The position numbers were made by a program, and so were the translations under genes. The notes beneath the pieces were generated by a model, which was not told the origin of the DNA, did no database searches, and worked only from the letters and a program-made list of their open reading frames with translations. From Parcubacteria group bacterium (GTDB lineage: Bacteria > Patescibacteriota > Minisyncoccia > 2-02-FULL-40-12): a DNA stretch of 64,000 nucleotides. Location: the NCBI GenBank assembly GCA_016186395.1, contig JACPLU010000003.1, positions 148,022 through 212,021 on the forward strand. Direction: 5' to 3'. Positions 1 to 64,000 of this stretch are shown here, in pieces. The stretch's first letter is position 1; each line of letters opens with the position of its first letter.

Positions 1-82
1 AATCTAGTTGTTGATATTGAAATTCCACGGGTACAATCTACATCAAATACATGTTTTTGTTAAGTGTTTTTATCTGAGCTTA

Positions 83-278
83 GTGAATAATACTCTTTCT
101 CTTTCTTCGCAAACCCCAGCGTGGTTTACTCAGGGGTTGAGCCCTTCGCTCTTTCTCTGTCTGGACTAGTAAATCCAGACAGAGAAAACCATGCCCGTCC
201 CGATTTCTGCTCCGCAGAATCGAGGATCCTCGATAGCATCGGGACTACGGGCTCAAAACCCGTTCAAGAGTATTATTC
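83..278 (+). mobile_element. MITE-like element copy 1. It has 16-bp TIRs (GGTGAATAATACTCTT / AAGAGTATTATTCACC family) and two central hairpins.
   Basis: The conserved left arm (TCTCTTTCTTCGCAAACCCCAGCGTGGTTTACTCAGGGGTTGAGCCCTTCGCTC) and right arm (GGGCTCAAAACCCGTTCAAGAGTATTATTC) match those of four other copies in the window. The central hairpin is ctctgtctgga...tccagacagag. Confidence 0.75.
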
Positions 279-287
279 CGTTAAGAG

Positions 288-1367
288 TCATTTAAACCAC
301 TTCCTTATTTCTTCGGGTTTAATTTTTGCTCTTTTCATAATTTCCTTTCTTTTTTGAAGCATTTCAGGAATCAATTTTAGAAGTTTGGGTATTTCTAATA
401 ACACTTGGGGTTCAAAAAGAATTGTGTACCCAAGGATTAAAATTTCTCTTTTTAAAACATACGGAAGGTCTTTCAGAATATTTATAAAAAAATCGTTTTT
501 CATAATAGTTAATCTCATGTTACGCCAATCAAGACGGCGTTTGTGGATAGGAATTTGTTTTCGTATCTTTAATCTTTTAAAATAATCAATCCAATCTTTT
601 TTAATTCCTTTTGTAGTAGATCGGTCGTGCCACAACAAGGCTTTTGGTATCAGATATTGTTCCCAGCCAAAAATTCTCATACGCCAAACAAGGTCCAAGT
701 CATCTACATACCAGAAATAGTTCTCATCGGATAATTCACAAAAGGTCTGATTTTGAAAATTATATTTATAATCACAGAGTCTGCTTTGTTCTAGCGCTTT
801 ACGTCTGAATACTACGCAAGCTCCTTCTACCCCAAAAATTTCTTCTGGTTTGTCATATTGTCCGATATCTTTCTCTCCGTGCCCTTTATTGATTAAACGT
901 CTGGATTTATAGATTTGGAAACCGACCGTATCAATTAAATCGGTTTTTATCGCTTGCCCATTTTTATCTATATTCCATTGCATAATTTTTCCCTGAACTG
1001 CGCCAACTTTCTGATTTTTATCCATAGCCTCAATAGTTTCTTTTAGAAAATTTTTATCCAAAATTATGTCTACGCTTAGAAAAACTGCATATTCTGTGTT
1101 TGTTAACGAAAGAGACCTTGAAAATGCTGGCCAAGCGCCAAAGTTTTCCGGAGATTTATAAAGTCGGAATTTCGGATATTCGTTTTCAATGATAGCTTTA
1201 GTTTGATCATTTGAGTTGTTATCAAAAATTATAACCCCAAAATCTTTAAAGGTTTGAGCTTTTAAAGAGTCTAAACAATGGCGAATATATTTTTCGCCAT
1301 TACGAACAATAAGATGGATGGTTACTCTTGACATATTTGTTAAATAGATGATAACATAAAGCGGCAA
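288..1367 (-). CDS. Glycosyltransferase family 2
   Basis: The N-terminus has a GT-A fold signature: IVRNGEKYIRHCLDSLKAQTFKDFGVIIFDNNSNDQT, with a DxD-like motif. Confidence 0.8.
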   Translation of the reverse strand: MPLYVIIYLTNMSRVTIHLIVRNGEKYIRHCLDSLKAQTFKDFGVIIFDNNSNDQTKAIIENEYPKFRLYKSPENFGAWPAFSRSLSLTNTEYAVFLSVDIILDKNFLKETIEAMDKNQKVGAVQGKIMQWNIDKNGQAIKTDLIDTVGFQIYKSRRLINKGHGEKDIGQYDKPEEIFGVEGACVVFRRKALEQSRLCDYKYNFQNQTFCELSDENYFWYVDDLDLVWRMRIFGWEQYLIPKALLWHDRSTTKGIKKDWIDYFKRLKIRKQIPIHKRRLDWRNMRLTIMKNDFFINILKDLPYVLKREILILGYTILFEPQVLLEIPKLLKLIPEMLQKRKEIMKRAKIKPEEIRKWFK

Positions 1368-1394
1368 ATTAACAAATTTTTAGGAGAGGACTTT

Positions 1395-1625
1395 ATGCCA
1401 TCAGCAGACGATTTTCAACCCTACGTAGAATCTCCAAAATTAATAAAAATAAATGATATAGCCGATGTGAAACTAAAGTATATTCCGGTACCAGTTAGGG
1501 CAAAAGTGATTGGTTTTTATGAAGGAGAACCTATTTTTGAAAGAGTTGATTCAAGTGGCAAGCACGTTCCCTACCCCCGAATTCATCAGGACGCTTATGA
1601 CTATTATCTAAAAGTAGAGGCTTGA
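1395..1625 (+). CDS. Hypothetical small protein (76 aa)
   Basis: ORF only. It is tightly linked to the next small ORF through a stop/start overlap (TGAAATG). Confidence 0.3.
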   Translation: MPSADDFQPYVESPKLIKINDIADVKLKYIPVPVRAKVIGFYEGEPIFERVDSSGKHVPYPRIHQDAYDYYLKVEA

Positions 1626-1626
1626 A

Positions 1627-1935
1627 ATGGCCACAAAGAAAATAACTGATGCAGAATTTGACGAGAATGTGATAAGGATTGTCTCACTTTACGAGATCAA
1701 GATTTTTATGTCAGATCGGTTTCCCCACGTGCTGATATTGCATGGCTTATTATTTACAGATCAGGAATTGCTAGCGTCGCTGGATAGATTATTAGCTAAA
1801 GTTTTTATTCAAAAACCGTTAAAACCGATAGATATTGATATGTTTCGTAATTCACCAATACCCGTTATTTTTAACGATGAAAAAGTAAAGGATTTTCTTT
1901 TAGATTCTGAATTCGTGACTGCCGAAAGAGATTAA
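1627..1935 (+). CDS. Hypothetical small protein (102 aa)
   Basis: ORF only, translationally coupled to the upstream ORF. Confidence 0.3.
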   Translation: MATKKITDAEFDENVIRIVSLYEIKIFMSDRFPHVLILHGLLFTDQELLASLDRLLAKVFIQKPLKPIDIDMFRNSPIPVIFNDEKVKDFLLDSEFVTAERD

Positions 1936-1948
1936 AAGGAGGAGAAAA

Positions 1949-3523
1949 TTAGTTTACAGAGTCGGGATCAATCCCGCTCTTTTTGTTTAAAATCGCAAGG
2001 TTTAAAGTAACCATTGAGGTAAACATCAAGAAAGAGCGTTCATCAGTTAATGCGGCGTCAGTGAGACTGTAAAGTAAAACCCAAACGTAAGAAATTAAGA
2101 AATAAAAATGGGTACTCGTTTGTATAGAATTTTTTAGTTTCTGCGTCTGTTTTAAATAAGTATAGATTTTTCTAAATATTAACCAAAAAAGCCACATAAA
2201 AAGTAAACCGCCTATGATTCCAATTTCAGCTAAAAAATTTAAATAAAGGTTATGAGCTGAAGAACCAGCCTTAGCAAGTTCGATCTTTTGATTTAAAACA
2301 ACCGGAAAATTCCCTATTCCGACACCCAATAAGGGGTGTTTTTTAATTGATTCAAGTGTGGCTTTCCAGATTAAAATTCGACCGCTGTTTGAAAGTTCGG
2401 ACGCATCTAAAAGAGATTTAATTCTTGTGTTAATAAGATCAAGTCCGCCGTGAACCTTAAATTGGGCCGTTGAAAAAATAAAATAAGTTAAACCGAAAGC
2501 AATCAAAAAGATTATAATTAATTTCCCGCCTAATTTTGCGTATTCTTTATACCCTTTTACCCAATAGTAAATCGTTAAGAGGATTGGCCCCAAAAATGCA
2601 AGCCAAATGCCACGGGTACCGGTGAGGACTATAGCTAGTAGGAATACGAAACATAAAACTTGAAACATTAAACTTGAAACATGGGACACAGAATTTTTTA
2701 TGGTATTTTTTATGTAAAACAAACCCGGAAGGGTCATAATTAGAAACATTGGGAAGCTATGAGAATCTGGAAATGATGAAAACATTCTTAAAACTAGTTT
2801 CTCGCCAAAATACGCGAACCAAGTGTTTGCATTCAATGCCGTTTTTCCCCATTCAAAACCATATAAGTTAGTGTCTATTTTTAAAGCCCAAAACTTTAAA
2901 AAACTATCCGGATCCATAAAATAAGTCATACCTAACTGGATAAAACCGATCATAACTGCAATAGCCCCGGCTATTAAAGACACCTTTAAAATTTTTTCAT
3001 AAAACAACTTTCCCCTTTTTACTTCAAAGTAAATTACTGTGGGTATGATTAAAATATTAGCGAAGTAAATTATTCTTTTTATAGCTGCAAATTTGTCTGG
3101 AGCAACAAAAACAGAAAGTACACAAATGATAAATAGTAGAATTATTAGGGAAGAGATTTTGTGTTCTCTAAAGAATAAAACGGGTTTTTTAAAGACTAGA
3201 ACTAGTTGATTAAAGAAATTTAATATTATATATCTTTGGAAAAACCATTTTAAAAAGATTAAACCGGCTATAATACGCCATATATTAAAGTTGTCAAAGT
3301 TTGGGGTTATGGGTAAGGCGATAAATAACGGAATGGATTGAATAAAAAGGGTTATTAGGTTGCCAAAGTGGTGTTTAAAAATGAAAATAACCCAGAATAA
3401 AAGCAACAAAAAAGCCCAGTGGCGATCAAGTATGCCAAGGGCGACAAGGGGTACTATAATGAGTTCAATCAAAAAAATGGTCTTGGAACTAATATATCTA
3501 AGCATTTGATTTTCCACATGCAC
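1949..3523 (-). CDS. O-antigen ligase / polymerase-like polytopic membrane protein (Wzy_C-like)
   Basis: It has many transmembrane helices and a motif resembling the Wzy_C periplasmic loop (TGTRGIWLAFLGPILL). It sits inside a glycosyltransferase cluster. Confidence 0.55.
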   Translation of the reverse strand: MHVENQMLRYISSKTIFLIELIIVPLVALGILDRHWAFLLLLFWVIFIFKHHFGNLITLFIQSIPLFIALPITPNFDNFNIWRIIAGLIFLKWFFQRYIILNFFNQLVLVFKKPVLFFREHKISSLIILLFIICVLSVFVAPDKFAAIKRIIYFANILIIPTVIYFEVKRGKLFYEKILKVSLIAGAIAVMIGFIQLGMTYFMDPDSFLKFWALKIDTNLYGFEWGKTALNANTWFAYFGEKLVLRMFSSFPDSHSFPMFLIMTLPGLFYIKNTIKNSVSHVSSLMFQVLCFVFLLAIVLTGTRGIWLAFLGPILLTIYYWVKGYKEYAKLGGKLIIIFLIAFGLTYFIFSTAQFKVHGGLDLINTRIKSLLDASELSNSGRILIWKATLESIKKHPLLGVGIGNFPVVLNQKIELAKAGSSAHNLYLNFLAEIGIIGGLLFMWLFWLIFRKIYTYLKQTQKLKNSIQTSTHFYFLISYVWVLLYSLTDAALTDERSFLMFTSMVTLNLAILNKKSGIDPDSVN

Positions 3524-3638
3524 TAGACAGGTTTGGCCTATCTAGTGTGGGGTTTCGTTCTATGAAATTCTTTCTGGAAAAAGGTTACGGCTACCACATT
3601 AGGATATCTAATGCGGTACTTAATAAAGCCGTGGAGCT

Positions 3639-4001
3639 TCACATTGCTTGACTACATTTTTCGATTTCAAATATAATCTCAAATCTTTTTTGTGGGCCAA
3701 CTACAATTAGATAGTCTATATTTTCTTTAGTAGCCTCGACAATTTTTGTTTTTGAGGCTACATCATGTGGTAAGCATTCTTCTATTTTATCCAGCATTAT
3801 ATTAAGATATTTTTTAACGCGACGGGATCGTTTTAAGAATTTACTTTTTTCTTTTTCAATACACTCTCCGGTTTCTTGATTTTCTCCAGTGTAGAATATT
3901 CTAATTTCAATTAATTTACACTTTTTCTTTCGTTTAGGCCTTTCAGTGTTATCTTTCATTGGCCACCTTTGTAAAGTTCTATCTTGTGTTAAGCTTGGCA
4001 T
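3639..4001 (-). CDS. Hypothetical basic protein (120 aa)
   Basis: ORF only, with a lysine/arginine-rich N-terminus. Confidence 0.25.
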   Translation of the reverse strand: MPSLTQDRTLQRWPMKDNTERPKRKKKCKLIEIRIFYTGENQETGECIEKEKSKFLKRSRRVKKYLNIMLDKIEECLPHDVASKTKIVEATKENIDYLIVVGPQKRFEIIFEIEKCSQAM

Positions 4002-5215
4002 ATATTGTTGGCGGTCTCAAGTATCTTTTCAACATGGTTATGCCAATTAAATTTGGACAACATCATGTTGTTATTGTTGATAATATTTTTTTGTTTTTCG
4101 ATATCTTCTAACGCCGATTTTAATGCTTCGTATATTGAATCGGGATTATCCGGGTTTTTAACAAAGAAAGCTAAATTATCAAAAATCTCTTTTGATAATT
4201 CGTTTTCTGCCACTAGTATCGGTGTTCCGCAAGCAAGGGCTTCTAAGGGTGGCAGTCCTTGTGCTTCAGATGAGGAAATATAAAGCAGGATTTTTGCTTC
4301 TTGATAAAGCTGGATTAGTTCGTTGTCACTGACATCATCAATTTTTGTTATTGCATTATAACTAAGTTCTTGGTTTTTAACTTTAATTAAATTATCAAGA
4401 ATTGGAGGGCGATATTTATCTTTTCCAACGATAATAAGTTTTAATTTGTTGACCGAATTTTTAGAAAATATGCAAAAGGCTTCAATAATTTCTTTAGTCA
4501 TTCTTCTTGGAAAACATTGGCCTACGTTTAATATAAAATTGCCTTTTTTGGATCCTTGGGACGGTTTAAACTTTTGATTATCAACACCAAGAGGATTAAC
4601 AATAATTTTGTCGGCAGTCCTCGGAAATAATTTTGCAAGTTCCTTTTTAGAGTATTCGCTGTTGGTGGTTATTTTGGTAGCATGTCTCATGGCCCAAGTT
4701 GAAAGAACTTTATAGCCAATCTTATGTCTTAAAGCAAGATTGCCGTGTTTAATTTCAAAAAAAACATCGACGGGAAGATGAACTATTGATCTGCCAAAGT
4801 ATAAAATTGGCAACATATTAGCTGGAAAAAACATAACATCAACCTTATCGATTTTAGCCCTTAACGGTAAAAGAACGTTATAGTAAAGAGAAAATGAAGG
4901 TTTTATTAATTTTAAAACTCTTTTTTTAAAAACACTGTTTTTCAAAAAATTCTCTTCGGGTACACGATTTTTGAAGTATAAGAAAAATTCGTTTCCTTTT
5001 TGAAACTCAGAATTTTCCGCGACAGTCTTTAGGATATACTCAATTTGTCTTCCTATTCCCCATCGGGGAGTTTGTTCGAAGTCGTGGCAATCAATACCGA
5101 TTCTCATAAAGCTCTCCAAACAATGGTAGTAAATATGTTTTTCAGCACGCCAGATTTTTCCTGCGAAAATTTGGCTAAGTGCGATTATAAAATCTCTCGA
5201 CATACTCGAGACCAA
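3989..5215 (-). CDS. Glycosyltransferase family 1 (GT4-like)
   Basis: The C-terminal GT-B motif (EAQGLPPLEALACGTPIL) is typical of GT4 enzymes. Confidence 0.8.
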   Translation of the reverse strand: MVSSMSRDFIIALSQIFAGKIWRAEKHIYYHCLESFMRIGIDCHDFEQTPRWGIGRQIEYILKTVAENSEFQKGNEFFLYFKNRVPEENFLKNSVFKKRVLKLIKPSFSLYYNVLLPLRAKIDKVDVMFFPANMLPILYFGRSIVHLPVDVFFEIKHGNLALRHKIGYKVLSTWAMRHATKITTNSEYSKKELAKLFPRTADKIIVNPLGVDNQKFKPSQGSKKGNFILNVGQCFPRRMTKEIIEAFCIFSKNSVNKLKLIIVGKDKYRPPILDNLIKVKNQELSYNAITKIDDVSDNELIQLYQEAKILLYISSSEAQGLPPLEALACGTPILVAENELSKEIFDNLAFFVKNPDNPDSIYEALKSALEDIEKQKNIINNNNMMLSKFNWHNHVEKILETANNICQA

Positions 5216-5257
5216 GCATTTTATAATCGCAATTACTTCAAAACATATTTACTACCA

Positions 5258-6232
5258 TTATTCTATTTTCCCGAATCTATTTTTGTAAAAGTCAATCACC
5301 CCATTAAGTATAGCTAGCGATTCTTTTTTGTTTCTGCCAATTAAAATTTTCAAGGTTTGTTTAAAGATTACCCAAAGACTCCAGGGCCACAAAAGAATCT
5401 TTACCAATATTGGGCCATGTTTTTTATTAAAATAAAGGGCATTTCGGAAGTGATAACGTAAAAGTAGTGGAGAGCCAAGCTTTGAGGTAGAAGATGAAAC
5501 TTTATGCTTTATTTTAGCATCTTCAGCTACTTTGATTTTAAATCCTGCCTTTTGTGCATGTAAGCAAAAATCGGCGTCCTCAAAATATAAAAAATATTCA
5601 TTTGGTAACACTATTTTTTCAAAAACCTCTTTTTTGACTAGCATTGCGGCTCCGGGAATATAGAGATCTTGGGACTTGGATCTTGAGTCGTGAATCATGG
5701 ACTCAGGGTTTGTATTTTGTTCTCCGTGTTCCATATTCCACGTTCCATGTTTCAACTCTGATTTGAGCCATTGGATTCTTCCGCCTTCTACTATCCACCT
5801 ATCGTTATTTTGTGCGTATTCTTCTATAATAGGTCCGACTATGGCAACGTTATTTGATTCAATGGTATGAATTAGTCTTTCAATTGTATTTTTCTCAACC
5901 GCCGCATCATTATTTAGAACAAAAATGTAGTCAGCGTTATTTTCTAGAGCCTTAAGGATTCCAACATTATTTCCCCCGGCATAACCTAGGTTTTTTAGAT
6001 TTTGTATGAACTCTAACCTTGAACTATAGTGATTAGCTTGTTTTTGATAATTTTCAATAAATAACCTTAACTGTTTTGGGGACTCGTCTGTAGAGCCGTT
6101 ATCAATTACCATAATATCCAGATTAAAATTATCTGTTTTTGATTTTAATACCGATTCTATACAGTTAATCGTGTCTGGAAAGTCATTCCAGTTAAGAATA
6201 ATTACGGATGTTTTTTTGAGTAGATTTGGCAT
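5258..6232 (-). CDS. Glycosyltransferase family 2, carrying an in-frame CATG-element insertion
   Basis: The N-terminus (VIILNWNDFPDTINCIESVL ... DNGSTDES) is GT2-like. The low-complexity segment HGTWNMEHGEQNTNPESMIHDSR is encoded by a CATG-rich repeat. Confidence 0.8.
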   Translation of the reverse strand: MPNLLKKTSVIILNWNDFPDTINCIESVLKSKTDNFNLDIMVIDNGSTDESPKQLRLFIENYQKQANHYSSRLEFIQNLKNLGYAGGNNVGILKALENNADYIFVLNNDAAVEKNTIERLIHTIESNNVAIVGPIIEEYAQNNDRWIVEGGRIQWLKSELKHGTWNMEHGEQNTNPESMIHDSRSKSQDLYIPGAAMLVKKEVFEKIVLPNEYFLYFEDADFCLHAQKAGFKIKVAEDAKIKHKVSSSTSKLGSPLLLRYHFRNALYFNKKHGPILVKILLWPWSLWVIFKQTLKILIGRNKKESLAILNGVIDFYKNRFGKIE

Positions 6233-6234
6233 AT

Positions 6235-7389
6235 TTAAATTTTAGATTCGATAAAATCTAAAATTTGCTTTTTAAATCTTTCTTCTGAAAACTTTTCTGC
6301 ATGTTTTTTTAGCACAAGCGGGCTGTAGTAGCCTGTTTTTATTTTTTCATAGATTCTTCTGGCCCCATCCGCCAAAACTATTGGATTGGGATCATCAAAA
6401 AATTCACCGGTTACTCCTTCAATTATACTTTCTTTTGCTCCTCCACGGCGTAATGCTAATATCGGTTTACCATGACTCATAGATTCAACAGGCGTTATGC
6501 CAAAATCTTCTTCTTGGGGCATAACAAATGCGATTGAGTTTTGATACAAGGTTTGTAATTCTTGGTCATTTACAAAACCGGTAAAAAAGATATTTTTTGC
6601 ATCCAATCTTTTAGTCAAGCTTTTTAAAGAAGTTTTTTCTGGTCCCCGGCCAACAATAATCAACGGCCATTGAAGTTTGGCAAATGCTCGTATAGCAATA
6701 TCAATATTTTTATGTTTAAAAAGCTGGGAAACAATGAGAAAATAATCGGAAGAAACCCTTGAATCTTGAACCTTAAATCTTGGATCACTTTGGTCATGAT
6801 TCATGTTCCATGTTTCATGGTTTATGTTTACCGGAGGATAAATTACAGTGGTTTCTTGCCGGTAGTATTTCCTAATCCTTTGAGCGACATTTTTGGAGTT
6901 AGCTATAAAATAGTCAACCCTTGCGGAGGCAGCCTTATCCCAAATTCTAGCAAAGTGTTGGAACAAAGTTACGCCGACATATTTTAGTGGTCCTCTTTTT
7001 TTAAACTCTTGGTTGTATTCTGATGACCAATCCCAGAGCCAACGGGTTGGACTGTGGCAATAACAAATATGGCGCGTATGGGGTTTTAAAATAACTCCTT
7101 TGCTAAATGCGATGTTAGAAGAAATGACTAAATCATATGAATCAAATCTGAAAGCTTCGGCGGCCAAGGGCATTAAAAATGGTAAGTAAGGGTAGATTTT
7201 TAAAATAAATGGTATTTTTTGAAGAATTGAGGGAACTATTTTTGCATTAGGCAAATATTTTTTAGTGAATTCTTTCGAATAAACCAGGGTATATATGGGT
7301 GCTTCGGGGAAAATTTTATGTAAGGCAATGATAACGCGCTCGGCGCCGCCAAGATTTAAAAGCCAGTCATGTATTAGTGCTACTTTCAA
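6235..7389 (-). CDS. Glycosyltransferase family 1 (GT4-like), carrying an in-frame CATG-element insertion; apparent TTG start
   Basis: MKVALIHDWLLNLGGAERV is a GT4 N-terminus. The segment HETWNMNHDQSDPRFKVQDSR parallels the insert in the neighbouring GT2 gene. Confidence 0.8.
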   Translation of the reverse strand: MKVALIHDWLLNLGGAERVIIALHKIFPEAPIYTLVYSKEFTKKYLPNAKIVPSILQKIPFILKIYPYLPFLMPLAAEAFRFDSYDLVISSNIAFSKGVILKPHTRHICYCHSPTRWLWDWSSEYNQEFKKRGPLKYVGVTLFQHFARIWDKAASARVDYFIANSKNVAQRIRKYYRQETTVIYPPVNINHETWNMNHDQSDPRFKVQDSRVSSDYFLIVSQLFKHKNIDIAIRAFAKLQWPLIIVGRGPEKTSLKSLTKRLDAKNIFFTGFVNDQELQTLYQNSIAFVMPQEEDFGITPVESMSHGKPILALRRGGAKESIIEGVTGEFFDDPNPIVLADGARRIYEKIKTGYYSPLVLKKHAEKFSEERFKKQILDFIESKI

Positions 7390-7473
7390 AACTCAAAATT
7401 TAAAAGTTGGAAGTCAAAATTTTTATTTTTGACTTGAATTTTTGAATTTTACTTTTTGCCTTTTGATTTAATT

Positions 7474-8481
7474 CTATCGTCTGGTCATCACATTCCTTTT
7501 ATAGAGTTCTAAGTTATCCAAGACAGCACCGGTGCCTTTTGCAACACAAACTAGTGGGTCGTCAGCAATTCTTGCCGGAACTCCAGTAACTCGCGTTATA
7601 AGAATATCCATATTTTTAAGCATGCCACCCCCCCCAGAGATAACAATACCTCTTTCCATAACGTCTGCGCAAAGTTCTGGTGGAGTATCTTGAAGAACGT
7701 TTTTAATAGTTTGAATAATTTCTCTTAGTTGTTCCTGAATTGCTTCTATAATTTCATTTGTAGTAACATCTATGGTTTTAGGAAATCCAGTTGCTAAGTC
7801 TCTTCCTCTTACAGATACAGTTTCTTCATTGTTTTGTCTTACAGCCGAACCAATTGCTATTTTAATTCCCTCGGCGCTTCTTTCCCCTACGGCTAGATTG
7901 TGTTTTTTCTTCATATGTTCAGCTATGGCTTGGTCCATTTTGTTACCTCCTATTCTCACTGAAGAGGAAGTAACAATTCCTCCTAAGCTAATAATAGCAA
8001 CTTCTGTTGTTCCCCCACCAATATTTACAATCATATTTCCATAAGCGGAATTTATTGGGATTCCTGCTCCTATTGCAGCAAGGACAGGTTCTTTTACTAA
8101 ATAAACCGCCTTTGCCCCAGCACTGATTCCAGCTTCAATTACTGCCCTTCTTTCTGTAGAAGTTATTCCGGCTGGTACGGAAATCATAACTTCTGGTTTC
8201 CCGAATTTAATTTTTCCAACTGCCCGTTCAATAAAATATTTAAGCATTGCTTGAGTAATTCTATAGTCCGCAATGACCCCATCTTTAAGAGGTCTAGAAA
8301 CAACAATGCTTTCCGGAGCACGACCGATCATTTCTTTTGCTTGAGCTCCCACTGCCAGAATTTTATTATCTAATATTGATATCGCAACTACGGTCGGTTC
8401 GCGTACCACAATGCCTCGCTTTGGTACAAAAACGAGTGTATTTGTTGTTCCAAGGTCTATACCAACTTTTTTTATAAACAC
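7474..8481 (-). CDS. mreB: Rod shape-determining protein MreB (GTG start)
   Basis: The N-terminus (GIDLGTTNTLVFV) is the actin-fold phosphate-1 motif, and similarity to MreB runs the full length. Confidence 0.9.
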   Translation of the reverse strand: MFIKKVGIDLGTTNTLVFVPKRGIVVREPTVVAISILDNKILAVGAQAKEMIGRAPESIVVSRPLKDGVIADYRITQAMLKYFIERAVGKIKFGKPEVMISVPAGITSTERRAVIEAGISAGAKAVYLVKEPVLAAIGAGIPINSAYGNMIVNIGGGTTEVAIISLGGIVTSSSVRIGGNKMDQAIAEHMKKKHNLAVGERSAEGIKIAIGSAVRQNNEETVSVRGRDLATGFPKTIDVTTNEIIEAIQEQLREIIQTIKNVLQDTPPELCADVMERGIVISGGGGMLKNMDILITRVTGVPARIADDPLVCVAKGTGAVLDNLELYKRNVMTRR

Positions 8482-8849
8482 GTAGGAAAGTTAAAATTTA
8501 AAATGCAAAATTCAAAATTTAAAACTTGGAATTTACATAGTAAATTTTATCCGTACTTTTGCTTTTTACTTTTTGCCGCCTTTGGTCCAGCCTCGCCTCT
8601 CGCTTACGGCGGGGCTAGTCTTAGACGGCCGGCGGGAGTTTTAATTTATCAATCTAGCAGTTTATTATAAACCTCTCAAGTCCAGCACCACTTTTTTGAA
8701 AAAAGTGGTGCTGGGCAAGCCCCGCACCCCCGCCTGCCGGACGGGCAGGGAGTCCAGCACTGGTTTTCTGTACCCCCATACCTTTTGTTTTACAAAATGT
8801 GTGGGACTGTTCTGGATCTGGTGACGGGGACAAACAAACTAGTTTGGTA

Positions 8850-9003
8850 AAAATAATACTCTTGAACGGGTTTTGAGCCCGTAGCGGGCATGGTTTATCC
8901 CGCCCCAGTTTATTTAAATAAACTGGGGCGGGATAAGAGCGAAGGGCTCAACCTCTGAGCAAACCACGCTGGGGTTTGCGAAGGAAGAGAAAGAGTGTTA
9001 TTT
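8850..9003 (-). mobile_element. MITE-like element copy 2 (reverse orientation)
   Basis: It is the reverse complement of the conserved arms. Its central hairpin (cccgccccagtttatttaaataaactggggcggg) is nearly identical to that of copy 3. Confidence 0.75.
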
Positions 9004-9059
9004 ACCAAACCAACAGACTGATTCTAGCCAAAGACAAAGTTTTATGGTAGTATGAAAAA

Positions 9060-10088
9060 ATGCATAGAATTTCAAGAAGAATAATTTTTTGGATAGCAGT
9101 AGTATTATTTTTATTTGGGAGCTATACGATTATTAAATATGCTCAAGGTTACAGATTTGAAATTCAGGAAATGAGTTTTATAAAAACCGGGGCAATTTTA
9201 CTAAAGACTTTTCCTAAAAAAAGTGAAGTTTTTATTAATCAAAAATTTGTTGATACAACCTCATTAATCAGTGGAGAGTTTACAAAACGTTTTTTGTTGC
9301 CGGATACATACAGTGTTGAGATTAAAAAGAGTGGAAAACAATTATGGCGTAAACAAATTCAGGTTAAAGCGTCAGAAGTGTCTCAATTTTTAAGTATTTA
9401 TTTACCTCCAGAATCTTTAGATTTTAAAAAATCAGATTCGACTGAAGAATATCTGACGAAATCCGTTTCTTTAAACTTTATCACGGAAAGATATTCATTC
9501 AACTCTAGAGATAGAAGGATATATCATTTAAAGGAAAATGGTCAATTAGAAGATATTGAATTGGATGTCCAAAAGGTTATAGATTTTTCAGCGTTACCAT
9601 TTTCTTCTCAATATAGATTTTGGGAGGTTGGTTTTGGTAAGAACAATTTAACCTTTGTTATTTCAAAAGTATCTGCGAAATCAGAAAGTGGTGTCTTGTT
9701 TGTGTTGGAAAATGGTGTGTGGAAACTAATAAATGGTAATGTAAGATCGGTATTTTTATCTAGAGATCAAAAGAAAATTGCAATACTTGGTAAAAATGAA
9801 ATTCTAATTTATTGGTTTGAGGACGAGTTGATACCACCAAATTACTATAAAGGTCAGTTAGAGTTAATAGTTAGGAGATCAGATTCGGTTTCAAAACTTT
9901 TTTGGTTTGATGATGAACATTTACTTTTTCTGTCTGGAGGGAATGTTTTACTTACGGAGGTTGATACAAGGGGTACTAGAAATACCTACGAGTTAGCAAA
10001 AGGGGTAGATGATTTTTTTTACGATCGAGATGGTAACTTGTTAGTTATCAAAAAAGACGGCGAAACATTAATGACTAATTTTGATTAA
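9060..10088 (+). CDS. Hypothetical membrane-anchored protein (342 aa)
   Basis: It has an N-terminal transmembrane helix and no recognisable catalytic motif. Confidence 0.4.
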   Translation: MHRISRRIIFWIAVVLFLFGSYTIIKYAQGYRFEIQEMSFIKTGAILLKTFPKKSEVFINQKFVDTTSLISGEFTKRFLLPDTYSVEIKKSGKQLWRKQIQVKASEVSQFLSIYLPPESLDFKKSDSTEEYLTKSVSLNFITERYSFNSRDRRIYHLKENGQLEDIELDVQKVIDFSALPFSSQYRFWEVGFGKNNLTFVISKVSAKSESGVLFVLENGVWKLINGNVRSVFLSRDQKKIAILGKNEILIYWFEDELIPPNYYKGQLELIVRRSDSVSKLFWFDDEHLLFLSGGNVLLTEVDTRGTRNTYELAKGVDDFFYDRDGNLLVIKKDGETLMTNFD

Positions 10089-10162
10089 TCTAAATACTAT
10101 ACGGGACTGCATCGGGTTCGTTATTTGTTAGACTAAACAGCTTAGAAAGATCCTGTTACTTT

Positions 10163-10720
10163 CTATCGTTTACTCCATTGCGGTGCCCTTCTTGCTTTTT
10201 TGAGGCCATATTTGCGTCTTTCTTTTTCTCTTGGGTCACGAGTTAAAAGTCCGGCTTTTCTAAGCTTCTTTTTATAGTTTTGATCAAATTCTACCAGAGT
10301 TCTAGCTAAGCCATGTTTAATTGCTGCTGCTTGGCCGCTTAGTCCACCTCCATTGACCATCGCTTTTGCTTTAAATCTATTTAATGATTTGAGTTTCTTT
10401 AAAGGTTCTTCAACTATTAATTGAAGTTCTTTATTTGAAAAATAACTTTGATACGGTTTATTGTTGACTTCAATTAAACCTTGATTTTCTGGTATCTCGT
10501 CAGTTGCTTTTTTGGTATAGAGACGAACTCTGGCGGTGGATTCTTTTCTTCTGCCAATTGCTTCAAAATACCTTTCTTTTTCTTTGGTGTCATCCAGTTC
10601 GACCGTTTCGAGTTCTTCAGGCGAATCAATAACTTCAGTTATATCTTTGTTTGGTTTGCTTTCTGTTTTGAGTTTAGTCTTTTTTGTTTCTTTTTTAGTT
10701 GTTGGTTTTTTTACTGTCAT
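10163..10720 (-). CDS. rpsI: 30S ribosomal protein S9 with a lysine-rich N-terminal extension of about 55 aa
   Basis: The C-terminus (GGGLSGQAAAIKHGLARTL...KARRAPQWSKR) is the S9 signature. Confidence 0.9.
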   Translation of the reverse strand: MTVKKPTTKKETKKTKLKTESKPNKDITEVIDSPEELETVELDDTKEKERYFEAIGRRKESTARVRLYTKKATDEIPENQGLIEVNNKPYQSYFSNKELQLIVEEPLKKLKSLNRFKAKAMVNGGGLSGQAAAIKHGLARTLVEFDQNYKKKLRKAGLLTRDPREKERRKYGLKKARRAPQWSKR

Positions 10721-11063
10721 TTTTATAAATTTCTAAGTTTTTAATAATTTTTGACCTAAGTCTGTTTTTAGGCAACATGGCTAAAACTGTTTGTTTAACT
10801 AATTTTCTTGAGTCCTTTTTTACGACTTTCTCTAGACTTTCTGCCTTAATTCCACCTGGGTATCCAGTGTATCTGTAGTAGATTTTATTTTTTAGTTTTT
10901 TACCAGTAAATTTTAGTTTATCAGTGTTAACAACTATTACTTTTGTTTGAGGTAGTATATTGTATTCAAAAGAAGGTTTATTTTTGTCGCGTAAAAGTAT
11001 AGCAATTTGAGTTGCTAATCTTCCTAATACTTGATTTGTGGCATCTATTTTAACTTCGGTCAT
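10695..11063 (-). CDS. rplM: 50S ribosomal protein L13
   Basis: GRLATQIAILLRDKNKPSF...YYRYTGYPGGIK matches L13. The ATG at 11063 is preferred over the TTG start in the ORF track. Confidence 0.85.
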   Translation of the reverse strand: MTEVKIDATNQVLGRLATQIAILLRDKNKPSFEYNILPQTKVIVVNTDKLKFTGKKLKNKIYYRYTGYPGGIKAESLEKVVKKDSRKLVKQTVLAMLPKNRLRSKIIKNLEIYKNDSKKTNN

Positions 11064-11165
11064 GCGCGATACCAATATACTAACGCATACTAATTATACT
11101 CATAAGATTCGTCGCGTCAGACGCGATTCGTATCATTAGTATCAATTCGTATATTTGAATCGAAT
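11064..11165. repeat. Alpha-operon intergenic structured repeat, copy a
   Basis: It shares about 95 nt with copies b and c: GATACCAATATACTAA(C/T)(G/A)CATACTAATTATACTCATAAGATTCGTCGCGTCAGACGCGATTCGTATCATTAGTATCAATTCGTATATTTG. Confidence 0.8.
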
Positions 11166-11513
11166 TCAGATAAATTCTATTTTTGCCATTTTTGCTCCAT
11201 CACTTAATCTCGGAGGCAGTTTGTGGATTCTTGTATACCCACCACCGCGCTCTTTATATCTGGGGGCAATTTGGTTTATTAACTTTTGTGTTATTGGTTC
11301 GGTGAGAGATTTTCTTAGTAATCTTATTTTTGATAGAGACCCATTTCGGGCATGAGTTATTAATTTTTCAATTTTTGGTCTCATTGCTTTAATCTTTGTT
11401 TCGGTACTAATTATGCTTTCACTGAGTATAAATGAAGAAATAAGGCTTTTCATTAGAGCTTTTCTTTGGGGTTTTATCCTGCCAAATTTCTTTTGTTTTC
11501 TCTGCTTACGCAA
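11166..11513 (-). CDS. rplQ: 50S ribosomal protein L17 (TTG start)
   Basis: MRKQRKQKKFGRIKPQRKALMKSL and the C-terminus GGGYTRI are L17 signatures. Confidence 0.9.
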   Translation of the reverse strand: MRKQRKQKKFGRIKPQRKALMKSLISSFILSESIISTETKIKAMRPKIEKLITHARNGSLSKIRLLRKSLTEPITQKLINQIAPRYKERGGGYTRIHKLPPRLSDGAKMAKIEFI

Positions 11514-11615
11514 ATGCGCGATACCAATATACTAATACATACTAATTATACTCATAAGATTCGTCGCGTCAGACGCGATTCGTATCATTAGTATCAATTC
11601 GTATATTTGAATCGG
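11514..11615. repeat. Alpha-operon intergenic structured repeat, copy b
   Basis: Nearly identical to copy a. It fills the entire rpoA-rplQ gap. Confidence 0.8.
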
Positions 11616-12386
11616 TTATCGTTTCTTTGTAACTCTCTTTTTCTTCACTACTTTTTCTTTCGGTATTTTTTGAATTAAATCTTGTTTTTCCAGTTCTTCA
11701 ATACTTTCTTTTGATCCGCGAATGATTTCGAAATGTTGAACAAGTAAATCCCCCGCTTTTTTAAGTGCTACTTCTGGTGAAACACTTCCGTCTGTCTCAA
11801 CTTCCAGTATTAATTTATTAAAATCAGTTCTTTGTCCAACACGGATGGTATCTACTTTGCAGTTTACGTGTTTACAAGGGCTAAAAATTGAATCAAGAGC
11901 GATGCTTCCGATTGGAACTTTTTCTTTTTGATGCATTTCGGATGGTACAAAACCCATTCCTTTTTGAACATCCAACTCAATATTAAATTCAGCCTTTTTA
12001 TCTGTTAGGTTAGCTATGTGTTGATTTTTATTGACGATTTCAACATCAGCTGTGGTTTGAATATCGCCTGCAGTCACCTTTCTTTTACCCGTGGCTTCAA
12101 GTTTTAGAGTCACTGGTTCTTGACCGTAAAATTTGAAACGAACCATTTTTAGGTTTAATACTATGTCTACAACATCTTCCAGGACATAAGGTATGGTTGT
12201 GAATTCGTGGGTTGCACTTTTGATCCTAATCATAGTTATAGCTGCACCTTCAATGGATGAGATTAAAATGCGGCGAAGGGCATTTCCAACTGTTACCCCA
12301 TACCCCGGAGATAAGGGCGCTATTTCAAAAATTGTTTTATTTCCTTCTTTTTGTATGATTTTTGGTTCGGCTGGAAGTATAATCAA
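11616..12386 (-). CDS. rpoA: DNA-directed RNA polymerase alpha subunit, N-terminal domain only (256 aa; TTG start)
   Basis: GYGVTVGNALRRILISSIEGAAI is the alpha-NTD motif. The protein ends in a lysine-rich tail, and no alpha-CTD helix-hairpin-helix segment is present. Confidence 0.85.
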   Translation of the reverse strand: MIILPAEPKIIQKEGNKTIFEIAPLSPGYGVTVGNALRRILISSIEGAAITMIRIKSATHEFTTIPYVLEDVVDIVLNLKMVRFKFYGQEPVTLKLEATGKRKVTAGDIQTTADVEIVNKNQHIANLTDKKAEFNIELDVQKGMGFVPSEMHQKEKVPIGSIALDSIFSPCKHVNCKVDTIRVGQRTDFNKLILEVETDGSVSPEVALKKAGDLLVQHFEIIRGSKESIEELEKQDLIQKIPKEKVVKKKRVTKKR

Positions 12387-12389
12387 AAA

Positions 12390-12490
12390 ATAGTGATACC
12401 AATATACTAATGCATACTAATTATACTTATAAGATTCGTCGCGTCAGACGCGGTTCGTATCATTAGTATCAATTCGTATATTTGCATCGG
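12390..12490. repeat. Alpha-operon intergenic structured repeat, copy c
   Basis: It matches copies a and b with a few substitutions. It fills the rpsD-rpoA gap. Confidence 0.8.
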
Positions 12491-13126
12491 TTACCTTGAG
12501 TAATATTCAATGATCATTTGTAAATCTCTTGGATCAATACCGGAGTCTTCTGATAATGGAGACTCATCAATTTTACATATTAGATTATTTTTGTCAAGTT
12601 TTATCCACTTTGGCGGATCGTATTTTTTAATACTGGTTGGGAGTATAGAGGAAAAATATTTATTATTTTTTTTGTCGTTCTTTATGGAAATTGTATCGCC
12701 TGTTTTTGTTTGAAATGATGGAATTGATATTTTTTTGTTGTTTACCATTATATGTCCGTGACTTACCAATTGTCTTGCTAAATCACGAGCATCCGCGAAA
12801 CCGCACCTAAAAACAATATTATCTAATCTTGTTTCAAGAAGTTTGACTAAAACATCTCCACTATTAAGTTTACTTTCAATTGCTTCTTTTACATAATTTT
12901 TAAATTGTTTTTCAAGAATTTTATAAATATGTTTTATTTTTTGCTTTGCTGAAAGCTGGGCTCCAAATTCCGAAAACCGACGTATTCCTTTCGGGCCATG
13001 CATTCCCGGAGGGTAAGGTTTTTTAACCATGGCTGCTTTTGGAGAGTATGAACGCTCACCCTTTAAAAAGAGTTTTTGTCCAATTCTTCTTTCTAATTTT
13101 TCTTTTGGTCCTGTGTAGCGAGCCAT
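12491..13126 (-). CDS. rpsD: 30S ribosomal protein S4
   Basis: MARYTGPKEKLERRIGQKLFLKGERS is the S4 N-terminus, and an S4 RNA-binding domain follows. Confidence 0.9.
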   Translation of the reverse strand: MARYTGPKEKLERRIGQKLFLKGERSYSPKAAMVKKPYPPGMHGPKGIRRFSEFGAQLSAKQKIKHIYKILEKQFKNYVKEAIESKLNSGDVLVKLLETRLDNIVFRCGFADARDLARQLVSHGHIMVNNKKISIPSFQTKTGDTISIKNDKKNNKYFSSILPTSIKKYDPPKWIKLDKNNLICKIDESPLSEDSGIDPRDLQMIIEYYSR

Positions 13127-13332
13127 GCGAATTATGTCTACAAGCGTAGCGCGTAGCTACAGAATTCAGCACCCAGCTCCACTTTTACCATTTCAACATA
13201 AGCTTACTACTATAAAGACTACATAAGGCTATTTAGCCCGGCAATTTAAAGCTTTAAATTGCCGTTATTCAAATAGTAAAAGTGGGGCTGGGTAACTTTT
13301 TGTAGCTCCTCGACAAGCTCGGAGACAAAAAA

Positions 13333-13776
13333 TTATACCCTTCTTGGTTTTGCTGGTTTGCATCCATTATGTGGTATTGGTGTTGCGTCTATAATCGCGT
13401 TTAATTCTATTCCGGCTGATGCTATTCCTCGAATTGCGGCATCTCTTCCTGGTCCAACGCCTTTTACATAAACAGTAACCTCGGCAAGTCCGAAAGATTT
13501 TGCTTTTTCTGCGGCTATTCTTGCGGCCGTTGTTGCTGCGTAAGGCGTAGATTTTCTTGTTCCTGAAAAACCGGTGTTACCAGAAGAAGCCCAAGTGATG
13601 GTTCCTCCCTGGGTGTCGGTAATAGTAATAATTGTGTTGTTATAGGAAGCATGAATATATACTGTTCCTTTAAAAACTTTTCTTTTTGATGATTTTTTTT
13701 GCAACCGAATACCCTCTCCGTTTGCTCCGGAGTTATTGCTTTCACCTGGTTTTGCAATAATACGTTTTTTGCCCAT
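13333..13776 (-). CDS. rpsK: 30S ribosomal protein S11
   Basis: GTVYIHASYNNTIITITD...AAEKAKSFGL...VYVKGVGPGRDAAIRG matches S11. Confidence 0.9.
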   Translation of the reverse strand: MGKKRIIAKPGESNNSGANGEGIRLQKKSSKRKVFKGTVYIHASYNNTIITITDTQGGTITWASSGNTGFSGTRKSTPYAATTAARIAAEKAKSFGLAEVTVYVKGVGPGRDAAIRGIASAGIELNAIIDATPIPHNGCKPAKPRRV

Positions 13777-14162
13777 TAGGTTGGTGATGTTGCTGGTCGT
13801 CTTCCAGAGCCCATAGTTTTTCTAAGGTTACCTCTTAGAGTTCTAGAGTTAGTTTTAGTTCTGCCACGAATTGGAAGTTTTCTAGCATGGCGGGACCCTC
13901 TCCATGAGCCAGCATCTTTTAATCTTCTAATATTATCTGCAATCTGTCTTCGTAGGTTTCCTTCTATTGGGTAACTCTTTTCTATGATATTTTGGATCTT
14001 ATTAATTTCCTCGGACGTTAAATCTTTGGCCCTTCGGTTCAAAGGTATATTTGCTGATAGTAGTATTTTTTTACTCAAAGTTAAACCAACTCCATAAATA
14101 TAGGTCAGTGAGGTCTGAATATTTTTATTTTCTGGAATATTTATTCCTGCTATACGCGGCAA
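13776..14162 (-). CDS. rpsM: 30S ribosomal protein S13 (TTG start)
   Basis: PRIAGINIPENK...YGVGLTLSKKIL matches S13. Confidence 0.9.
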   Translation of the reverse strand: MPRIAGINIPENKNIQTSLTYIYGVGLTLSKKILLSANIPLNRRAKDLTSEEINKIQNIIEKSYPIEGNLRRQIADNIRRLKDAGSWRGSRHARKLPIRGRTKTNSRTLRGNLRKTMGSGRRPATSPT

Positions 14163-14235
14163 AATAAAATTAAAATTTAAAAATCAGAGGTCAAAATTAA
14201 TTTTGCTTTTTGATTTTTGAATTATGCATTACTTT

Positions 14236-14349
14236 TTAGCCTTGTCTTTGTTTGTGCTTTTTATTTTCACATATACAATAAAGTCGTCCTTTTCTACGCA
14301 CGATTTTGCACTTATTGCATATTTTTTTAACTGATGCACGTACTTTCAC
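14236..14349 (-). CDS. rpmJ: 50S ribosomal protein L36 (37 aa, GTG start); missed by the 60-aa ORF cutoff
   Basis: Manual minus-strand translation gives (M)[36 protein letters not shown]. This is the canonical L36 zinc-ribbon sequence, in the expected position between infA and rpsM. Confidence 0.75.
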
Positions 14350-14488
14350 CCCCACACCATAACAAGGATAAATATCTTACAGAATTAACTTCAGTATTAT
14401 ATGCATTTCCGTGTTATGGAAAGTTATCCCCCTACAATTCAAATTTTGGACTAAATCCTTGTTTGGTGTGGGGGTTCATTCTTAAAAC

Positions 14489-14695
14489 TTATAGTCTTCT
14501 TATAATTCTTCCTCTTTTTCCGTCCGGACCCAACTCTACTTGAACTTTATCTCCAGGGATAACCCGGATATAATTTAAACGCATTTTGCCAGCCAAATGG
14601 GCTAATATCTCCCTACCGTCGTCAAGCCGTACGTTAAAAGTCGTATCAGGCAGACTTTCTATGATTTGTCCTTGTAAAATTTGTTTTTGGTTCAC
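14489..14695 (-). CDS. infA: Translation initiation factor IF-1
   Basis: S1-like fold: GQIIESLPDTTFNVRLDDGREILAHLAGKMRLNYIRVIPGDKV. Confidence 0.85.
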   Translation of the reverse strand: MNQKQILQGQIIESLPDTTFNVRLDDGREILAHLAGKMRLNYIRVIPGDKVQVELGPDGKRGRIIRRL

Positions 14696-14780
14696 AAAAA
14701 TACTCTTCAGCTTAGATATTTATTGGCAAAAAGATATTAACAAAAAATGTTATTCCAGTCAATTGGATTGAGTATAACTT

Positions 14781-16514
14781 TTAAGGATTTACTACTTCTA
14801 CTGATATTTTTGATCTATTTTGGGGAATAGAGTGTTTCCAAAATGGGGAAATCAATATTTTCACTTTTTCAATATCCGGGTAGTTTTTAAAGTAAGAGCC
14901 TATTTGTGCTTCATTAAATCCGCTAATTTCTTTGGTAATTTTTTGTGTATCTACATCTGTTACGGCTTCAAGTTCTGCATTGAGGTCAAAAGAAAAAGTT
15001 TTGTTCTGTGTGTCGAGTTTTTTTGCGATTATTTTGTATTTTAGGCTAGAAGGAATGAATTTTTTGAGTGTACCTTTCTTAGATAAATAGGTATTAATTA
15101 TTTTTTCAATATCTTTTTCCAGCAAACTCATGGCCCATATTTTACCAGATAGTTCTATTGTAAACTTTTCTCCTATGGTGTTCTCGACGGAGCTTTTTTC
15201 TGTTGGGCTGATAGAAATTTCCTCGGCGCCGTAACTATTTATCATTCCTTCTCCTTTTATTTTTGCCATTTCTTTCACTAAGTCTTCTTTTATCTGTTGG
15301 GTTAACTCATTTGTTATTTTATCTATATCTTCTTTGGTGGCAAATTTTGTTTTTCCTTTGAAACCATTTTTCATATCTGACTCGGATTCCGCCGAGAATT
15401 TATCATATTTTGATGTGCCAATAAATCCCGGTATTGTAAATTTTGTTGGAGCAATGTTGTATTCTACTCCAGTTTTGTCTGCTATAACGTCAGTTTTTAT
15501 ACTCCCTGGTATTAACGTTCCGTTTTCAAGCTGGGCGCCGGGAACAGTTACTGTTTTTGTGATTCTAAAAATTAAACCTTCTTTAGTCTGGAATCTTGTT
15601 GTGGCTACTAGTGTTTGGGGGGCCGAGGAAAAGGCGTTGTAAATAATAATAGAACCAGTTGATTTTTGCTCTAGAAATTTATCGCCGGTAGAATTAACAG
15701 TTTTACTTAATGTTTTTTGTACTTCTATTAATTTACCTAATAATTCTGTTTCATTTTTAGGATTTTCAGAGGCAACCAAAGCTATATTTATGGTTGCTTT
15801 TTCTTTTTGGGGAGTGATCGTTATTTTTGCTTTTTGATTACTATTAAGTACCGCAAATATAATAACAATAATAAAGACAGATAAAATAGCGTATAAGATT
15901 TTCTTTGAAAATCTTATGGTTTGTGGACTAATGCTTTTTTGTTTTGAGGGTCTGATAATTTCTTTTATTGGTCTTTGTGCTTCCGAGAGTATGTTTTTGG
16001 GATTATAAAGTTTTTCTAATTCTTCTTCTGCTCTGTAATATTTGATTGGAAAAGTAATCTCGTTATTTTGGAGATTTATTTTTTCTGTCGGAGTATCTGT
16101 TAAAATTTCAGGTTGATCTATATTAATGGGAATTTCCGTTTTCTTTTCTGGCACATCCTGAACTTCTAAGGTTTCTATCTCATCGGCCTTTGGGGATACT
16201 ATTTCTCTGACCGGCGTTTTGTGCATGCCTTTTTGTTTCTCTTGGGTTTGGGAACTCTTTTTATGCTCTTCTAAAACCCTAAATCCAGTTTCAGTTGCTT
16301 TAGCTATAATTCTCTGGTCGCTTGTTATAATTGTTATTGTTTTTTTAAGCTTGTTGGCTCTTTCTGATAATAATCCGATCGTTTCTAAATCAAGAAAAAC
16401 CTTATGAGATTTAGGTACAACGAAAAAGAACTCGCTAGCCTCGGAGTTGTCTATTATTTCAACTAAGTCATCTACTTTGTCGTCCTGCTCAATATTAATA
16501 ATTTTTGGAGCCAT
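14781..16514 (-). CDS. Hypothetical single-pass membrane protein (577 aa) with a cytoplasmic N-terminal domain and a large extracytoplasmic C-terminal region
   Basis: One transmembrane helix (ILYAILSVFIIVIIFAVL). No confident family assignment. Confidence 0.4.
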   Translation of the reverse strand: MAPKIINIEQDDKVDDLVEIIDNSEASEFFFVVPKSHKVFLDLETIGLLSERANKLKKTITIITSDQRIIAKATETGFRVLEEHKKSSQTQEKQKGMHKTPVREIVSPKADEIETLEVQDVPEKKTEIPINIDQPEILTDTPTEKINLQNNEITFPIKYYRAEEELEKLYNPKNILSEAQRPIKEIIRPSKQKSISPQTIRFSKKILYAILSVFIIVIIFAVLNSNQKAKITITPQKEKATINIALVASENPKNETELLGKLIEVQKTLSKTVNSTGDKFLEQKSTGSIIIYNAFSSAPQTLVATTRFQTKEGLIFRITKTVTVPGAQLENGTLIPGSIKTDVIADKTGVEYNIAPTKFTIPGFIGTSKYDKFSAESESDMKNGFKGKTKFATKEDIDKITNELTQQIKEDLVKEMAKIKGEGMINSYGAEEISISPTEKSSVENTIGEKFTIELSGKIWAMSLLEKDIEKIINTYLSKKGTLKKFIPSSLKYKIIAKKLDTQNKTFSFDLNAELEAVTDVDTQKITKEISGFNEAQIGSYFKNYPDIEKVKILISPFWKHSIPQNRSKISVEVVNP

Positions 16515-16756
16515 TCCCAGTGCTACAATCTCGACACGTCGTCAAGCCATTTAAGAAATGAGAAAATAACGTGCCAAAATTTATATTTTTAACTTTTGTC
16601 CCAGTGATACAGTACAACTTTCAGAAAATGCAGTCGAAATTGTAGCACTGGGCATTAAATATATTATAATTCAAAGTTATTTTATTTTCCATCACCTTTC
16701 ACATCTTTTTAAGATATCCTCTTTTTTGAATCAGGTTATTTTAGTATTATATTGAT

Positions 16757-17056
16757 ATGAGTAATGAGATTTTTTCTGGCAATCTTACTGGTTTTACTTT
16801 TTTCATTTTGATTATTTTGGTTGGTATTGGTGTTGCTGTTATTCCTCCATCTACTCCGCCAGAATTACCTAGCGAGGAACCGGGTATTCCAGTACCAACT
16901 TCTTCAAGTGTGCCTTCTTTTGAACCTTCTCCTACAACCCCAATCTCTTTCTGGCAGAAAGACTATATTTATTTTTTGGGAGATGCGATTGCTACAGTAA
17001 ATGTGGCCAGCAAAAGTCAGGAAAGTTTGTCACCCGCTCCTACACCATCACAATGA
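16757..17056 (+). CDS. Small proline-rich membrane protein (99 aa), first gene of the toxin locus
   Basis: It has an N-terminal transmembrane helix followed by a Pro/Ser/Thr-rich region. Its stop overlaps the next start. Confidence 0.35.
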   Translation: MSNEIFSGNLTGFTFFILIILVGIGVAVIPPSTPPELPSEEPGIPVPTSSSVPSFEPSPTTPISFWQKDYIYFLGDAIATVNVASKSQESLSPAPTPSQ

Positions 17057-17820
17057 AATTTAGTAGTAGAATAGCTTTATTTATAATTTTATTTTGTTCG
17101 CCGTTTTTTGTTTATGCAAAATCTTATGAGCTTAAACTTTTTGTTAGAGAAGATGGGGGCATTGTTTTTGACAGAGACTTTCAGCCGGCAATTAAGTTAG
17201 TTGAAGTTAATTTAAATTCGGCCGTTAGTCAGAGTGATTTTTATGTTGAACTGGTTAGTATCCAAGCTAAAACCCCGATTCTAATTTTACCTATTAATGT
17301 GCCGAATTTAGGTAAATTCGTTTTGAACTTACCATTTATTCCGGATGTCGGCAGTATAGAAATAAAAAAACAGCCCGAAGCTCAAGTTCTTTTTTCAACA
17401 AACGTCTCGTCTCTGGCGGTGTGTAATCTCAATGGCAAATGCGAATCAAATTTAAAGGAAAATAAGGATAATTGCTATGCTGATTGTTTGCTTGAGGGTT
17501 ATGTTGCGCCTGACGGGGCGATTGACTCTTCTCTTATAAAAGGATGCTATTCTAAGTTTACCTGTATCGAGTTTTATAAGAGTCCTTATTCTATTGTTGG
17601 TGGAGTTTTAATTTTATTGGGCGTGGCTGGTTTAGTTTTTATAATTAAAAGAAGAAAAAACAGGTCATTCAATCAGTTTCAGATAAGTGAAGGGCTTCCT
17701 TCCAGTATTCCTAGCGAGCCTCCAGCTTTTAAAAATGGGCAGGGAGAACAGATTTTAAATAATCGAAGTTCTCAAATAGATAAAACTTCACCAGTAGATA
17801 CTAATCCGCCCCAGGTATGA
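17053..17820 (+). CDS. Secreted cysteine-containing protein with a C-terminal transmembrane anchor (255 aa)
   Basis: It has a signal peptide, eight spaced cysteines, a transmembrane helix (GVLILLGVAGLVFII) and a basic stop-transfer segment. Its stop lies 3 nt before the giant ORF. Confidence 0.4.
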   Translation: MKFSSRIALFIILFCSPFFVYAKSYELKLFVREDGGIVFDRDFQPAIKLVEVNLNSAVSQSDFYVELVSIQAKTPILILPINVPNLGKFVLNLPFIPDVGSIEIKKQPEAQVLFSTNVSSLAVCNLNGKCESNLKENKDNCYADCLLEGYVAPDGAIDSSLIKGCYSKFTCIEFYKSPYSIVGGVLILLGVAGLVFIIKRRKNRSFNQFQISEGLPSSIPSEPPAFKNGQGEQILNNRSSQIDKTSPVDTNPPQV

Positions 17821-17823
17821 TTT

Positions 17824-25954: not shown

Positions 25955-27829
25955 TTACTCTTTTAGAATAGCTCTAACGCGCCTTATACCTGAACTAACG
26001 GCTTCTTCTCTGATGATTTTAAACTGGCCGATTTCTCCAGTATGAGTAACATGCGGTCCGCCGCAAAGTTCTCGACTGAAAGGAGGTCCTGAGCTAGTCG
26101 AAGGATCTGGTCCCACCGTATAAACTTTTACCACTGGTGGGTATTTTTGTTTGGAAAAGAATAATGCTCCAGATTTTTGGGCTTCTTCAAGTGGCATTTC
26201 TTTAAAAGTTACGGGTAGGTCTTTTTTTATAGCTTCGTTAATTAGATCCTCAACCTGTTTAATCTCTTCGTTTGTCATTTTTCTTGGAAATGTAAAATCA
26301 AAACGTAATCTTTCGGCTGTAATATCAGATCCTGCTTGTTTAACTTCGCCATCCAGTACTTTTCTTAATGCGGCCTGAAGCATATGAGTGGCAGTATGAA
26401 GTTTCGTGACTGTTTTTAATTCTTGTTCGTCAGCGGCCTTTAATTCTCCAGTATCAAGCAGTAACCCATGACCGCCGAATTTTTTTTCTATTCCGGCACG
26501 GGAGAGTTCCTGGTGTTTTTTAAATTCTTTATCAAAATCTTCTCGATTTAGATTTTTAGCTTTTTCTCCGCCTAACTCTTTTATTATTTCATAAGGCAAT
26601 CCAAAACTTTCATAAATTTTGAATGTTCCGGATGCATCAAAGACTGGAATTTTTGCTAATTCTTTGAGTCCACTTTTTAATGTTTTCTCGAATTTTTCTT
26701 TTTCATTGTCAAATTCGTGAATAATTAAATTTCTATCTAAATCATGATAAATTGGGCTGTAGATTTCGTGAATTTTTGCGAAAATATCATGCATAATTGT
26801 TAAATCCATTTTATGGATCTGACCGTAAGTTATAACCCTACGCATTAAACGGCGAAGTATGTAGCCTTGTTCTTTATTTGAAGGTCGTACTCCATCTGTA
26901 ATTAAAAAAGCAATGGCTCGACTGTGATCAGTAATAATTCTTTTTATTCTGGTGTCTTCTATTGGAATAAGGTTTAAAATTGGAGAAAATAGAGCCGTTT
27001 CAAAAATACTTTTTGTATTTTGTGCGATCATAACTAAGCGTTCTAGACCCATCCCCGTATCTATTCCGTTTTTTTCAAGTGGAGTAAGTTTTGTTTTATT
27101 GGAAAGAAGTTGTTCTCGTGAGCCGTTGCAAAAGAATTCGTTAAAAACTATATTCCAAATTTCAACATCCTGTCCTTGAGTATTTTTACAATAAATTTCG
27201 GTTGTTGGTCCACAAGGACCGGAGTTTCCGGTTGGTCCCCAAAATACATCTTCCATACCTTCCTCCCGAATGTCGGATACGCCTAATGATTGCCAGATTT
27301 TTTTTGATTCTTCATCTTTTGGAACAGTCGCTTGTCCTGAGCTTGTGGATTCGACAGGCTCACCACCCTGAGGCTTTGTCGAATGGGTCGAAGAAGATCC
27401 TTTAAAAACTGAAACATGAGAAATCGTTAGCCCCATTTCGTTGGTAATAAATTTATGAGCGTATTCAATCGCTTCTTTTTTAAAGTAGCTTGTCTTAAAT
27501 AGAGTTGAAGGGCCGCCCTTGGCCGAACCATTAGGTTTTAGGCCGAAACTAAAATTTCCAAGCATTTCAAAAAAAGTTAAATGTGATTCGTCCCCTATTT
27601 CGTCAATATCTGATGTGCGCATAGATTTTTGGATTGACACAGTATTTAAAGATCCAAAATCCTTCATTGGATCAGCTTCTCCAGTATAATAGGGTTTAAA
27701 TTGTTGCATTCCGGCAGTTGTAAAAAGAACCGACGGATCATCGGGTAAAAGCGAAGATGAAGGTACAATGGTGTGTCCTTTCTTTTCAAAGAAATCTAGA
27801 AACTTTTTACGGATTTCAGTATGAGTCAC
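25955..27829 (-). CDS. alaS: Alanine--tRNA ligase, compact form (624 aa). It has the catalytic and editing domains but no C-terminal C-Ala domain, and it carries a low-complexity in-frame insertion.
   Basis: FTTAGMQQFKPYY is the class II AlaRS motif. HTATHMLQAALRKVLG and CGGPHV are the editing-domain zinc motifs. The insert GSSSTHSTKPQGGEPVESTSSGQATV is encoded by a GC-rich palindromic element. Confidence 0.85.
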   Translation of the reverse strand: MTHTEIRKKFLDFFEKKGHTIVPSSSLLPDDPSVLFTTAGMQQFKPYYTGEADPMKDFGSLNTVSIQKSMRTSDIDEIGDESHLTFFEMLGNFSFGLKPNGSAKGGPSTLFKTSYFKKEAIEYAHKFITNEMGLTISHVSVFKGSSSTHSTKPQGGEPVESTSSGQATVPKDEESKKIWQSLGVSDIREEGMEDVFWGPTGNSGPCGPTTEIYCKNTQGQDVEIWNIVFNEFFCNGSREQLLSNKTKLTPLEKNGIDTGMGLERLVMIAQNTKSIFETALFSPILNLIPIEDTRIKRIITDHSRAIAFLITDGVRPSNKEQGYILRRLMRRVITYGQIHKMDLTIMHDIFAKIHEIYSPIYHDLDRNLIIHEFDNEKEKFEKTLKSGLKELAKIPVFDASGTFKIYESFGLPYEIIKELGGEKAKNLNREDFDKEFKKHQELSRAGIEKKFGGHGLLLDTGELKAADEQELKTVTKLHTATHMLQAALRKVLDGEVKQAGSDITAERLRFDFTFPRKMTNEEIKQVEDLINEAIKKDLPVTFKEMPLEEAQKSGALFFSKQKYPPVVKVYTVGPDPSTSSGPPFSRELCGGPHVTHTGEIGQFKIIREEAVSSGIRRVRAILKE

Positions 27830-28011
27830 AAATTAAGTGTATAAAAAAAGCCTCTTAGCGGCAAATAGTTAATCCTTAAATGAACTTTTTGAGTTTAGGC
27901 TTGAGGTATTCGTTTTTGGTTTAATAGAAATCTAAATATGGCAGGATTTTGACTTTTATGCTATAAATTTAGGAATAATCGTTTCGTATTTTAACAAAAA
28001 GGAGAGGATAA

Positions 28012-28509
28012 ATGTCCCAAACTCAATGCCGAAGGTTGAATTCACCTGTTATTTTTCAAAAAGAGCTAACCTTTAAGCCCAAAGAACAATTTGAAATTAT
28101 TGATATAACGGAAGAAATGCAGAAATTGGTTAGATCGATGCATATTACTATCGGTTTTATGCATCTGATTTCGATGCATACCACGACAGCGATTTTACTA
28201 AACGAGAATGAAAAGTTTTTATTGAATGACTTTCGTCATATTTTTCGATGTTTTCCTTTAGGCATTGTTCCGGATGGTTACCTATTTGGCCACAATGATC
28301 TTAAGATGCGTCGTATTACATCGCCAACCTTAGATGAAAGTGAGTGTCCCAATGCTGAAGCACATTGCTGCTCAATTTTCTTAAAAAATGATCAAATGCT
28401 TCATATTAAGTATGGAGAACTTATATTAGGTCGTTGGCAGAGAATTTTGTTGGTTGAGTTGGATAAGCCTAAGGAACGGCAGATTTCTGTTTTAATAATG
28501 GGAGGGTAA
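28012..28509 (+). CDS. YjbQ/UPF0047 family protein (secondary thiamine-phosphate synthase-like)
   Basis: TTAILLNENEKFLLNDFRHIFRCF...GRWQRILLVELDKPKERQISVLIMGG matches the conserved YjbQ fold. Confidence 0.7.
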   Translation: MSQTQCRRLNSPVIFQKELTFKPKEQFEIIDITEEMQKLVRSMHITIGFMHLISMHTTTAILLNENEKFLLNDFRHIFRCFPLGIVPDGYLFGHNDLKMRRITSPTLDESECPNAEAHCCSIFLKNDQMLHIKYGELILGRWQRILLVELDKPKERQISVLIMGG

Positions 28510-28525
28510 TTACCCTCTTTTTGTT
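28502..28525 (+). terminator. Rho-independent terminator overlapping the stop codon of the preceding gene
   Basis: The hairpin gagggtaattaccctc is followed by tttttgttgttt. Confidence 0.55.
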
Positions 28526-28628
28526 GTTTGAGGCATTCGTATTGGCTTGTCCTTCGATAGACTCAGGACCCTGAGCTTGTCGAATGGGTAGATTCGAATT
28601 GTATTGCTGTTTAGGTGGCCAAAGTTCT

Positions 28629-29915
28629 CTAAGTAATTATTCCCCCTCCTAAAACAATATCTTTTTGATAAATTACTGCAGATTGGCCAGGGGTTATGGC
28701 CTTTTGTGGCTTTAGGAACTTTATCGTTCCATTTTTTTTAACTATGGCTTCTTGATCTGGTTGGCGGTAACGAGTTTTAACTGTCACTTTGAACGGAAAG
28801 TCAGGATGGTTATTAGTCCAAGTCATGTTTTTTAATATGGCTGAAGTTTTAAATAATTGGCTTTCTTTGGTTAAGGTATCAACAAAGAGAGTATTTTTTT
28901 TAATATCTTTTCCAGAAACGAAATAAGTTTTTCCATTACCTTGAATATTTAAACCATGACGCTGGCCAATGGTGTAATAATAAATCCCATCGTGCTTACC
29001 GACGGTTTGACCGTTTTTGGCATAAACAATATTTCCCGGTTTTGGTTTTATATAATTTTTTAGAAATTCATTCATTTTTAAATCTCCGACAAAACAAACA
29101 CCTTGGCTCTCTTTTTTATCCCAATTTGGCAAACCGAATTTTTTAGCAAGTTTACGCACCTCTGGTTTGGTATAATCACCTATTGGAAATAAACAATGTT
29201 TTAACTCTTTTTGAGTCAGAGTATATAAAAAGTAAGATTGGTCTTTATTTTGATCCTTACCTTTGTGAAGCTCGAAAGTATAAGACGACAAGCTTTGTGA
29301 GGTAATTTGAGACGGCGCGGGCATGGTTCCGGGTAGAATACCTGGAGAGCGCCGGCTCAACTTAGAGAAATTCCTCGCTGGGGAATTTCTCGTGCCGAAC
29401 AAGACTTGTCGTCTTTTTATCCCGGCGTAATGACCGGTGGCAATATAATCCGCTCCTTCTTTTAATGCCTTTTTTAAAAAAGCCCCAAACTTTATGTGTT
29501 TATTACACATTACATCGGGGTTTGGGGTGAGACCTTGTCGGTATCCGTTAATCATGTAGTTAGTAACCTTTTTTTCATACTCATTTGACAAATCCCAAGT
29601 TAAAATAGGAATTCCTATTTTTGCAGCAACACGCACGGCATCCTCTCGATCTTGTTCCCACATGCAGTTAGTTGTTGGTTGATAGTTGTTCGTTGATAGT
29701 TGGCTTTGCCATGGTTTCATAAAAACTCCGACTACATTGTAGCCCCTAAACCCCTTTGGGGTCGGGCGACCAAATAATCTTTTAAAATTATTTGGTTTAG
29801 CCTGTTTTAGTAAAAAAGCGGCAACAGAGGAATCTACTCCACCAGACATTGCGACATAAACCGTTTTTTGTTCTGACCTTGACATAGTTTTATTTAAGTA
29901 ATAAGATAATATCAT
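28629..29915 (-). CDS. mnmA: tRNA-specific 2-thiouridylase MnmA, with a ~45-aa in-frame insertion
   Basis: The PP-loop SGGVDSSV and CNKHIKFGAFL...ATGHYA are MnmA signatures. The insertion 29282..29415 is bounded by an 11-bp inverted repeat (AAGACGACAAG / CTTGTCGTCTT). Confidence 0.85.
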   Translation of the reverse strand: MILSYYLNKTMSRSEQKTVYVAMSGGVDSSVAAFLLKQAKPNNFKRLFGRPTPKGFRGYNVVGVFMKPWQSQLSTNNYQPTTNCMWEQDREDAVRVAAKIGIPILTWDLSNEYEKKVTNYMINGYRQGLTPNPDVMCNKHIKFGAFLKKALKEGADYIATGHYAGIKRRQVLFGTRNSPARNFSKLSRRSPGILPGTMPAPSQITSQSLSSYTFELHKGKDQNKDQSYFLYTLTQKELKHCLFPIGDYTKPEVRKLAKKFGLPNWDKKESQGVCFVGDLKMNEFLKNYIKPKPGNIVYAKNGQTVGKHDGIYYYTIGQRHGLNIQGNGKTYFVSGKDIKKNTLFVDTLTKESQLFKTSAILKNMTWTNNHPDFPFKVTVKTRYRQPDQEAIVKKNGTIKFLKPQKAITPGQSAVIYQKDIVLGGGIIT

Positions 29916-29944
29916 AATTTAGCAATTTACCAAAGGAGAATCAA

Positions 29945-30238
29945 ATGAAAAAACTCGCTCTGGTTTTGATTTGTTGTACACTTTGGCTTTCTTCTTCTAT
30001 TTTTGGTTTAGGAATGGTGAATTATTACCTTATTGAGAAATATCATTATCACGATAATTTAACTTACGAAAAGATAAATCTATTTGTATATAGGAATTTA
30101 CTGGGTGTTGTAGCGATTATACCGGGGCCGATTATTTTAATTGTGTCTATTATAGAAGTAAGTCGTCGAGAAAATTTGCCTCATTCAAAGTGGGGTCTTG
30201 CCTATACAAAAAATATGACATGGCCTAAATATCATTAA
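29945..30238 (+). CDS. Hypothetical small membrane protein
   Basis: ORF with two hydrophobic helices and an SD-like AAAGGAGAA upstream. Confidence 0.35.
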   Translation: MKKLALVLICCTLWLSSSIFGLGMVNYYLIEKYHYHDNLTYEKINLFVYRNLLGVVAIIPGPIILIVSIIEVSRRENLPHSKWGLAYTKNMTWPKYH

Positions 30239-30321
30239 TAGACTTCCCGCCACGCTTTGCGCGGTTTTTTTGTCCTTCCTAAGCCTTGGCGGAGGAGAAT
30301 GATTTATGTATACTTTTAACT

Positions 30322-30831
30322 ATGTTAAAACTCAAAGTTGGTCAGAAAGCGCCAGATTTTAATTTACCAGATCAAAACGGGAAACTGCATAAGTTAAGTG
30401 ACTATAAAGGAAAAGGGGTTTTGCTTTATTTTTATCCTAAAGATGATACTCCAGGTTGTACAAAAGAAGCATGTGGGATACGGAATAGCTATAGTCGGTT
30501 TAAGAAACAAAAGTTGGTGGTGTTGGGAGTAAGTGTGGATTCGGTTAAAAAGCACGCTAAATTTGCTAAAAAATATAAACTGCCATTTACGCTGTTAGCA
30601 GATGAAGAGAAAAAAGTCGTTAATCTTTACGGAGTCTGGGCAAAAAAGAAGTATACCCTTCGCCCTCGCTCAGGGCGGGTGGGCCGGGAATACATGGGAA
30701 CTCTAAGAACCTCTTTTCTCATTGATTCTAAAGGAAGAATCGTAAAGATTTATGAAACCGTCAAACCCGAATTTCATGCCAAAGAAGTTCTAATTGACCT
30801 TAAGAGTCAGAAATATTCAAAAGTCTTTTAG
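30322..30831 (+). CDS. bcp: Peroxiredoxin Bcp (thiol peroxidase), with a ~11-aa in-frame GC-rich insertion
   Basis: [17 protein letters not shown]...[16 protein letters not shown] is the Bcp active site. The extra segment [11 protein letters not shown] is encoded by cccttcgccctcgctcagggcgggtgggccggg. Confidence 0.8.
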
Positions 30832-30833
30832 TT

Positions 30834-32201
30834 TTACTGTCCGTTTATTAAATCCTGTTCTATTTCAGCTGCTTTTTGCAAGACTAATCTGGCATAACTA
30901 TTGCAAATGGCTCTAGTACAAGTTGGGCTCCCGCTAACATAAGCTTTGGCGGCTCGGGTTTCACCATAAGCATTTTTGGAAGTTGCTCCTCCAGCGGCTA
31001 GCTTTATAGAAGCGCCCGTAAAAGCGTCTTCAATATTCCATGGATTTGGAGGATTATGCCCGGTTAAATTTGCTACTCGTGATTCATATCCAAGCCAGGT
31101 TGTTGGTATGAATTGAGCCGGTCCCATAGCGCCACCGCAGCCATAATTTGGTTCTCTAGAAACTTTTAATGTGTTTATATCAAGGTTAAGCTTGTTTACG
31201 ATTTGGAGTAATGCCGCTTTTTCTGCTTCTGCTCTGTCGCGTCTACCCAATCTTAAATAGCAGTTATACATATCGTCCAGCCAGTTGCCTGTTCCGACGT
31301 TTTGTCCCAATCTAGACTCTATTTCTAAAATTGCAAGCAGAAATGCCGGCCTTATTCCGGTTGCAATAGCGGCAAGCTGGCCGTATTTAATTGCGTCTTC
31401 GACAGTAATTCCTTGTTGAATTAAAAAAGTGATTTGGTTTTTTATACTTGTTATGTCTTTTTGGGACAGTTGAATTAATTTTTGAAATCGCGTTTCCTGG
31501 TTTTTAGTGTCTTTGAGAATTTTGTCTTTGCTTTGTTTAACCGAAGCCAAACTTTGTTTTTGTAATTCTTGGATTTTTTTCAATCTTAGTTGTTCTTCTT
31601 TTTGTGTTTCTAGTTGCTCTCTTTCATTTTCTAAATTCAATTTAAGATTTCTTAGTTGTTGAATATTGATTTGAGCCTGTTCCTGGGCGTTGCGTATGGC
31701 ATCAGAGTTGTTGAAAAACTCTGAAATGCTGTTGTGTTTAAGCAGTAAGGCTACTAAACTAATTTGATCATTTGATTCCGTGAATCTAATAAATTCAGCA
31801 ATAGCAGTTTTTAGTTTATCAGTTTTAATTAATGAGGTTTGAATTTGGTCATTAGTCTCTTGGATACCAAGGGAGGTATTATCTATAGCCAGGGTTAAAC
31901 TTTTGATTTCAAGCTGGATTCCTTGAATTTGATTGTTCAATTTGGATACCTCGTTTTCTAATGTTCTGGCTAATCCCTTATTTTGATCAATTTTTTGTTG
32001 ATAATCCGCAATCTGTTTTTCAAGCTCTTCAATCTGTTTTTGTCTAGCGTTAATTTCATCTTGAACTGCAGCGTAAGCCTGGGGTTGATAATATAAAATC
32101 AGACCTACAATTGAGGTTACAATGATAAAAAAACTAATAAAAATAGGGAATTTCCTCACTATTTTTATTTTACAATATTTTAAAAATTGGCAATATGGCA
32201 T
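30834..32201 (-). CDS. Membrane-anchored coiled-coil protein with a C-terminal lytic transglycosylase (SLT-like) domain
   Basis: N-terminal transmembrane helix, long coiled coil, then LAILEIESRLG and GPAQFIPTTW, which resemble SLT catalytic motifs. Confidence 0.6.
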   Translation of the reverse strand: MPYCQFLKYCKIKIVRKFPIFISFFIIVTSIVGLILYYQPQAYAAVQDEINARQKQIEELEKQIADYQQKIDQNKGLARTLENEVSKLNNQIQGIQLEIKSLTLAIDNTSLGIQETNDQIQTSLIKTDKLKTAIAEFIRFTESNDQISLVALLLKHNSISEFFNNSDAIRNAQEQAQINIQQLRNLKLNLENEREQLETQKEEQLRLKKIQELQKQSLASVKQSKDKILKDTKNQETRFQKLIQLSQKDITSIKNQITFLIQQGITVEDAIKYGQLAAIATGIRPAFLLAILEIESRLGQNVGTGNWLDDMYNCYLRLGRRDRAEAEKAALLQIVNKLNLDINTLKVSREPNYGCGGAMGPAQFIPTTWLGYESRVANLTGHNPPNPWNIEDAFTGASIKLAAGGATSKNAYGETRAAKAYVSGSPTCTRAICNSYARLVLQKAAEIEQDLINGQ

Positions 32202-32236
32202 AGGTAAAAAAATTATTTTAATGTATTATTAAGTTA

Positions 32237-32647
32237 ATGGGATTTTTTATCAAACTATTATTATTTTTAGGCGTTATTGCCGGCATCTATTCATTTTTTG
32301 GCGGCAATACTTTTTCTAATCTAAAAGGGAAAATTATAGAAGTGGTTAGTCCCCCGTCACCTAGAGAAAAACTCGTTAGCAATTTGAGTAATAACTTTAA
32401 TAATTTAGAAGCTCTTATAAACAAATTGGGGTCTGACAGTATTTCTGTCCAAGAAAAGTTCAGTCTTAGCGGTGAGGCTCAAAAACTCGTTCATCAAACA
32501 GAGGATCTGGTTTCTGACCTAAACAATCTTGCTAAAAGTTCTGATAACGGAATATTTAAGACTGTTCTAAATAAAGTTTTGCCACAAACACAAAGTCCTA
32601 CACCCACTAGCGGTTTACAAGTTCAGTGTATTGAGCCTGGTGAATAA
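32237..32647 (+). CDS. Hypothetical secreted protein (136 aa). Its last codons and stop lie within the left TIR of MITE copy 4.
   Basis: N-terminal hydrophobic helix. The ORF ends ...PGE-TAA inside GGTGAATAA. Confidence 0.35.
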   Translation: MGFFIKLLLFLGVIAGIYSFFGGNTFSNLKGKIIEVVSPPSPREKLVSNLSNNFNNLEALINKLGSDSISVQEKFSLSGEAQKLVHQTEDLVSDLNNLAKSSDNGIFKTVLNKVLPQTQSPTPTSGLQVQCIEPGE

Positions 32648-32784
32648 TACTCTTTCTCTTTCTTCGCAAACCCCAGCGTGATTTGCTCAGGGGTTGAGCC
32701 CTTCGCTCTTCCCAAGCTCTTTCTAAAGAGCTTGGAAAACCATGCCCGCTACGGGCTCAAAACCCGTTCAAGAGTATTATTCAC
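32639..32784 (+). mobile_element. MITE-like element copy 4
   Basis: Perfect 16-bp TIRs (GGTGAATAATACTCTT / AAGAGTATTATTCACC). The central hairpin is ccaagctctttctaaagagcttgg. Confidence 0.8.
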
Positions 32785-32986
32785 CAAGTTAAAAGATTTA
32801 ATCGTTTAGTTTGAAAATAATTTAAATACATGTTACGGTGTGGGGATGAATCCCGTAGTGAAAATTCGAATAGATTTACATATGCTAAGTCACTATGGGG
32901 TTTAAGAGATACAATATAAAAGGAGTTTGGATAGTGTTATATAGATTCTAAAAATCATAAAGCATTATTCGAATTTCTACTACGGG

Positions 32987-33229
32987 ATGAAGTCATCCAT
33001 ACACCCAAAATACTATCCGGAATCTTCAGTAAAGTGTGTTTGTGGTAACACGTTTAAAGTTGGCTCGACAAAGTCAAATCTTGAGATAGAAATTTGCTCT
33101 AATTGCCATCCTTTCTATACGGGTCATGAAAAAGTTTTAGATACCCGAGGAAGAGTAGAAAGGTTCAAAAAACGTCTTGAAAAGAAACAAACTCTTGTTT
33201 CAAAGAAAGGTCTCAAGAAGAAAAAGTAA
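32987..33229 (+). CDS. rpmE: 50S ribosomal protein L31
   Basis: MKSSIHPKYYPESSVKCVCGNTFKVGSTKSNLEIEICSNCHPFYTG is the L31 zinc ribbon. Confidence 0.85.
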   Translation: MKSSIHPKYYPESSVKCVCGNTFKVGSTKSNLEIEICSNCHPFYTGHEKVLDTRGRVERFKKRLEKKQTLVSKKGLKKKK

Positions 33230-33276
33230 TTAACCTTGATTGAAATATAGTATTAAGTAAACTTTTAACACAGGAC

Positions 33277-34149
33277 ATGGCTCTAGAAAAAGAATTAGAT
33301 GAAATAAATCAACAACTCGGCCAGCCCGAGGTTTTTTCAGATTATAAAAAGTCTGCAGAATTGTTAAAACGAAAAGCAGAGTTAGAGAGACTTCAAAATA
33401 CAGATGCCTCTGAAATCGGTGCAAATGAAGTAATAGTTGAAATAAGGCCTGGTGTTGGAGGGGATGAAGCAACTTTGTTTGCGGGTAACCTTTACAATAT
33501 GTATAGGAAATATGCTCAAAATAAAGGATGGCAGGTTCATCTTTTAGATTATTCTCAAAATAACATTGGTGGTTACAAGAATATTACTTTTGAAATTTCA
33601 GGGAGAGATGTTTATAAGCATCTTATAATGGAAAGCGGAGTTCATAGGGTTCAGCGAGTTCCAGAAACCGAAAAAAGCGGTAGGGTTCATACTTCAACCG
33701 CTACGGTAGCGGTTCTACAAAAAGCAAAAGAGACGGATATAGAGTTAAAAACAGAAGATTTAGAAATTTCATTTTTTCGTTCTGGCGGTCCTGGCGGGCA
33801 AAATGTAAATAAGGTTGAAACAGCTGTGAGGATCATTCATAAACCTTCTGGATTGGTGGTTGCTTCCCAAGAAGAGAGATCCCAGCAAAGAAATAGAGAA
33901 AAAGCAGTGGAGATTTTGAAAACAAAACTTTTAGATATGAAAAAACGTGAAGAGGCTGAAAAAACAACTGAAGCTAGGAAAAACCAAATTGGGGGCGCAG
34001 AAAGATCGGAGAAAATTAGAACTTATAATTTTCCTCAAGACAGAATTACTGACCATAGGGTTAATAAAAACTGGAGCAATATTGAAAGTATAATGGACGG
34101 GAATTTAGACAAGGTTATTGATTCTTTAGTTATTTCGGGTAAGTATTAG
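33277..34149 (+). CDS. prfA: Peptide chain release factor 1, short form
   Basis: VPETEKSGRVHTS is the RF1-type PxT tripeptide region, and SGGPGGQNVNKVETAVRIIH is the GGQ motif. There is no SPF motif. Confidence 0.8.
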   Translation: MALEKELDEINQQLGQPEVFSDYKKSAELLKRKAELERLQNTDASEIGANEVIVEIRPGVGGDEATLFAGNLYNMYRKYAQNKGWQVHLLDYSQNNIGGYKNITFEISGRDVYKHLIMESGVHRVQRVPETEKSGRVHTSTATVAVLQKAKETDIELKTEDLEISFFRSGGPGGQNVNKVETAVRIIHKPSGLVVASQEERSQQRNREKAVEILKTKLLDMKKREEAEKTTEARKNQIGGAERSEKIRTYNFPQDRITDHRVNKNWSNIESIMDGNLDKVIDSLVISGKY

Positions 34150-34170
34150 TCTATTCGACAAGCTCAGTTT

Positions 34171-34674
34171 ATGATGACAAAAAAGGAAGAAGATTTTAAA
34201 TATCAGCCAATGCTTGGTCCGGAATTTGAACCCGGTCCTGGTTGGGGCAAGAAATTTTCAAGTTGGTTTAAGTCTGTAATACCAAAGAGACTTTTTCCAC
34301 TGATTGCGGTTCTGTTTTTGGTTCTTGGTTTGTATTCGTTTCTCTCTGTTGTAAATATTCCCTATAATGATAGTCAGCTTTCGTATCAAAGTGCAGAATT
34401 TATCTCTATTTTAGTTCAGCCGTCAGACGGTTTTATCAAGGTTGCAAGACGGGCTTTAGATCAGTTTCTCGTTCAAAACGAAACTTTTGCCGATAAATTG
34501 GGACCAGAACAAAAGTTGTTTATAGAGCAATATTTATACGATAAGAATCGTCAAGTATCTGTTATTGTTGGGCAGGAAGTTAAAATATTGGCTACTGATT
34601 TAGAAGAGGCTATTGCTTCTGCTTTGGTTTTGCCAGAACATACTCTTGCTAGATGGCGTGAATATTTAAAATAG
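34171..34674 (+). CDS. Hypothetical membrane protein (167 aa)
   Basis: ORF with one transmembrane helix (LFPLIAVLFLVLGLYSFLSVV). Confidence 0.35.
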   Translation: MMTKKEEDFKYQPMLGPEFEPGPGWGKKFSSWFKSVIPKRLFPLIAVLFLVLGLYSFLSVVNIPYNDSQLSYQSAEFISILVQPSDGFIKVARRALDQFLVQNETFADKLGPEQKLFIEQYLYDKNRQVSVIVGQEVKILATDLEEAIASALVLPEHTLARWREYLK

Positions 34675-34676
34675 AC

Positions 34677-34700
34677 CCCGGCTTTAGTCGGGGTTTACTT
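34677..34700. terminator. Hairpin between convergent genes
   Basis: ccccggctttagtcgggg is followed by a T-rich run. Confidence 0.4.
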
Positions 34701-34725
34701 TAAAATTAGTCACAGATTTTCTAAA

Positions 34726-35376
34726 TTAAGTTTTTATTTCCTCACTAGGTTCTTCTTCTTTTTTCTCTTTCTTTATAATTTCTACTTCTTCTGGGGTTGC
34801 AACCGTTTCTTCTTCTTTTTCTTCGGCTCTAGGCGCCTGAACCTTAGCAATCGTAGTCTCAAGGTCAATTGCTATTTCAACATTTTTGGGAATTAAAATA
34901 TCTTTAATTAATAGAGAATCACCGAAATTTTTAAGTTTGGATATGTCGACAGTTAGTTCGTGGGGTAAGTCAATCGGCAATGCTTTGACTTCAACTTCGT
35001 CTATTATTCTAACCAGTATTCCGCCCAATTCTTTAACTGCAGGAGACTCTCCAATGAATATTAATTTTACTGGAGCATTAATTTTTTCGTCCATCCTGAC
35101 CTTATAAAAATCGACATGAATTGGCGCATTCCTAATAGCTTCATGTTGAACCTCATGGATAATTACAGGGTAAAAGTTTTCGTTAATTTTAAGAGATATT
35201 AGACTTGATTCACCTGCTTTTTTGTAGACCTTTTCAAAATCTTTAGTCAATACTTTAAGAGGTATATTTTTAAAGTCATGGCCATAAATTATACCAGGCA
35301 AAAGACCGGTTTTTCTTAGGCTGTTAGTATTTAAATTTATGTCTCGTTGTTCACTATTTAGTTCAATTTTTTCCAT
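34726..35376 (-). CDS. rplY: 50S ribosomal protein L25 / general stress protein Ctc
   Basis: RKTGLLPGIIYG...PVKLIFIGESPAVKELGGIL matches the L25/Ctc beta-barrel. It has an acidic C-terminal tail. Confidence 0.8.
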   Translation of the reverse strand: MEKIELNSEQRDINLNTNSLRKTGLLPGIIYGHDFKNIPLKVLTKDFEKVYKKAGESSLISLKINENFYPVIIHEVQHEAIRNAPIHVDFYKVRMDEKINAPVKLIFIGESPAVKELGGILVRIIDEVEVKALPIDLPHELTVDISKLKNFGDSLLIKDILIPKNVEIAIDLETTIAKVQAPRAEEKEEETVATPEEVEIIKKEKKEEEPSEEIKT

Positions 35377-35439
35377 AGAGCCTAGCTTACCATAAGTTTA
35401 GTAAACTGAAAAGCCTCCTATATACGGAGGCTTTAAGGC

Positions 35440-36960
35440 CTATTGTTCATTTGGATCTTTTCTGTCCAAGAAAATATCAGGTGTTCCCAGTCTGCCATCA
35501 GCCCAAACAATGAAAGCTATCCCATCTAACACTTCAGCGTTGATGTAATCTCCAAAGTTTAAAAATCTTTCTTCAGATTTAGTTTTTAACCAGTCCGAAG
35601 ATACGTCTGTAATTCTTTTGTTTTGTCCAAATGTTACCCCATCATCAAAAGAAAAGGCAGCGTACACATCGGTAATAGCCGGAAGGGTTGTTGTCGCACT
35701 TCTCCTATCGTACCAAACAGCAACAACAACGTTATTTTCCTGGTCTGCGCTAATCCATGGGAAAAATTGATATTTTCCGCTGGCATCATCATTTATGGGT
35801 TTTTCAGCTATGTTCCAAGTCTTACCCGTGTCGGTTGATCTTGCCACATAAATATCAGGATCTCCAGAAACATTCCCGCCTATAAAAGAAATTAGAATTG
35901 TGCCTTGAGGCGTAATCGTAATTGAGGGAAATTCGTTAATAGATCCCCGGCTGTAACCTACAGGTGGTCTATTAGAAATTTTATTGATTTTAGCTACAAA
36001 CTTAGTCGGTTCAAAAGTTTTGCCATGATCACTGGATTTAGATATCCAAATTTCAGGGTTAGGTCCGTGCCAGTCGCGTTGCCATGTAACATGCAAAGTT
36101 CCATTTGGTGCGACTGCCGGGTAAGAACCCTGATTTATTTTATCCTCTTCCTCGCTATGTACAATTACAGGTTTCGACCAGGTTTCGCCTCCGTCTTCGC
36201 TTTTTACTAATTCAATTTGGCCGTTAGACATTAGCTCTGGAAATCTTGTGTAGCTAACGTAAATTGTTGTCTGTTCGGTTTTTGTGTCTATGGTTAGGTA
36301 TGGTTTATCCAAAAAATCTCGAGAAAAAACCGTTACTTTAGGTTGACCGAACACTATTTTTTTCAATTCAGTATTTACTTCGCCGGTTGATAATGATATT
36401 GCGTAAAAACCGCTTTGAGCGTCAAGCCTTGGCCAAAGTAAGCTCGATACACGAAAGCGTTTTCCGTCACTTTTAACTCCAGGATCCCCAAAAAACATTT
36501 GAGGCGTATTTTCAGCTCCTGGCAGTTTGCCTTGATCTTGAAAAGTAATGCCGCCGTCAAAAGAATAGGCCATTCCAGTAAAAGAACCTAAAGTAGATTT
36601 GCTGTAAATGCCCTCTGAAGTATTGAAATTACTTAATATGACTTTTTCATCGTTTTCAAGTCTCATAACGCCTATTGAAGGTTCTTGTTGGTTTATACCA
36701 ATTCTGGTTATATCATTTACTAAAACATTTTTATCTTCCGTTTGACTTGGAGATTCCCGTCCTTTTTTTATTTCTGCTTTAAATTTTTTCTGTTGTAAAA
36801 AGTACGATTGAACGGCAGAAGAAAAACGTTCAAACTCATTATTATTGAGTGTTGGTGTTTCAATGTTTTTTTGTGGTTCGGTTTGCGCATAGACTTCAGA
36901 ACTTCCAAAAACTAAAATGATTAATAATATGTAATTTGTTACGATTTTATAATATCTCAT
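35440..36960 (-). CDS. Secreted BNR/Asp-box repeat protein (sialidase-like beta-propeller)
   Basis: Signal peptide plus repeated S-x-D-x-G-x-T-W motifs: SEDGGETWS, SSDHGKTFE, STDTGKTWN. Confidence 0.6.
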   Translation of the reverse strand: MRYYKIVTNYILLIILVFGSSEVYAQTEPQKNIETPTLNNNEFERFSSAVQSYFLQQKKFKAEIKKGRESPSQTEDKNVLVNDITRIGINQQEPSIGVMRLENDEKVILSNFNTSEGIYSKSTLGSFTGMAYSFDGGITFQDQGKLPGAENTPQMFFGDPGVKSDGKRFRVSSLLWPRLDAQSGFYAISLSTGEVNTELKKIVFGQPKVTVFSRDFLDKPYLTIDTKTEQTTIYVSYTRFPELMSNGQIELVKSEDGGETWSKPVIVHSEEEDKINQGSYPAVAPNGTLHVTWQRDWHGPNPEIWISKSSDHGKTFEPTKFVAKINKISNRPPVGYSRGSINEFPSITITPQGTILISFIGGNVSGDPDIYVARSTDTGKTWNIAEKPINDDASGKYQFFPWISADQENNVVVAVWYDRRSATTTLPAITDVYAAFSFDDGVTFGQNKRITDVSSDWLKTKSEERFLNFGDYINAEVLDGIAFIVWADGRLGTPDIFLDRKDPNEQ

Positions 36961-37137
36961 TTTCTCATCTCCATTTTTAGTTTTTAAAGAACAAAAGCCA
37001 GAAACTTCTACACTAAACCTAGCTAACCTAGGAATAGAGTCGAAATTTCTGGCTTTTTAGCACAGAAGATGCCCTTTTCTTTCCAGTTGACTCAAATATA
37101 CCGTACGAATAAAAAAGTGAAACTTTACAATTTAACT

Positions 37138-38001
37138 TTATTGGGTTTTAATAAAAAATCTGGTTTTTTGTTTAACAAGTTCTTTAACGGCTCTTATTGC
37201 TGATGCGAGATATTTATAGGGCGTGGTTTCCTCCGGTTTTTGATGCAATGCTTCTTCTAAGCTTTCTTTGTAAGCAACCCTTAATTCTGTATTAAAATGT
37301 ATGTTCGATATTCCGTTATTAATGGAGTTTATTATATCTTGATCTTTCAGTCCTGACGCACCATGAAGAACTAAAAATACATCCGGAATAGTTAAAGATA
37401 TTTGTTGTAGTCGGTTTATATCTAGTTTTTCTTCTTGGTCTGTAACAATACCGTGAATGTTACCAAAAACGATAGCTAATCTGTCAACACCGGTTTTTTC
37501 TACGAATACTTTAGCTTCTTCGGGTTTGGTAAAATCTTCGGGTGTTATTTCTATTTTTTGTTGTACTTGGGAGGACCCTCTTAAATATCCGAGTTCCCCT
37601 TCAATAGAAACATCGGGATTTTTATTTTTAGCATACTCCAGAACTTTTTGGGTCAATTTAATGTTTTCCTCAAATTCAAGGGTTGAAGCATCAATAATAA
37701 TAGAATCATAGCCTTCATCTATGGCTGTTTTGCATTTTTCAAAACTTTTGAAGTGATCGGCATTTAGAAAAACCGGAAAATTATAATCTTCTCTGATAGC
37801 TCTTACCAGAGCTACAGCTTCTTTTAAGCCAAGGAAACTTGCTTCACCTTCAGATGTACCGACCATAACAGCTTTTGCTCCAGCCTCTTTTGATCCTTCA
37901 ACTATAGCCCTTAAAACGTCTGCAGTTGCAAAGTTAAAATGTCCAATTGCTTCTTGTTTTTCTTTTGTCTGTTGAAGATAATTATTAAGATTATTTTTCA
38001 T
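37138..38001 (-). CDS. fba: Class II fructose/tagatose-bisphosphate aldolase
   Basis: GHFNF...AVMVGTSEGE...LNADHFKS...IIDAS are class II aldolase zinc-site motifs. Confidence 0.8.
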   Translation of the reverse strand: MKNNLNNYLQQTKEKQEAIGHFNFATADVLRAIVEGSKEAGAKAVMVGTSEGEASFLGLKEAVALVRAIREDYNFPVFLNADHFKSFEKCKTAIDEGYDSIIIDASTLEFEENIKLTQKVLEYAKNKNPDVSIEGELGYLRGSSQVQQKIEITPEDFTKPEEAKVFVEKTGVDRLAIVFGNIHGIVTDQEEKLDINRLQQISLTIPDVFLVLHGASGLKDQDIINSINNGISNIHFNTELRVAYKESLEEALHQKPEETTPYKYLASAIRAVKELVKQKTRFFIKTQ

Positions 38002-38059
38002 GTTTTATGTTTTATGCCGTCTACGGTTCCAGTCTTAGCTTTGGTGGGCTCCGTATGTT

Positions 38060-39319
38060 TTAAAGTTCAACAAATCCATTAATAATGTTTTCTGTAATCA
38101 GGCTATTCATGCGTTCACGGCCAAGATGTTCAGAAAAAAGTTTATTCCACAAAGCTTCTTGTTGGTGATATAAATATTTTATTTGCCCCTTTTTAACCAG
38201 CGACATTATAAGATCTATCAGGTCAAAACTAACCAGTTGCTCTTCCCCATTTTTATTTTTGAAGAAATCTCCTATAAAATCTAGACCAGCCCAATAACCT
38301 AAATTTAATTTTCCTTCTTCTTTGCCTACAATTCTTGATAGGCGCCCTAAATCTTCTTCGACTTTAAACCAATGTTCGGCCTCGGGATTTATATGTTGTT
38401 CTGACAATCTAAAATCATTTGGGTCATCCTTTGCTAAATATCTTTGTACTACACGCCATACGGTTTTGTCTCCATCTGGAAGTTTATTCTCCGAAACATC
38501 ACCACGCAATAATGATTTAAGTTTTGTTGAAAAATCCTTATCATTTGCAAATTTGTAGAAAAGTCCGGAATAAAAAGGCACCTCATGCAGGTAGTGTATA
38601 ATTAAAGTAAAAAGTCTCAAGGTTTCTCCCGGAGTGTCGATTTTTAGGGGAATTATAAAAATTATCCCATATTCTTTTAAGTGGCTTACGTTATGATACT
38701 TTTTTTCTAGAAATTTTTCTGCTACTTTGAGCCAATTTTCGTCTAAAACATGTAAGGTTACTTCTCGTTCCTCAAAATCTTTAATAGTCAGTTCGGTATA
38801 GGCTTTGTCAAAAAAATTGTGCATCCACTCGGTCGTTTGAGTAAAACGTAGAGCACTGGCTATAGAGGCAAATTCTTCCTTTTCAACAAGCTCTTTAACG
38901 TCTTTGTATTGAAAATGATTAAGCAAGTTTTGAGGCGGGTCCTTTTCAAGCAGTTCTAAAAACTTTTCTTTTTTAATAAAAAGCCCCTTTGGCGGTGTAA
39001 ATACTCTAAAAGCCGTTTCGCAGAGTTTTCCGCAAACTTTTGACATATCGGCTAGATTTGGCCTATCTAAGATTTCAAAAAGATGAGAGTCAAGATGAAT
39101 TAATCTATCAACTAAAGCTTCGTAGACTTCTTCTGCTTTGGCTTCTCTAGTAAGACCGAGTTCACTTAGAGTTCTACCAACAATAATGTCATTTTCTTTT
39201 ATTATATCTTCTAATACTCCTTCTTGTCCGCTTAAAGCCGTCATTTTAGCATCTAGATTTAAAAGCACCTCTGGTGAGGTTCTAAGAATTCTAGCTAATT
39301 TATTGATTGGTTCTTGCAT
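38060..39319 (-). CDS. Hypothetical protein (419 aa), embedded in the sugar-phosphate gene cluster
   Basis: ORF with no recognisable motif. Confidence 0.35.
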   Translation of the reverse strand: MQEPINKLARILRTSPEVLLNLDAKMTALSGQEGVLEDIIKENDIIVGRTLSELGLTREAKAEEVYEALVDRLIHLDSHLFEILDRPNLADMSKVCGKLCETAFRVFTPPKGLFIKKEKFLELLEKDPPQNLLNHFQYKDVKELVEKEEFASIASALRFTQTTEWMHNFFDKAYTELTIKDFEEREVTLHVLDENWLKVAEKFLEKKYHNVSHLKEYGIIFIIPLKIDTPGETLRLFTLIIHYLHEVPFYSGLFYKFANDKDFSTKLKSLLRGDVSENKLPDGDKTVWRVVQRYLAKDDPNDFRLSEQHINPEAEHWFKVEEDLGRLSRIVGKEEGKLNLGYWAGLDFIGDFFKNKNGEEQLVSFDLIDLIMSLVKKGQIKYLYHQQEALWNKLFSEHLGRERMNSLITENIINGFVEL

Positions 39320-39328
39320 TAATACAAA

Positions 39329-40342
39329 CTATGAAAGATTTTTAATTTCCACTTTTACTAATGGCCACGGTCCCCAGTCGTCCTTTTTAAGTATTCCTTC
39401 TTTTGCACCAATCTTTGTTACAACCGATGAAGCGTTAGCTGTAGCAAATTGGATCGCTTTTATTATATCTTCTGTTGACGGTTGACGGTTGGTAGTTGTT
39501 CGTTGTGCGATTTGTGCCACAAATCCACTGCTAAATGCATCACCAGCCCCAGTTCTTTCAACTATTGGCGAATCCGGCACCCCGGCGCTATAAAGATTTT
39601 TTCCGTCTGAAACCGTTACTCCATTATGGCCTTTGGTCATAACAAAAATTCCTTCGATTGCTTCATCCATAAATTTAAATATTTCTTTTTCATTTTGATA
39701 ACTAATTCCGGAAAGTCCGGCGGCTTCTTCTTGATTCATAATAACAATATCAAAGTTTTTTAAAATAGGTTTTAGTTTTTCAAGGCCATGGGCAAGTTCT
39801 TTGCCTCCGGGATTAGTCGCTAGTTTAATTTTATTTTCTATTGCCCAATTTACAGATTTTTCAAGTAAGTCATAGTGGCCGCCAAGACTATCTAAAAATA
39901 ACCAATTTGTCTGAAGTTGGTCAAAATGTATTTTGTTAACATCAAAATGCTGGCTTTCACCTTTATAGCTTAAGATGGTTCGCTCGGCATTCGGTAAGGT
40001 AAGAATAACCGAATATGCAGTTTGGTCGTCATTGTGAATTTGAAAAATTGGTTCAACATTTTCTTTTTTTAGTTCCTCAACGATTTCTTTCCCATTTAAA
40101 TCCTCTCCTATCACACCAATACACGCAGTTTTTAGTCCTTGTCTAGCAAAGGTTACAGCAGAATTTGTTCCTCCTCCGCCAGTGGTGTTTACAATCTCTT
40201 TAATTTCTATTTTAGATCCTAAAGGTAAACAAATTTCTTCTCCTGTTGGTGAATCAGCGTGTTTTTGTAGTTCAAAATCTTCAGTTTTCAAAAAAACATC
40301 TTTTGTGGCAGAACCAATTGTAACTATATCGTACATAAGCAC
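39329..40342 (-). CDS. PfkB-family carbohydrate kinase (ribokinase-like)
   Basis: VTIGSATKDVF resembles the N-terminal GG-type motif. The C-terminus TGAGDAFSSGFV is the PfkB signature. Confidence 0.75.
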   Translation of the reverse strand: MLMYDIVTIGSATKDVFLKTEDFELQKHADSPTGEEICLPLGSKIEIKEIVNTTGGGGTNSAVTFARQGLKTACIGVIGEDLNGKEIVEELKKENVEPIFQIHNDDQTAYSVILTLPNAERTILSYKGESQHFDVNKIHFDQLQTNWLFLDSLGGHYDLLEKSVNWAIENKIKLATNPGGKELAHGLEKLKPILKNFDIVIMNQEEAAGLSGISYQNEKEIFKFMDEAIEGIFVMTKGHNGVTVSDGKNLYSAGVPDSPIVERTGAGDAFSSGFVAQIAQRTTTNRQPSTEDIIKAIQFATANASSVVTKIGAKEGILKKDDWGPWPLVKVEIKNLS

Positions 40343-40357
40343 TTTTATTCGTACGCA

Positions 40358-41017
40358 CTATTCGTTAAGTGTATCTACTTTTAATTCTTCTATTGCTTTG
40401 GCTATATTCTGGCTGTTAAAAATATAACTTCCGGAAATTAAAATTGACGCTCCAGAGGCGATACACATTTTAGCATTGTCGGGTGTCATACCGCCGTCAA
40501 CTTGAATTGGGGTATCTGGGTAAATCTCGTGCAGTTTTGAAATTCTGGATAAAGTATATCTTATAAATTCTCTTCCGTAAAAACCTGGATTTACACTCAT
40601 AAGTTGAACTCCATCTATATTATGAATGTGTTCATTTAAAATTTCCAGTTGTGTTTCCGGATTAATTGTAGGTATTATTTCTTTTCCCAGGCCATGTATA
40701 ATTTGGATGATTTCTCCAAAAGTTTCTTGGCTTGGTTCTAGATGGATTATAAACTTATTAACTGGCGTATCTAGCCAATCTAGGAAACGCTCTCTTGGGT
40801 CTTCAACCATCAAGTGGACTTCAAATTGAAGGTCTTTGTTTAATAAGTTTGGTATGAGCTGTTTAATTTCTAGCGGTCCGGCAATGGTTTGATTAGCAAC
40901 AAATTTACCATCCATTATATCTATGTGGACTCTACTAACATGAGGTTCAACTTTTTGAACCATAGTTTCAAGTTCTTCGTAAGTTTTTGCAATAATAGAA
41001 GGGATAATTTCAATCAT
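40358..41017 (-). CDS. rpe: Ribulose-phosphate 3-epimerase
   Basis: PSIIAKTYEEL...HIDIMDGKFV...FEVHLMVEDP...VDGGMTPDN match the Rpe TIM barrel. Confidence 0.85.
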   Translation of the reverse strand: MIEIIPSIIAKTYEELETMVQKVEPHVSRVHIDIMDGKFVANQTIAGPLEIKQLIPNLLNKDLQFEVHLMVEDPRERFLDWLDTPVNKFIIHLEPSQETFGEIIQIIHGLGKEIIPTINPETQLEILNEHIHNIDGVQLMSVNPGFYGREFIRYTLSRISKLHEIYPDTPIQVDGGMTPDNAKMCIASGASILISGSYIFNSQNIAKAIEELKVDTLNE

Positions 41018-41020
41018 AAT

Positions 41021-41293
41021 TTAGAAAGTTGTATGTCCTTCGTGTAGACGCACGGTTGTTTTTGCCTTGCAATCCAATCTTTGGCATTTCATTTTTATTT
41101 CTTCATCTTTACCTCCGTGTAAAATTTGGTGTTCACCGGGGATTTCTATAAAGTCGTGTCCTCCCAAAAAACACTGGAGCCTGTTGCCAATCTTTTTACA
41201 TTTCATTTTAGTTCTCTCAATAAAATCTACTTTTTGATCGAGGGCATTTTCGTTTTTCGAGTCATTTGGTAGCGATGGAATTTCAGATTTCAT
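41021..41293 (-). CDS. Small zinc-ribbon-like protein (90 aa)
   Basis: It carries two cysteine pairs: KCKKIGNRLQC and KCQRLDCKAK. Confidence 0.3.
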   Translation of the reverse strand: MKSEIPSLPNDSKNENALDQKVDFIERTKMKCKKIGNRLQCFLGGHDFIEIPGEHQILHGGKDEEIKMKCQRLDCKAKTTVRLHEGHTTF

Positions 41294-41299
41294 GTTTTT

Positions 41300-42289
41300 T
41301 TATTCAATGATATTAGGTGGTATATGACCTTCTAATGCTTCTATAATATTTTGTGCGGCAAGTTCAGCCATTTTATTGCGCGTTTCTTCTGTAGCAGAAG
41401 CAATATGAGGAGTAAGAATTATATTATCCAGCTTTAATAAATCAGGATTAACGTTTGGTTCGTTTTCAAAAACGTCTATGGCAGCTCCTTTGATCAAGCC
41501 CTTCGACAGGCTCAGGGCAAGCGCTGTTTCATCTACAATGGGTCCCCGTGAGGTATTAATTAAATAAGCGGTTGGTTTCATTTTTTTAAATCTATCTTCG
41601 TTAAATAAATGATGGGTTGAATCTAATAAAGGAACATGAATGGATACAAAATCGCAATATGGAAGCATATTATCAAGATTTTGATAATATACAGCGTTAT
41701 ATTCTTTTTCGAATTCTTCATTTCGTTTTGTATCATTATAAAGTACTTTCATTTGAAATCCTTTTACTGTATGATAAGCGACTCGCGTACCAATTCTGCC
41801 AAGCCCCACGATACCAAGAGTTTTCTTTGATACATCGGTTCCTAAAAGTAATTCCGGTCCCCAGGCTTTATACAATCCAGCTCTGGTAAATTTATCTGCT
41901 TCAGGGATGCGATGAGCAATTGAAAGCATTAAGGAAAATGTATGTTCAGCTACCGTATCTGTTAAGACCCCAGGAGTATTGGTAACCATGATTTTTCTTT
42001 CTTTAGCCGCCACAAGATCAATATTATCAAAGCCAACTGCATAATTGGCAATTATTTTTAAAGTTGGTAACCCGGCATCCATAATTTCAGCATCAATTTT
42101 TTCAGTAAGTATGGAAAGCAATGCATCGAAGGCTTTGCTTTCGCTCTGAGCTTGTCGAAGAGCAGTCACAATCTCTTCTTTTGTAGCTTCTCTATCTTTT
42201 GCTCCCTCATTTACAGTCACTTCATAGCCCTTATCTTTTAAGAGCTTGATACCGATTTGTGGTATTGGTCGTGTAATAAATATTTTCAT
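41300..42289 (-). CDS. D-isomer-specific 2-hydroxyacid dehydrogenase (glyoxylate/hydroxypyruvate reductase-like)
   Basis: GIVGLGRIGTRVA is the NAD-binding fold, along with a catalytic His/Glu/Arg arrangement. Two short GC-rich palindromic inserts lie in the CDS. Confidence 0.8.
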   Translation of the reverse strand: MKIFITRPIPQIGIKLLKDKGYEVTVNEGAKDREATKEEIVTALRQAQSESKAFDALLSILTEKIDAEIMDAGLPTLKIIANYAVGFDNIDLVAAKERKIMVTNTPGVLTDTVAEHTFSLMLSIAHRIPEADKFTRAGLYKAWGPELLLGTDVSKKTLGIVGLGRIGTRVAYHTVKGFQMKVLYNDTKRNEEFEKEYNAVYYQNLDNMLPYCDFVSIHVPLLDSTHHLFNEDRFKKMKPTAYLINTSRGPIVDETALALSLSKGLIKGAAIDVFENEPNVNPDLLKLDNIILTPHIASATEETRNKMAELAAQNIIEALEGHIPPNIIE

Positions 42290-42291
42290 AT

Positions 42292-42759
42292 TTAATTTTC
42301 TATTACGTTAATTTTTTCTATTCTTCTTTTGTGTCGTTCTTCATCTGAAAAAGGAGTCTCAAGCCAAAGTTTAATTGCATTTTTAGTTGTGTCTTCGTCT
42401 AAAAATGATGCGCCTAAAGCGAGGACGTTGGCGTTGTTATGTTCGCGGGAAAGTTTAATTACATTTTCATTGTGATCAGTTTTAGCTGGAGTGTAAAACA
42501 CAACTGCTCGAACTCCTTTAAATTTATTGGCTACCATTGCTTCACCTTGGCCTGAACCCCCAAGAACTACGGCTTTATTATTTTCTGTGTCTTCTGAAAC
42601 TTTTTGTGCTGCTTTAGATATGAAATCCGGATAGTCGTCTTCTGGGTTAAATTCAAACGCCCCGCAATCTTCAAATTCAAAACCCCACTGGCTCAACCAT
42701 TTTTTTATTTTTTCTTTTAATTCATAACCTCTATGGTCAGTGGCTAGATAAATCATCAT
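42292..42759 (-). CDS. rpiB: Ribose-5-phosphate isomerase B (RpiB/LacAB family)
   Basis: MMIYLATDHRGYELK...VLGGSGQGEAMVANKFKGVRAVV matches RpiB. The start was moved to the second Met; the upstream hydrophobic stretch is probably not translated. Confidence 0.75.
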   Translation of the reverse strand: MMIYLATDHRGYELKEKIKKWLSQWGFEFEDCGAFEFNPEDDYPDFISKAAQKVSEDTENNKAVVLGGSGQGEAMVANKFKGVRAVVFYTPAKTDHNENVIKLSREHNNANVLALGASFLDEDTTKNAIKLWLETPFSDEERHKRRIEKINVIEN

Positions 42760-43033
42760 TAAATAGTAAGAAATAATAAATATAAAATTGGAACTATAAC
42801 CAAAGTACCCAACATAAAACCCCATCTAAATTTTCGTTCTGTATAAAACCTCTGTAGTGGACTTGTTAAAATAAAAGGTAAGCTTAGTATGATCATGAGA
42901 AATAAAATTATTTGTGCATCATTTTCGTTGCGCAGGAAAAAATATTTAGAGGAAAAGCCAACAATACTAGCCCAGATTAGAGCAGCAATAAAACCCACGC
43001 TATATTTATTAATTTCTATTTTGGATTTTAAAT

Positions 43034-44017
43034 TTATTTTGGGTTAATGCTGAACTTATTTAAATATTGAACTGCACTTAATGTTGCAATGCAGCCTTGA
43101 CCAGCGGCAATAACAATTTGTTTAAATGGCACATCAGTTACATCCCCTGCGGCGTAAAGACCTGGAATATTTGTTTCGCAATTAGCATTTACTTTTATTT
43201 CTCCAAAGGCATTTTTTCCAACTTCAGCTGGTACAAGATTTGAATTAGGGATCATGCCAATATGAACAAAAATACCGTCTACTTTTAACTCTTGCTCTGC
43301 TCCAGCTTGATCTTTGTAGTTTAAGCTTGTTATGAATTGTTCGCCAACGATTTTAGTTGTCTGTGCATTATATATAATTTCAACATTCTTTTTAGATTTG
43401 AGATTGTCTATTAATACCTGGTCTCCTTTAAATTCAGGATTTTTATTTATTACATAAACTTTTGAAGCAATGTCAGCAAGCATAAGCCCAGATTCTAAAG
43501 CTGAATTGCCGCCACCGATAGTGGCAACAACTTTTCCTTGGAAAATTGGTCCATCACAAGTCGTACAATAACTTACCCCTTTATTTCTATATTCCTTTTC
43601 TCCGGGAACGTTTAACTCTCTCGGATGAACTCCAGTAGCAATAAGAACGGTTTTAGCTATATAATCGCAAGTTAACCCCCTTACCGTTTCTTCTTCTATC
43701 TTTTCTCCAGCCATGGTTATAGAGCCATCTTTTTTAGTAGTAATACAAAAAGTTCCGTCATTTTGTTTTGTAATTTTATCAACCCAAATACCTTCTTCAG
43801 GAACTACTTTATACAGTGCTAGGTGGTCTTTAAATTTTTGTGCCAAGGTTATACCGTCGGTTGTACCATCTCCCGGCCAATTACCAATTTCACCTGAAGT
43901 TGCTACTTCCCCACCAAAATCTTTAGAAATAATTTTGAAATTTAAATTCCTTCGCGTAGCATAAATACCGGCAGTTGTAGCCGCCGCAGAACCCCCTATG
44001 ATAATTAAATCAAACAT
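43034..44017 (-). CDS. trxB: Thioredoxin-disulfide reductase
   Basis: MFDLIIIGGSAAATTAG is the FAD motif and CTTCDGPIF the redox CxxC. It also has an NADPH-binding GGGNSA motif. Confidence 0.85.
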   Translation of the reverse strand: MFDLIIIGGSAAATTAGIYATRRNLNFKIISKDFGGEVATSGEIGNWPGDGTTDGITLAQKFKDHLALYKVVPEEGIWVDKITKQNDGTFCITTKKDGSITMAGEKIEEETVRGLTCDYIAKTVLIATGVHPRELNVPGEKEYRNKGVSYCTTCDGPIFQGKVVATIGGGNSALESGLMLADIASKVYVINKNPEFKGDQVLIDNLKSKKNVEIIYNAQTTKIVGEQFITSLNYKDQAGAEQELKVDGIFVHIGMIPNSNLVPAEVGKNAFGEIKVNANCETNIPGLYAAGDVTDVPFKQIVIAAGQGCIATLSAVQYLNKFSINPK

Positions 44018-44075
44018 GCCTCATTATTATAGCAAAAAACTTTTATATATAAAAAGCCGCATTATACATACGGCC

Positions 44076-44483
44076 TTAACAGCCAGGGTTATTTTGTAAT
44101 ATTCTACGCTTTTCAATATCTAGTTTTACAAAACTTTCCCATAACCTAGTTCTTTCCTTAGTGCAAAAAGGGGAATAATATCCAAGAAATCCTAAGCCGC
44201 AACTAAAAATAATCATTACAATTAAACTTATTTTCATCAACTCTGGATTTGAGAAAATCTGGTTTGAGTTTGAATTAAATCCTACAGCTAACACTAAACC
44301 GGATAAAATTAAGCCAAGTGCAGCGTCAACAAAAGCGCTAAGCCTTCTTTCTCCTTGTAGAACATATTTTAGTTGTTCTTTTTTTGCTTCTTGGAATTGT
44401 TTTTCTAACATTCTTGAATACTCTTGTTTGTTTACTCCACAATGTAGACAAATTTCCAATTCCGGAAGTAATATTTTTGCCAT
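44076..44483 (-). CDS. Hypothetical membrane protein with an N-terminal CxxC motif
   Basis: CLHCG is followed by two transmembrane helices. Confidence 0.3.
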   Translation of the reverse strand: MAKILLPELEICLHCGVNKQEYSRMLEKQFQEAKKEQLKYVLQGERRLSAFVDAALGLILSGLVLAVGFNSNSNQIFSNPELMKISLIVMIIFSCGLGFLGYYSPFCTKERTRLWESFVKLDIEKRRILQNNPGC

Positions 44484-44529
44484 AAACCCTCCTTTTCAAG
44501 TTTTTATTTTTAAGCTACGCTTTAAGAAT

Positions 44530-45921
44530 ATGCTAACAGATACAAAGAACTCGGTCAAATTATATTTATTTATTCTTATTGGATTAAGTCTTTTGACCAG
44601 GTTTATTTTTTTCTCCTATCCGGCAGAAACAGTATTTGACGAAGTTCATTTCGGGAAATTTATAAGTGCCTATTTTACGGGTGAGTACTATTTTGACATC
44701 CATCCCCCGCTTGGAAAAATGATGATTGCCGGAGTAGCTAAGTTGGTTAATTTCCATCCGGGATTCTCTTTTGAAAATATTGGCCAGAAATTTCCGGATG
44801 CGACTTATCAGTGGTTAAGGTTCCTACCCAAATTATTTGGCGCTGTTTTACCGGTTATTATTTTTCTGTTTGCCCTAGAACTTGGCATTTCTCCTTTATT
44901 TTCATTTCTTGCAGGTTTATTTTTAGTTTTAGATAACGCTTTAATTGCCCAGTCCAGATTTATACTTTTAGATTCTTTTCTTCTGGTTTTCGGTTTTACA
45001 TCTTTACTTTTTTATTTCAAGTCTCTAAAAAAAGAGAAAATTCTATATCTTTTGTTAAGCGGCGTATTTGCAGGCTTAGCCGTTTCTATTAAATGGACTG
45101 GGTTAACCTTTTTGGGGTTAATCTTTGTGGACTATTTTCTAAATCATTTTCAAGAAATTAAAAAGTCGTTATTAAGATTAGCTGTATTTTTAATTTTTAT
45201 TCCTCTGATTTTGTATTTTTCAATTTTTACAGTTCATTTTAAACTATTGCCTCATTCCGGGCCAGGAGATGCATTTCATACTCCGGAGTTTCAAAAAACC
45301 TTATTTGGATCTAAATATGCACTAGACAATAATGTTAAGTCATTGCCATTGCCAAAAAAGTTTATTGGGTTGAATAAGGAAATGTTTAGAGCAAATGCCG
45401 GGCTTGCCTCAACTCATCCATACGCCAGTAAATGGTATCAATGGCCGTTTATGACAAGACCGATTTATTATTGGAATGGAGCTGAAAATAATAACGCCAG
45501 GATTTACTTTTTTGGCAATCCTTTTATTTGGTGGGCCGCAACAGTTGGAATTATTATTTCGTTTTTAGAATTAATTAAGCAATTTTGGTTCTTTTTAAGA
45601 AGACAACAACCGATTTCGGGTATGTTTAGCGGGCCATTGTTAATACTTTTATTTGGGTATTGTTTAAATCTTTTACCTTTTATTGGGATTTCAAGAGTTA
45701 TGTTTTTGTATCATTATCTTTCAGCTCTTATTTTTTCTATTTTGATCTTAGCTCTTTTACTTGAGCAGAATAAAAACAGTAAATTTTTAAGTTTTCCTAT
45801 TTGGAAAGTTTTACTTGTTGGAGCTGTTGTGTTTTTCTTAATATTCTCTCCTTTGTCTTATGGATTACCTCTATTGCCTACAAACTACGAGCATTTAGTT
45901 TGGTTTCCAAGTTGGAGGTAG
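44530..45921 (+). CDS. PMT-family (GT39-like) lipid-carrier-dependent glycosyltransferase
   Basis: It is a polytopic membrane protein. AETVFDEVHFGKF...FDIHPPLGK is the PMT/ArnT-type loop-1 motif. Confidence 0.7.
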   Translation: MLTDTKNSVKLYLFILIGLSLLTRFIFFSYPAETVFDEVHFGKFISAYFTGEYYFDIHPPLGKMMIAGVAKLVNFHPGFSFENIGQKFPDATYQWLRFLPKLFGAVLPVIIFLFALELGISPLFSFLAGLFLVLDNALIAQSRFILLDSFLLVFGFTSLLFYFKSLKKEKILYLLLSGVFAGLAVSIKWTGLTFLGLIFVDYFLNHFQEIKKSLLRLAVFLIFIPLILYFSIFTVHFKLLPHSGPGDAFHTPEFQKTLFGSKYALDNNVKSLPLPKKFIGLNKEMFRANAGLASTHPYASKWYQWPFMTRPIYYWNGAENNNARIYFFGNPFIWWAATVGIIISFLELIKQFWFFLRRQQPISGMFSGPLLILLFGYCLNLLPFIGISRVMFLYHYLSALIFSILILALLLEQNKNSKFLSFPIWKVLLVGAVVFFLIFSPLSYGLPLLPTNYEHLVWFPSWR

Positions 45922-45972
45922 ACATCACGATTCTTGAAACTTGTAACTTAAAACATATAAGAAAAAAAATTT

Positions 45973-46323
45973 ATGATCAAACAAAACTTTCATCAAAATC
46001 TCAGGGATAAAATAAATACTTATATTCATTTAGTGTACAAAGTAACTAAAGAATTTCCTCGTGAGGAAACATACGGAGTGACGTCCCAACTAAGGAGGTC
46101 TGCACTTTCGGTTATGTTAAACTATATCGAGGGATACGCAAGATTTAAAACCAAAGTTCATAAGAACTTTTTAGAGATTGCTTACGGCTCACTTCAGGAG
46201 TCTAAATATATTCTTGAATTTTCGCTCGAAGAAGAATTTATGAAAAAAGATAAATATATAAAATTAGCCCACTTAGCAGATGAAATCGGAGTTATGTTGT
46301 GGGGAATTATTACTAAATTATGA
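45973..46323 (+). CDS. Four-helix-bundle protein
   Basis: YKVTKEFPREETYGVTSQLRRSALSVMLNYIEGYAR is characteristic of the family named after 23S rRNA intervening-sequence proteins. Confidence 0.7.
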   Translation: MIKQNFHQNLRDKINTYIHLVYKVTKEFPREETYGVTSQLRRSALSVMLNYIEGYARFKTKVHKNFLEIAYGSLQESKYILEFSLEEEFMKKDKYIKLAHLADEIGVMLWGIITKL

Positions 46324-46353
46324 TCATGTTTTATGATCTAAGTTTCAAGTTCC

Positions 46354-46692
46354 ATGTTACAAGGCTTTAAAGTCCCAAAAAATAACGGAAAATATTATTG
46401 GACTAATCACATAGTTCAGAAAATGGTCTATTATAAAATTTCACCCTCAAGGGTGAAACGTATTATCAGAGCACCAGATAGAGTTGAAGAAAGTATTGTT
46501 CCTGGACTTGTGGCGGCAATGAAAAAGTTTTCTAAGTCTGCCAAAGAAGAAATTTGGGCGATTTATCAAGTAGACCATAAAAAATTAAAACTTATATCAG
46601 CGTGGCGTTATCCAGGGAAAAGTTCAGAAAGAAATCCAATTCCACAGGAGATTTTAAGAGAAATAAAATTAGTCATAAATCTTGGAACTTGA
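46354..46692 (+). CDS. Hypothetical protein (112 aa); its start codon is supplied by a CATG-rich element
   Basis: ORF immediately preceded by catgttttatgatctaagtttcaagttccATG. Confidence 0.3.
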   Translation: MLQGFKVPKNNGKYYWTNHIVQKMVYYKISPSRVKRIIRAPDRVEESIVPGLVAAMKKFSKSAKEEIWAIYQVDHKKLKLISAWRYPGKSSERNPIPQEILREIKLVINLGT

Positions 46693-46760
46693 ATTTTAAA
46701 ACTCATCTCTGACCTGATCCTGACTTTCGACTTGCGATGTCGAAAGATCTTCGCACCAAT

Positions 46761-47372
46761 CTATAACTGTATATCTTTAACTTTTAAATACATTTCTTCC
46801 GCTTTACTCCAGTCAAAATTATGCCAGAAATCCTCAATATATTTTTTTCTATCAGAGCCGTAGTCCATAAAGTAAGCGTGTTCATAAACATCTAAAACAA
46901 TAATTGGAAGACATCCCCATACCCCGCCTTGATTGTGAGCATCGCCGTTGTAATGCCTTAAAGCGCCTATTTTGCTATCCCATGCTAATACTGACCAACC
47001 TCGAGAGGCCATAGCGCATTCTGAAAACCACTTGATTCCGTTTTCAACTGACCCCCATTTTTCTATCATAGCTTTTGACAACTCAGGTGCTTCTTCAGTA
47101 GCTCCTTTTCCACCCAAAACGTCAAAATACCATTCATGTAAATAAACGCCGTTAATAGCAAAGGTTTCTGCATCTTTTAAAGCTCTTAGTTCGCTATAAG
47201 TAGCATTACCCTCGGCTTTATTAGCCGCTCTCAATGCTTTAAGTTTTTCTAGTATCTCATTGCTTTTATTTACATAACCGACATAAAGCTTATCATGGTG
47301 GATTTGAACTGTTTTATCGGAAATTCCAGTTAATGGTTTTGAAAATGGAAGGGGTTTGGGTGAGTAAGGCAT
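46761..47372 (-). CDS. sod: Fe/Mn superoxide dismutase
   Basis: IHHDKLYVGYV...WEHAYFMDYGSDRKKYIEDFWHNFDW matches SodA/B. The start was placed at MPYS; the longer ORF-track start lies inside a CATG-rich leader element. Confidence 0.85.
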   Translation of the reverse strand: MPYSPKPLPFSKPLTGISDKTVQIHHDKLYVGYVNKSNEILEKLKALRAANKAEGNATYSELRALKDAETFAINGVYLHEWYFDVLGGKGATEEAPELSKAMIEKWGSVENGIKWFSECAMASRGWSVLAWDSKIGALRHYNGDAHNQGGVWGCLPIIVLDVYEHAYFMDYGSDRKKYIEDFWHNFDWSKAEEMYLKVKDIQL

Positions 47373-47592
47373 GAAGCATGGAACATAAAACATGAAACGT
47401 GGATCATAAAAATTCAGGTTTCAAGTTATAAGATCCAAGATTTAAGATTTAGGTCTCAAGTTACAAGATTCAAGAATTTATATTTGTATTTTTTCATTTT
47501 AAAGTTTAGTCTAAGTATAGCAGAAATAAGATTAATTCATAAGTTCTTTAAAATTGCAGTAGATTCGATAAACTCACTACAAGGAGGAACTG

Positions 47593-48459
47593 ATGAAAAC
47601 AAAGTTGAAATTTTTAGTTTGTATTGTTTTATTGGCTAGCTTAAGTCAACTATCTTTTTCCAGACAAATTGAACAAAAACAAATTTTGAACGATGCCATT
47701 TATCATTATTTTAACTCGGAGTCGGAGATTGCTATTGGCGAGGTTGATGCTTTACTAAAGATATCGCCAAATGATTTGTATTATCTTGATCTTAGAGCCG
47801 CGATAGCAAATGATTTGACGCTTAGGAGAACCAAGGGGGCGAATAAAGAAGAAAAACTAAAATTAGAAAATACTTATCGGTCATATTTGGACGAAGCAAT
47901 TTTAATAGGTGAGGAGCAAATAAAAACCCCGAGCGGTAAACAAAAGGACAATTGCTATGGACTTTTTAATCTGTCGTCCCTTTATGCCAGAAAGGCCAAT
48001 TTTTTGCATGATGCTGGTAAGGACTCTGAAGCCGTTGACGCAATGATTCAATCTATAAAATTTTCAAGGGAGTGTCTTCGGTTGAATCCAGAATTTCAGT
48101 TGCCCAATGGAATTTTAGGTATAGCTCAATATGAGCTTGGTGACATTTGGGGGCCTTTCAGATTTTTTGGTGGGTTTATATTTAAATATGTCAGAAGATT
48201 ATCGCGTGAGGTAAAACCAGACAAAAATGAAGGTTTGAAGAATCTTTTCTTGTCTGTTGAGTATCAGGGTAACGATTTTAGATTAAATGAGGCAAGGTGG
48301 GTTCTTGCCGAATATTTATTCAAAGAAAAAAGATATCTTCAGGCTTACACAACCGTTAAACTATTATCAGAGTGTTATCCTAAAAACTTAGATATAAAAG
48401 AGTTGTTATTTAAATGTGAGGCTAAATTATTCCTGGCAGTTGCAAGTTATGAAAACTAA
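47593..48459 (+). CDS. Hypothetical secreted protein (288 aa)
   Basis: Signal peptide plus an SD-like AAGGAGG upstream. Confidence 0.4.
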   Translation: MKTKLKFLVCIVLLASLSQLSFSRQIEQKQILNDAIYHYFNSESEIAIGEVDALLKISPNDLYYLDLRAAIANDLTLRRTKGANKEEKLKLENTYRSYLDEAILIGEEQIKTPSGKQKDNCYGLFNLSSLYARKANFLHDAGKDSEAVDAMIQSIKFSRECLRLNPEFQLPNGILGIAQYELGDIWGPFRFFGGFIFKYVRRLSREVKPDKNEGLKNLFLSVEYQGNDFRLNEARWVLAEYLFKEKRYLQAYTTVKLLSECYPKNLDIKELLFKCEAKLFLAVASYEN

Positions 48460-48719
48460 TAAAAGACAGCTTATTTAAAAGCCCAGCAATTATTACTGGG
48501 TTTTAGTTTGCTTAATTCTTATGTTAAATACAGCAAATCCTGTTCCTATAGAGGTTGAATAAAAAACTAAAAGTCCAATTGTAACCAAACCCCAGAATGG
48601 TCCAAAGATATCGGGACGAATTATTTTCATAGTTTGGTCAATAATACCGTTTACACCGATGACAACCAAAAGAATGGAAAATGAAAATTTAGCAGTTTGC
48701 TTGATAAATAGTTTCATAG

Positions 48720-49478
48720 TTATTGCCTCCTTCTAAAATTTGAATAGATATATTCTTCTTTTTTGTTTTCTTCTCTAACATTAAACAAAAACAATACTTT
48801 AAAGCGAAAATGATATTGGGCAGATACTCTTTTTAGCATTAGAATTTTATCTATCTCTTGAAATTCAACTTCAATCGTCATTGTGAAAAATTTAACTTGA
48901 TAACCTGTTCCGCTAATCTCGACTTCTCTACTAAGTTTTGCAGCAATTTTTATTGGCAATAAATCTTTTTGTCGTAGAATAACTATGCCTGTCATATTAT
49001 TTAAAACTACATCTCGACCTTCACTTACTGGCGGATTTTTAATTGGTTTAAAGCTTAATACTAAAAACCTCTCACCATTTTCATAAAATTCTTTTTCAAC
49101 ATTGAAGTCATAACGAGTATCAGAGAACATTTTATCGTCAACCGCGAATCTTGGTTTGGCCAATATCCATTGCGGTTTGGGATTTAACCTTCCGTCTCTT
49201 TCCAATAAATAGTGAAACTCTTTACCGTTTTCATGTTTTACAAGATATCTAAGAATTTCTCTTTTCTTTAAATCAAAATCACCTTTTAATTGGTCATTTA
49301 TTTTAATTTCTTCATGTTCATATTGAGTCCATTTTTTAACCGCTTCTTCTATTTTTTCACTCAATAACCTGCCAATAACTTTTTCTTGAAATACCGGTGG
49401 CGACTTTCCGTGAAAATTACATAGGTTATAAAAGAACAAAATTAAGATGGATAAAACCTTAAGGTGTTTTATACGCAT
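48720..49478 (-). CDS. Hypothetical secreted protein (252 aa)
   Basis: ORF with a signal peptide. Confidence 0.35.
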   Translation of the reverse strand: MRIKHLKVLSILILFFYNLCNFHGKSPPVFQEKVIGRLLSEKIEEAVKKWTQYEHEEIKINDQLKGDFDLKKREILRYLVKHENGKEFHYLLERDGRLNPKPQWILAKPRFAVDDKMFSDTRYDFNVEKEFYENGERFLVLSFKPIKNPPVSEGRDVVLNNMTGIVILRQKDLLPIKIAAKLSREVEISGTGYQVKFFTMTIEVEFQEIDKILMLKRVSAQYHFRFKVLFLFNVREENKKEEYIYSNFRRRQ

Positions 49479-49635
49479 CTAATCCTCCCTAAAACAAATT
49501 TGTTCGGACGAACATACGCCCTGGGCGTATGTTTTAGCCCTAACTACGATGGATTAAATAAGTAAAATGGTATAAAGAACTTACGTGTCTGTCAACACAA
49601 ACAAAAACTCCGTTTAAACGGGGTTTTTGTTTTAA

Positions 49636-52341
49636 TCAGTTCCTGATTGTTTCTTTAACTTGAACCTTAAATTCCTTATCGAAGTCAAGATATAAAATAG
49701 AGCCTTTCTCGGGTTCTTTGCCTAAAATTATTTCTGAAATTCTATTTTCTACGTTTTTTTGTATTACTCTTCTTAATTCTCTTGCTCCAAAATGAGGATC
49801 GTATCCGTCTTTTGCTAACTGATCTACTGCTTTTCTGCTGACTTCCAATTCTAAACCGCCGCTTTTTAATTTTCGGCGCAATTTGTCTAATTGTAAACTA
49901 ACTATTAATCGAATCTCATCTTCGCCCAAAGCTTTAAAAACAATAATTTCGTCAATACGATTTAGAAATTCTGGCCGAAATATGGATTTCAAGTTATTAA
50001 TCAAAGTGCTTTTCATACTTTCATAACTTACCCTATCTTCTTCTGGTTTATCAGCTTCTCGATAAATAATATCTGATCCGGCATTTGATGTAGCAATGAT
50101 AATTGTGTTAGTAAAATCTATCACTCTGCCCTGCCCGTCTGTTAATCGTCCATCTTCTAACACTTGAAGTAATGAGTTAAATACATCTGGATGGGCTTTT
50201 TCGATTTCGTCTAAAAGTATGATGGAATGAGGTCTGCGCCTGACAGCTTCTGTTAGTTGACCGCCTTCTTCAAAACCCACATATCCTGGTGGCGCACCAA
50301 TTAGACGAGAAACATTGTGTTTTTCCATATATTCGGACATATCAAGACGAACTATTGAACCCTCGTTGCTAAACATTATTTGAGCCAATGTACGGGTTAG
50401 TTCAGTCTTGCCAACTCCAGTAGGTCCAAGAAATAAAAATGAAGCAATAGGACGATTAATATCTCCCATTCCTGCGCGGCCGCGTCTTATTGCGTTAGCG
50501 ACTGCCTTTACCGCTTCTTCTTGGCCAATGAGTCTTTCGTGAATTCTTTCCTCCAGCTTTAGAAGTTTTTCTTTTTCTTCTTGGGTAAGTTCAGTTATTG
50601 GTATTCCAGTAAGTTTTGAAATAATTTCAGCTATGTTGGCTGTAGTAACTTCAGGAGTTAATTTAGCTTTCTTAGCTTCCCATTCTTCAAATAATTTATC
50701 CCTTTGAATTTTTAATTCAGTAATTTCTTTTTGTAGTTGAGCAACCCTTTTTGTTTGTTTTGAACGTTTTGAAGCATCCAATTCTTTTTCTAAATTTTTA
50801 ACCTGTGACTCTAAATTTTTAATTTCTTCAGGTTCATTGGTAAACTGAATTCTTACTCTTGCCGCTGCTTGGTCAATTAAGTCTATGGCTTTATCCGGTA
50901 AGAAACGATTAGAAATATAACGATGCGATAATTCTGCTGCTGCGATTAATGCCTCGTCAGAAATTTTAACCCTATGGTGGGATTCATATCTGTCTCTTAG
51001 GCCTCGCAAAATTTCAGCAGTTTCTTTAACTGACGGTTCTCCTACAAATACCGGCTGAAAACGGCGTTCCAATGCCGCATCTTTTTCAATATATTTTTGA
51101 TACTCTTTGAGTGTAGTCGCTCCAACCACATGAAGCTCGCCTCTTGCAAGAGCCGGTTTAAACATATTAGCCGCATCCATGACTGTTCCTTCGGCGCGGC
51201 CAGCCCCAACAAGAAGATGGATTTCGTCAATAAAGACGACTAATTTATCAGAATTTTCTCTTATCTCATCGACTATTCCTTTTAATCTTTCTTCAAATTG
51301 GCCTCTATATTGTGTGCCGGCAAGAATACCAGACAAATCAAGTTCAACAACTCGTTTACCTTGAAGTGGTTCTGGAACGTTTCCTGAAACAATTCTTTGG
51401 GCTAAACCTTCAACAATAGCCGTTTTACCAACACCAGGTTCACCAATTAATACAGGATTATTTTTAGTTCTACGGGCTAGAATTTCAATAATAGTTTCAA
51501 TTTCTTTTGCCCTGCCGATAACCGGATCAAGCTTGCCTTGGGCCGCTACTTTACTTAAATCTCTAGAAAATTGATCCAAATTTGGCGTGTTCATCATTGG
51601 TACAAAACCTTCTTTTGAACCGCGTCCAACTGTTTTCACGATTGCTTTTTGTAAAACCTCTTGACTAAGTTTTAGTCTTTTAAGTATTTGAGCGGCTAAA
51701 CCCTCTCCTTCTTCCATTAAAGCGAGAAGTAAGTGTTCTGGGCCAACATAGGTGTGTCTTAGATTTTGGGCAATTGGCAAAGCAATATCTAAAGCTCTTT
51801 TTAATCTCGGTGAATACTCAACTTGATAGGGCTCTTCATAACCTGTTTTAATTGATGATTTAACATCCATCTCCAGATTTTTAATATTTACTTTGGCCTG
51901 TTCTAATATTTTTTGTACGTTTGGTTCGTCAAGAAGTGCCAAAAGCAGGTGCTCTGTATCAACTTGATCATTTCTAAACCGACCAGCCAATCCAACCGCA
52001 CGTTGCAATGCCATTTGTCCTGATTCTGAAATATAGCTTTCAGTATCAACCCGTTCTTGAGTTTGCGGTTCTTGATTATTAAACATTTCCCCAAATAAAT
52101 CACCAAGTAAATCATCACCAAATATTCCACCTAATCCAAAGGGTGATTTATGGCTTTTATTTTTATCACTTTTTCTTGATTGATTAGGACCTGGTAAATT
52201 AAAGCTTATGCCTTTTGAAGCACAATTATCACAAAGATTCAGAGTTGAAGCTCTGCCGTTTATAATTCTTGTGATTTTTCTTGTTGCTTGATTTTTTTTG
52301 CAGTTATCGCATAGGGACATGGAACATGGAACACGAAGCAT
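49636..52341 (-). CDS. ClpC/ClpB-family double-ring AAA+ chaperone with an N-terminal ClpX-type C4 zinc finger
   Basis: There are two Clp N-domain repeats. NBD1 has GEPGVGKTAIVEGLA and NBD2 has GPTGVGKTELT and GYVGFEEGG. The N-terminus LCDNCKKNQATRKITRIINGRASTLNLCDNCASKG is ClpX-ZBD-like. Confidence 0.8.
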   Translation of the reverse strand: MLRVPCSMSLCDNCKKNQATRKITRIINGRASTLNLCDNCASKGISFNLPGPNQSRKSDKNKSHKSPFGLGGIFGDDLLGDLFGEMFNNQEPQTQERVDTESYISESGQMALQRAVGLAGRFRNDQVDTEHLLLALLDEPNVQKILEQAKVNIKNLEMDVKSSIKTGYEEPYQVEYSPRLKRALDIALPIAQNLRHTYVGPEHLLLALMEEGEGLAAQILKRLKLSQEVLQKAIVKTVGRGSKEGFVPMMNTPNLDQFSRDLSKVAAQGKLDPVIGRAKEIETIIEILARRTKNNPVLIGEPGVGKTAIVEGLAQRIVSGNVPEPLQGKRVVELDLSGILAGTQYRGQFEERLKGIVDEIRENSDKLVVFIDEIHLLVGAGRAEGTVMDAANMFKPALARGELHVVGATTLKEYQKYIEKDAALERRFQPVFVGEPSVKETAEILRGLRDRYESHHRVKISDEALIAAAELSHRYISNRFLPDKAIDLIDQAAARVRIQFTNEPEEIKNLESQVKNLEKELDASKRSKQTKRVAQLQKEITELKIQRDKLFEEWEAKKAKLTPEVTTANIAEIISKLTGIPITELTQEEKEKLLKLEERIHERLIGQEEAVKAVANAIRRGRAGMGDINRPIASFLFLGPTGVGKTELTRTLAQIMFSNEGSIVRLDMSEYMEKHNVSRLIGAPPGYVGFEEGGQLTEAVRRRPHSIILLDEIEKAHPDVFNSLLQVLEDGRLTDGQGRVIDFTNTIIIATSNAGSDIIYREADKPEEDRVSYESMKSTLINNLKSIFRPEFLNRIDEIIVFKALGEDEIRLIVSLQLDKLRRKLKSGGLELEVSRKAVDQLAKDGYDPHFGARELRRVIQKNVENRISEIILGKEPEKGSILYLDFDKEFKVQVKETIRN

Positions 52342-52393
52342 GAAACATAAAGTTGGATTTTAGGACTCACGATTCATGTTTTTACAAAAGTGT

Positions 52394-52422
52394 ATTATAG
52401 CAGAATTTCAAAAAAAAATCAA
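52394..52422 (-). promoter_or_regulatory. Sigma70-like promoter (TTGATT -17- TATAAT) for the Clp gene
   Basis: The minus strand reads TTGATTtttttttgaaattctgcTATAAT about 45 nt upstream of the CATG-rich leader and start codon. Confidence 0.5.
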
Positions 52423-52443
52423 AAAGCGGCCGAAAGACCGTTT

Positions 52444-53409
52444 TTAATATTTAACTGTAGTTATATATTTCTCATTTAAATCTTCATATTCACTTTTGCC
52501 CGTGATTAAATCGTCGTACTTTTCCATAAGTAATCTTGTAATCGGGCCAGGCTGATCGTCTCCTACTTTAAGAGTTGGTTTGGAAGTATTAAATTCATAA
52601 TCTTCAAAAAACGATATTTTTGTAATCGGTGTTACTTTTGTAGAGGTGCCCGTTAGAAAAAGTTCCCCGGCCGATCTTAGGTCAGAATCAGTCATTATTC
52701 CGGAATCATTTAATTTGATCCCGTTTTTTTTAGCCAGATTAATAATCGAATCTCTTGTAACCCCGGCAATTATCGGGAGACTTAATGATGGAGTGTAAAG
52801 TTGGCCGTTCCACACACCAAAAATATTCGCAAACGCAGATTCAAGAACTACGCCAGTGTGAGTTTTAAATAAAACAGTTGTAAAACCTTTTTGTATAGCA
52901 TTATTGTGAAGTATTGCTGGAACCGAATACTCGCCAGTAAGTTTTACCCTTCCAAAAACAGGATCTCTGGTATAGGGCACTATTGCTACTTTGGCAGGCA
53001 TTTTAAGAGGAATGTATTCTCGCATTTTATGAATACTTATTATAAGAGATGTTTGCTCATTTGAGTAATCGACAGCTTGCGGATGGCATGTAAAACAAAC
53101 TAAACGCATATCTATATATTGCGGACAAAGAAATTTATTGGCTTCCACAGTCTGAACAGCCATTCTTTTTATAGAATTAAAGGTTTCATTAGTTTTTAGA
53201 CAGCAAGTTCTCGCATTTTTGAGTAAGCGCTCAATATGTTGATCCAGCCTAAAAATTAAAGCTTTATTAGTATTCGCGTCGTAGAAAGCGTAAACGGCAT
53301 CAAATATACTAACACCTCTTAAAAATGAACTATTCAATAAGTGGTTTGTGTTTACTAACGGAGTTAAAAAATCATTTGAACAGATTATATGGCCAGTGTC
53401 CTTGTCCAT
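52444..53409 (-). CDS. Class IV aminotransferase (branched-chain / D-amino-acid aminotransferase family)
   Basis: SIFDAVYAFYD...RLDQHIERLLKNA and the C-terminal E...LTGTSTKVTPI match the fold-type IV PLP enzyme pattern. Confidence 0.65.
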   Translation of the reverse strand: MDKDTGHIICSNDFLTPLVNTNHLLNSSFLRGVSIFDAVYAFYDANTNKALIFRLDQHIERLLKNARTCCLKTNETFNSIKRMAVQTVEANKFLCPQYIDMRLVCFTCHPQAVDYSNEQTSLIISIHKMREYIPLKMPAKVAIVPYTRDPVFGRVKLTGEYSVPAILHNNAIQKGFTTVLFKTHTGVVLESAFANIFGVWNGQLYTPSLSLPIIAGVTRDSIINLAKKNGIKLNDSGIMTDSDLRSAGELFLTGTSTKVTPITKISFFEDYEFNTSKPTLKVGDDQPGPITRLLMEKYDDLITGKSEYEDLNEKYITTVKY

Positions 53410-53512
53410 TCCATCTTCCTGTATTGAAAAAGAGCTTAATTTAGACTAAATCAAATAGAAAATAATTTCAATAATAAATGGAGGTCGAAAAGTCAGCATT
53501 ATCCCAGAGAAT

Positions 53513-54190
53513 CTAGAGTATATCGTGGATATCCATTCCGGCCCACGCGCAAAATTCACAAGCCTGGTGTTTTGGAGGCAATGGTCCTTGTAAAAGCATA
53601 GACGCTTCATAAAATAGCTTTTTAGCGTCTTCTTTTGAGGTTTCAATTCTTTTAGGAACAATATCAAATTTAATAGTACTGTTATCTAAAATATCGGTTG
53701 GAGCAAAAAATACTAAATATCCAATATCTTTAGTTGGATAACCGTTTTCATCCAAAAGCCAAGTATATAAATTAAGCTGGTTTTGATGAAATATATGTGA
53801 GTCTTCTTTAATACTGGCTTTGGATTTGTAGTCTAATGGTATGAAAAAGTTATCATCTGTTATCAAGCAGTCATCCAGGGCGCTTACTAGTTGAACGTTT
53901 AATTCTTTATCAACATAGCTTGGTCCTGTTTTCCAAAAACGCCATTTTTTTAGCAATTCAAAGTTGTCGAAAAGTTGACCCTCAACAAGGCCTTCAAGTT
54001 GGGGTGGAAGTTTTCCCTCTGCTCGGAAACGATCAAAATATTCTTTTACCAGCAAATCCATCTTTGTATAAAGAGGCATTGGTATTCCTTGGGGCCTTTT
54101 AATATGTTCTTTTACTTGTAAATAAAAACAGCGTGGGCAGTCTTTGTATAGGGATAATGATGTAGCAGAAAGTGTAAGCAGACTTTTCAT
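53513..54190 (-). CDS. PD-(D/E)xK family nuclease (Cas4/RecB-like) with N- and C-terminal cysteine pairs
   Basis: DCPRCF near the N-terminus, the core IPLDYKSK (D...D/ExK), and the C-terminus CEFCAW. Confidence 0.5.
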   Translation of the reverse strand: MKSLLTLSATSLSLYKDCPRCFYLQVKEHIKRPQGIPMPLYTKMDLLVKEYFDRFRAEGKLPPQLEGLVEGQLFDNFELLKKWRFWKTGPSYVDKELNVQLVSALDDCLITDDNFFIPLDYKSKASIKEDSHIFHQNQLNLYTWLLDENGYPTKDIGYLVFFAPTDILDNSTIKFDIVPKRIETSKEDAKKLFYEASMLLQGPLPPKHQACEFCAWAGMDIHDIL

Positions 54191-54957
54191 TTTTTAATCA
54201 AGGATATTAAGAAAAAAACAATACTGGTTAAAACAACAATTGGGCCCGGAGGTAAGGAATACTGAAATGCGATCCAGACTCCCAGCCCAGTACTTAATGT
54301 TCCTATAACCATACTCCAAAAGCCGAAAGAACGAAAATTAGGACTGATATTTTTAGAAGTTGCCGCGGGAATTATAACCAGGGCACCCATTAAAAGACTA
54401 CCAACAACTTTTATTCCAAGCGCTACGATTATCGAAACAAGCATTAGAAAAATAAGATTAATCTTTGAAATATTAATGCCAGAGGCTTTGGCAAATTCTT
54501 CGGAAACGGTTCCTAAAATTAACTGTTTTGCAATGCGTCTCATTATAATCGTTACAATAACAGCAAGCACAATAGCCAAAATTGCATCTATTGGTTTAGT
54601 TTTTGAAATATCGCCAAACAAGGCTTCAAAAAGTTCTGGTTCCGGAGTAATTAAAATACCGATGGCTAAACTTGCAGTAAACATTATGCCAACCAGAGTT
54701 TCTACGGCTAGTTTAGTTTTTTGTTCCAATCGCCAAATAATTAGTGCCGCAACAAATAAAAATACAAACGCACCGATAAAAGGATTTATGTTAAGCAAAA
54801 AAGCAATACCAATACCAGGTAGAGCCACATGGGTTAAGGCATCACCTACTAGAGCCATTCTTTTTAGGATCATAAATGAACCTAAATATCCGGCTGCGGT
54901 GCCAGTAAATAAACCCACTATAAGACTTAGTTGAAAAGTTGAATCAAAATAACTCAT
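54187..54957 (-). CDS. Metal (Zn/Mn) ABC transporter permease, ABC-3 family (ZnuB-like)
   Basis: Eight transmembrane helices and the ABC-3 conserved region. Confidence 0.8.
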   Translation of the reverse strand: MSYFDSTFQLSLIVGLFTGTAAGYLGSFMILKRMALVGDALTHVALPGIGIAFLLNINPFIGAFVFLFVAALIIWRLEQKTKLAVETLVGIMFTASLAIGILITPEPELFEALFGDISKTKPIDAILAIVLAVIVTIIMRRIAKQLILGTVSEEFAKASGINISKINLIFLMLVSIIVALGIKVVGSLLMGALVIIPAATSKNISPNFRSFGFWSMVIGTLSTGLGVWIAFQYSLPPGPIVVLTSIVFFLISLIKK

Positions 54958-54964
54958 TTAACAA

Positions 54965-55114
54965 GGTGAATAATACTCTTTCTCTTTCTTCGCAAACCCC
55001 AACGTGGTTTGCTCAGGGATTGAGCCCTTCGCTCTTCCACCATCTGATTTAAAACCAGATGGTGAAAACCATGCCCACTACGGGCTCAAAACCCGTTCAA
55101 AAGTATTATTCACC
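54965..55114 (+). mobile_element. MITE-like element copy 5, inserted between znuC-like and znuB-like genes of the same operon
   Basis: Perfect TIRs GGTGAATAATACTCTT / AAAAGTATTATTCACC. The central hairpin is caccatctgatttaaaaccagatggtg. Confidence 0.8.
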
Positions 55115-55119
55115 AAACT

Positions 55120-55881
55120 TTAGAACTCACTATGTTTATGTAAATAAACCGAGGTGTCTTTTCCATACAGTTGGCTTAAGGACTCTTTGGTCAAAGCTTC
55201 TTCAGGAATTCCATGGCAAAGCATAGTTTTATTTAAACACATTACTTCATCTGTATAGTGATAAACAACATGTAAATCGTGTGAAATAAGAAGAATTGTT
55301 AGCTCCCTTTCTTTTTGGAGTTTATGAATCAAAGAATAAATTGATTCTTCCCCGCCAATATCAACACCAGCTGCTGGTTCGTCAAGTAATAATACAGTGG
55401 GCTCGTCCATAATTGTCCAGGCAACCAAAACTTTTTGGAATTCTCCACCGGATAAAATACCCAACCTCTTTTTTAAAAGATGATTTTCAAGGTGGTACTC
55501 ATCATGCCACCTGGGCTCAACTGATTTTAAAGCTCTAAATATGGATTCTTTATCTTTATTTTTAGATTTAAATTCTAAAAACTCACCAACCGTTAACGGA
55601 AGCTCTCTTTCAACGGTAAGTTTTTGAGGGACATATCCAATTTTTGCTTCTTTGGCCCAATGGACACTGCCCTTATGCGGTATTAAGCCAAGTAAAGCTC
55701 TAAATAAAACTGTTTTTCCGGCTCCATTTGGCCCAACAATTCCTAGAGTTTTCCCTTGTTCCAATTCAAACGACAAATCCCCAATCACCTCCTGATCGTT
55801 AAAGCTTACAGATAAATTTTGAACTTTTAGGATTAAGGGCATATTTTTAAAAAAAGCAGTCAATGTATAAAAGCTCCACAA
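55120..55881 (-). CDS. Metal ABC transporter ATP-binding protein (ZnuC-like)
   Basis: Walker A GPNGAGKT, the signature LSGGEFQKV and Walker B LLLDEP. Confidence 0.8.
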   Translation of the reverse strand: MWSFYTLTAFFKNMPLILKVQNLSVSFNDQEVIGDLSFELEQGKTLGIVGPNGAGKTVLFRALLGLIPHKGSVHWAKEAKIGYVPQKLTVERELPLTVGEFLEFKSKNKDKESIFRALKSVEPRWHDEYHLENHLLKKRLGILSGGEFQKVLVAWTIMDEPTVLLLDEPAAGVDIGGEESIYSLIHKLQKERELTILLISHDLHVVYHYTDEVMCLNKTMLCHGIPEEALTKESLSQLYGKDTSVYLHKHSEF

Positions 55882-55896
55882 GACTAAGACCGAATA

Positions 55897-58530
55897 CTAT
55901 TTCGGTAACTCTTCAACAGAAATTGTAAATTCTTCACCACGCTGGATTTGTTTATCTAAAATTTTTCTAGCTATTATTACTTCAACTGTATTTTGGATGA
56001 CTCTTTGCATTGGCCGGGCGCCGAATTGCGGATCAAAACCAATTTCCGAAATATAATCTATCAGTTTTTCGTTAGGAGCAAATAAATAACTTTGTTCTTT
56101 AAGTCGTTCGCTAAGTTTTTTAAGAAGAATTTTTGCGACTTCTTTAATCTGTTCTCTGGTTAATGGATGAAAAACTATTATCTCGTCAAAACGATTCAAT
56201 AGTTCAGGAGTAAATAAATGATTTTTTAATATATAATCCAGAATAAGTTCTTTTTCTTGAGCAGTATCCGTATTTTGCGTAACTAGTTGACGAATAAATT
56301 CAGAACCGGCATTTGATGTGGCAATGATAATATTTTGTTTTAGAGAAACGGTTTTACCAAAGGCGTCAGTCATTCTGGCTTCGTCAAAAACCGGTAAGAA
56401 AAGATTTAAAATATTCGGATGGGCCTTTTCAAATTCATCTAATAGCACAACTGAAAAAGGTGACTCTCTTAATTTATTTACAAACTGACCAGGTTCTTGA
56501 GTTCGCAGAGAACCTATAAATCTGTCCATTGACTCTGACTCTTGAAATTCAGACATATCAAAACGAATCATTTTGTCTTCACTGCCGAAATAAACCTTAG
56601 CTAAAATTTTGGCAGTAAGGGTTTTCCCTACCCCTGTTGGCCCCACAAATAAAAATACCCCGGCTGGTTTATCGCGCTTCATCAGGCCCACCCGTAGTCT
56701 TAACATTGTTTCAGCCACTCGTTTTACAGCCAGTTCTTGATTAACAATATCTTCATGCATTAATTTTTCCAGGTTATCTATTTTTTCTTTTTCTGAACCG
56801 GAAACCTCCCCTAAAGGAACATGTGTTTTTTGGGTTATGGTTTTATTTACATCCTCGGCTAGAACAAAACTTTTACCTTGTTTAGCGACACTAGATGCAA
56901 CTTCCGTTAAAAGATCAATGGCTTTTTCGGGAAACGGAACATTGGGAATAAAGAAGTCTGCCTTGTCCACAATATTTTTAAGAGCTTGGTGGGTAACAAA
57001 AACACCTTGCTGACGCTCAATGGCCGGTAAAACTGTTTGTAAAATTTGTGTGGTTTGAACTTTATTTGGCTCTTGTATATCTATCTTTTCAAATAAACGC
57101 ATTAGATCTACCCGAGGCTCAATATATTTGTGAAAATTTTGAGAGTCTGTCAGAGCAATTACCTGAAAACGACTTGAGCCTAAATACGGTTTTAGAACTT
57201 CTGAAATATCAATTTTACCAACACCTTGAGCCGCGCCAACAAAATTATGAATGTCATCAATAATTAAAATTATATTGCCGGCATGTTCAGCGTCCTTTAA
57301 TACTCTGATGAGAGTTGCCTCCATTTCCTGTGTAGTCGGGCTTGAGGAAGTCAATAAAGCCATATTTAATTCCAAAACTCTTTTGTACTTCAAGGCCGGC
57401 AGGGCTTTGCCCTTGGCGACTAGGTCTGTAAAACCATAAACTATGGTATGTTTTCCAATACCCGGTTCGCCAACAAGCAATACGTTATTATCTCCGCTTC
57501 GAGATAAAGTTATTTCAATTTGATTAATTATCTCCTGGCGGCTGATGAGTCTTACTTCTTTTTTTCCTGTTTCAAAATATTTTGAAACGTCAGTTGCAAA
57601 TCTATCAAGTAAAGGAGTATAACCATATACCCAATCAACTCCAATTGGGGAAGAACGAAGTAGGTTTTCTAGTTCCCAAAATCTTCTGTGTTTTTTTAGG
57701 TATCCAAGGTTTGCCTCAAACCAAAGTCCCAGATCTACTAAGTCATCTCTGTCAATGTTCATTTCAAGGAACATTTTTCTTAAGACCTCGTTAGTATCAA
57801 AAAGGGCAATTAGCAAATCGGTTACTAAAATTCTTTCACTTTTATGTTCTTCTCTTAGTTTTTGGCATATTTCAATACACTTTTGAGCCTGTTCATCTAG
57901 CTGCCAATTTACATCTGAAGACTTTAATAACGTACTTGTTTGACTAAATCCAAATGCTTCTAAAACTTGTTTTTCAAGAGTTGGAGGATAAATTTCAAGT
58001 CTTTGCCATAATGCTCTTGCCGCAGAATGTCCTACAAGCGCGGCAAAAAGAGCATTTGTTGAAATTGATAAGTTTTTTTCCGCGCTCATTAGAGCCGCTT
58101 TATAAAACACCTGGGCTGTATCAAAATCTAAATATTCCAGAGGTTCAGAATCGCCCTTAAGCTTAGGTTCTTTTAAATACAAAGCAATAAAAATTTCAAA
58201 GAATGCTAATGAAAAACCTAAAGGAATAAATATATATGCCAAACCTAAAAATAAATCTTCAAAATTTAATAATTTAGTTAAATCAATTTTATTTAATATC
58301 GGTAAGTAATAAGCGCTGTTAGGGTTAATAATTACTTCTAGCCCGTGGCTAATTCCCCAAATAGCAAGATTACCAAACCCGATAATAAGAAACAAAACTC
58401 TCCATATTTTTAAAAGTTTCGTAGGGAATTGATTTAAGAATTTTACCGATGAAATAATTTTAGGAGTCATTATAATAAAGAAAAACCCTGGGCTATTGAA
58501 AAAACTAATACAAGCGGCCAAAGAACCCAA
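55897..58530 (-). CDS. Membrane-anchored Clp-like double AAA+ ATPase with a degenerate NBD1
   Basis: Three to four N-terminal transmembrane helices. NBD1 has GEPGIGKHT and IIDDIH. NBD2 is canonical (GPTGVGKTLT, LLDEFEKAHP). Confidence 0.7.
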   Translation of the reverse strand: MGSLAACISFFNSPGFFFIIMTPKIISSVKFLNQFPTKLLKIWRVLFLIIGFGNLAIWGISHGLEVIINPNSAYYLPILNKIDLTKLLNFEDLFLGLAYIFIPLGFSLAFFEIFIALYLKEPKLKGDSEPLEYLDFDTAQVFYKAALMSAEKNLSISTNALFAALVGHSAARALWQRLEIYPPTLEKQVLEAFGFSQTSTLLKSSDVNWQLDEQAQKCIEICQKLREEHKSERILVTDLLIALFDTNEVLRKMFLEMNIDRDDLVDLGLWFEANLGYLKKHRRFWELENLLRSSPIGVDWVYGYTPLLDRFATDVSKYFETGKKEVRLISRQEIINQIEITLSRSGDNNVLLVGEPGIGKHTIVYGFTDLVAKGKALPALKYKRVLELNMALLTSSSPTTQEMEATLIRVLKDAEHAGNIILIIDDIHNFVGAAQGVGKIDISEVLKPYLGSSRFQVIALTDSQNFHKYIEPRVDLMRLFEKIDIQEPNKVQTTQILQTVLPAIERQQGVFVTHQALKNIVDKADFFIPNVPFPEKAIDLLTEVASSVAKQGKSFVLAEDVNKTITQKTHVPLGEVSGSEKEKIDNLEKLMHEDIVNQELAVKRVAETMLRLRVGLMKRDKPAGVFLFVGPTGVGKTLTAKILAKVYFGSEDKMIRFDMSEFQESESMDRFIGSLRTQEPGQFVNKLRESPFSVVLLDEFEKAHPNILNLFLPVFDEARMTDAFGKTVSLKQNIIIATSNAGSEFIRQLVTQNTDTAQEKELILDYILKNHLFTPELLNRFDEIIVFHPLTREQIKEVAKILLKKLSERLKEQSYLFAPNEKLIDYISEIGFDPQFGARPMQRVIQNTVEVIIARKILDKQIQRGEEFTISVEELPK

Positions 58531-58865
58531 ATAATTAATAAGGCAAAAAAGGTGGCGCTTAAAATTAGTTCGTAAATAAGACCGGCAATAACAATAGCTA
58601 AACGGATGACTGCGGCAACTATTCTAATATAAAAATCCACTACTCCATTTATTATTTTAGATCCAAAAGTTTGTTCTTCAGGCAGTTGTGAGGGCATAAC
58701 GCGATGCCATGCAGAAAATAAGGTTGCTAAGTGTCTTGTGATTAAAAAGCGATGCCAAGTGCTAATCAAATAATTATTTAAAACCCTCAAGATGCCGGAT
58801 GGGGCTACCATATAATGCCAATAAAAGTATTGGATGAAAGCCATGAATCTTGAAACATGAATCAC
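58470..58865 (-). CDS. Hypothetical membrane protein (131 aa; start uncertain)
   Basis: Hydrophobic ORF. Its 5' end lies in a CATG-rich element. Confidence 0.3.
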   Translation of the reverse strand: MIHVSRFMAFIQYFYWHYMVAPSGILRVLNNYLISTWHRFLITRHLATLFSAWHRVMPSQLPEEQTFGSKIINGVVDFYIRIVAAVIRLAIVIAGLIYELILSATFFALLIIWVLWPLVLVFSIAQGFSLL

Positions 58866-59255
58866 AAAACATAAAAAAACCTTAAGTTTCGGATTCGTGT
58901 CATTCTTAAACTAGGTTTACTATATTTATTATATCAAAATTTGGAGGTTTATAGAAGTCCACGGGCTTACCTTGCTTCGCCGAGGCTACGCAAGACGAGC
59001 GCCCGTGGTACTCCAAGGAGTACAGGATTGATTTTGAAAAGATATTGATGCTTTTCAAAATCAATCCTGACTTATATAATTTCCCTACGCTCGCTTGCGC
59101 TCGCTTCGGGGCTGTCATTCATCCCCGAGCTGACGCTCGGGGTTTTCTGACAGGAATTATAAAGTAGTCTATGTCCACACGCAAAACAATGTTTATTTGA
59201 CATAAAACTATTCTTATGTTATATAAATTACATTGCAATTTACCAACTTTAAGGA

Positions 59256-60536
59256 GTGAACATGGCCCAAGCTATGCGTGAATTAAATAATATAACAAAT
59301 GAAGTACGGGTTATCGAGGAAGTAACAAAGAACTCACAGTCCTCTTTTACATTTGAACAACTATCTCAAGAACAGCTTGAAAATGCGGCTAAACTGCTTT
59401 TAGAACACCCGGAATATTTGACTGACGAAACGCTTAATATGATAGCCCTTGAGATACTACGTAGGGATAGTAATATTAGAGCAACTCTTAATCCGACTGA
59501 AATAAGAAGATGGCGAGATGGAAACCCAGAACAAGCGGCTATTGCTGATATAATTCTGGAGGTAGCGGCAGGAGCACGTAATTTAATTCTAATGCCTTAT
59601 ACAAAAGAGTTGGGCGAAACAATTAATAATGGAATTAAAAATAATAAAAGTTTATGGAAAAGGTTGTTTTCTAAATCAAGAACAGAAATTATTAAAGATG
59701 CCTATGAATTATTGGCTGAAAGCCAGTTATTAAAAGAAGAGGTCGCTAAGTCTAAAGCTCAAGTCAAAGACAGTCAACAAAAAGCAGAACAAATTATTGA
59801 AGAAGCCGAAATAAAAGCTGAACAAATAATTCAGGAAGCTGAAGAAACAGCAAAAAGGAGATCGGACGAGATTGCTAGGGAAGCAAAAACTAGATTAGAA
59901 GAAATTAATTTTGAAATTAGCTTAAAGGAAGATATCAGCCGGAAACTTTCGGAAAATCCGAGGGTTGAAAAAGTTTTTCAAGAAACTGCTTCAAAACAAA
60001 AAAATGAAAAATTAAACCGTGAAATAGAAAGGTTCAAAAAATACCCCGGAAAATATAAAGATCTTGTGACCAGAGGTTGGACAAGTTTTGATATGTTAGA
60101 ATTTTTTTCGAATCTAATCCACGAACTCTCAAATTTTGAGCAAGACTTCGGAAAAACTAAAAGATGCGAGGTCGTTCGGGTTTTAGGTAGGGATTTTGGA
60201 TTTGAATTCATTGGTTTAAAGAATGTTGTGTTTTTTGAAACTTATTGTACGTTTCACAATGGAATATCGAATCATTATAATGAAAGGGGTTACAATTTAG
60301 ATGTTTCTAAATTTCGCGGTTTGTTAATGAATTTACTTAGTAAAGAGAAAACCGATCTTAGTTTGTTGTTAAAAGAGTGGGATGAAAAAACAAAAGAACT
60401 GGCAAAAATGGCAAGGAAAATTGTGCAATGCAAGACCAAAGAAGAGATAGATGCCTGCAAGATGGAATTGGCAAGAATCCCGATACTTTGTGAAATAATA
60501 GAAAATTGCAGATTTGATTCAGTAATAGGAGAATAA
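59256..60536 (+). CDS. Hypothetical coiled-coil protein (426 aa)
   Basis: ORF with an SD-like AAGGAG upstream. Confidence 0.4.
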   Translation: MNMAQAMRELNNITNEVRVIEEVTKNSQSSFTFEQLSQEQLENAAKLLLEHPEYLTDETLNMIALEILRRDSNIRATLNPTEIRRWRDGNPEQAAIADIILEVAAGARNLILMPYTKELGETINNGIKNNKSLWKRLFSKSRTEIIKDAYELLAESQLLKEEVAKSKAQVKDSQQKAEQIIEEAEIKAEQIIQEAEETAKRRSDEIAREAKTRLEEINFEISLKEDISRKLSENPRVEKVFQETASKQKNEKLNREIERFKKYPGKYKDLVTRGWTSFDMLEFFSNLIHELSNFEQDFGKTKRCEVVRVLGRDFGFEFIGLKNVVFFETYCTFHNGISNHYNERGYNLDVSKFRGLLMNLLSKEKTDLSLLLKEWDEKTKELAKMARKIVQCKTKEEIDACKMELARIPILCEIIENCRFDSVIGE

Positions 60537-60540
60537 AATT

Positions 60541-60807
60541 ATGGTGCAGTTTCTTATTGTAGCATTAGTTATTAGTTTACTTTTTTCTTTTTTAGCGATT
60601 TCGCTTTATACGCGTAGTTTAAAAGCAAGGCGTAAAAATTTCGAAAGGCGAGTTCGGGAAATCCCGAATCGCCAAAAAGTTTTTCAAACCGATCCTGAAG
60701 TATTTAAGACTTTTTATTTAGAGAATCCACATGATGATTTAGATAGAAAAATAAATGAACGAATAGCAAATAATCAATCAGTTACAGAAAGTGATCTGAT
60801 AAATTAA
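60541..60807 (+). CDS. Small membrane protein (88 aa)
   Basis: ORF lying 4 nt after the upstream gene. Confidence 0.3.
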   Translation: MVQFLIVALVISLLFSFLAISLYTRSLKARRKNFERRVREIPNRQKVFQTDPEVFKTFYLENPHDDLDRKINERIANNQSVTESDLIN

Positions 60808-60811
60808 AATA

Positions 60812-60833
60812 GACCCTTATGGGTCTTTTTATA
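60812..60833 (+). terminator. Rho-independent terminator
   Basis: agacccttatgggtct is followed by ttttatat. Confidence 0.6.
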
Positions 60834-60990
60834 TACTTAAATTTTGCGTTCTTGGTTGAATCCTTTATACGGTTCTTTTATCGGTTTTCCATCTAAATCT
60901 ATTCCAGTAGATTTTAGAAAAAGCATAAAAATTAGAAAAACAAAGATTAAAATAATAATTAAAAAAAACTTTTTCATTTGTCCTCTTTAT

Positions 60991-61740
60991 TTACAATACT
61001 GTTACTAAGACAACACTTGAAACTGTAAAGTTGAAAAAAAAGTCATGAGCAATTGCATGAATCATATGAACACCAGGTTCAATTGGTGCCGGAATTGGCA
61101 TCGAATAAATCCCGTCAAAGTTAGTTTCACCTAAGGAGCTGACGAGTTTATTGTCCCAATAAACGTCAACCGCCGATATGCCTATATCATCCTTAGCGTC
61201 AACCTTTACTGTTAAAGGCGCGTAGCGATTAACTCTTTGTTGATAATTAGGAGATAACAGTTTAACTTCCGGCGGTTTACGATCAAAATTTTGATACGGT
61301 ATCACTGCAATTGGGACTGCATTGAAAAAAGATAAACCATCACTTGTTCTCGCGTTTATTGCCAGCAACGTTCCGGCGCCGTTCTGAAATTCTGATGGAA
61401 GAGAGCGGGCAAAAAAATGAATCTGTGCAAATCCAGGATTTAATGGAGACGTAGTGAATTGAGCTCTATCAACGTAAATGCTTAAGGGATAAAAAATGTT
61501 GCCGTTTTTCATTTTTAATCCAAATACTTGGTTAATTGATAAGTTTACGTTTACCTGTTGGTGAGGAAATGGCGGGTCAAGACTTACGGTCAAATGACTC
61601 CACATTCTTTCTTGAATCGTAATTTGAGCCGGGGAAACAGAAATACCAGAAGCTTGTTGGGCATTTGCCTTCACTATAAACAGCATCGTTGATAAGCTGA
61701 TAAAGCTGACTAGTTGAAACAAAAGTTTTGATAAACTCAT
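60991..61740 (-). CDS. Hypothetical secreted protein (249 aa)
   Basis: ORF with a signal peptide. Confidence 0.35.
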   Translation of the reverse strand: MSLSKLLFQLVSFISLSTMLFIVKANAQQASGISVSPAQITIQERMWSHLTVSLDPPFPHQQVNVNLSINQVFGLKMKNGNIFYPLSIYVDRAQFTTSPLNPGFAQIHFFARSLPSEFQNGAGTLLAINARTSDGLSFFNAVPIAVIPYQNFDRKPPEVKLLSPNYQQRVNRYAPLTVKVDAKDDIGISAVDVYWDNKLVSSLGETNFDGIYSMPIPAPIEPGVHMIHAIAHDFFFNFTVSSVVLVTVL

Positions 61741-61844
61741 TGTTTTCTCCTTGTTTTTTAAGTTGTTAAGGATAAAAAAGAAGGTACCATATACTCATTG
61801 GTATTGTCAAGATACTAGACAATCCTTTTTGTTATAATAGATAT

Positions 61845-62399
61845 ATGTCAATTCAAATAATTTTCTTAATAATTGTCATTGTTTTAGTTTTATGGCTTAT
61901 AGGTGTTTTTAATTCTTTGATTCGCTCCCGAAATCGAGTAAAAGAAGCTTGGTCTGATATAGACGTTCAACTAAAACGTCGATATGATTTAATCCCAAAT
62001 TTAGTCGAAACCGTAAAGGGATATGCGGCGCATGAAAGCCAAACGTTTGAAAAGGTTATTCAAGCTCGATCAGCGGCCATGTCTGCACAGACAGTTCAAG
62101 AACACGGACAAGCCGAAAACATGCTTTCCGGTGCTTTAAAAAGTTTGTTTGCTTTAGCCGAGGCTTATCCCCAACTTCGTGCTGTTGAAAGCTTTACTAA
62201 ACTTCAAGACGAATTAAGCGACACTGAAAATAAAATTCAAGCCGCTAGACGCTTCTACAATACAAATGTTCTTAATTTAAATAACAAAGTAGAACAATTC
62301 CCCAGTAATTTAATCGCTGGAATATTTGGCTTTAAAAAAGAAACCTTTTTTGAACTTGGTTCTGAACAAGAATCAAAACCAGTCCAAGTAAGGTTTTAA
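61845..62399 (+). CDS. lemA: LemA family protein
   Basis: An N-terminal transmembrane helix followed by the conserved LemA core SLIRSRNRVKEAWSDIDVQLKRRYDLIPNLVETVKGYAAHESQTF. Confidence 0.8.
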   Translation: MSIQIIFLIIVIVLVLWLIGVFNSLIRSRNRVKEAWSDIDVQLKRRYDLIPNLVETVKGYAAHESQTFEKVIQARSAAMSAQTVQEHGQAENMLSGALKSLFALAEAYPQLRAVESFTKLQDELSDTENKIQAARRFYNTNVLNLNNKVEQFPSNLIAGIFGFKKETFFELGSEQESKPVQVRF

Positions 62400-62653
62400 T
62401 ATTAGTTCATGGTTACATCCCCAGAAAAATTAGATGAAATTAAAGAAAGTAATAGAAGTATTGAAGACATTGAAAATGAACTAAGAATTTGGAAAATGCA
62501 AGAAAATGAAATCCTAGAAGCAATGAAAGTTGAACAAAAAAAAGCTTGAACGTACGCAAACTAGAATTAAAGAATTGCTTTCAAAATTAAACGTAAAAGA
62601 AGTAGAAGCTTTTGAAGAAAGGGGTATAAAAATGTCAGGTTAAGTTAAATTTT

Positions 62654-62992
62654 ATGTCAAAAATTAAAAAGGTTACAGTTGAAAAATTAGCAGAGATGGT
62701 TCAAGGAGGTTTCAACGAAGTTCATGATAAAATGGATAGAGGTTTTAAAGATGTTTATGATAAAATGGACAAAAATTTTGGTGAGGTTAACAGTAGACTC
62801 GGTAGGCTAGAAGAAAAAGTAAATGCTAACACTACTTCTATACAAGTATTATCTGGAGAAATTGCAGAGCTTAAGGTAACAATAGAAGACCAGGATCATG
62901 AAGGTAAACTCCGCAAACATGAGGTTCAACTTCAACATCATGATCGGCGTATTCGTAAGTTAGAAGAAACCATTCGCCCCATTAAACATTAA
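62654..62992 (+). CDS. Hypothetical coiled-coil protein (112 aa)
   Basis: ORF only. Confidence 0.3.
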   Translation: MSKIKKVTVEKLAEMVQGGFNEVHDKMDRGFKDVYDKMDKNFGEVNSRLGRLEEKVNANTTSIQVLSGEIAELKVTIEDQDHEGKLRKHEVQLQHHDRRIRKLEETIRPIKH

Positions 62993-62997
62993 ATTTT

Positions 62998-63885
62998 ATG
63001 AACCTCTACACTCAAAAAGATTCAAATATCAGAAAGACATGGTTTCTTATAACCATGTCTTTAGTCTTAGTCATCTTTTTAGGCTGGGTATTTAGTCTGT
63101 ATTTACAAGAACCGGGTATTTTATACTTTGCGGTTTTATTCAGTTTAGTAATGAACTTCGTCGCCTATTGGCATTCAGACAAAATTGCTTTATCGATGTC
63201 TGGAGCAAAACCGATTACCAAAGAACAGAATGCATATCTTTATAGAATTATAGAGAATTTATCCATAACTGCTGGCTTACCAATGCCACGGGTGTTTATT
63301 ATACAGGCGCCTCAAATAAATGCTTTTGCTACTGGCCGTGATCCAAAACACGCAGCAGTGGCTGTAACAACTGGCGCATTAGAAAAATTAGAAAATGAAG
63401 AACTTGAAGGAGTTTTAGCTCATGAGCTTTCCCATGTTGGAAATCGAGACATATTAGTTTCTACTGTAGTTATAGTTTTAGCAGGTATTATTTCTACCTT
63501 GGCGGATTGGTTTTTACGAATGACTTTTTTTGGCAGAGGCCGGGACAATGATCGCGTAGGCAATATTTTTGCCATTCTTGCTTTAGTTGGCGCCGTACTT
63601 GCACCAATTGCGGCAACTTTGATTCATCTCGCCGTATCTCGTAAAAGAGAGTTTTTAGCTGATGCATCTGGCGCGCTTTTAACCCGTTATCCGGATGGCT
63701 TGGCAAACGCACTTGAGAAAATAAAATTTGATCAATCCCCCATGCCTCATGCCCATAGCGCCACCGCTCACTTATTCTTATCTAACCCCTTTAAAGGTCG
63801 CCAAGGCCAAAGTTGGTTTACAAAACTTTTTATGACTCACCCACCTTTAGATGAAAGAATCAGAATACTAAGAGGAATGAGATAA
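62998..63885 (+). CDS. htpX: Zinc metalloprotease HtpX (M48 family)
   Basis: Four transmembrane helices and HELSHVGNRD (HExxH). LemA-HtpX adjacency is common. Confidence 0.85.
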   Translation: MNLYTQKDSNIRKTWFLITMSLVLVIFLGWVFSLYLQEPGILYFAVLFSLVMNFVAYWHSDKIALSMSGAKPITKEQNAYLYRIIENLSITAGLPMPRVFIIQAPQINAFATGRDPKHAAVAVTTGALEKLENEELEGVLAHELSHVGNRDILVSTVVIVLAGIISTLADWFLRMTFFGRGRDNDRVGNIFAILALVGAVLAPIAATLIHLAVSRKREFLADASGALLTRYPDGLANALEKIKFDQSPMPHAHSATAHLFLSNPFKGRQGQSWFTKLFMTHPPLDERIRILRGMR

Positions 63886-63898
63886 AAAGGATTTATAA

Positions 63899-63922
63899 AA
63901 AACCGATTTTACTCGGTTTACA
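63899..63922 (+). terminator. Putative terminator hairpin
   Basis: aaaccgattttactcggttt lies after the htpX stop. Confidence 0.4.

Positions 63923-64000: not shown

What the first reader, a model, noticed from the sequence alone, without database searches (positions are those of the whole stretch)
29282..29415. A ~134-bp in-frame insertion in mnmA bounded by an 11-bp perfect inverted repeat
Seen in the sequence: AAGACGACAAG at 29282-29292 and CTTGTCGTCTT at 29405-29415 flank a GC-rich segment that carries several internal hairpins, including gaaattcctcgctggggaatttc. The whole segment is translated as part of MnmA, between the conserved ATGHYA block and the KDQSYFL block.

This is the clearest TIR-bounded example of the GC-rich in-frame elements. 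It shares the GACAAGC core with the other copies.
Basis: seen in the sequence. Interest (0 to 1): 0.5.

Follow-up and report, generated by a model that had tools for sequence, protein, structure and literature searches.

The report
Palindromic repeat translated inside MnmA loop
A 133-base, GC-rich, strongly folding repeat element of a Parcubacteria (CPR) genome sits in frame inside the tRNA-thiolation gene mnmA and is read as a 44-residue floppy surface loop, much as the palindromic elements of Rickettsia are, so it is a new example of a known oddity and not a new kind of system.

Summary
AAGACGACAAG (29282-29292) and CTTGTCGTCTT (29405-29415) are a perfect 11-bp inverted repeat around nested hairpins (fold z about -7 to -8), inside the minus-strand mnmA ORF. 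The coding increment is 132 nt, 44 codons (29283-29414), not 134.

Five intergenic copies lie in the same window and relatives occur in two other AT-rich metagenome contigs. All share a Y-shaped four-helix fold. Its conserved unpaired motifs are CCAGCGN, CGCTCT and AACCATGCCCG. Stem sequences differ but stay complementary (91% of cells paired, 40 of 46 pairs changed on both sides).

The closest MnmA orthologue lacks the insert. AlphaFold places it as a low-confidence loop in a beta-hairpin turn, where solved MnmA structures have 3 residues.

That turn is an insertion hotspot: 81 of 120 Parcubacteria orthologues carry at least 8 extra residues there. The same family occupies the same turn in two other lineages, once in the opposite orientation.

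Best reading: a non-autonomous palindromic repeat, like Rickettsia RPEs or MITEs, tolerated and translated in a permissive loop. I found no transposase, no target-site duplication and no Rfam match. How it moves is unknown.

The parts
29282..29415 (-). Family-1 palindromic element copy inside mnmA. The element orientation (CCCCAGCG...AACCATGCCCG) is the sense strand of the gene.
   Evidence: Inverted repeats; fold z -7.2 and -8.4; covariance model R1 hit at 29282-29414(-), 72.8 bits, E 1.8e-14, full model length; alignment with the five intergenic copies.
29283..29414 (-). The 44 extra codons (RRQVLFGTRNSPARNFSKLSRRSPGILPGTMPAPSQITSQSLSS), which are residues 158-201 of the annotated MnmA (P0001).
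   Evidence: Codon-level comparison with the empty-site orthologue L017/P0002. Only 1 of 6 frames of the element is open, and it is the one in use. pLDDT is 38-58 over residues 161-200, with no secondary structure, flanked by strands 154-160 and 202-208. Solved MnmA chains have 3 residues where the query has 43.
29399..29415 (-). P1 outer stem, 5' arm in element orientation. It contains the 11-bp perfect repeat at 29405-29415.
   Evidence: I1; P1 pairs.
29282..29298 (-). P1 outer stem, 3' arm. Its plus strand carries CGACAAGCT, which is shared with the short REP-like unit.
29365..29391 (-). P2 hairpin: a 10-bp stem with the family-conserved 7-nt loop CCAGCGA (plus-strand TCGCTGG at 29375-29381).
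   Evidence: I3. The loop is conserved while the stem differs in every lineage.
29303..29364 (-). P3 stem (29303-29318 with 29349-29364). It encloses the P4 hairpin (29329-29345) and the conserved unpaired motifs AACCATGCCCG (plus-strand CGGGCATGGTT at 29318-29328) and CGCTCT (29346-29351).
   Evidence: I2; motif positions; conservation.
28629..29915 (-). mnmA, tRNA 2-thiouridine(34) synthase. The annotated protein P0001 starts at 29885.
82..282 (+). Intergenic family-1 copy, with an extra 47-nt hairpin inserted after AACCATGCCCG.
   Evidence: R1 hit of 133.4 bits; alignment.
8847..9006 (-). Intergenic family-1 copy, between mreB and ORF 9060..10088.
   Evidence: R1 hit of 149.7 bits; ORF context.
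23479..23637 (+). Intergenic family-1 copy, starting 10 nt after the stop of the 1881-aa RHS/Kelch ORF. It carries a compensatory C-G to T-A change in P3.
   Evidence: R1 hit of 162 bits.
32639..32786 (+). Intergenic family-1 copy, overlapping the stop of ORF 32237..32647.
   Evidence: R1 hit of 169.4 bits.
54965..55115 (+). Intergenic family-1 copy between two minus-strand ABC-transporter genes.
   Evidence: R1 hit of 159.4 bits.
5125..5257 (+). AT-rich distant relative ('family 2') with the same Y-shaped layout. It has a 20-bp outer inverted repeat, a P2-like hairpin with loop TCCTGCG, and ACCAAGC in the inner loop.
   Evidence: R1 with filters off: 34.2 bits, E 1.1e-5, full model length; fold and sequence.

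Best explanation
The segment is one copy of a family of small (about 130-200 bp), GC-rich, non-autonomous palindromic repeat elements of Parcubacteria.

The elements fold, on either strand, into a Y shape with four helices:
- a long outer stem, P1, made by the two ends;
- a hairpin, P2, with the conserved 7-nt loop CCAGCGN;
- a stem, P3, that encloses a variable hairpin, P4, and the conserved unpaired strands CGCTCT and AACCATGCCCG.

Most copies are intergenic. This copy lies in the turn of a beta-hairpin in the catalytic domain of MnmA. It adds exactly 44 codons without a stop, so it is carried and translated as a disordered surface loop that the enzyme tolerates.

Shown here: family membership, the fold and its conservation through compensatory changes, absence of the insert from the nearest orthologue, and placement in a loop.

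Inferred: that the element arrived by some form of transposition or copying, since the enzyme and mechanism were not identified. Also inferred: that only frame-preserving, stop-free copies survive in genes, and that this loop collects such inserts because it is structurally permissive. Stem complementarity is kept either by selection on the folded nucleic acid, needed for the element's own propagation, or mutationally by replication template switching between the arms. Template switching can also invert the interior.
For: - Family membership: hand alignment and covariance model R1 give six full-length copies in the 64-kb window. Real relatives occur in metagenome contigs L003/L006 and L008.
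- Fold: 93.5% of cells paired on 8 distinct sequences and 91.2% on 11. Of 46 pairs, 34 and then 40 changed on both sides. No shuffle of 500 reached these values, and slid controls gave 31-49%.
- Not ancestral: P0002/L017, the closest orthologue, has KTK at the site.
- Loop placement: AlphaFold2 mean pLDDT is 85.5, but 38-58 across the insert, which lies between two strands. The PDB MnmA alignment skips query residues 160-202 against 3 chain residues.
- Frame filter: only the frame in use is open among the six.
- Hotspot: 81 of 120 orthologues have at least 8 extra residues at this turn and 45 have at least 20.
- The same family sits in the same turn in L013 (E 2.6e-7, same orientation) and in L012 and L015 (E 2e-6 and 6e-3, opposite orientation).
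- Independent assembly confirms the allele.
- Precedent: Rickettsia RPEs are 105-146 bp, have terminal inverted repeats, are fused in frame in many genes and are tolerated by the enzymes (PMC2229807, PMC10969869). Intragenic REPs are also known (PMC3733652).
Against: - No target-site duplication at the mnmA junction or at the five intergenic copies (by inspection).
- No autonomous element with matching ends in the window.
- No transposase, integrase, reverse transcriptase or HUH domain in 65 window ORFs.
- No empty/filled pair among close strains was available, so mobility itself is not shown.
- The mnmA copy is only 42-51% identical to every other copy. It is therefore old, and 'insertion' could date to a distant ancestor.
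- Translated copies of the family were detected only in MnmA proteins: 7 hits, all PF03054. A purely random-insertion picture does not predict this, although that search was only sensitive to close relatives of the query peptides.
Confidence: 0.75

Rival explanations
1. Site-preferring (homing-like) structured element. The family, and its family-2 relatives, would be recognised as folded single-stranded DNA or RNA through the CCWGCGN loop and the ACCATGCCCG strand by an unidentified enzyme. It would insert repeatedly at this particular spot of mnmA, or into a palindrome already resident there.
For: - The same family lies within about 3 nt of the same position in three MnmA lineages that are only 64-71% identical to their nearest neighbours lacking it.
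- Both orientations occur.
- P0038, a member of the P0056 clade (79-82% identical), has a different Y-shaped element at the same site.
- L013(+) is closer to L015(-) (66%) than L012(-) is to L015(-) (55%), although the L012 and L015 hosts are 82% identical.
- The translated family was found only in MnmA.
- Conserved loop motifs sit on covarying stems.
Against: - The five recent copies in this genome are intergenic, at unrelated sites with no shared flanking motif.
- Unrelated sequences, including low-complexity AAATCCC repeats, also fill the same turn. That fits a permissive loop and not specific targeting.
- A second MnmA turn is also a hotspot: 41 of 120 orthologues.
- Opposite orientation and arm differences can arise in place by template switching (PMC8604942).
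- No candidate enzyme was found.
Confidence: 0.15
2. A functional structured RNA (or DNA) module kept by the host. It might be an mRNA stability, processing or translation-pausing element within mnmA and in intergenic transcripts, and not selfish DNA.
For: - Very stable fold.
- Strong covariation in four helices with conserved unpaired motifs.
- Persistence in MnmA across a clade: P0056, P0069, P0085, P0121, P0122.
Against: - Copies lie in both orientations relative to neighbouring genes and relative to mnmA.
- Pairs are about 90% Watson-Crick, with only 8 G.T against 17 A.C and 23 other mismatches, so there is no RNA-type wobble signature and no strand preference (p=0.11).
- No Rfam family matches, even at E up to 10.
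- Most orthologues, including the nearest, do without it.
Confidence: 0.1
3. A lineage-specific protein segment shaped by selection on the peptide, with the inverted repeat incidental.
For: The frame is open and the segment sits in a known variable loop.
Against: - Intergenic copies of the same sequence family exist.
- The peptide is predicted disordered.
- Orthologous inserts in the opposite orientation encode unrelated peptides.
- The conservation pattern follows base pairing, not codons.
Confidence: 0.03
4. An intervening sequence removed after transcription or translation: a small intron, ribozyme or mini-intein.
For: It has a compact, conserved multi-helix fold, and CPR genomes are known (my own knowledge) to carry many introns in rRNA genes.
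Against: - At 133 nt it is far below group I or II intron size, and no intron or ribozyme family matches.
- Every MnmA-borne copy examined preserves the frame and has no stop. Excision would not require this, although gene callers would split disrupted genes, so there is some ascertainment bias.
- Opposite orientations at one site cannot both be a strand-specific ribozyme.
- 44 low-complexity residues lack intein size and motifs.
Confidence: 0.02

Closest known systems
Rickettsia palindromic elements (RPE-1 to RPE-10; Ogata et al. 2000, 2002, as summarised in PMC2229807 and PMC10969869)
   Same: They are 105-146 bp with terminal inverted repeats of about 12 bp and a stable predicted stem-loop. 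They form several families, with copies both intergenic and fused in frame inside conserved housekeeping genes. The insertions are compatible with the protein fold. No clear target-site duplication and no known transposase. They occur in small, AT-rich, reduced genomes.
   Different: The host phylum differs: CPR/Parcubacteria here, Alphaproteobacteria there. Sequence homology was not tested. Only one of six window copies is intragenic here, whereas RPE-1 is often intragenic. Here the fold is a four-helix Y with conserved loop motifs, not a plain long hairpin. The same family also recurs at one loop of one protein in several lineages and in both orientations.
Intragenic REPs and REP dimers, GTAG- or CGTC-tagged (Di Nocera et al. 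2013, PMC3733652)
   Same: These are GC-rich palindromic repeats that are mainly extragenic, with some copies entirely inside ORFs encoding 20-30 extra residues, probably in loops. CGTC-type REPs lack a dedicated transposase. The mnmA copy's outer arms read ..GACG.../...CGTC.., and the window also holds a short REP-like unit, CCTGAGCTTGTCGAA, with 9 copies including some inside alaS.
   Different: REP units are single hairpins of 20-40 bp. This element is 133 nt with four helices. The CGTC tag is not conserved in the other family copies. No RAYT gene was seen in the window.
Bacterial MITEs such as Correia/NEMIS, ERIC, RUP, QMITE (PMC2229807, PMC10969869)
   Same: Small size, terminal inverted repeats, stable transcript structures, dispersed copies and occasional in-frame fusions.
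   Different: Classical MITEs are AT-rich, show target-site duplications (often TA) and can be tied to a parent IS. Here the element is GC-rich in a 36% GC genome. No duplication is visible and no parent IS is in the window.
Inverted repeats maintained by replication template switching (PMC8794818, PMC8604942)
   Same: This mechanism offers a mutational route to the two most striking features: arms that change yet stay complementary, and inversion of the interior at a fixed site.
   Different: Documented spacer inversions are a few bases long, whereas here the interior is about 100 nt. Template switching does not explain conserved unpaired motifs or dispersed copies.

Membership tests
Protein-coding palindromic repeats of the RPE kind | Repeat of about 100-150 bp whose ends are inverted repeats and which folds into a stable stem-loop | tested here: met
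   133-134 nt; 11-bp perfect and 17-nt extended inverted repeat; fold z -7.2 and -8.4.
Protein-coding palindromic repeats of the RPE kind | Several dispersed copies in one genome, both intergenic and intragenic | tested here: met
   Six covariance-model hits in 64 kb: five intergenic and one in mnmA.
Protein-coding palindromic repeats of the RPE kind | Intragenic copy keeps the host reading frame with no stop and is absent from orthologues | tested here: met
   44 codons; only the frame in use is open; the closest orthologue lacks it. Actual translation is not testable with these tools.
Protein-coding palindromic repeats of the RPE kind | Insertion point on the protein surface or in a loop, compatible with the fold | tested here: met
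   AlphaFold2 shows a low-pLDDT coil between two hairpin strands while the rest of the model is confident. Solved MnmA structures have 3 residues there. This rests on prediction only.
Protein-coding palindromic repeats of the RPE kind | Sequence homology to a named Rickettsia RPE family | not tested
   No RPE sequences were available in the tools. I therefore claim 'works like an RPE', not membership of an RPE family.
Classical MITE (deletion derivative of an IS) | Terminal inverted repeats | tested here: met
   The main family ends are GGTGAATAATACTCTT / AAGAGTATTATTCACC.
Classical MITE (deletion derivative of an IS) | Target-site duplication flanking the element | tested here: not met
   No direct repeat at the mnmA junctions (ATAAAA|...|TATACT) or around the five intergenic copies. 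The flanks tend instead to extend the palindrome. Old copies may have lost a duplication.
Classical MITE (deletion derivative of an IS) | Parent IS or transposase with matching ends | tested here: inconclusive
   All strong matches to the end sequence belong to the five copies. No transposase domain in 65 window ORFs. The rest of the genome could not be searched.
REP / REPIN mobilised by a RAYT | 20-40 bp single hairpin unit with a GTAG or CGTC tag, often in inverted dimers, and a RAYT gene in the genome | tested here: not met
   The element is a 133-nt four-helix structure. CGTC occurs only in the mnmA copy's arms. No Y1 transposase in the window. A separate short REP-like unit does exist in the window.
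Any curated structured RNA, ribozyme or intron (Rfam 15) | Covariance-model match | tested here: not met
   No hit at gathering thresholds in the whole window. Only meaningless miRNA-hairpin matches at E up to 10 on the mnmA copy and on copy 23479-23637.
Integron attC site | 5' RYYYAAC ... GTTRRRY 3' core sites on a folded strand, in cassette arrays next to an integrase | tested here: not met
   GTTGAGC...GCTCAA(AA)C occurs, but in the reverse order on both strands (by inspection). There is no cassette array and no integrase.

The most novel reading that the evidence does not exclude
The Y-shaped elements are a superfamily with P2 loop CCWGCGN and inner-loop strand ACCAWGC(CCG). They may be substrates of an as yet unrecognised enzyme that reads folded single-stranded nucleic acid. 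They would insert, flip or replace one another preferentially at one spot of mnmA. The recurrent occupation of this hairpin turn across Parcubacteria would then reflect targeting, or a functional link with MnmA, and not mere tolerance.
Probability: 0.15. Interest if true: 0.75.

Novelty: new member of a known kind. Interest (0 to 1): 0.45.

Why it matters
It extends 'selfish DNA inside protein-coding genes', best known from Rickettsia, to the Candidate Phyla Radiation. My full-text searches found no such description there.

It gives a concrete, checkable family: a covariance model, conserved motifs, six copies in 64 kb and metagenomic relatives.

It shows that one beta-hairpin turn of MnmA is a hotspot that two thirds of the sampled Parcubacteria orthologues have filled. 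Practically, it explains part of the odd length variation and the GC-rich islands in CPR genes, and it warns against reading such loops as functional domains.

The open questions are how the element moves, and why stems stay paired while their sequences turn over. These can be tested with a genome-wide census and with comparison of close strains.

Tried and rejected
- **Rfam.** The whole window at gathering thresholds gave nothing. Two elements at E up to 10 gave only miRNA-like hairpin noise. ARAGORN found no tRNA or tmRNA.
- **Public collection scans.** The pattern scan of genome contigs gave 2 chance hits in GC-rich genomes and did not contain the source genome. The metagenome scan gave 3 real and 3 chance loci. 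Viral contigs gave 0.
- **Walking outward along the source contig.** One edge protein was not on record. The other gave only short Logan contigs with no new copy.
- **Parent IS.** A search for the family's end sequence found none.
- **Pfam.** 65 window ORFs gave no transposase, integrase, reverse transcriptase or HUH domain.
- **Folding strand.** G.T versus A.C mismatch counts were 4:12 on 8 sequences (p about 0.04) but 8:17 on 11 (p=0.11). I dropped this as evidence.
- **Pseudoknot.** I considered one between the P2 loop (AGCG) and CGCT of CGCTCT. There is no covariation, and two copies break it (by inspection), so I do not claim it.
- **HDV-like ribozyme.** The complementary strand resembles one (GGGCATGGTT...GCGCCGGCTC), but the required P2 partner is absent from the main family and Rfam HDV models do not match. 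Rejected.
- **tRNA anticodon-loop mimicry by P2.** Considered, but there is no U33-like position. Rejected.
- **Six-frame plus MnmA-insert multi-peptide protein search.** It returned only MnmA proteins, with no other host genes.
- **Ogata et al. 2002 (PMC186582).** The paper is not held.
Full report
**Observation.** The window is 35.7% GC. The minus-strand ORF 28629..29915 encodes MnmA (PF03054, PF20259, PF20258). NCBI annotates it in a 'Parcubacteria group bacterium' MAG on a 239-kb contig (P0001).
- AAGACGACAAG (29282-29292) and CTTGTCGTCTT (29405-29415) are a perfect inverted repeat that extends to 17 nt at 88% complementarity.
- Two further repeats are nested inside it: 29303-29318 with 29349-29364, and 29365-29374 with 29382-29391.
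- The segment is 53-55% GC.
- It folds far better than shuffled versions: RNA -56.7 kcal/mol, z=-7.2; DNA z=-8.4; 0 of 200 shuffles as good in either case.
- An 11-bp repeat alone would not be remarkable. The window has 35 such repeats within 200 nt, against about 7.7 in random sequence.
- In coding terms the extra piece is 44 codons, 29283-29414. The outermost A and T of the repeat belong to the neighbouring Lys and Tyr codons.
- An independent Logan assembly encodes the identical protein.

**What it is.** Read on the mnmA sense strand, the insert shares a string of motifs with five intergenic repeats in the same window. These are at 82-282(+), 8847-9006(-), 23479-23637(+), 32639-32786(+) and 54965-55115(+).
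- The shared motifs, in order, are CCCCAGCG, GTTGAGCC, CGCTCT, a variable hairpin, AACCATGCCCG and CTCAAA.
- A pattern built from those motifs found real relatives in AT-rich metagenome contigs (L003, which equals L006, and L008). It found only chance hits in GC-rich genomes and nothing in viral contigs.
- I wrote a four-helix structure on the alignment and built covariance model R1 from it.
- R1 recovers the six window copies and the metagenomic ones. The mnmA copy scores 72.8 bits over the full model, E about 1e-14; it was one of the eight sequences the model was built from, so that score is inflated.
- With filters off, R1 also picks up an AT-rich relative at 5125-5257 (34.2 bits). It has the same layout, a P2 loop TCCTGCG and inner-loop ACCAAGC.

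**The fold.** It has four helices.
- P1 is formed by the two ends.
- P2 is a hairpin with the conserved 7-nt loop CCAGCGN.
- P3 encloses a variable hairpin, P4.
- The unpaired strands CGCTCT and AACCATGCCCG lie inside P3.

Across 11 sequences, 91.2% of cells are standard pairs and 40 of 46 pairs show changes on both sides. No shuffle of 500 reaches the observed values, and sliding the partners drops pairing to 31-49% (8-sequence version). These alignments were fitted by the model, which favours the structure, but the margin is large. Individual cases are visible by eye:
- P2 stems CAAACC/GGTTTG, GAGAAATTCC/GGAATTTCTC and GCCGCC/GGCGGC all sit under the same loop.
- Copy 23479-23637 has a C-G to T-A swap in P3.

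Pairs are about 90% Watson-Crick. There are only 8 G.T, against 17 A.C and 23 other mismatches. So there is no RNA-style wobble signature and no significant strand preference (p=0.11). The fold is equally available to both strands and to DNA. No Rfam family matches.

**Place in the protein.** Among 117 Parcubacteria orthologues with both flanking motifs, the TGHY-to-DQSYFL spacing ranges from 16 residues (22 proteins) to 61 (ours).
- The nearest relative, P0002, is 78% identical outside the loop and has KTK where ours has the 44 residues.
- Solved MnmA structures (9hlv, 2hma, 2der) align on both sides, with 3 residues opposite our residues 160-202.
- AlphaFold2 on a 50-sequence alignment gives mean pLDDT 85.5. 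The insert is coil at pLDDT 38-58, between strands 154-160 and 202-208.
- Of the six frames of the element, only the one in use is open.

**Recurrence.** The hairpin turn is the main insertion hotspot of the protein. Of 120 orthologues, 81 carry at least 8 extra residues there and 45 carry at least 20. A second turn, after KPWQPE, is filled in 41. I fetched DNA for several long-loop orthologues.
- L013 (P0064) carries the same family in the same orientation (R1 E 2.6e-7).
- L012 (P0056) and L015 (P0085) carry it in the opposite orientation (E 2e-6 and 6e-3).
- By peptide, P0069, P0121 and P0122 belong with L012 and L015.
- All four MnmA-borne copies are 133-134 nt, and their start points fall within 3 nt of each other.
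- P0038, from the same clade as P0056, has a different Y-shaped element at the site. Its hairpin loop is TCCTGCG, like the window's 5125-5257 copy.
- L011 has yet another GC-rich palindromic insert.
- L014 has mostly low-complexity AAATCCC repeats.

Our copy is 42-51% identical to every other copy, so it is old and not specially related to the other MnmA-borne ones.

**How it most likely works.** Shown: it is a dispersed, strongly folding repeat, absent from the nearest orthologue, frame-preserving and placed in a predicted loop. Inferred: it is a non-autonomous, selfish palindromic element whose copies survive in genes only when they add a stop-free multiple of three to a permissive loop. This is the behaviour described for Rickettsia RPEs: 105-146 bp, about 12-bp terminal repeats, in-frame fusions in many genes, and an RPE-bearing Gmk that is still active (PMC2229807, PMC10969869). 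It is also described for intragenic REPs (PMC3733652).

The means of spread is unknown.
- No target duplication is visible.
- No parent IS is in the window.
- No transposase, integrase, reverse transcriptase or HUH domain is present in 65 window ORFs.

The maintained complementarity may reflect selection on the folded form. It may instead reflect replication template switching, which homogenises the arms of inverted repeats and can invert the spacer (PMC8794818, PMC8604942). Template switching would also account for opposite orientations at one site without a second insertion. However, documented inversions are only a few bases long.

**Rivals.**
- A site-preferring, homing-like element is not excluded (about 0.15). 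The same family sits at the same spot in three lineages, there is turnover within one clade, and translated copies were found only in MnmA. Against it, the recent copies in this genome are intergenic at unrelated sites, and unrelated sequences fill the same turn.
- A host-beneficial RNA module (about 0.1) is disfavoured by mixed orientations and the lack of a strand signal.
- A peptide-selected domain, an intron or intein, and an assembly artefact are each contradicted.

**Novelty.** The kind is known. Its occurrence in CPR, this particular four-helix family, and the MnmA hotspot appear not to have been described in the searchable literature. I file it as a new member of a known kind, of moderate interest.

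Noticed in passing
window 13309, 26088, 27336, 27350, 28553, 28570, 34154, 41502, 42145: A short REP-like unit, CCTGAGCTTGTCGAA, has 9 matches at up to 3 mismatches against 0.94 expected. It often occurs as inverted pairs (28553-28584; 27336-27364). Three copies (26088, 27336, 27350) lie inside alaS (25955..27829, minus strand), where they coincide with GC-rich stretches coding PSTSSG-like peptides. The mnmA element's outer arm shares CGACAAGCT with this unit.
   Followed up: partly
window 5122-5268: An AT-rich Y-shaped palindromic element spans the junction between two glycosyltransferase ORFs. It has a 20-bp outer inverted repeat, a hairpin with loop TCCTGCG and a second hairpin followed by ACCAAGC. 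It is a structural relative of the mnmA element family and resembles the insert in the MnmA loop of L016 (P0038).
   Followed up: partly
window 29735-29800: A second palindromic stretch lies in mnmA: CCCCTAAACCCCTTTGGGGTCGGG and CCAAATAATCTTTTAAAATTATTTGG. It encodes about 18 residues (AKPNNFKRLFGRPTPKGF) that are absent from solved MnmA structures, so it may be another in-frame insert.
   Followed up: partly
MnmA orthologues; L011 1412-1579: Many Parcubacteria MnmA proteins carry other recurrent insert types in the same turn. One is an RRGPV...HPF type (P0030, P0032, P0051, P0052, P0063, P0065, P0106). Another is an IPNPKSQIPNKSKI-like low-complexity type. A second hotspot lies after KPWQPE (41 of 120 orthologues).
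   Followed up: partly
window 8555-8793 and 58941-59161: Two intergenic stretches with local GC up to 0.68-0.75 in a 36% GC genome contain long perfect hairpins (16 bp at 8682-8719; 19 bp at 59023-59077). Neither has an Rfam match.
   Followed up: no
window 16516-16655, 45348-45522, 14348-14476, 22891-22997: Further AT-rich segments of 110-190 nt are bounded by 12-14-bp perfect inverted repeats. Two of them lie inside long ORFs (PMT-family 44428..45921 and the 1881-aa RHS/Kelch ORF). They may be other element families or chance.
   Followed up: no
window 45973-46323: An ORF matches the 23S rRNA-intervening-sequence protein / bAvd-like four-helix bundle (PF05635, PF22296). No reverse transcriptase is nearby.
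   Followed up: no
window 82-282: This family-1 copy carries an extra 47-nt hairpin (TCCCGAT...ATCGGGA) inserted right after AACCATGCCCG. That shows this point of the element tolerates nested insertions.
   Followed up: no

Follow-up and report, generated by a model that had tools for sequence, protein, structure and literature searches.

The window, a 64,000-nucleotide stretch of DNA from the metagenome-assembled genome (MAG) of a Parcubacteria group bacterium (CPR), carries repeated copies of a small element composed of degenerate tandem heptamers, (TTYCATG)n, and an inverted partner array, C[A/T]TGRAW, which together give an imperfect hairpin. The heptamers of the 5' arm approximate C[A/T]TG[A/G]A[A/T] and those of the 3' arm its complement, [A/T]T[C/T]C[A/T][A/T]G, most often TTYCATG. 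The CATG-rich string previously described from the sequence alone as a "leader" is the 3' arm of this dispersed family of small imperfect palindromes. The heptamer grammar is common to nine or ten copies in the window, with 0 matches expected. When up to three mismatches were allowed, CATGRAACATGRAACATGRA gave 20 matches at 8 sites (expected 0.00, 100 shuffles), and self-identity was raised at period 7, not at 5, 6, 8 or 9. The long form of the element (45926-46356) holds the gene of a four-helix-bundle 23S rRNA intervening-sequence (IVS) protein, hereafter IVP, in its loop. The short form, 60-110 bp without an ORF, is found in the leaders of sod, clpC and a membrane-protein gene and as in-frame inserts in two glycosyltransferase genes (GT2 and GT4). 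Beyond the periodicity, the sod and GT4-internal copies have 11- and 12-mers in common that match exactly. A comparison of the element with Rfam matched no family. The heptamer periodicity, the inverted second arm, the copies within coding sequences and the gene-enclosing copy had no place in the sequence-only reading.

Table 1. Coordinates of the heptamer elements and associated features in the window
Feature	Position	Strand	Details
Long form, 5' arm	45926..45960	+	CACGATT CTTGAAA CTTGTAA CTTAAAA CATATAA
23S rRNA intervening-sequence protein gene	45973..46323	+	four-helix-bundle, bAvd-like; PF05635 / TIGR02436
Long form, 3' arm	46324..46356	+	TCATG TTTTATG ATCTAAG TTTCAAG TTCCATG
112-aa ORF bracketed by inverted arrays	46354..46692	+	weak DUF4258-like match
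Third array, at 3' end of 112-aa ORF	46672..46700	+	CATAAAT CTTGGAA CTTGAAT TTTAAAA; inverted relative to 46324-46356
ORF-less hairpin element, sod 5' leader	47370..47480	-	sequence; TRF periods 7, 21, 35
sod element, 5' arm	47480-47412	sod strand	units CTTGAAT/CTTGTAA/CTTAAAT/CTTGGAT...
sod element, 3' arm	47411-47370	sod strand	TTTCATG TTTTATG TTCCATG CTTCATG
ORF-less hairpin element, clpC 5' leader	52318..52378	-	sequence, fold
clpC element, 5' arm	52378-52364	-	CATGAATCGTGAGTC
clpC element, 3' arm	52352-52318	-	TTTCATG CTTCGTG TTCCATG TTCCATG
Sigma-70-like promoter, TTGATT-17-(TG)TATAAT	52394..52422	-	10/12 consensus matches, TG extension
Terminator-like hairpin	52440-52427	-	directly before clpC promoter
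ORF-less hairpin element before 124-aa membrane-protein ORF	58842..58900	-	sequence, fold
Membrane-protein element, 5' arm	58900-58886	-	ACACGAATCCGAAAC
Membrane-protein element, 3' arm	58876-58842	-	TTTTGTG ATTCATG TTTCAAG ATTCATG
Complete two-arm element, in frame, GT4 gene (6235-7389)	6758..6833	-	arm duplex z = -2.1
Complete two-arm element, in frame, GT2 gene (5258-6232)	5668..5760	-	arm duplex z = -3.1
Single array in Wzy_C O-antigen-ligase-like gene	2645..2693	-	CATGTTT CAAGTTT AATGTTT CAAGTTT TATGTTT
Weak three-unit array over class II aldolase gene start	37991..38016	-	CATAAAA CATAAAA CATGAAA; membership doubtful

The protein encoded in the loop of the long form was identified by Pfam (E = 2.3e-26), by the NCBIfam model and by its similarity to PDB 2GSC (E = 2.3e-12). 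Its gene occupies the loop separating the two arms, of which the 5' arm pairs with positions 46310-46365 at -24.7 kcal/mol (z = -4.9, 0 of 300 shuffles as stable). The 3' arm also pairs with the third array, the duplex tests giving z = -4.9 and -4.7, and its last ATG, at 46354, is the start of the next ORF, whose similarity to DUF4258 (E = 0.07) is sub-threshold against the curated cut-off.

The element had been said to overlap the starts of four genes. All four strings are present at the coordinates given for them, namely ATGTTTTATGTTCCATGCTTCATG followed by CCT on the minus strand at sod, ATGCTTCGTGTTCCATGTTCCATG followed by TCC at clpC, GTGATTCATGTTTCAAGATTCATG followed by GCT at the membrane-protein gene and TTTCAAGTTCCATG followed by TTA at the plus-strand ORF at 46354; the last ATG is the real start codon for two of the genes, sod and clpC. 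The Pfam Sod_Fe_N alignment puts the start of the sod product at this ATG (47372-47370). For clpC (52320-52318), the ORF that begins there matches the 894-aa NCBI model at 100% identity, and the ClpC proteins of relatives begin alike (MLCDIC..). The multiple in-frame ATGs attributed to the leaders are reduced to one additional ATG each at sod and clpC, 21 nt upstream, since a 7-nt period leaves only every third array ATG in frame; the others are out of frame. The AAATCTTGGATC / CTTGAATCTTG module, thought to be shared by the sod and clpC copies, was found in the former and not in the latter, its second carrier being the GT4-internal copy (6758-6786). The TTGATT-17-TATAAT promoter proposed upstream of clpC does exist and, if it is used, the whole clpC element lies within the 5' UTR. 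RNA folding of the sod, clpC and membrane-protein elements gave z values of -2.3, -3.3 (0 of 200 shuffles as stable) and -1.3, and their arm-arm duplexes gave -2.2, -2.7 and -2.4, respectively; the duplex values of all five ORF-less two-arm copies in the window ranged from -2.1 to -3.1. The hairpin would form in RNA or in single-stranded DNA.

The complete copies within the glycosyltransferase genes are read in frame. The GT4 insert encodes HETWNMNHDQSDPRFKVQDSRVSS in the linker joining two Rossmann domains, and most of the 40 best homologues lack approximately 17-20 residues at this site in the alignment, which is a variable inter-domain linker. The GT2 insert encodes a segment containing LKHGTWNMEHGEQNTNPESMIHDSRSKSQD. 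The Wzy_C array (TRF period 14, 95% matches) would be read as the hydrophobic peptide SSLMFQVLCFVF; a search for its partner arm gave none, which makes its membership in the family less certain.

When 185,579 genomes were scanned for the exact pattern, at least 119 loci emerged, mostly from CPR and Bacteroidota; the matches listed included 39 from the former and 32 from the latter, with taxa taken from record titles. In CPR and unlabelled MAGs, 40 of the listed arrays lay outside ORFs; for 25 of these, an ORF of 60 aa or more began between -14 and +30 nt from the terminal TTYCATG, and for 11 of the 25 it began exactly at the ATG of that unit. On the opposite side and in the opposite orientation, the corresponding counts for the 40 arrays were 11 and 1. 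A complementary partner array was present on one fixed side of 16 of the 41 CPR arrays listed and on the other side of none (0/41). The genes preceded by arrays in other CPR genomes included rpsT, rpmB, rplK, rplM, efp, dnaX, recR and pilin genes, and one genome had an array in the groES-groEL spacer. Arrays in frame were found in Pfam-confirmed genes for TsaE, UvrD (the whole hairpin), CCA-adding enzyme, MiaA, GltX, PrmC (two genomes), a Mur ligase, MetRS and a radical-SAM protein, and arrays elsewhere also followed genes or lay in the other orientation. The link to IVP genes was recurrent. The loci selected by pattern contained six IVP homologues, five of them directly flanked by arrays, and when IVP loci were picked by protein similarity alone, arrays stood upstream in 5/5 and downstream in 4/5. 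Stems spanning the IVP ORF at six loci had z values of -3.8 to -6.6, and at one locus (L217) the 12-mer AAATCTTGGATC known from the sod leader formed each of the two arms, which together are a perfect inverted repeat. The IVP start codon lies in or beside the 5' arm, and the start of the downstream gene likewise in the 3' arm. Orthologous loci lacked the element: none preceded clpC in three syntenic relatives, the closest available (ClpC 68-69% identical), and the groES-groEL array was absent from that spacer in the closest GroEL relatives found (84%, 78% and 78% amino-acid identity).

The anatomy of the element resembles that of 23S rRNA intervening sequences, which carry an S23p (four-helix-bundle) ORF in Leptospira, Coxiella and Xanthomonas and are read in the literature as parasitic elements of sporadic, lineage-specific occurrence (PMC4990558). 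Both have complementary borders forming a long stem, a PF05635/TIGR02436 ORF in the loop with a poor or absent Shine-Dalgarno sequence, ORF-less and ORF-degraded versions and a sporadic, lineage-specific spread. In contrast to them, the heptamer elements have stems made of degenerate heptamer arrays and lie outside rRNA, namely in the leaders of mRNAs, in intergenic DNA and, in frame, within protein genes; excision by RNase III, if applied to the copies in coding sequences, would destroy the mRNA. The TAACTGA direct repeats of Beggiatoaceae, Cyanobacteria and Bacteroidetes (MacGregor 2015, PMC4679880) are likewise tandem heptamers a few nucleotides upstream of start codons, with a minority within ORFs, downstream genes showing no functional pattern (ribosomal-protein genes included) and overlapping phyla (Bacteroidetes). 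Their unit differs from the degenerate TTYCATG / CWTGRAW, only one inverted case was reported for them, whereas inverted pairs and hairpins are found here, and PMC4679880 does not mention the IVP genes that are bracketed here. Like the Rickettsia palindromic elements (RPE) and other MITEs, the family consists of short palindromes dispersed in intergenic DNA and in frame in unrelated housekeeping genes, where, as in RPE, they are translated as additional peptide segments. However, its copies share a repeat grammar and not a fixed sequence, while RPE copies align to a consensus of ~150 bp (PMC10969869); unlike RPE and other MITEs, it is strongly biased to adjoin start codons, and no target-site duplication or transposase was identified for it. 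Cyanobacterial STRR heptamers have the same 7-nt tandem period, intergenic preference and patchy phylogeny as the element, but are mostly perfect direct arrays, in contrast to the degenerate, inverted-paired and ORF-linked arrays at start codons described here. The same likenesses and differences hold for long heptanucleotide simple-sequence repeats, as far as those are summarised in PMC4679880 (Mrazek 2007).

With copies at start codons, in frame within genes and around an IVP gene, the element looks like a selfish, IVS-like sequence and not like a control of stress genes. We consider a selfish palindromic element of the IVS or MITE type, with ORF-bearing and ORF-less forms, to be the somewhat better than even explanation: it would have the anatomy of a 23S rRNA intervening sequence residing outside rRNA and the behaviour of a MITE or RPE, and would be gained sporadically, lineage by lineage. 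Its movement or copying as a unit is inferred, because no pair of filled and empty sites was close enough to define its ends or a target-site duplication, and the short form probably derives from, or depends on, the long one. Several observations argue against this reading. Annotation of the window over ~44-61 kb turned up no transposase, integrase or other gene for mobility, and four-helix-bundle IVP proteins are not known to have catalytic or mobility activity. The copies vary greatly in sequence and in how many units they have, a divergence unusual among MITEs of recent transposition, and in the window copies without an ORF the arms are only modestly complementary (z about -2 to -3). In an orthologous pair of Moranbacteria, the element upstream of rpsT is ~92-97% identical and the adjacent rpsT coding sequence only ~81-85%, and the strong bias in position and orientation, with arrays that end precisely at start codons (ribosomal-protein genes among them), could point to function instead of tolerance. 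About one chance in four may be given to a functional or exapted 5'-UTR module for translation or RNA processing, in which the hairpin is cut (e.g., by RNase III, whose substrates include the stems of rRNA intervening sequences; PMC4990558) or bound by S1 or a cold-shock protein with a 7-nt footprint, leaving a short-leader or near-leaderless, Shine-Dalgarno-independent mRNA with its AUG in the last heptamer. The conservation at rpsT speaks for such a module, as do the fixed polarity with which the CPR 3' arm adjoins or contains the start codon, the mirrored placing of the IVP start in the 5' arm, the highly expressed genes behind arrays (rpsT, rpmB, rplK, rplM, groEL, efp), the lack of a Shine-Dalgarno sequence in array-led genes (AGGAG-type sequences precede ~14 of 63 window genes) and several seemingly leaderless genes with TATAAT 6-7 nt ahead of the ATG. 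Against it speak the absence of the element at orthologous clpC and groEL loci and the copies in coding sequences, behind genes and in the opposite orientation; moreover, the out-of-frame leader AUGs should compete with the true start, and the start codon is not sequestered in the predicted folds of sod, clpC and the membrane-protein gene.

Ordinary slipped-strand heptanucleotide repeats, arisen independently in place and perhaps serving as phase-variation switches, appear unlikely. Heptanucleotides are the most abundant class of long simple-sequence repeats in many genomes according to the summary of Mrazek 2007 in PMC4679880, very long perfect arrays exist in Proteus (L053) and Falkowbacteria (L077), and unit number differs between two 95%-identical genomes (7 in L099 versus 5 in L122). 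The window arrays, however, are degenerate and have no long runs of identical adjacent units, which makes them poor substrates for slippage, and at one IVP locus sampled ten times (L217-L226) the arrays are identical despite SNPs in the flanking coding sequence. Nor would slippage account for the two-arm composite and 11-12-mers recurring at unrelated sites, whole hairpins in frame within genes or IVP ORFs bracketed by arms. A still smaller probability attaches to sites acting at the DNA level, either arrays to which a protein of the nucleoid, of DNA uptake or of recombination binds, or attC-like sites at which gene cassettes recombine. The IVP gene and the DUF4258-like ORF, each between inverted arrays, do look somewhat like a cassette array, and CATG is palindromic and present on both strands; on the other hand, no integrase or recombinase was found nearby (annotated part, ~44-61 kb), the integron attC core motif was not seen in the arms by eye, the 7-bp spacing does not match the helical repeat of DNA and the link to start codons better fits an RNA-level or tolerance explanation. 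Least probable of all is the translational-control leader of a stress or proteostasis regulon, suggested by the position of sod and clpC, each directly behind one of the window's four leader copies. The other copies precede the membrane-protein gene and the cassette ORF or sit in glycosyltransferase and Wzy genes, the second Clp/AAA+ gene of the window (55897-58530) is not among the array sites found, orthologous clpC leaders lack arrays, and CPR arrays elsewhere precede ribosomal-protein, pilin, dnaX, recR and other genes, so that this proposal is left without support; sporadic gain, lineage by lineage, likewise speaks against a stress-specific signal. The other suggestion of the sequence-only reading, a mobile cassette fusing to gene starts, comes near the selfish-element explanation favoured here, as the palindrome is dispersed and, in CPR, biased towards gene starts.

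The CATG-rich repeats of the window proved to belong to a family of palindromes built from heptamer arrays, which occurs in ORF-bearing and ORF-less forms and has copies at start codons, between genes and in frame within coding sequences. The repeats are not assembly artefacts, since 8.6 kb of the window was recovered exactly, repeats included, in an independent Logan assembly. All four strings quoted by the sequence-only reading were present where it had placed them, and a search with CATGRAACATGRAACATGRA at up to 3 mismatches returned 20 matches at 8 sites (0.00 expected) in a window of 35.7% G+C. Self-identity of the repeats was enriched at period 7 and not at periods 5, 6, 8 or 9, and Tandem Repeats Finder reported arrays (period 7, 14, 21, 35) at each site. 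There are 9 or 10 dispersed copies with inverted arms in the 64 kb, all of which, when set in register, are degenerate heptamer arrays. On the strand of the downstream gene, (TTYCATG)n lies on the start-codon side and a C[A/T]TG[A/G]A[A/T]-type array further upstream; the latter is approximately the reverse complement of the former, so that the leaders fold as imperfect hairpins. The copies share this heptamer grammar and short 11-12-mers, and no single full-length consensus. The modules CTTGAATCTTG and AAATCTTGGATC, previously assigned to the sod and clpC leaders, are in fact common to the sod copy and the GT4-internal copy. Of 27 well-paired elements, 19 had the stabler duplex on the CATGRAA strand, where the oppositions are G·U and not A·C; as this preference was not significant (Wilcoxon p = 0.16), it was left unused. 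Rfam searches of 18 CPR loci at the gathering threshold returned two tRNAs and no family matching the element, and the window held no rRNA or other Rfam match and no tRNA genes. No description of the element was found in the literature searched, outside which most subscription journals lie.

Other repeats were also observed in the window. Two period-7 arrays with A-rich units (AAAATTY, TCAAAAY) may represent a different heptamer family or degraded arms, and two arrays of period 7 or 14 inside long ORFs consist of GTTG-containing units (TAGTTGT TCGTTGA; GTTGACG). A relatively G+C-rich stretch that separates the membrane-protein element from the following gene (GTCCACGGGC...GCCCGTGG, then CGCTCGCTTG twice) had no Rfam match and ends in a strong terminator-like hairpin.

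Repeat copies and neighbouring features in the window, with folding scores against shuffled sequences
Feature	Position	Whole-leader fold	Arm-arm duplex
clpC copy		z = -3.3 (0/200 shuffles as stable)	z = -2.7
sod copy		z = -2.3	z = -2.2
Membrane-protein copy		z = -1.3	z = -2.4
GT4 internal copy, two arms, in frame	6758-6833		z = -2.1
GT2 internal copy, two arms, in frame	5668-5760		z = -3.1
Single array in Wzy_C gene	2645-2693
Upstream arm of IVP element	45926-45960
IVP gene	45973-46323
Downstream arm of IVP element	46324-46356
112-aa ORF between inverted arrays	46354-46692
Third, inverted array	46672-46700
clpC gene	49636-52320
Class IV aminotransferase gene	52444-53409
A-rich array upstream of mreB	8487-8535
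A-rich array upstream of GT4 gene	7386-7435
GTTG-containing arrays in long ORFs	29669-29702, 39457-39522
G+C-rich repeat stretch	58936-59145
Terminator-like hairpin	59123-59142
Gene starts close to a TATAAT-like box	44017, 61845, 9060, 16757

The ORF-bearing form is represented in the window by two arms enclosing the gene of a four-helix-bundle 23S rRNA intervening-sequence protein (IVP), recognized by PF05635 (E = 2.3e-26), TIGR02436 and PDB 2GSC; its match to Avd was weak. The arm duplex across this ORF was calculated at -24.7 to -25.3 kcal/mol (z -4.0 to -4.9), and the cross-ORF stems of six loci (the window, L207, L213, L217, L078 and L096; L-numbers denote loci from other genomes) had z values of -3.8 to -6.6. 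The last ATG of the downstream arm is the start of the next ORF, after which the third array follows (z = -4.7). Among the loci selected by pattern, arrays directly flank five of six IVP homologues in the same arrangement. In an unbiased test on five IVP homologues picked by protein similarity alone, C[A/T]TGRAW arrays were present at the IVP start in all five and complementary arrays just past the stop in four. An IVP gene between arrays was also seen in L078, L096, L085, L013, L207, L213, L216 and L217, and at L217 both arms are built from the sod-leader 12-mer AAATCTTGGATC. The 112-aa ORF gave a sub-threshold match to DUF4258 (toxin-like; E = 0.07), and the elements may carry it as another type of cargo.

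At four window genes, the ATG of the last heptamer unit is the predicted start codon. None of these array-led genes has a Shine-Dalgarno sequence, against approximately 14 of 63 window genes with one of the AGGAG type. For clpC, the start at the last array ATG fits the NCBI 894-aa model, the relatives beginning with MLCDIC..., and for sod the N-terminus is placed there by the Pfam Sod_Fe_N alignment; these protein-level comparisons show the last ATG to be the predicted real start codon of both genes. With a period of 7, one array ATG in three is in frame, and sod and clpC each have a single additional in-frame ATG, 21 nt upstream. The promoter sequence proposed for clpC is present as TTGATT-17-TGnTATAAT upstream of both arms and, if active, would give a transcript whose 5' UTR consists mostly of the element. 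At four other gene starts a TATAAT-like box lies only 6-7 nt before the ATG, without a Shine-Dalgarno sequence, so that leaderless mRNAs would seem to be common in the organism. In the ClpC-like protein and in its CPR relatives, the N-terminus begins with CxxC...CxxC (MSLCDNCKKN...LCDNC), which looks like a zinc ribbon.

The two-arm elements of the GT4 and GT2 genes encode HETWNMNHDQSDPRFKVQDSRVSS and ...HGTWNMEHGEQNTNPESMIHDSRSKSQD..., respectively. The GT4 insert occupies the linker joining the two Rossmann domains, at a point where most of the 40 best homologues have approximately 17-20 residues fewer. Pfam-confirmed in-frame arrays were found in other CPR genomes in TsaE, UvrD (where the copy is a whole hairpin), the CCA-adding enzyme, MiaA, GltX, two PrmC proteins, a Mur ligase, MetRS and a radical-SAM protein; approximately 40% of the CPR arrays among the loci listed fall within ORFs. 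A peptide search with (HGTWNME)x6 in 5.8 billion proteins gave 110 matches, a figure that is no measure of in-frame copy frequency; almost every match was an ORF of 30-74 aa lacking Pfam domains, probably a spurious call across an intergenic array. Two candidates were rejected. The period-7 signal in the pth genes of L003 and L004 was that of ordinary AT-rich coding sequence, judged to be insert-free against what we take to be the E. coli Pth sequence, and the HETWNMD pattern in the DegT aminotransferases of L015 and L051 looks native, being presumably part of a DegT motif, and was counted as a chance match.

An exact CATGRAACATGRAACATGRA scan covering 185,579 species, each represented by a single genome, yielded at least 119 loci, compared with roughly 10-20 expected by chance according to our approximate arithmetic. 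By record titles, from which the taxon labels were taken, the loci listed include at least 39 from CPR, at least 32 from Bacteroidota, at least 27 from other taxa and at least 21 from unlabelled MAGs. External loci were selected for perfect three-unit CATGRAA runs, and genes were called crudely as longest ORFs; for arrays outside ORFs, the start of an ORF of at least 60 aa was considered near when it fell between -14 and +30 nt relative to the terminal unit. Among the 40 CPR and unlabelled arrays listed, an ORF start was near the TTYCATG end in 25 and exactly at its ATG in 11, the values for the opposite side and orientation being 11 and 1; for the 30 Bacteroidota arrays listed, they were 5 and 0, and 11 and 2, respectively. 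The complementary partner lay on one fixed side in 16 of the 41 CPR arrays listed and on the other side in none. The downstream genes, named from N-terminal sequences, included rpsT, rpmB, rplK, rplM, groEL, efp, dnaX, recR, dTDP-glucose dehydratase and prepilin genes. Very long, near-perfect CATGRAA arrays were observed in Proteus terrae (L053, 1439-1542, approximately 15 units) and in Falkowbacteria (L077, 6542-6703, approximately 23 units); in contrast to the window copies, which are degenerate, they could be genuine repeats prone to slippage.

Comparison of orthologous loci showed that the element was gained lineage-specifically. The clpC leaders of three relatives (ClpC 68-69% identical) are short and array-free, with the ABC-transporter / PD-(D/E)XK / clpC synteny kept in all three, and the array within the groES-groEL spacer of L028, another CPR genome, was not found in the closest GroEL relatives located (84%, 78% and 78% identity). 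These empty sites lie in genomes with ClpC ~69% and GroEL <=84% identical in amino acids, and the best ClpC match outside this species is 70% identical, a divergence too great for placing insertion junctions or a target-site duplication. Other small repeats occupy this spacer in some of the GroEL relatives, and further CPR genomes have different ones there: TTACTGA/TTACGAG/TTACGGA heptamers in L130 (positions 1-108), recalling the published TAACTGA repeats, and an unrelated G+C-rich repeat in L140 (1380-1500). Some arrays do last. The hairpin upstream of rpsT is ~92-97% identical between two Moranbacteria (L012 and L040), the rpsT coding sequence beside it being ~81-85% identical, and two others have retained an in-frame PrmC array at a common position. 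In 10 samples of one IVP locus (L217-L226), the arrays are identical and coding positions nearby vary; L099 and L122, 95% identical, differ by two array units. The class IV aminotransferase gene, between the PD-(D/E)XK and clpC genes, is missing from the syntenic loci L003, L004 and L006, and the sod-IVP-ORF2 block that separates clpC from the PMT gene is also unlike the relatives.

We lean towards regarding the repeat as a selfish, IVS-like or MITE-like element. Such an element would move or be copied whole, the hairpins that lack an ORF would derive from the IVP-bearing form or depend on it, and the gene-start bias would reflect an insertion preference together with tolerance. The closest system in anatomy is the rRNA intervening sequence (IVS), the ORF-bearing type of which has a stem formed by complementary borders, holds in its loop an S23p ORF whose ribosome-binding site is poor, occurs sporadically and is read as parasitic (PMC4990558). 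The element likewise has complementary termini that form a long stem and an optional PF05635 ORF inside; however, rRNA IVSs occupy 23S helices 9, 25 or 45, or 16S, and are cut out of the transcript by RNase III with no religation, whereas its copies occur in mRNA leaders, in coding sequences and in the gaps separating protein genes. It was not filed as an IVS, since the defining rRNA location is absent and RNase III excision is only putative. In genomic behaviour, the closest system is the TAACTGA heptamer repeats, which are direct, sit at the start codons of genes with Shine-Dalgarno-free leaders, are in some cases inside ORFs, show no functional pattern and are described without a link to IVP (PMC4679880). 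The element shares the tandem heptamers within a few nucleotides of the start codon and the Shine-Dalgarno-free leaders, but its TTYCATG / CWTGRAW units are degenerate and form inverted pairs instead of near-perfect direct copies. In in-frame insertion, the Rickettsia palindromic elements are closest (PMC10969869); like these and MITEs, the element has many dispersed copies, inverted termini and in-frame insertions into unrelated protein genes, and it differs in lacking a full-length consensus. Annotation of the 44-61 kb part of the window turned up no transposase. Integron attC-like cassettes were set aside because no integrase was found near the arrays.

The main rival, to which we give a minor though real chance, is that the hairpin works in Shine-Dalgarno-free initiation or mRNA processing. 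The fixed polarity, the exact abutment of arrays on start codons and the arrays before ribosomal-protein genes speak for such a role; its patchy presence at orthologous loci, the out-of-frame AUGs that would compete and the copies within coding sequences speak against it. Simple slippage repeats are unlikely, the window arrays being imperfect and not the perfect, copy-number-varying repeats of phase-variable loci, and DNA-level binding or cassette sites fit less well still and appear quite improbable. The stress-regulon leader proposed by the sequence-only reading for sod and clpC has very little likelihood: orthologous clpC and groEL leaders lack the element, the targets are heterogeneous and there is no Rfam match. 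L012 and L040 are the one conserved pair.

A further reading, which we put forward tentatively and consider doubtful, is that CPR and Bacteroidota carry 'intervening sequences for mRNAs', heptamer-stemmed hairpins with or without a pentameric four-helix-bundle IVP gene. Host mRNAs would include them as transcribed segments, and the stem would be cut in the manner of RNase III. Stem cleavage would free a near-leaderless IVP message from the loop and leave a near-leaderless downstream message with its AUG within the last heptamer; IVP would be the putative RNA-binding partner of its own element, and in-frame copies, read through, would give housekeeping proteins new loops. If true, this would join the PF05635 family, of unknown function, start-codon heptamer repeats, unexplained in phyla that make little use of Shine-Dalgarno sequences, and in-frame 'selfish DNA' in essential genes, all three set in small, streamlined CPR genomes. 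Repeats are assumed to be scarce in CPR genomes. The element bears on the mobility of IVSs, the binding partner of IVP and the translation of Shine-Dalgarno-free genes. The arrays also mislead gene callers, producing false N-terminal extensions and spurious ORFs of 30-70 aa, and may fragment assemblies. Many IVP homologues lie on very short contigs (about 0.5-4 kb), which would fit IVP cassettes or surrounding repeats breaking metagenome assemblies. CPR IVP cassettes are often located between type IV pilin (N_methyl) and prepilin peptidase genes (L207, L216 and L217-L226; also L038, L041 and L044), and at these pilin-linked loci the heptamer arrays encode the prepilin leader peptide right before the G|FTLIEL cleavage motif.
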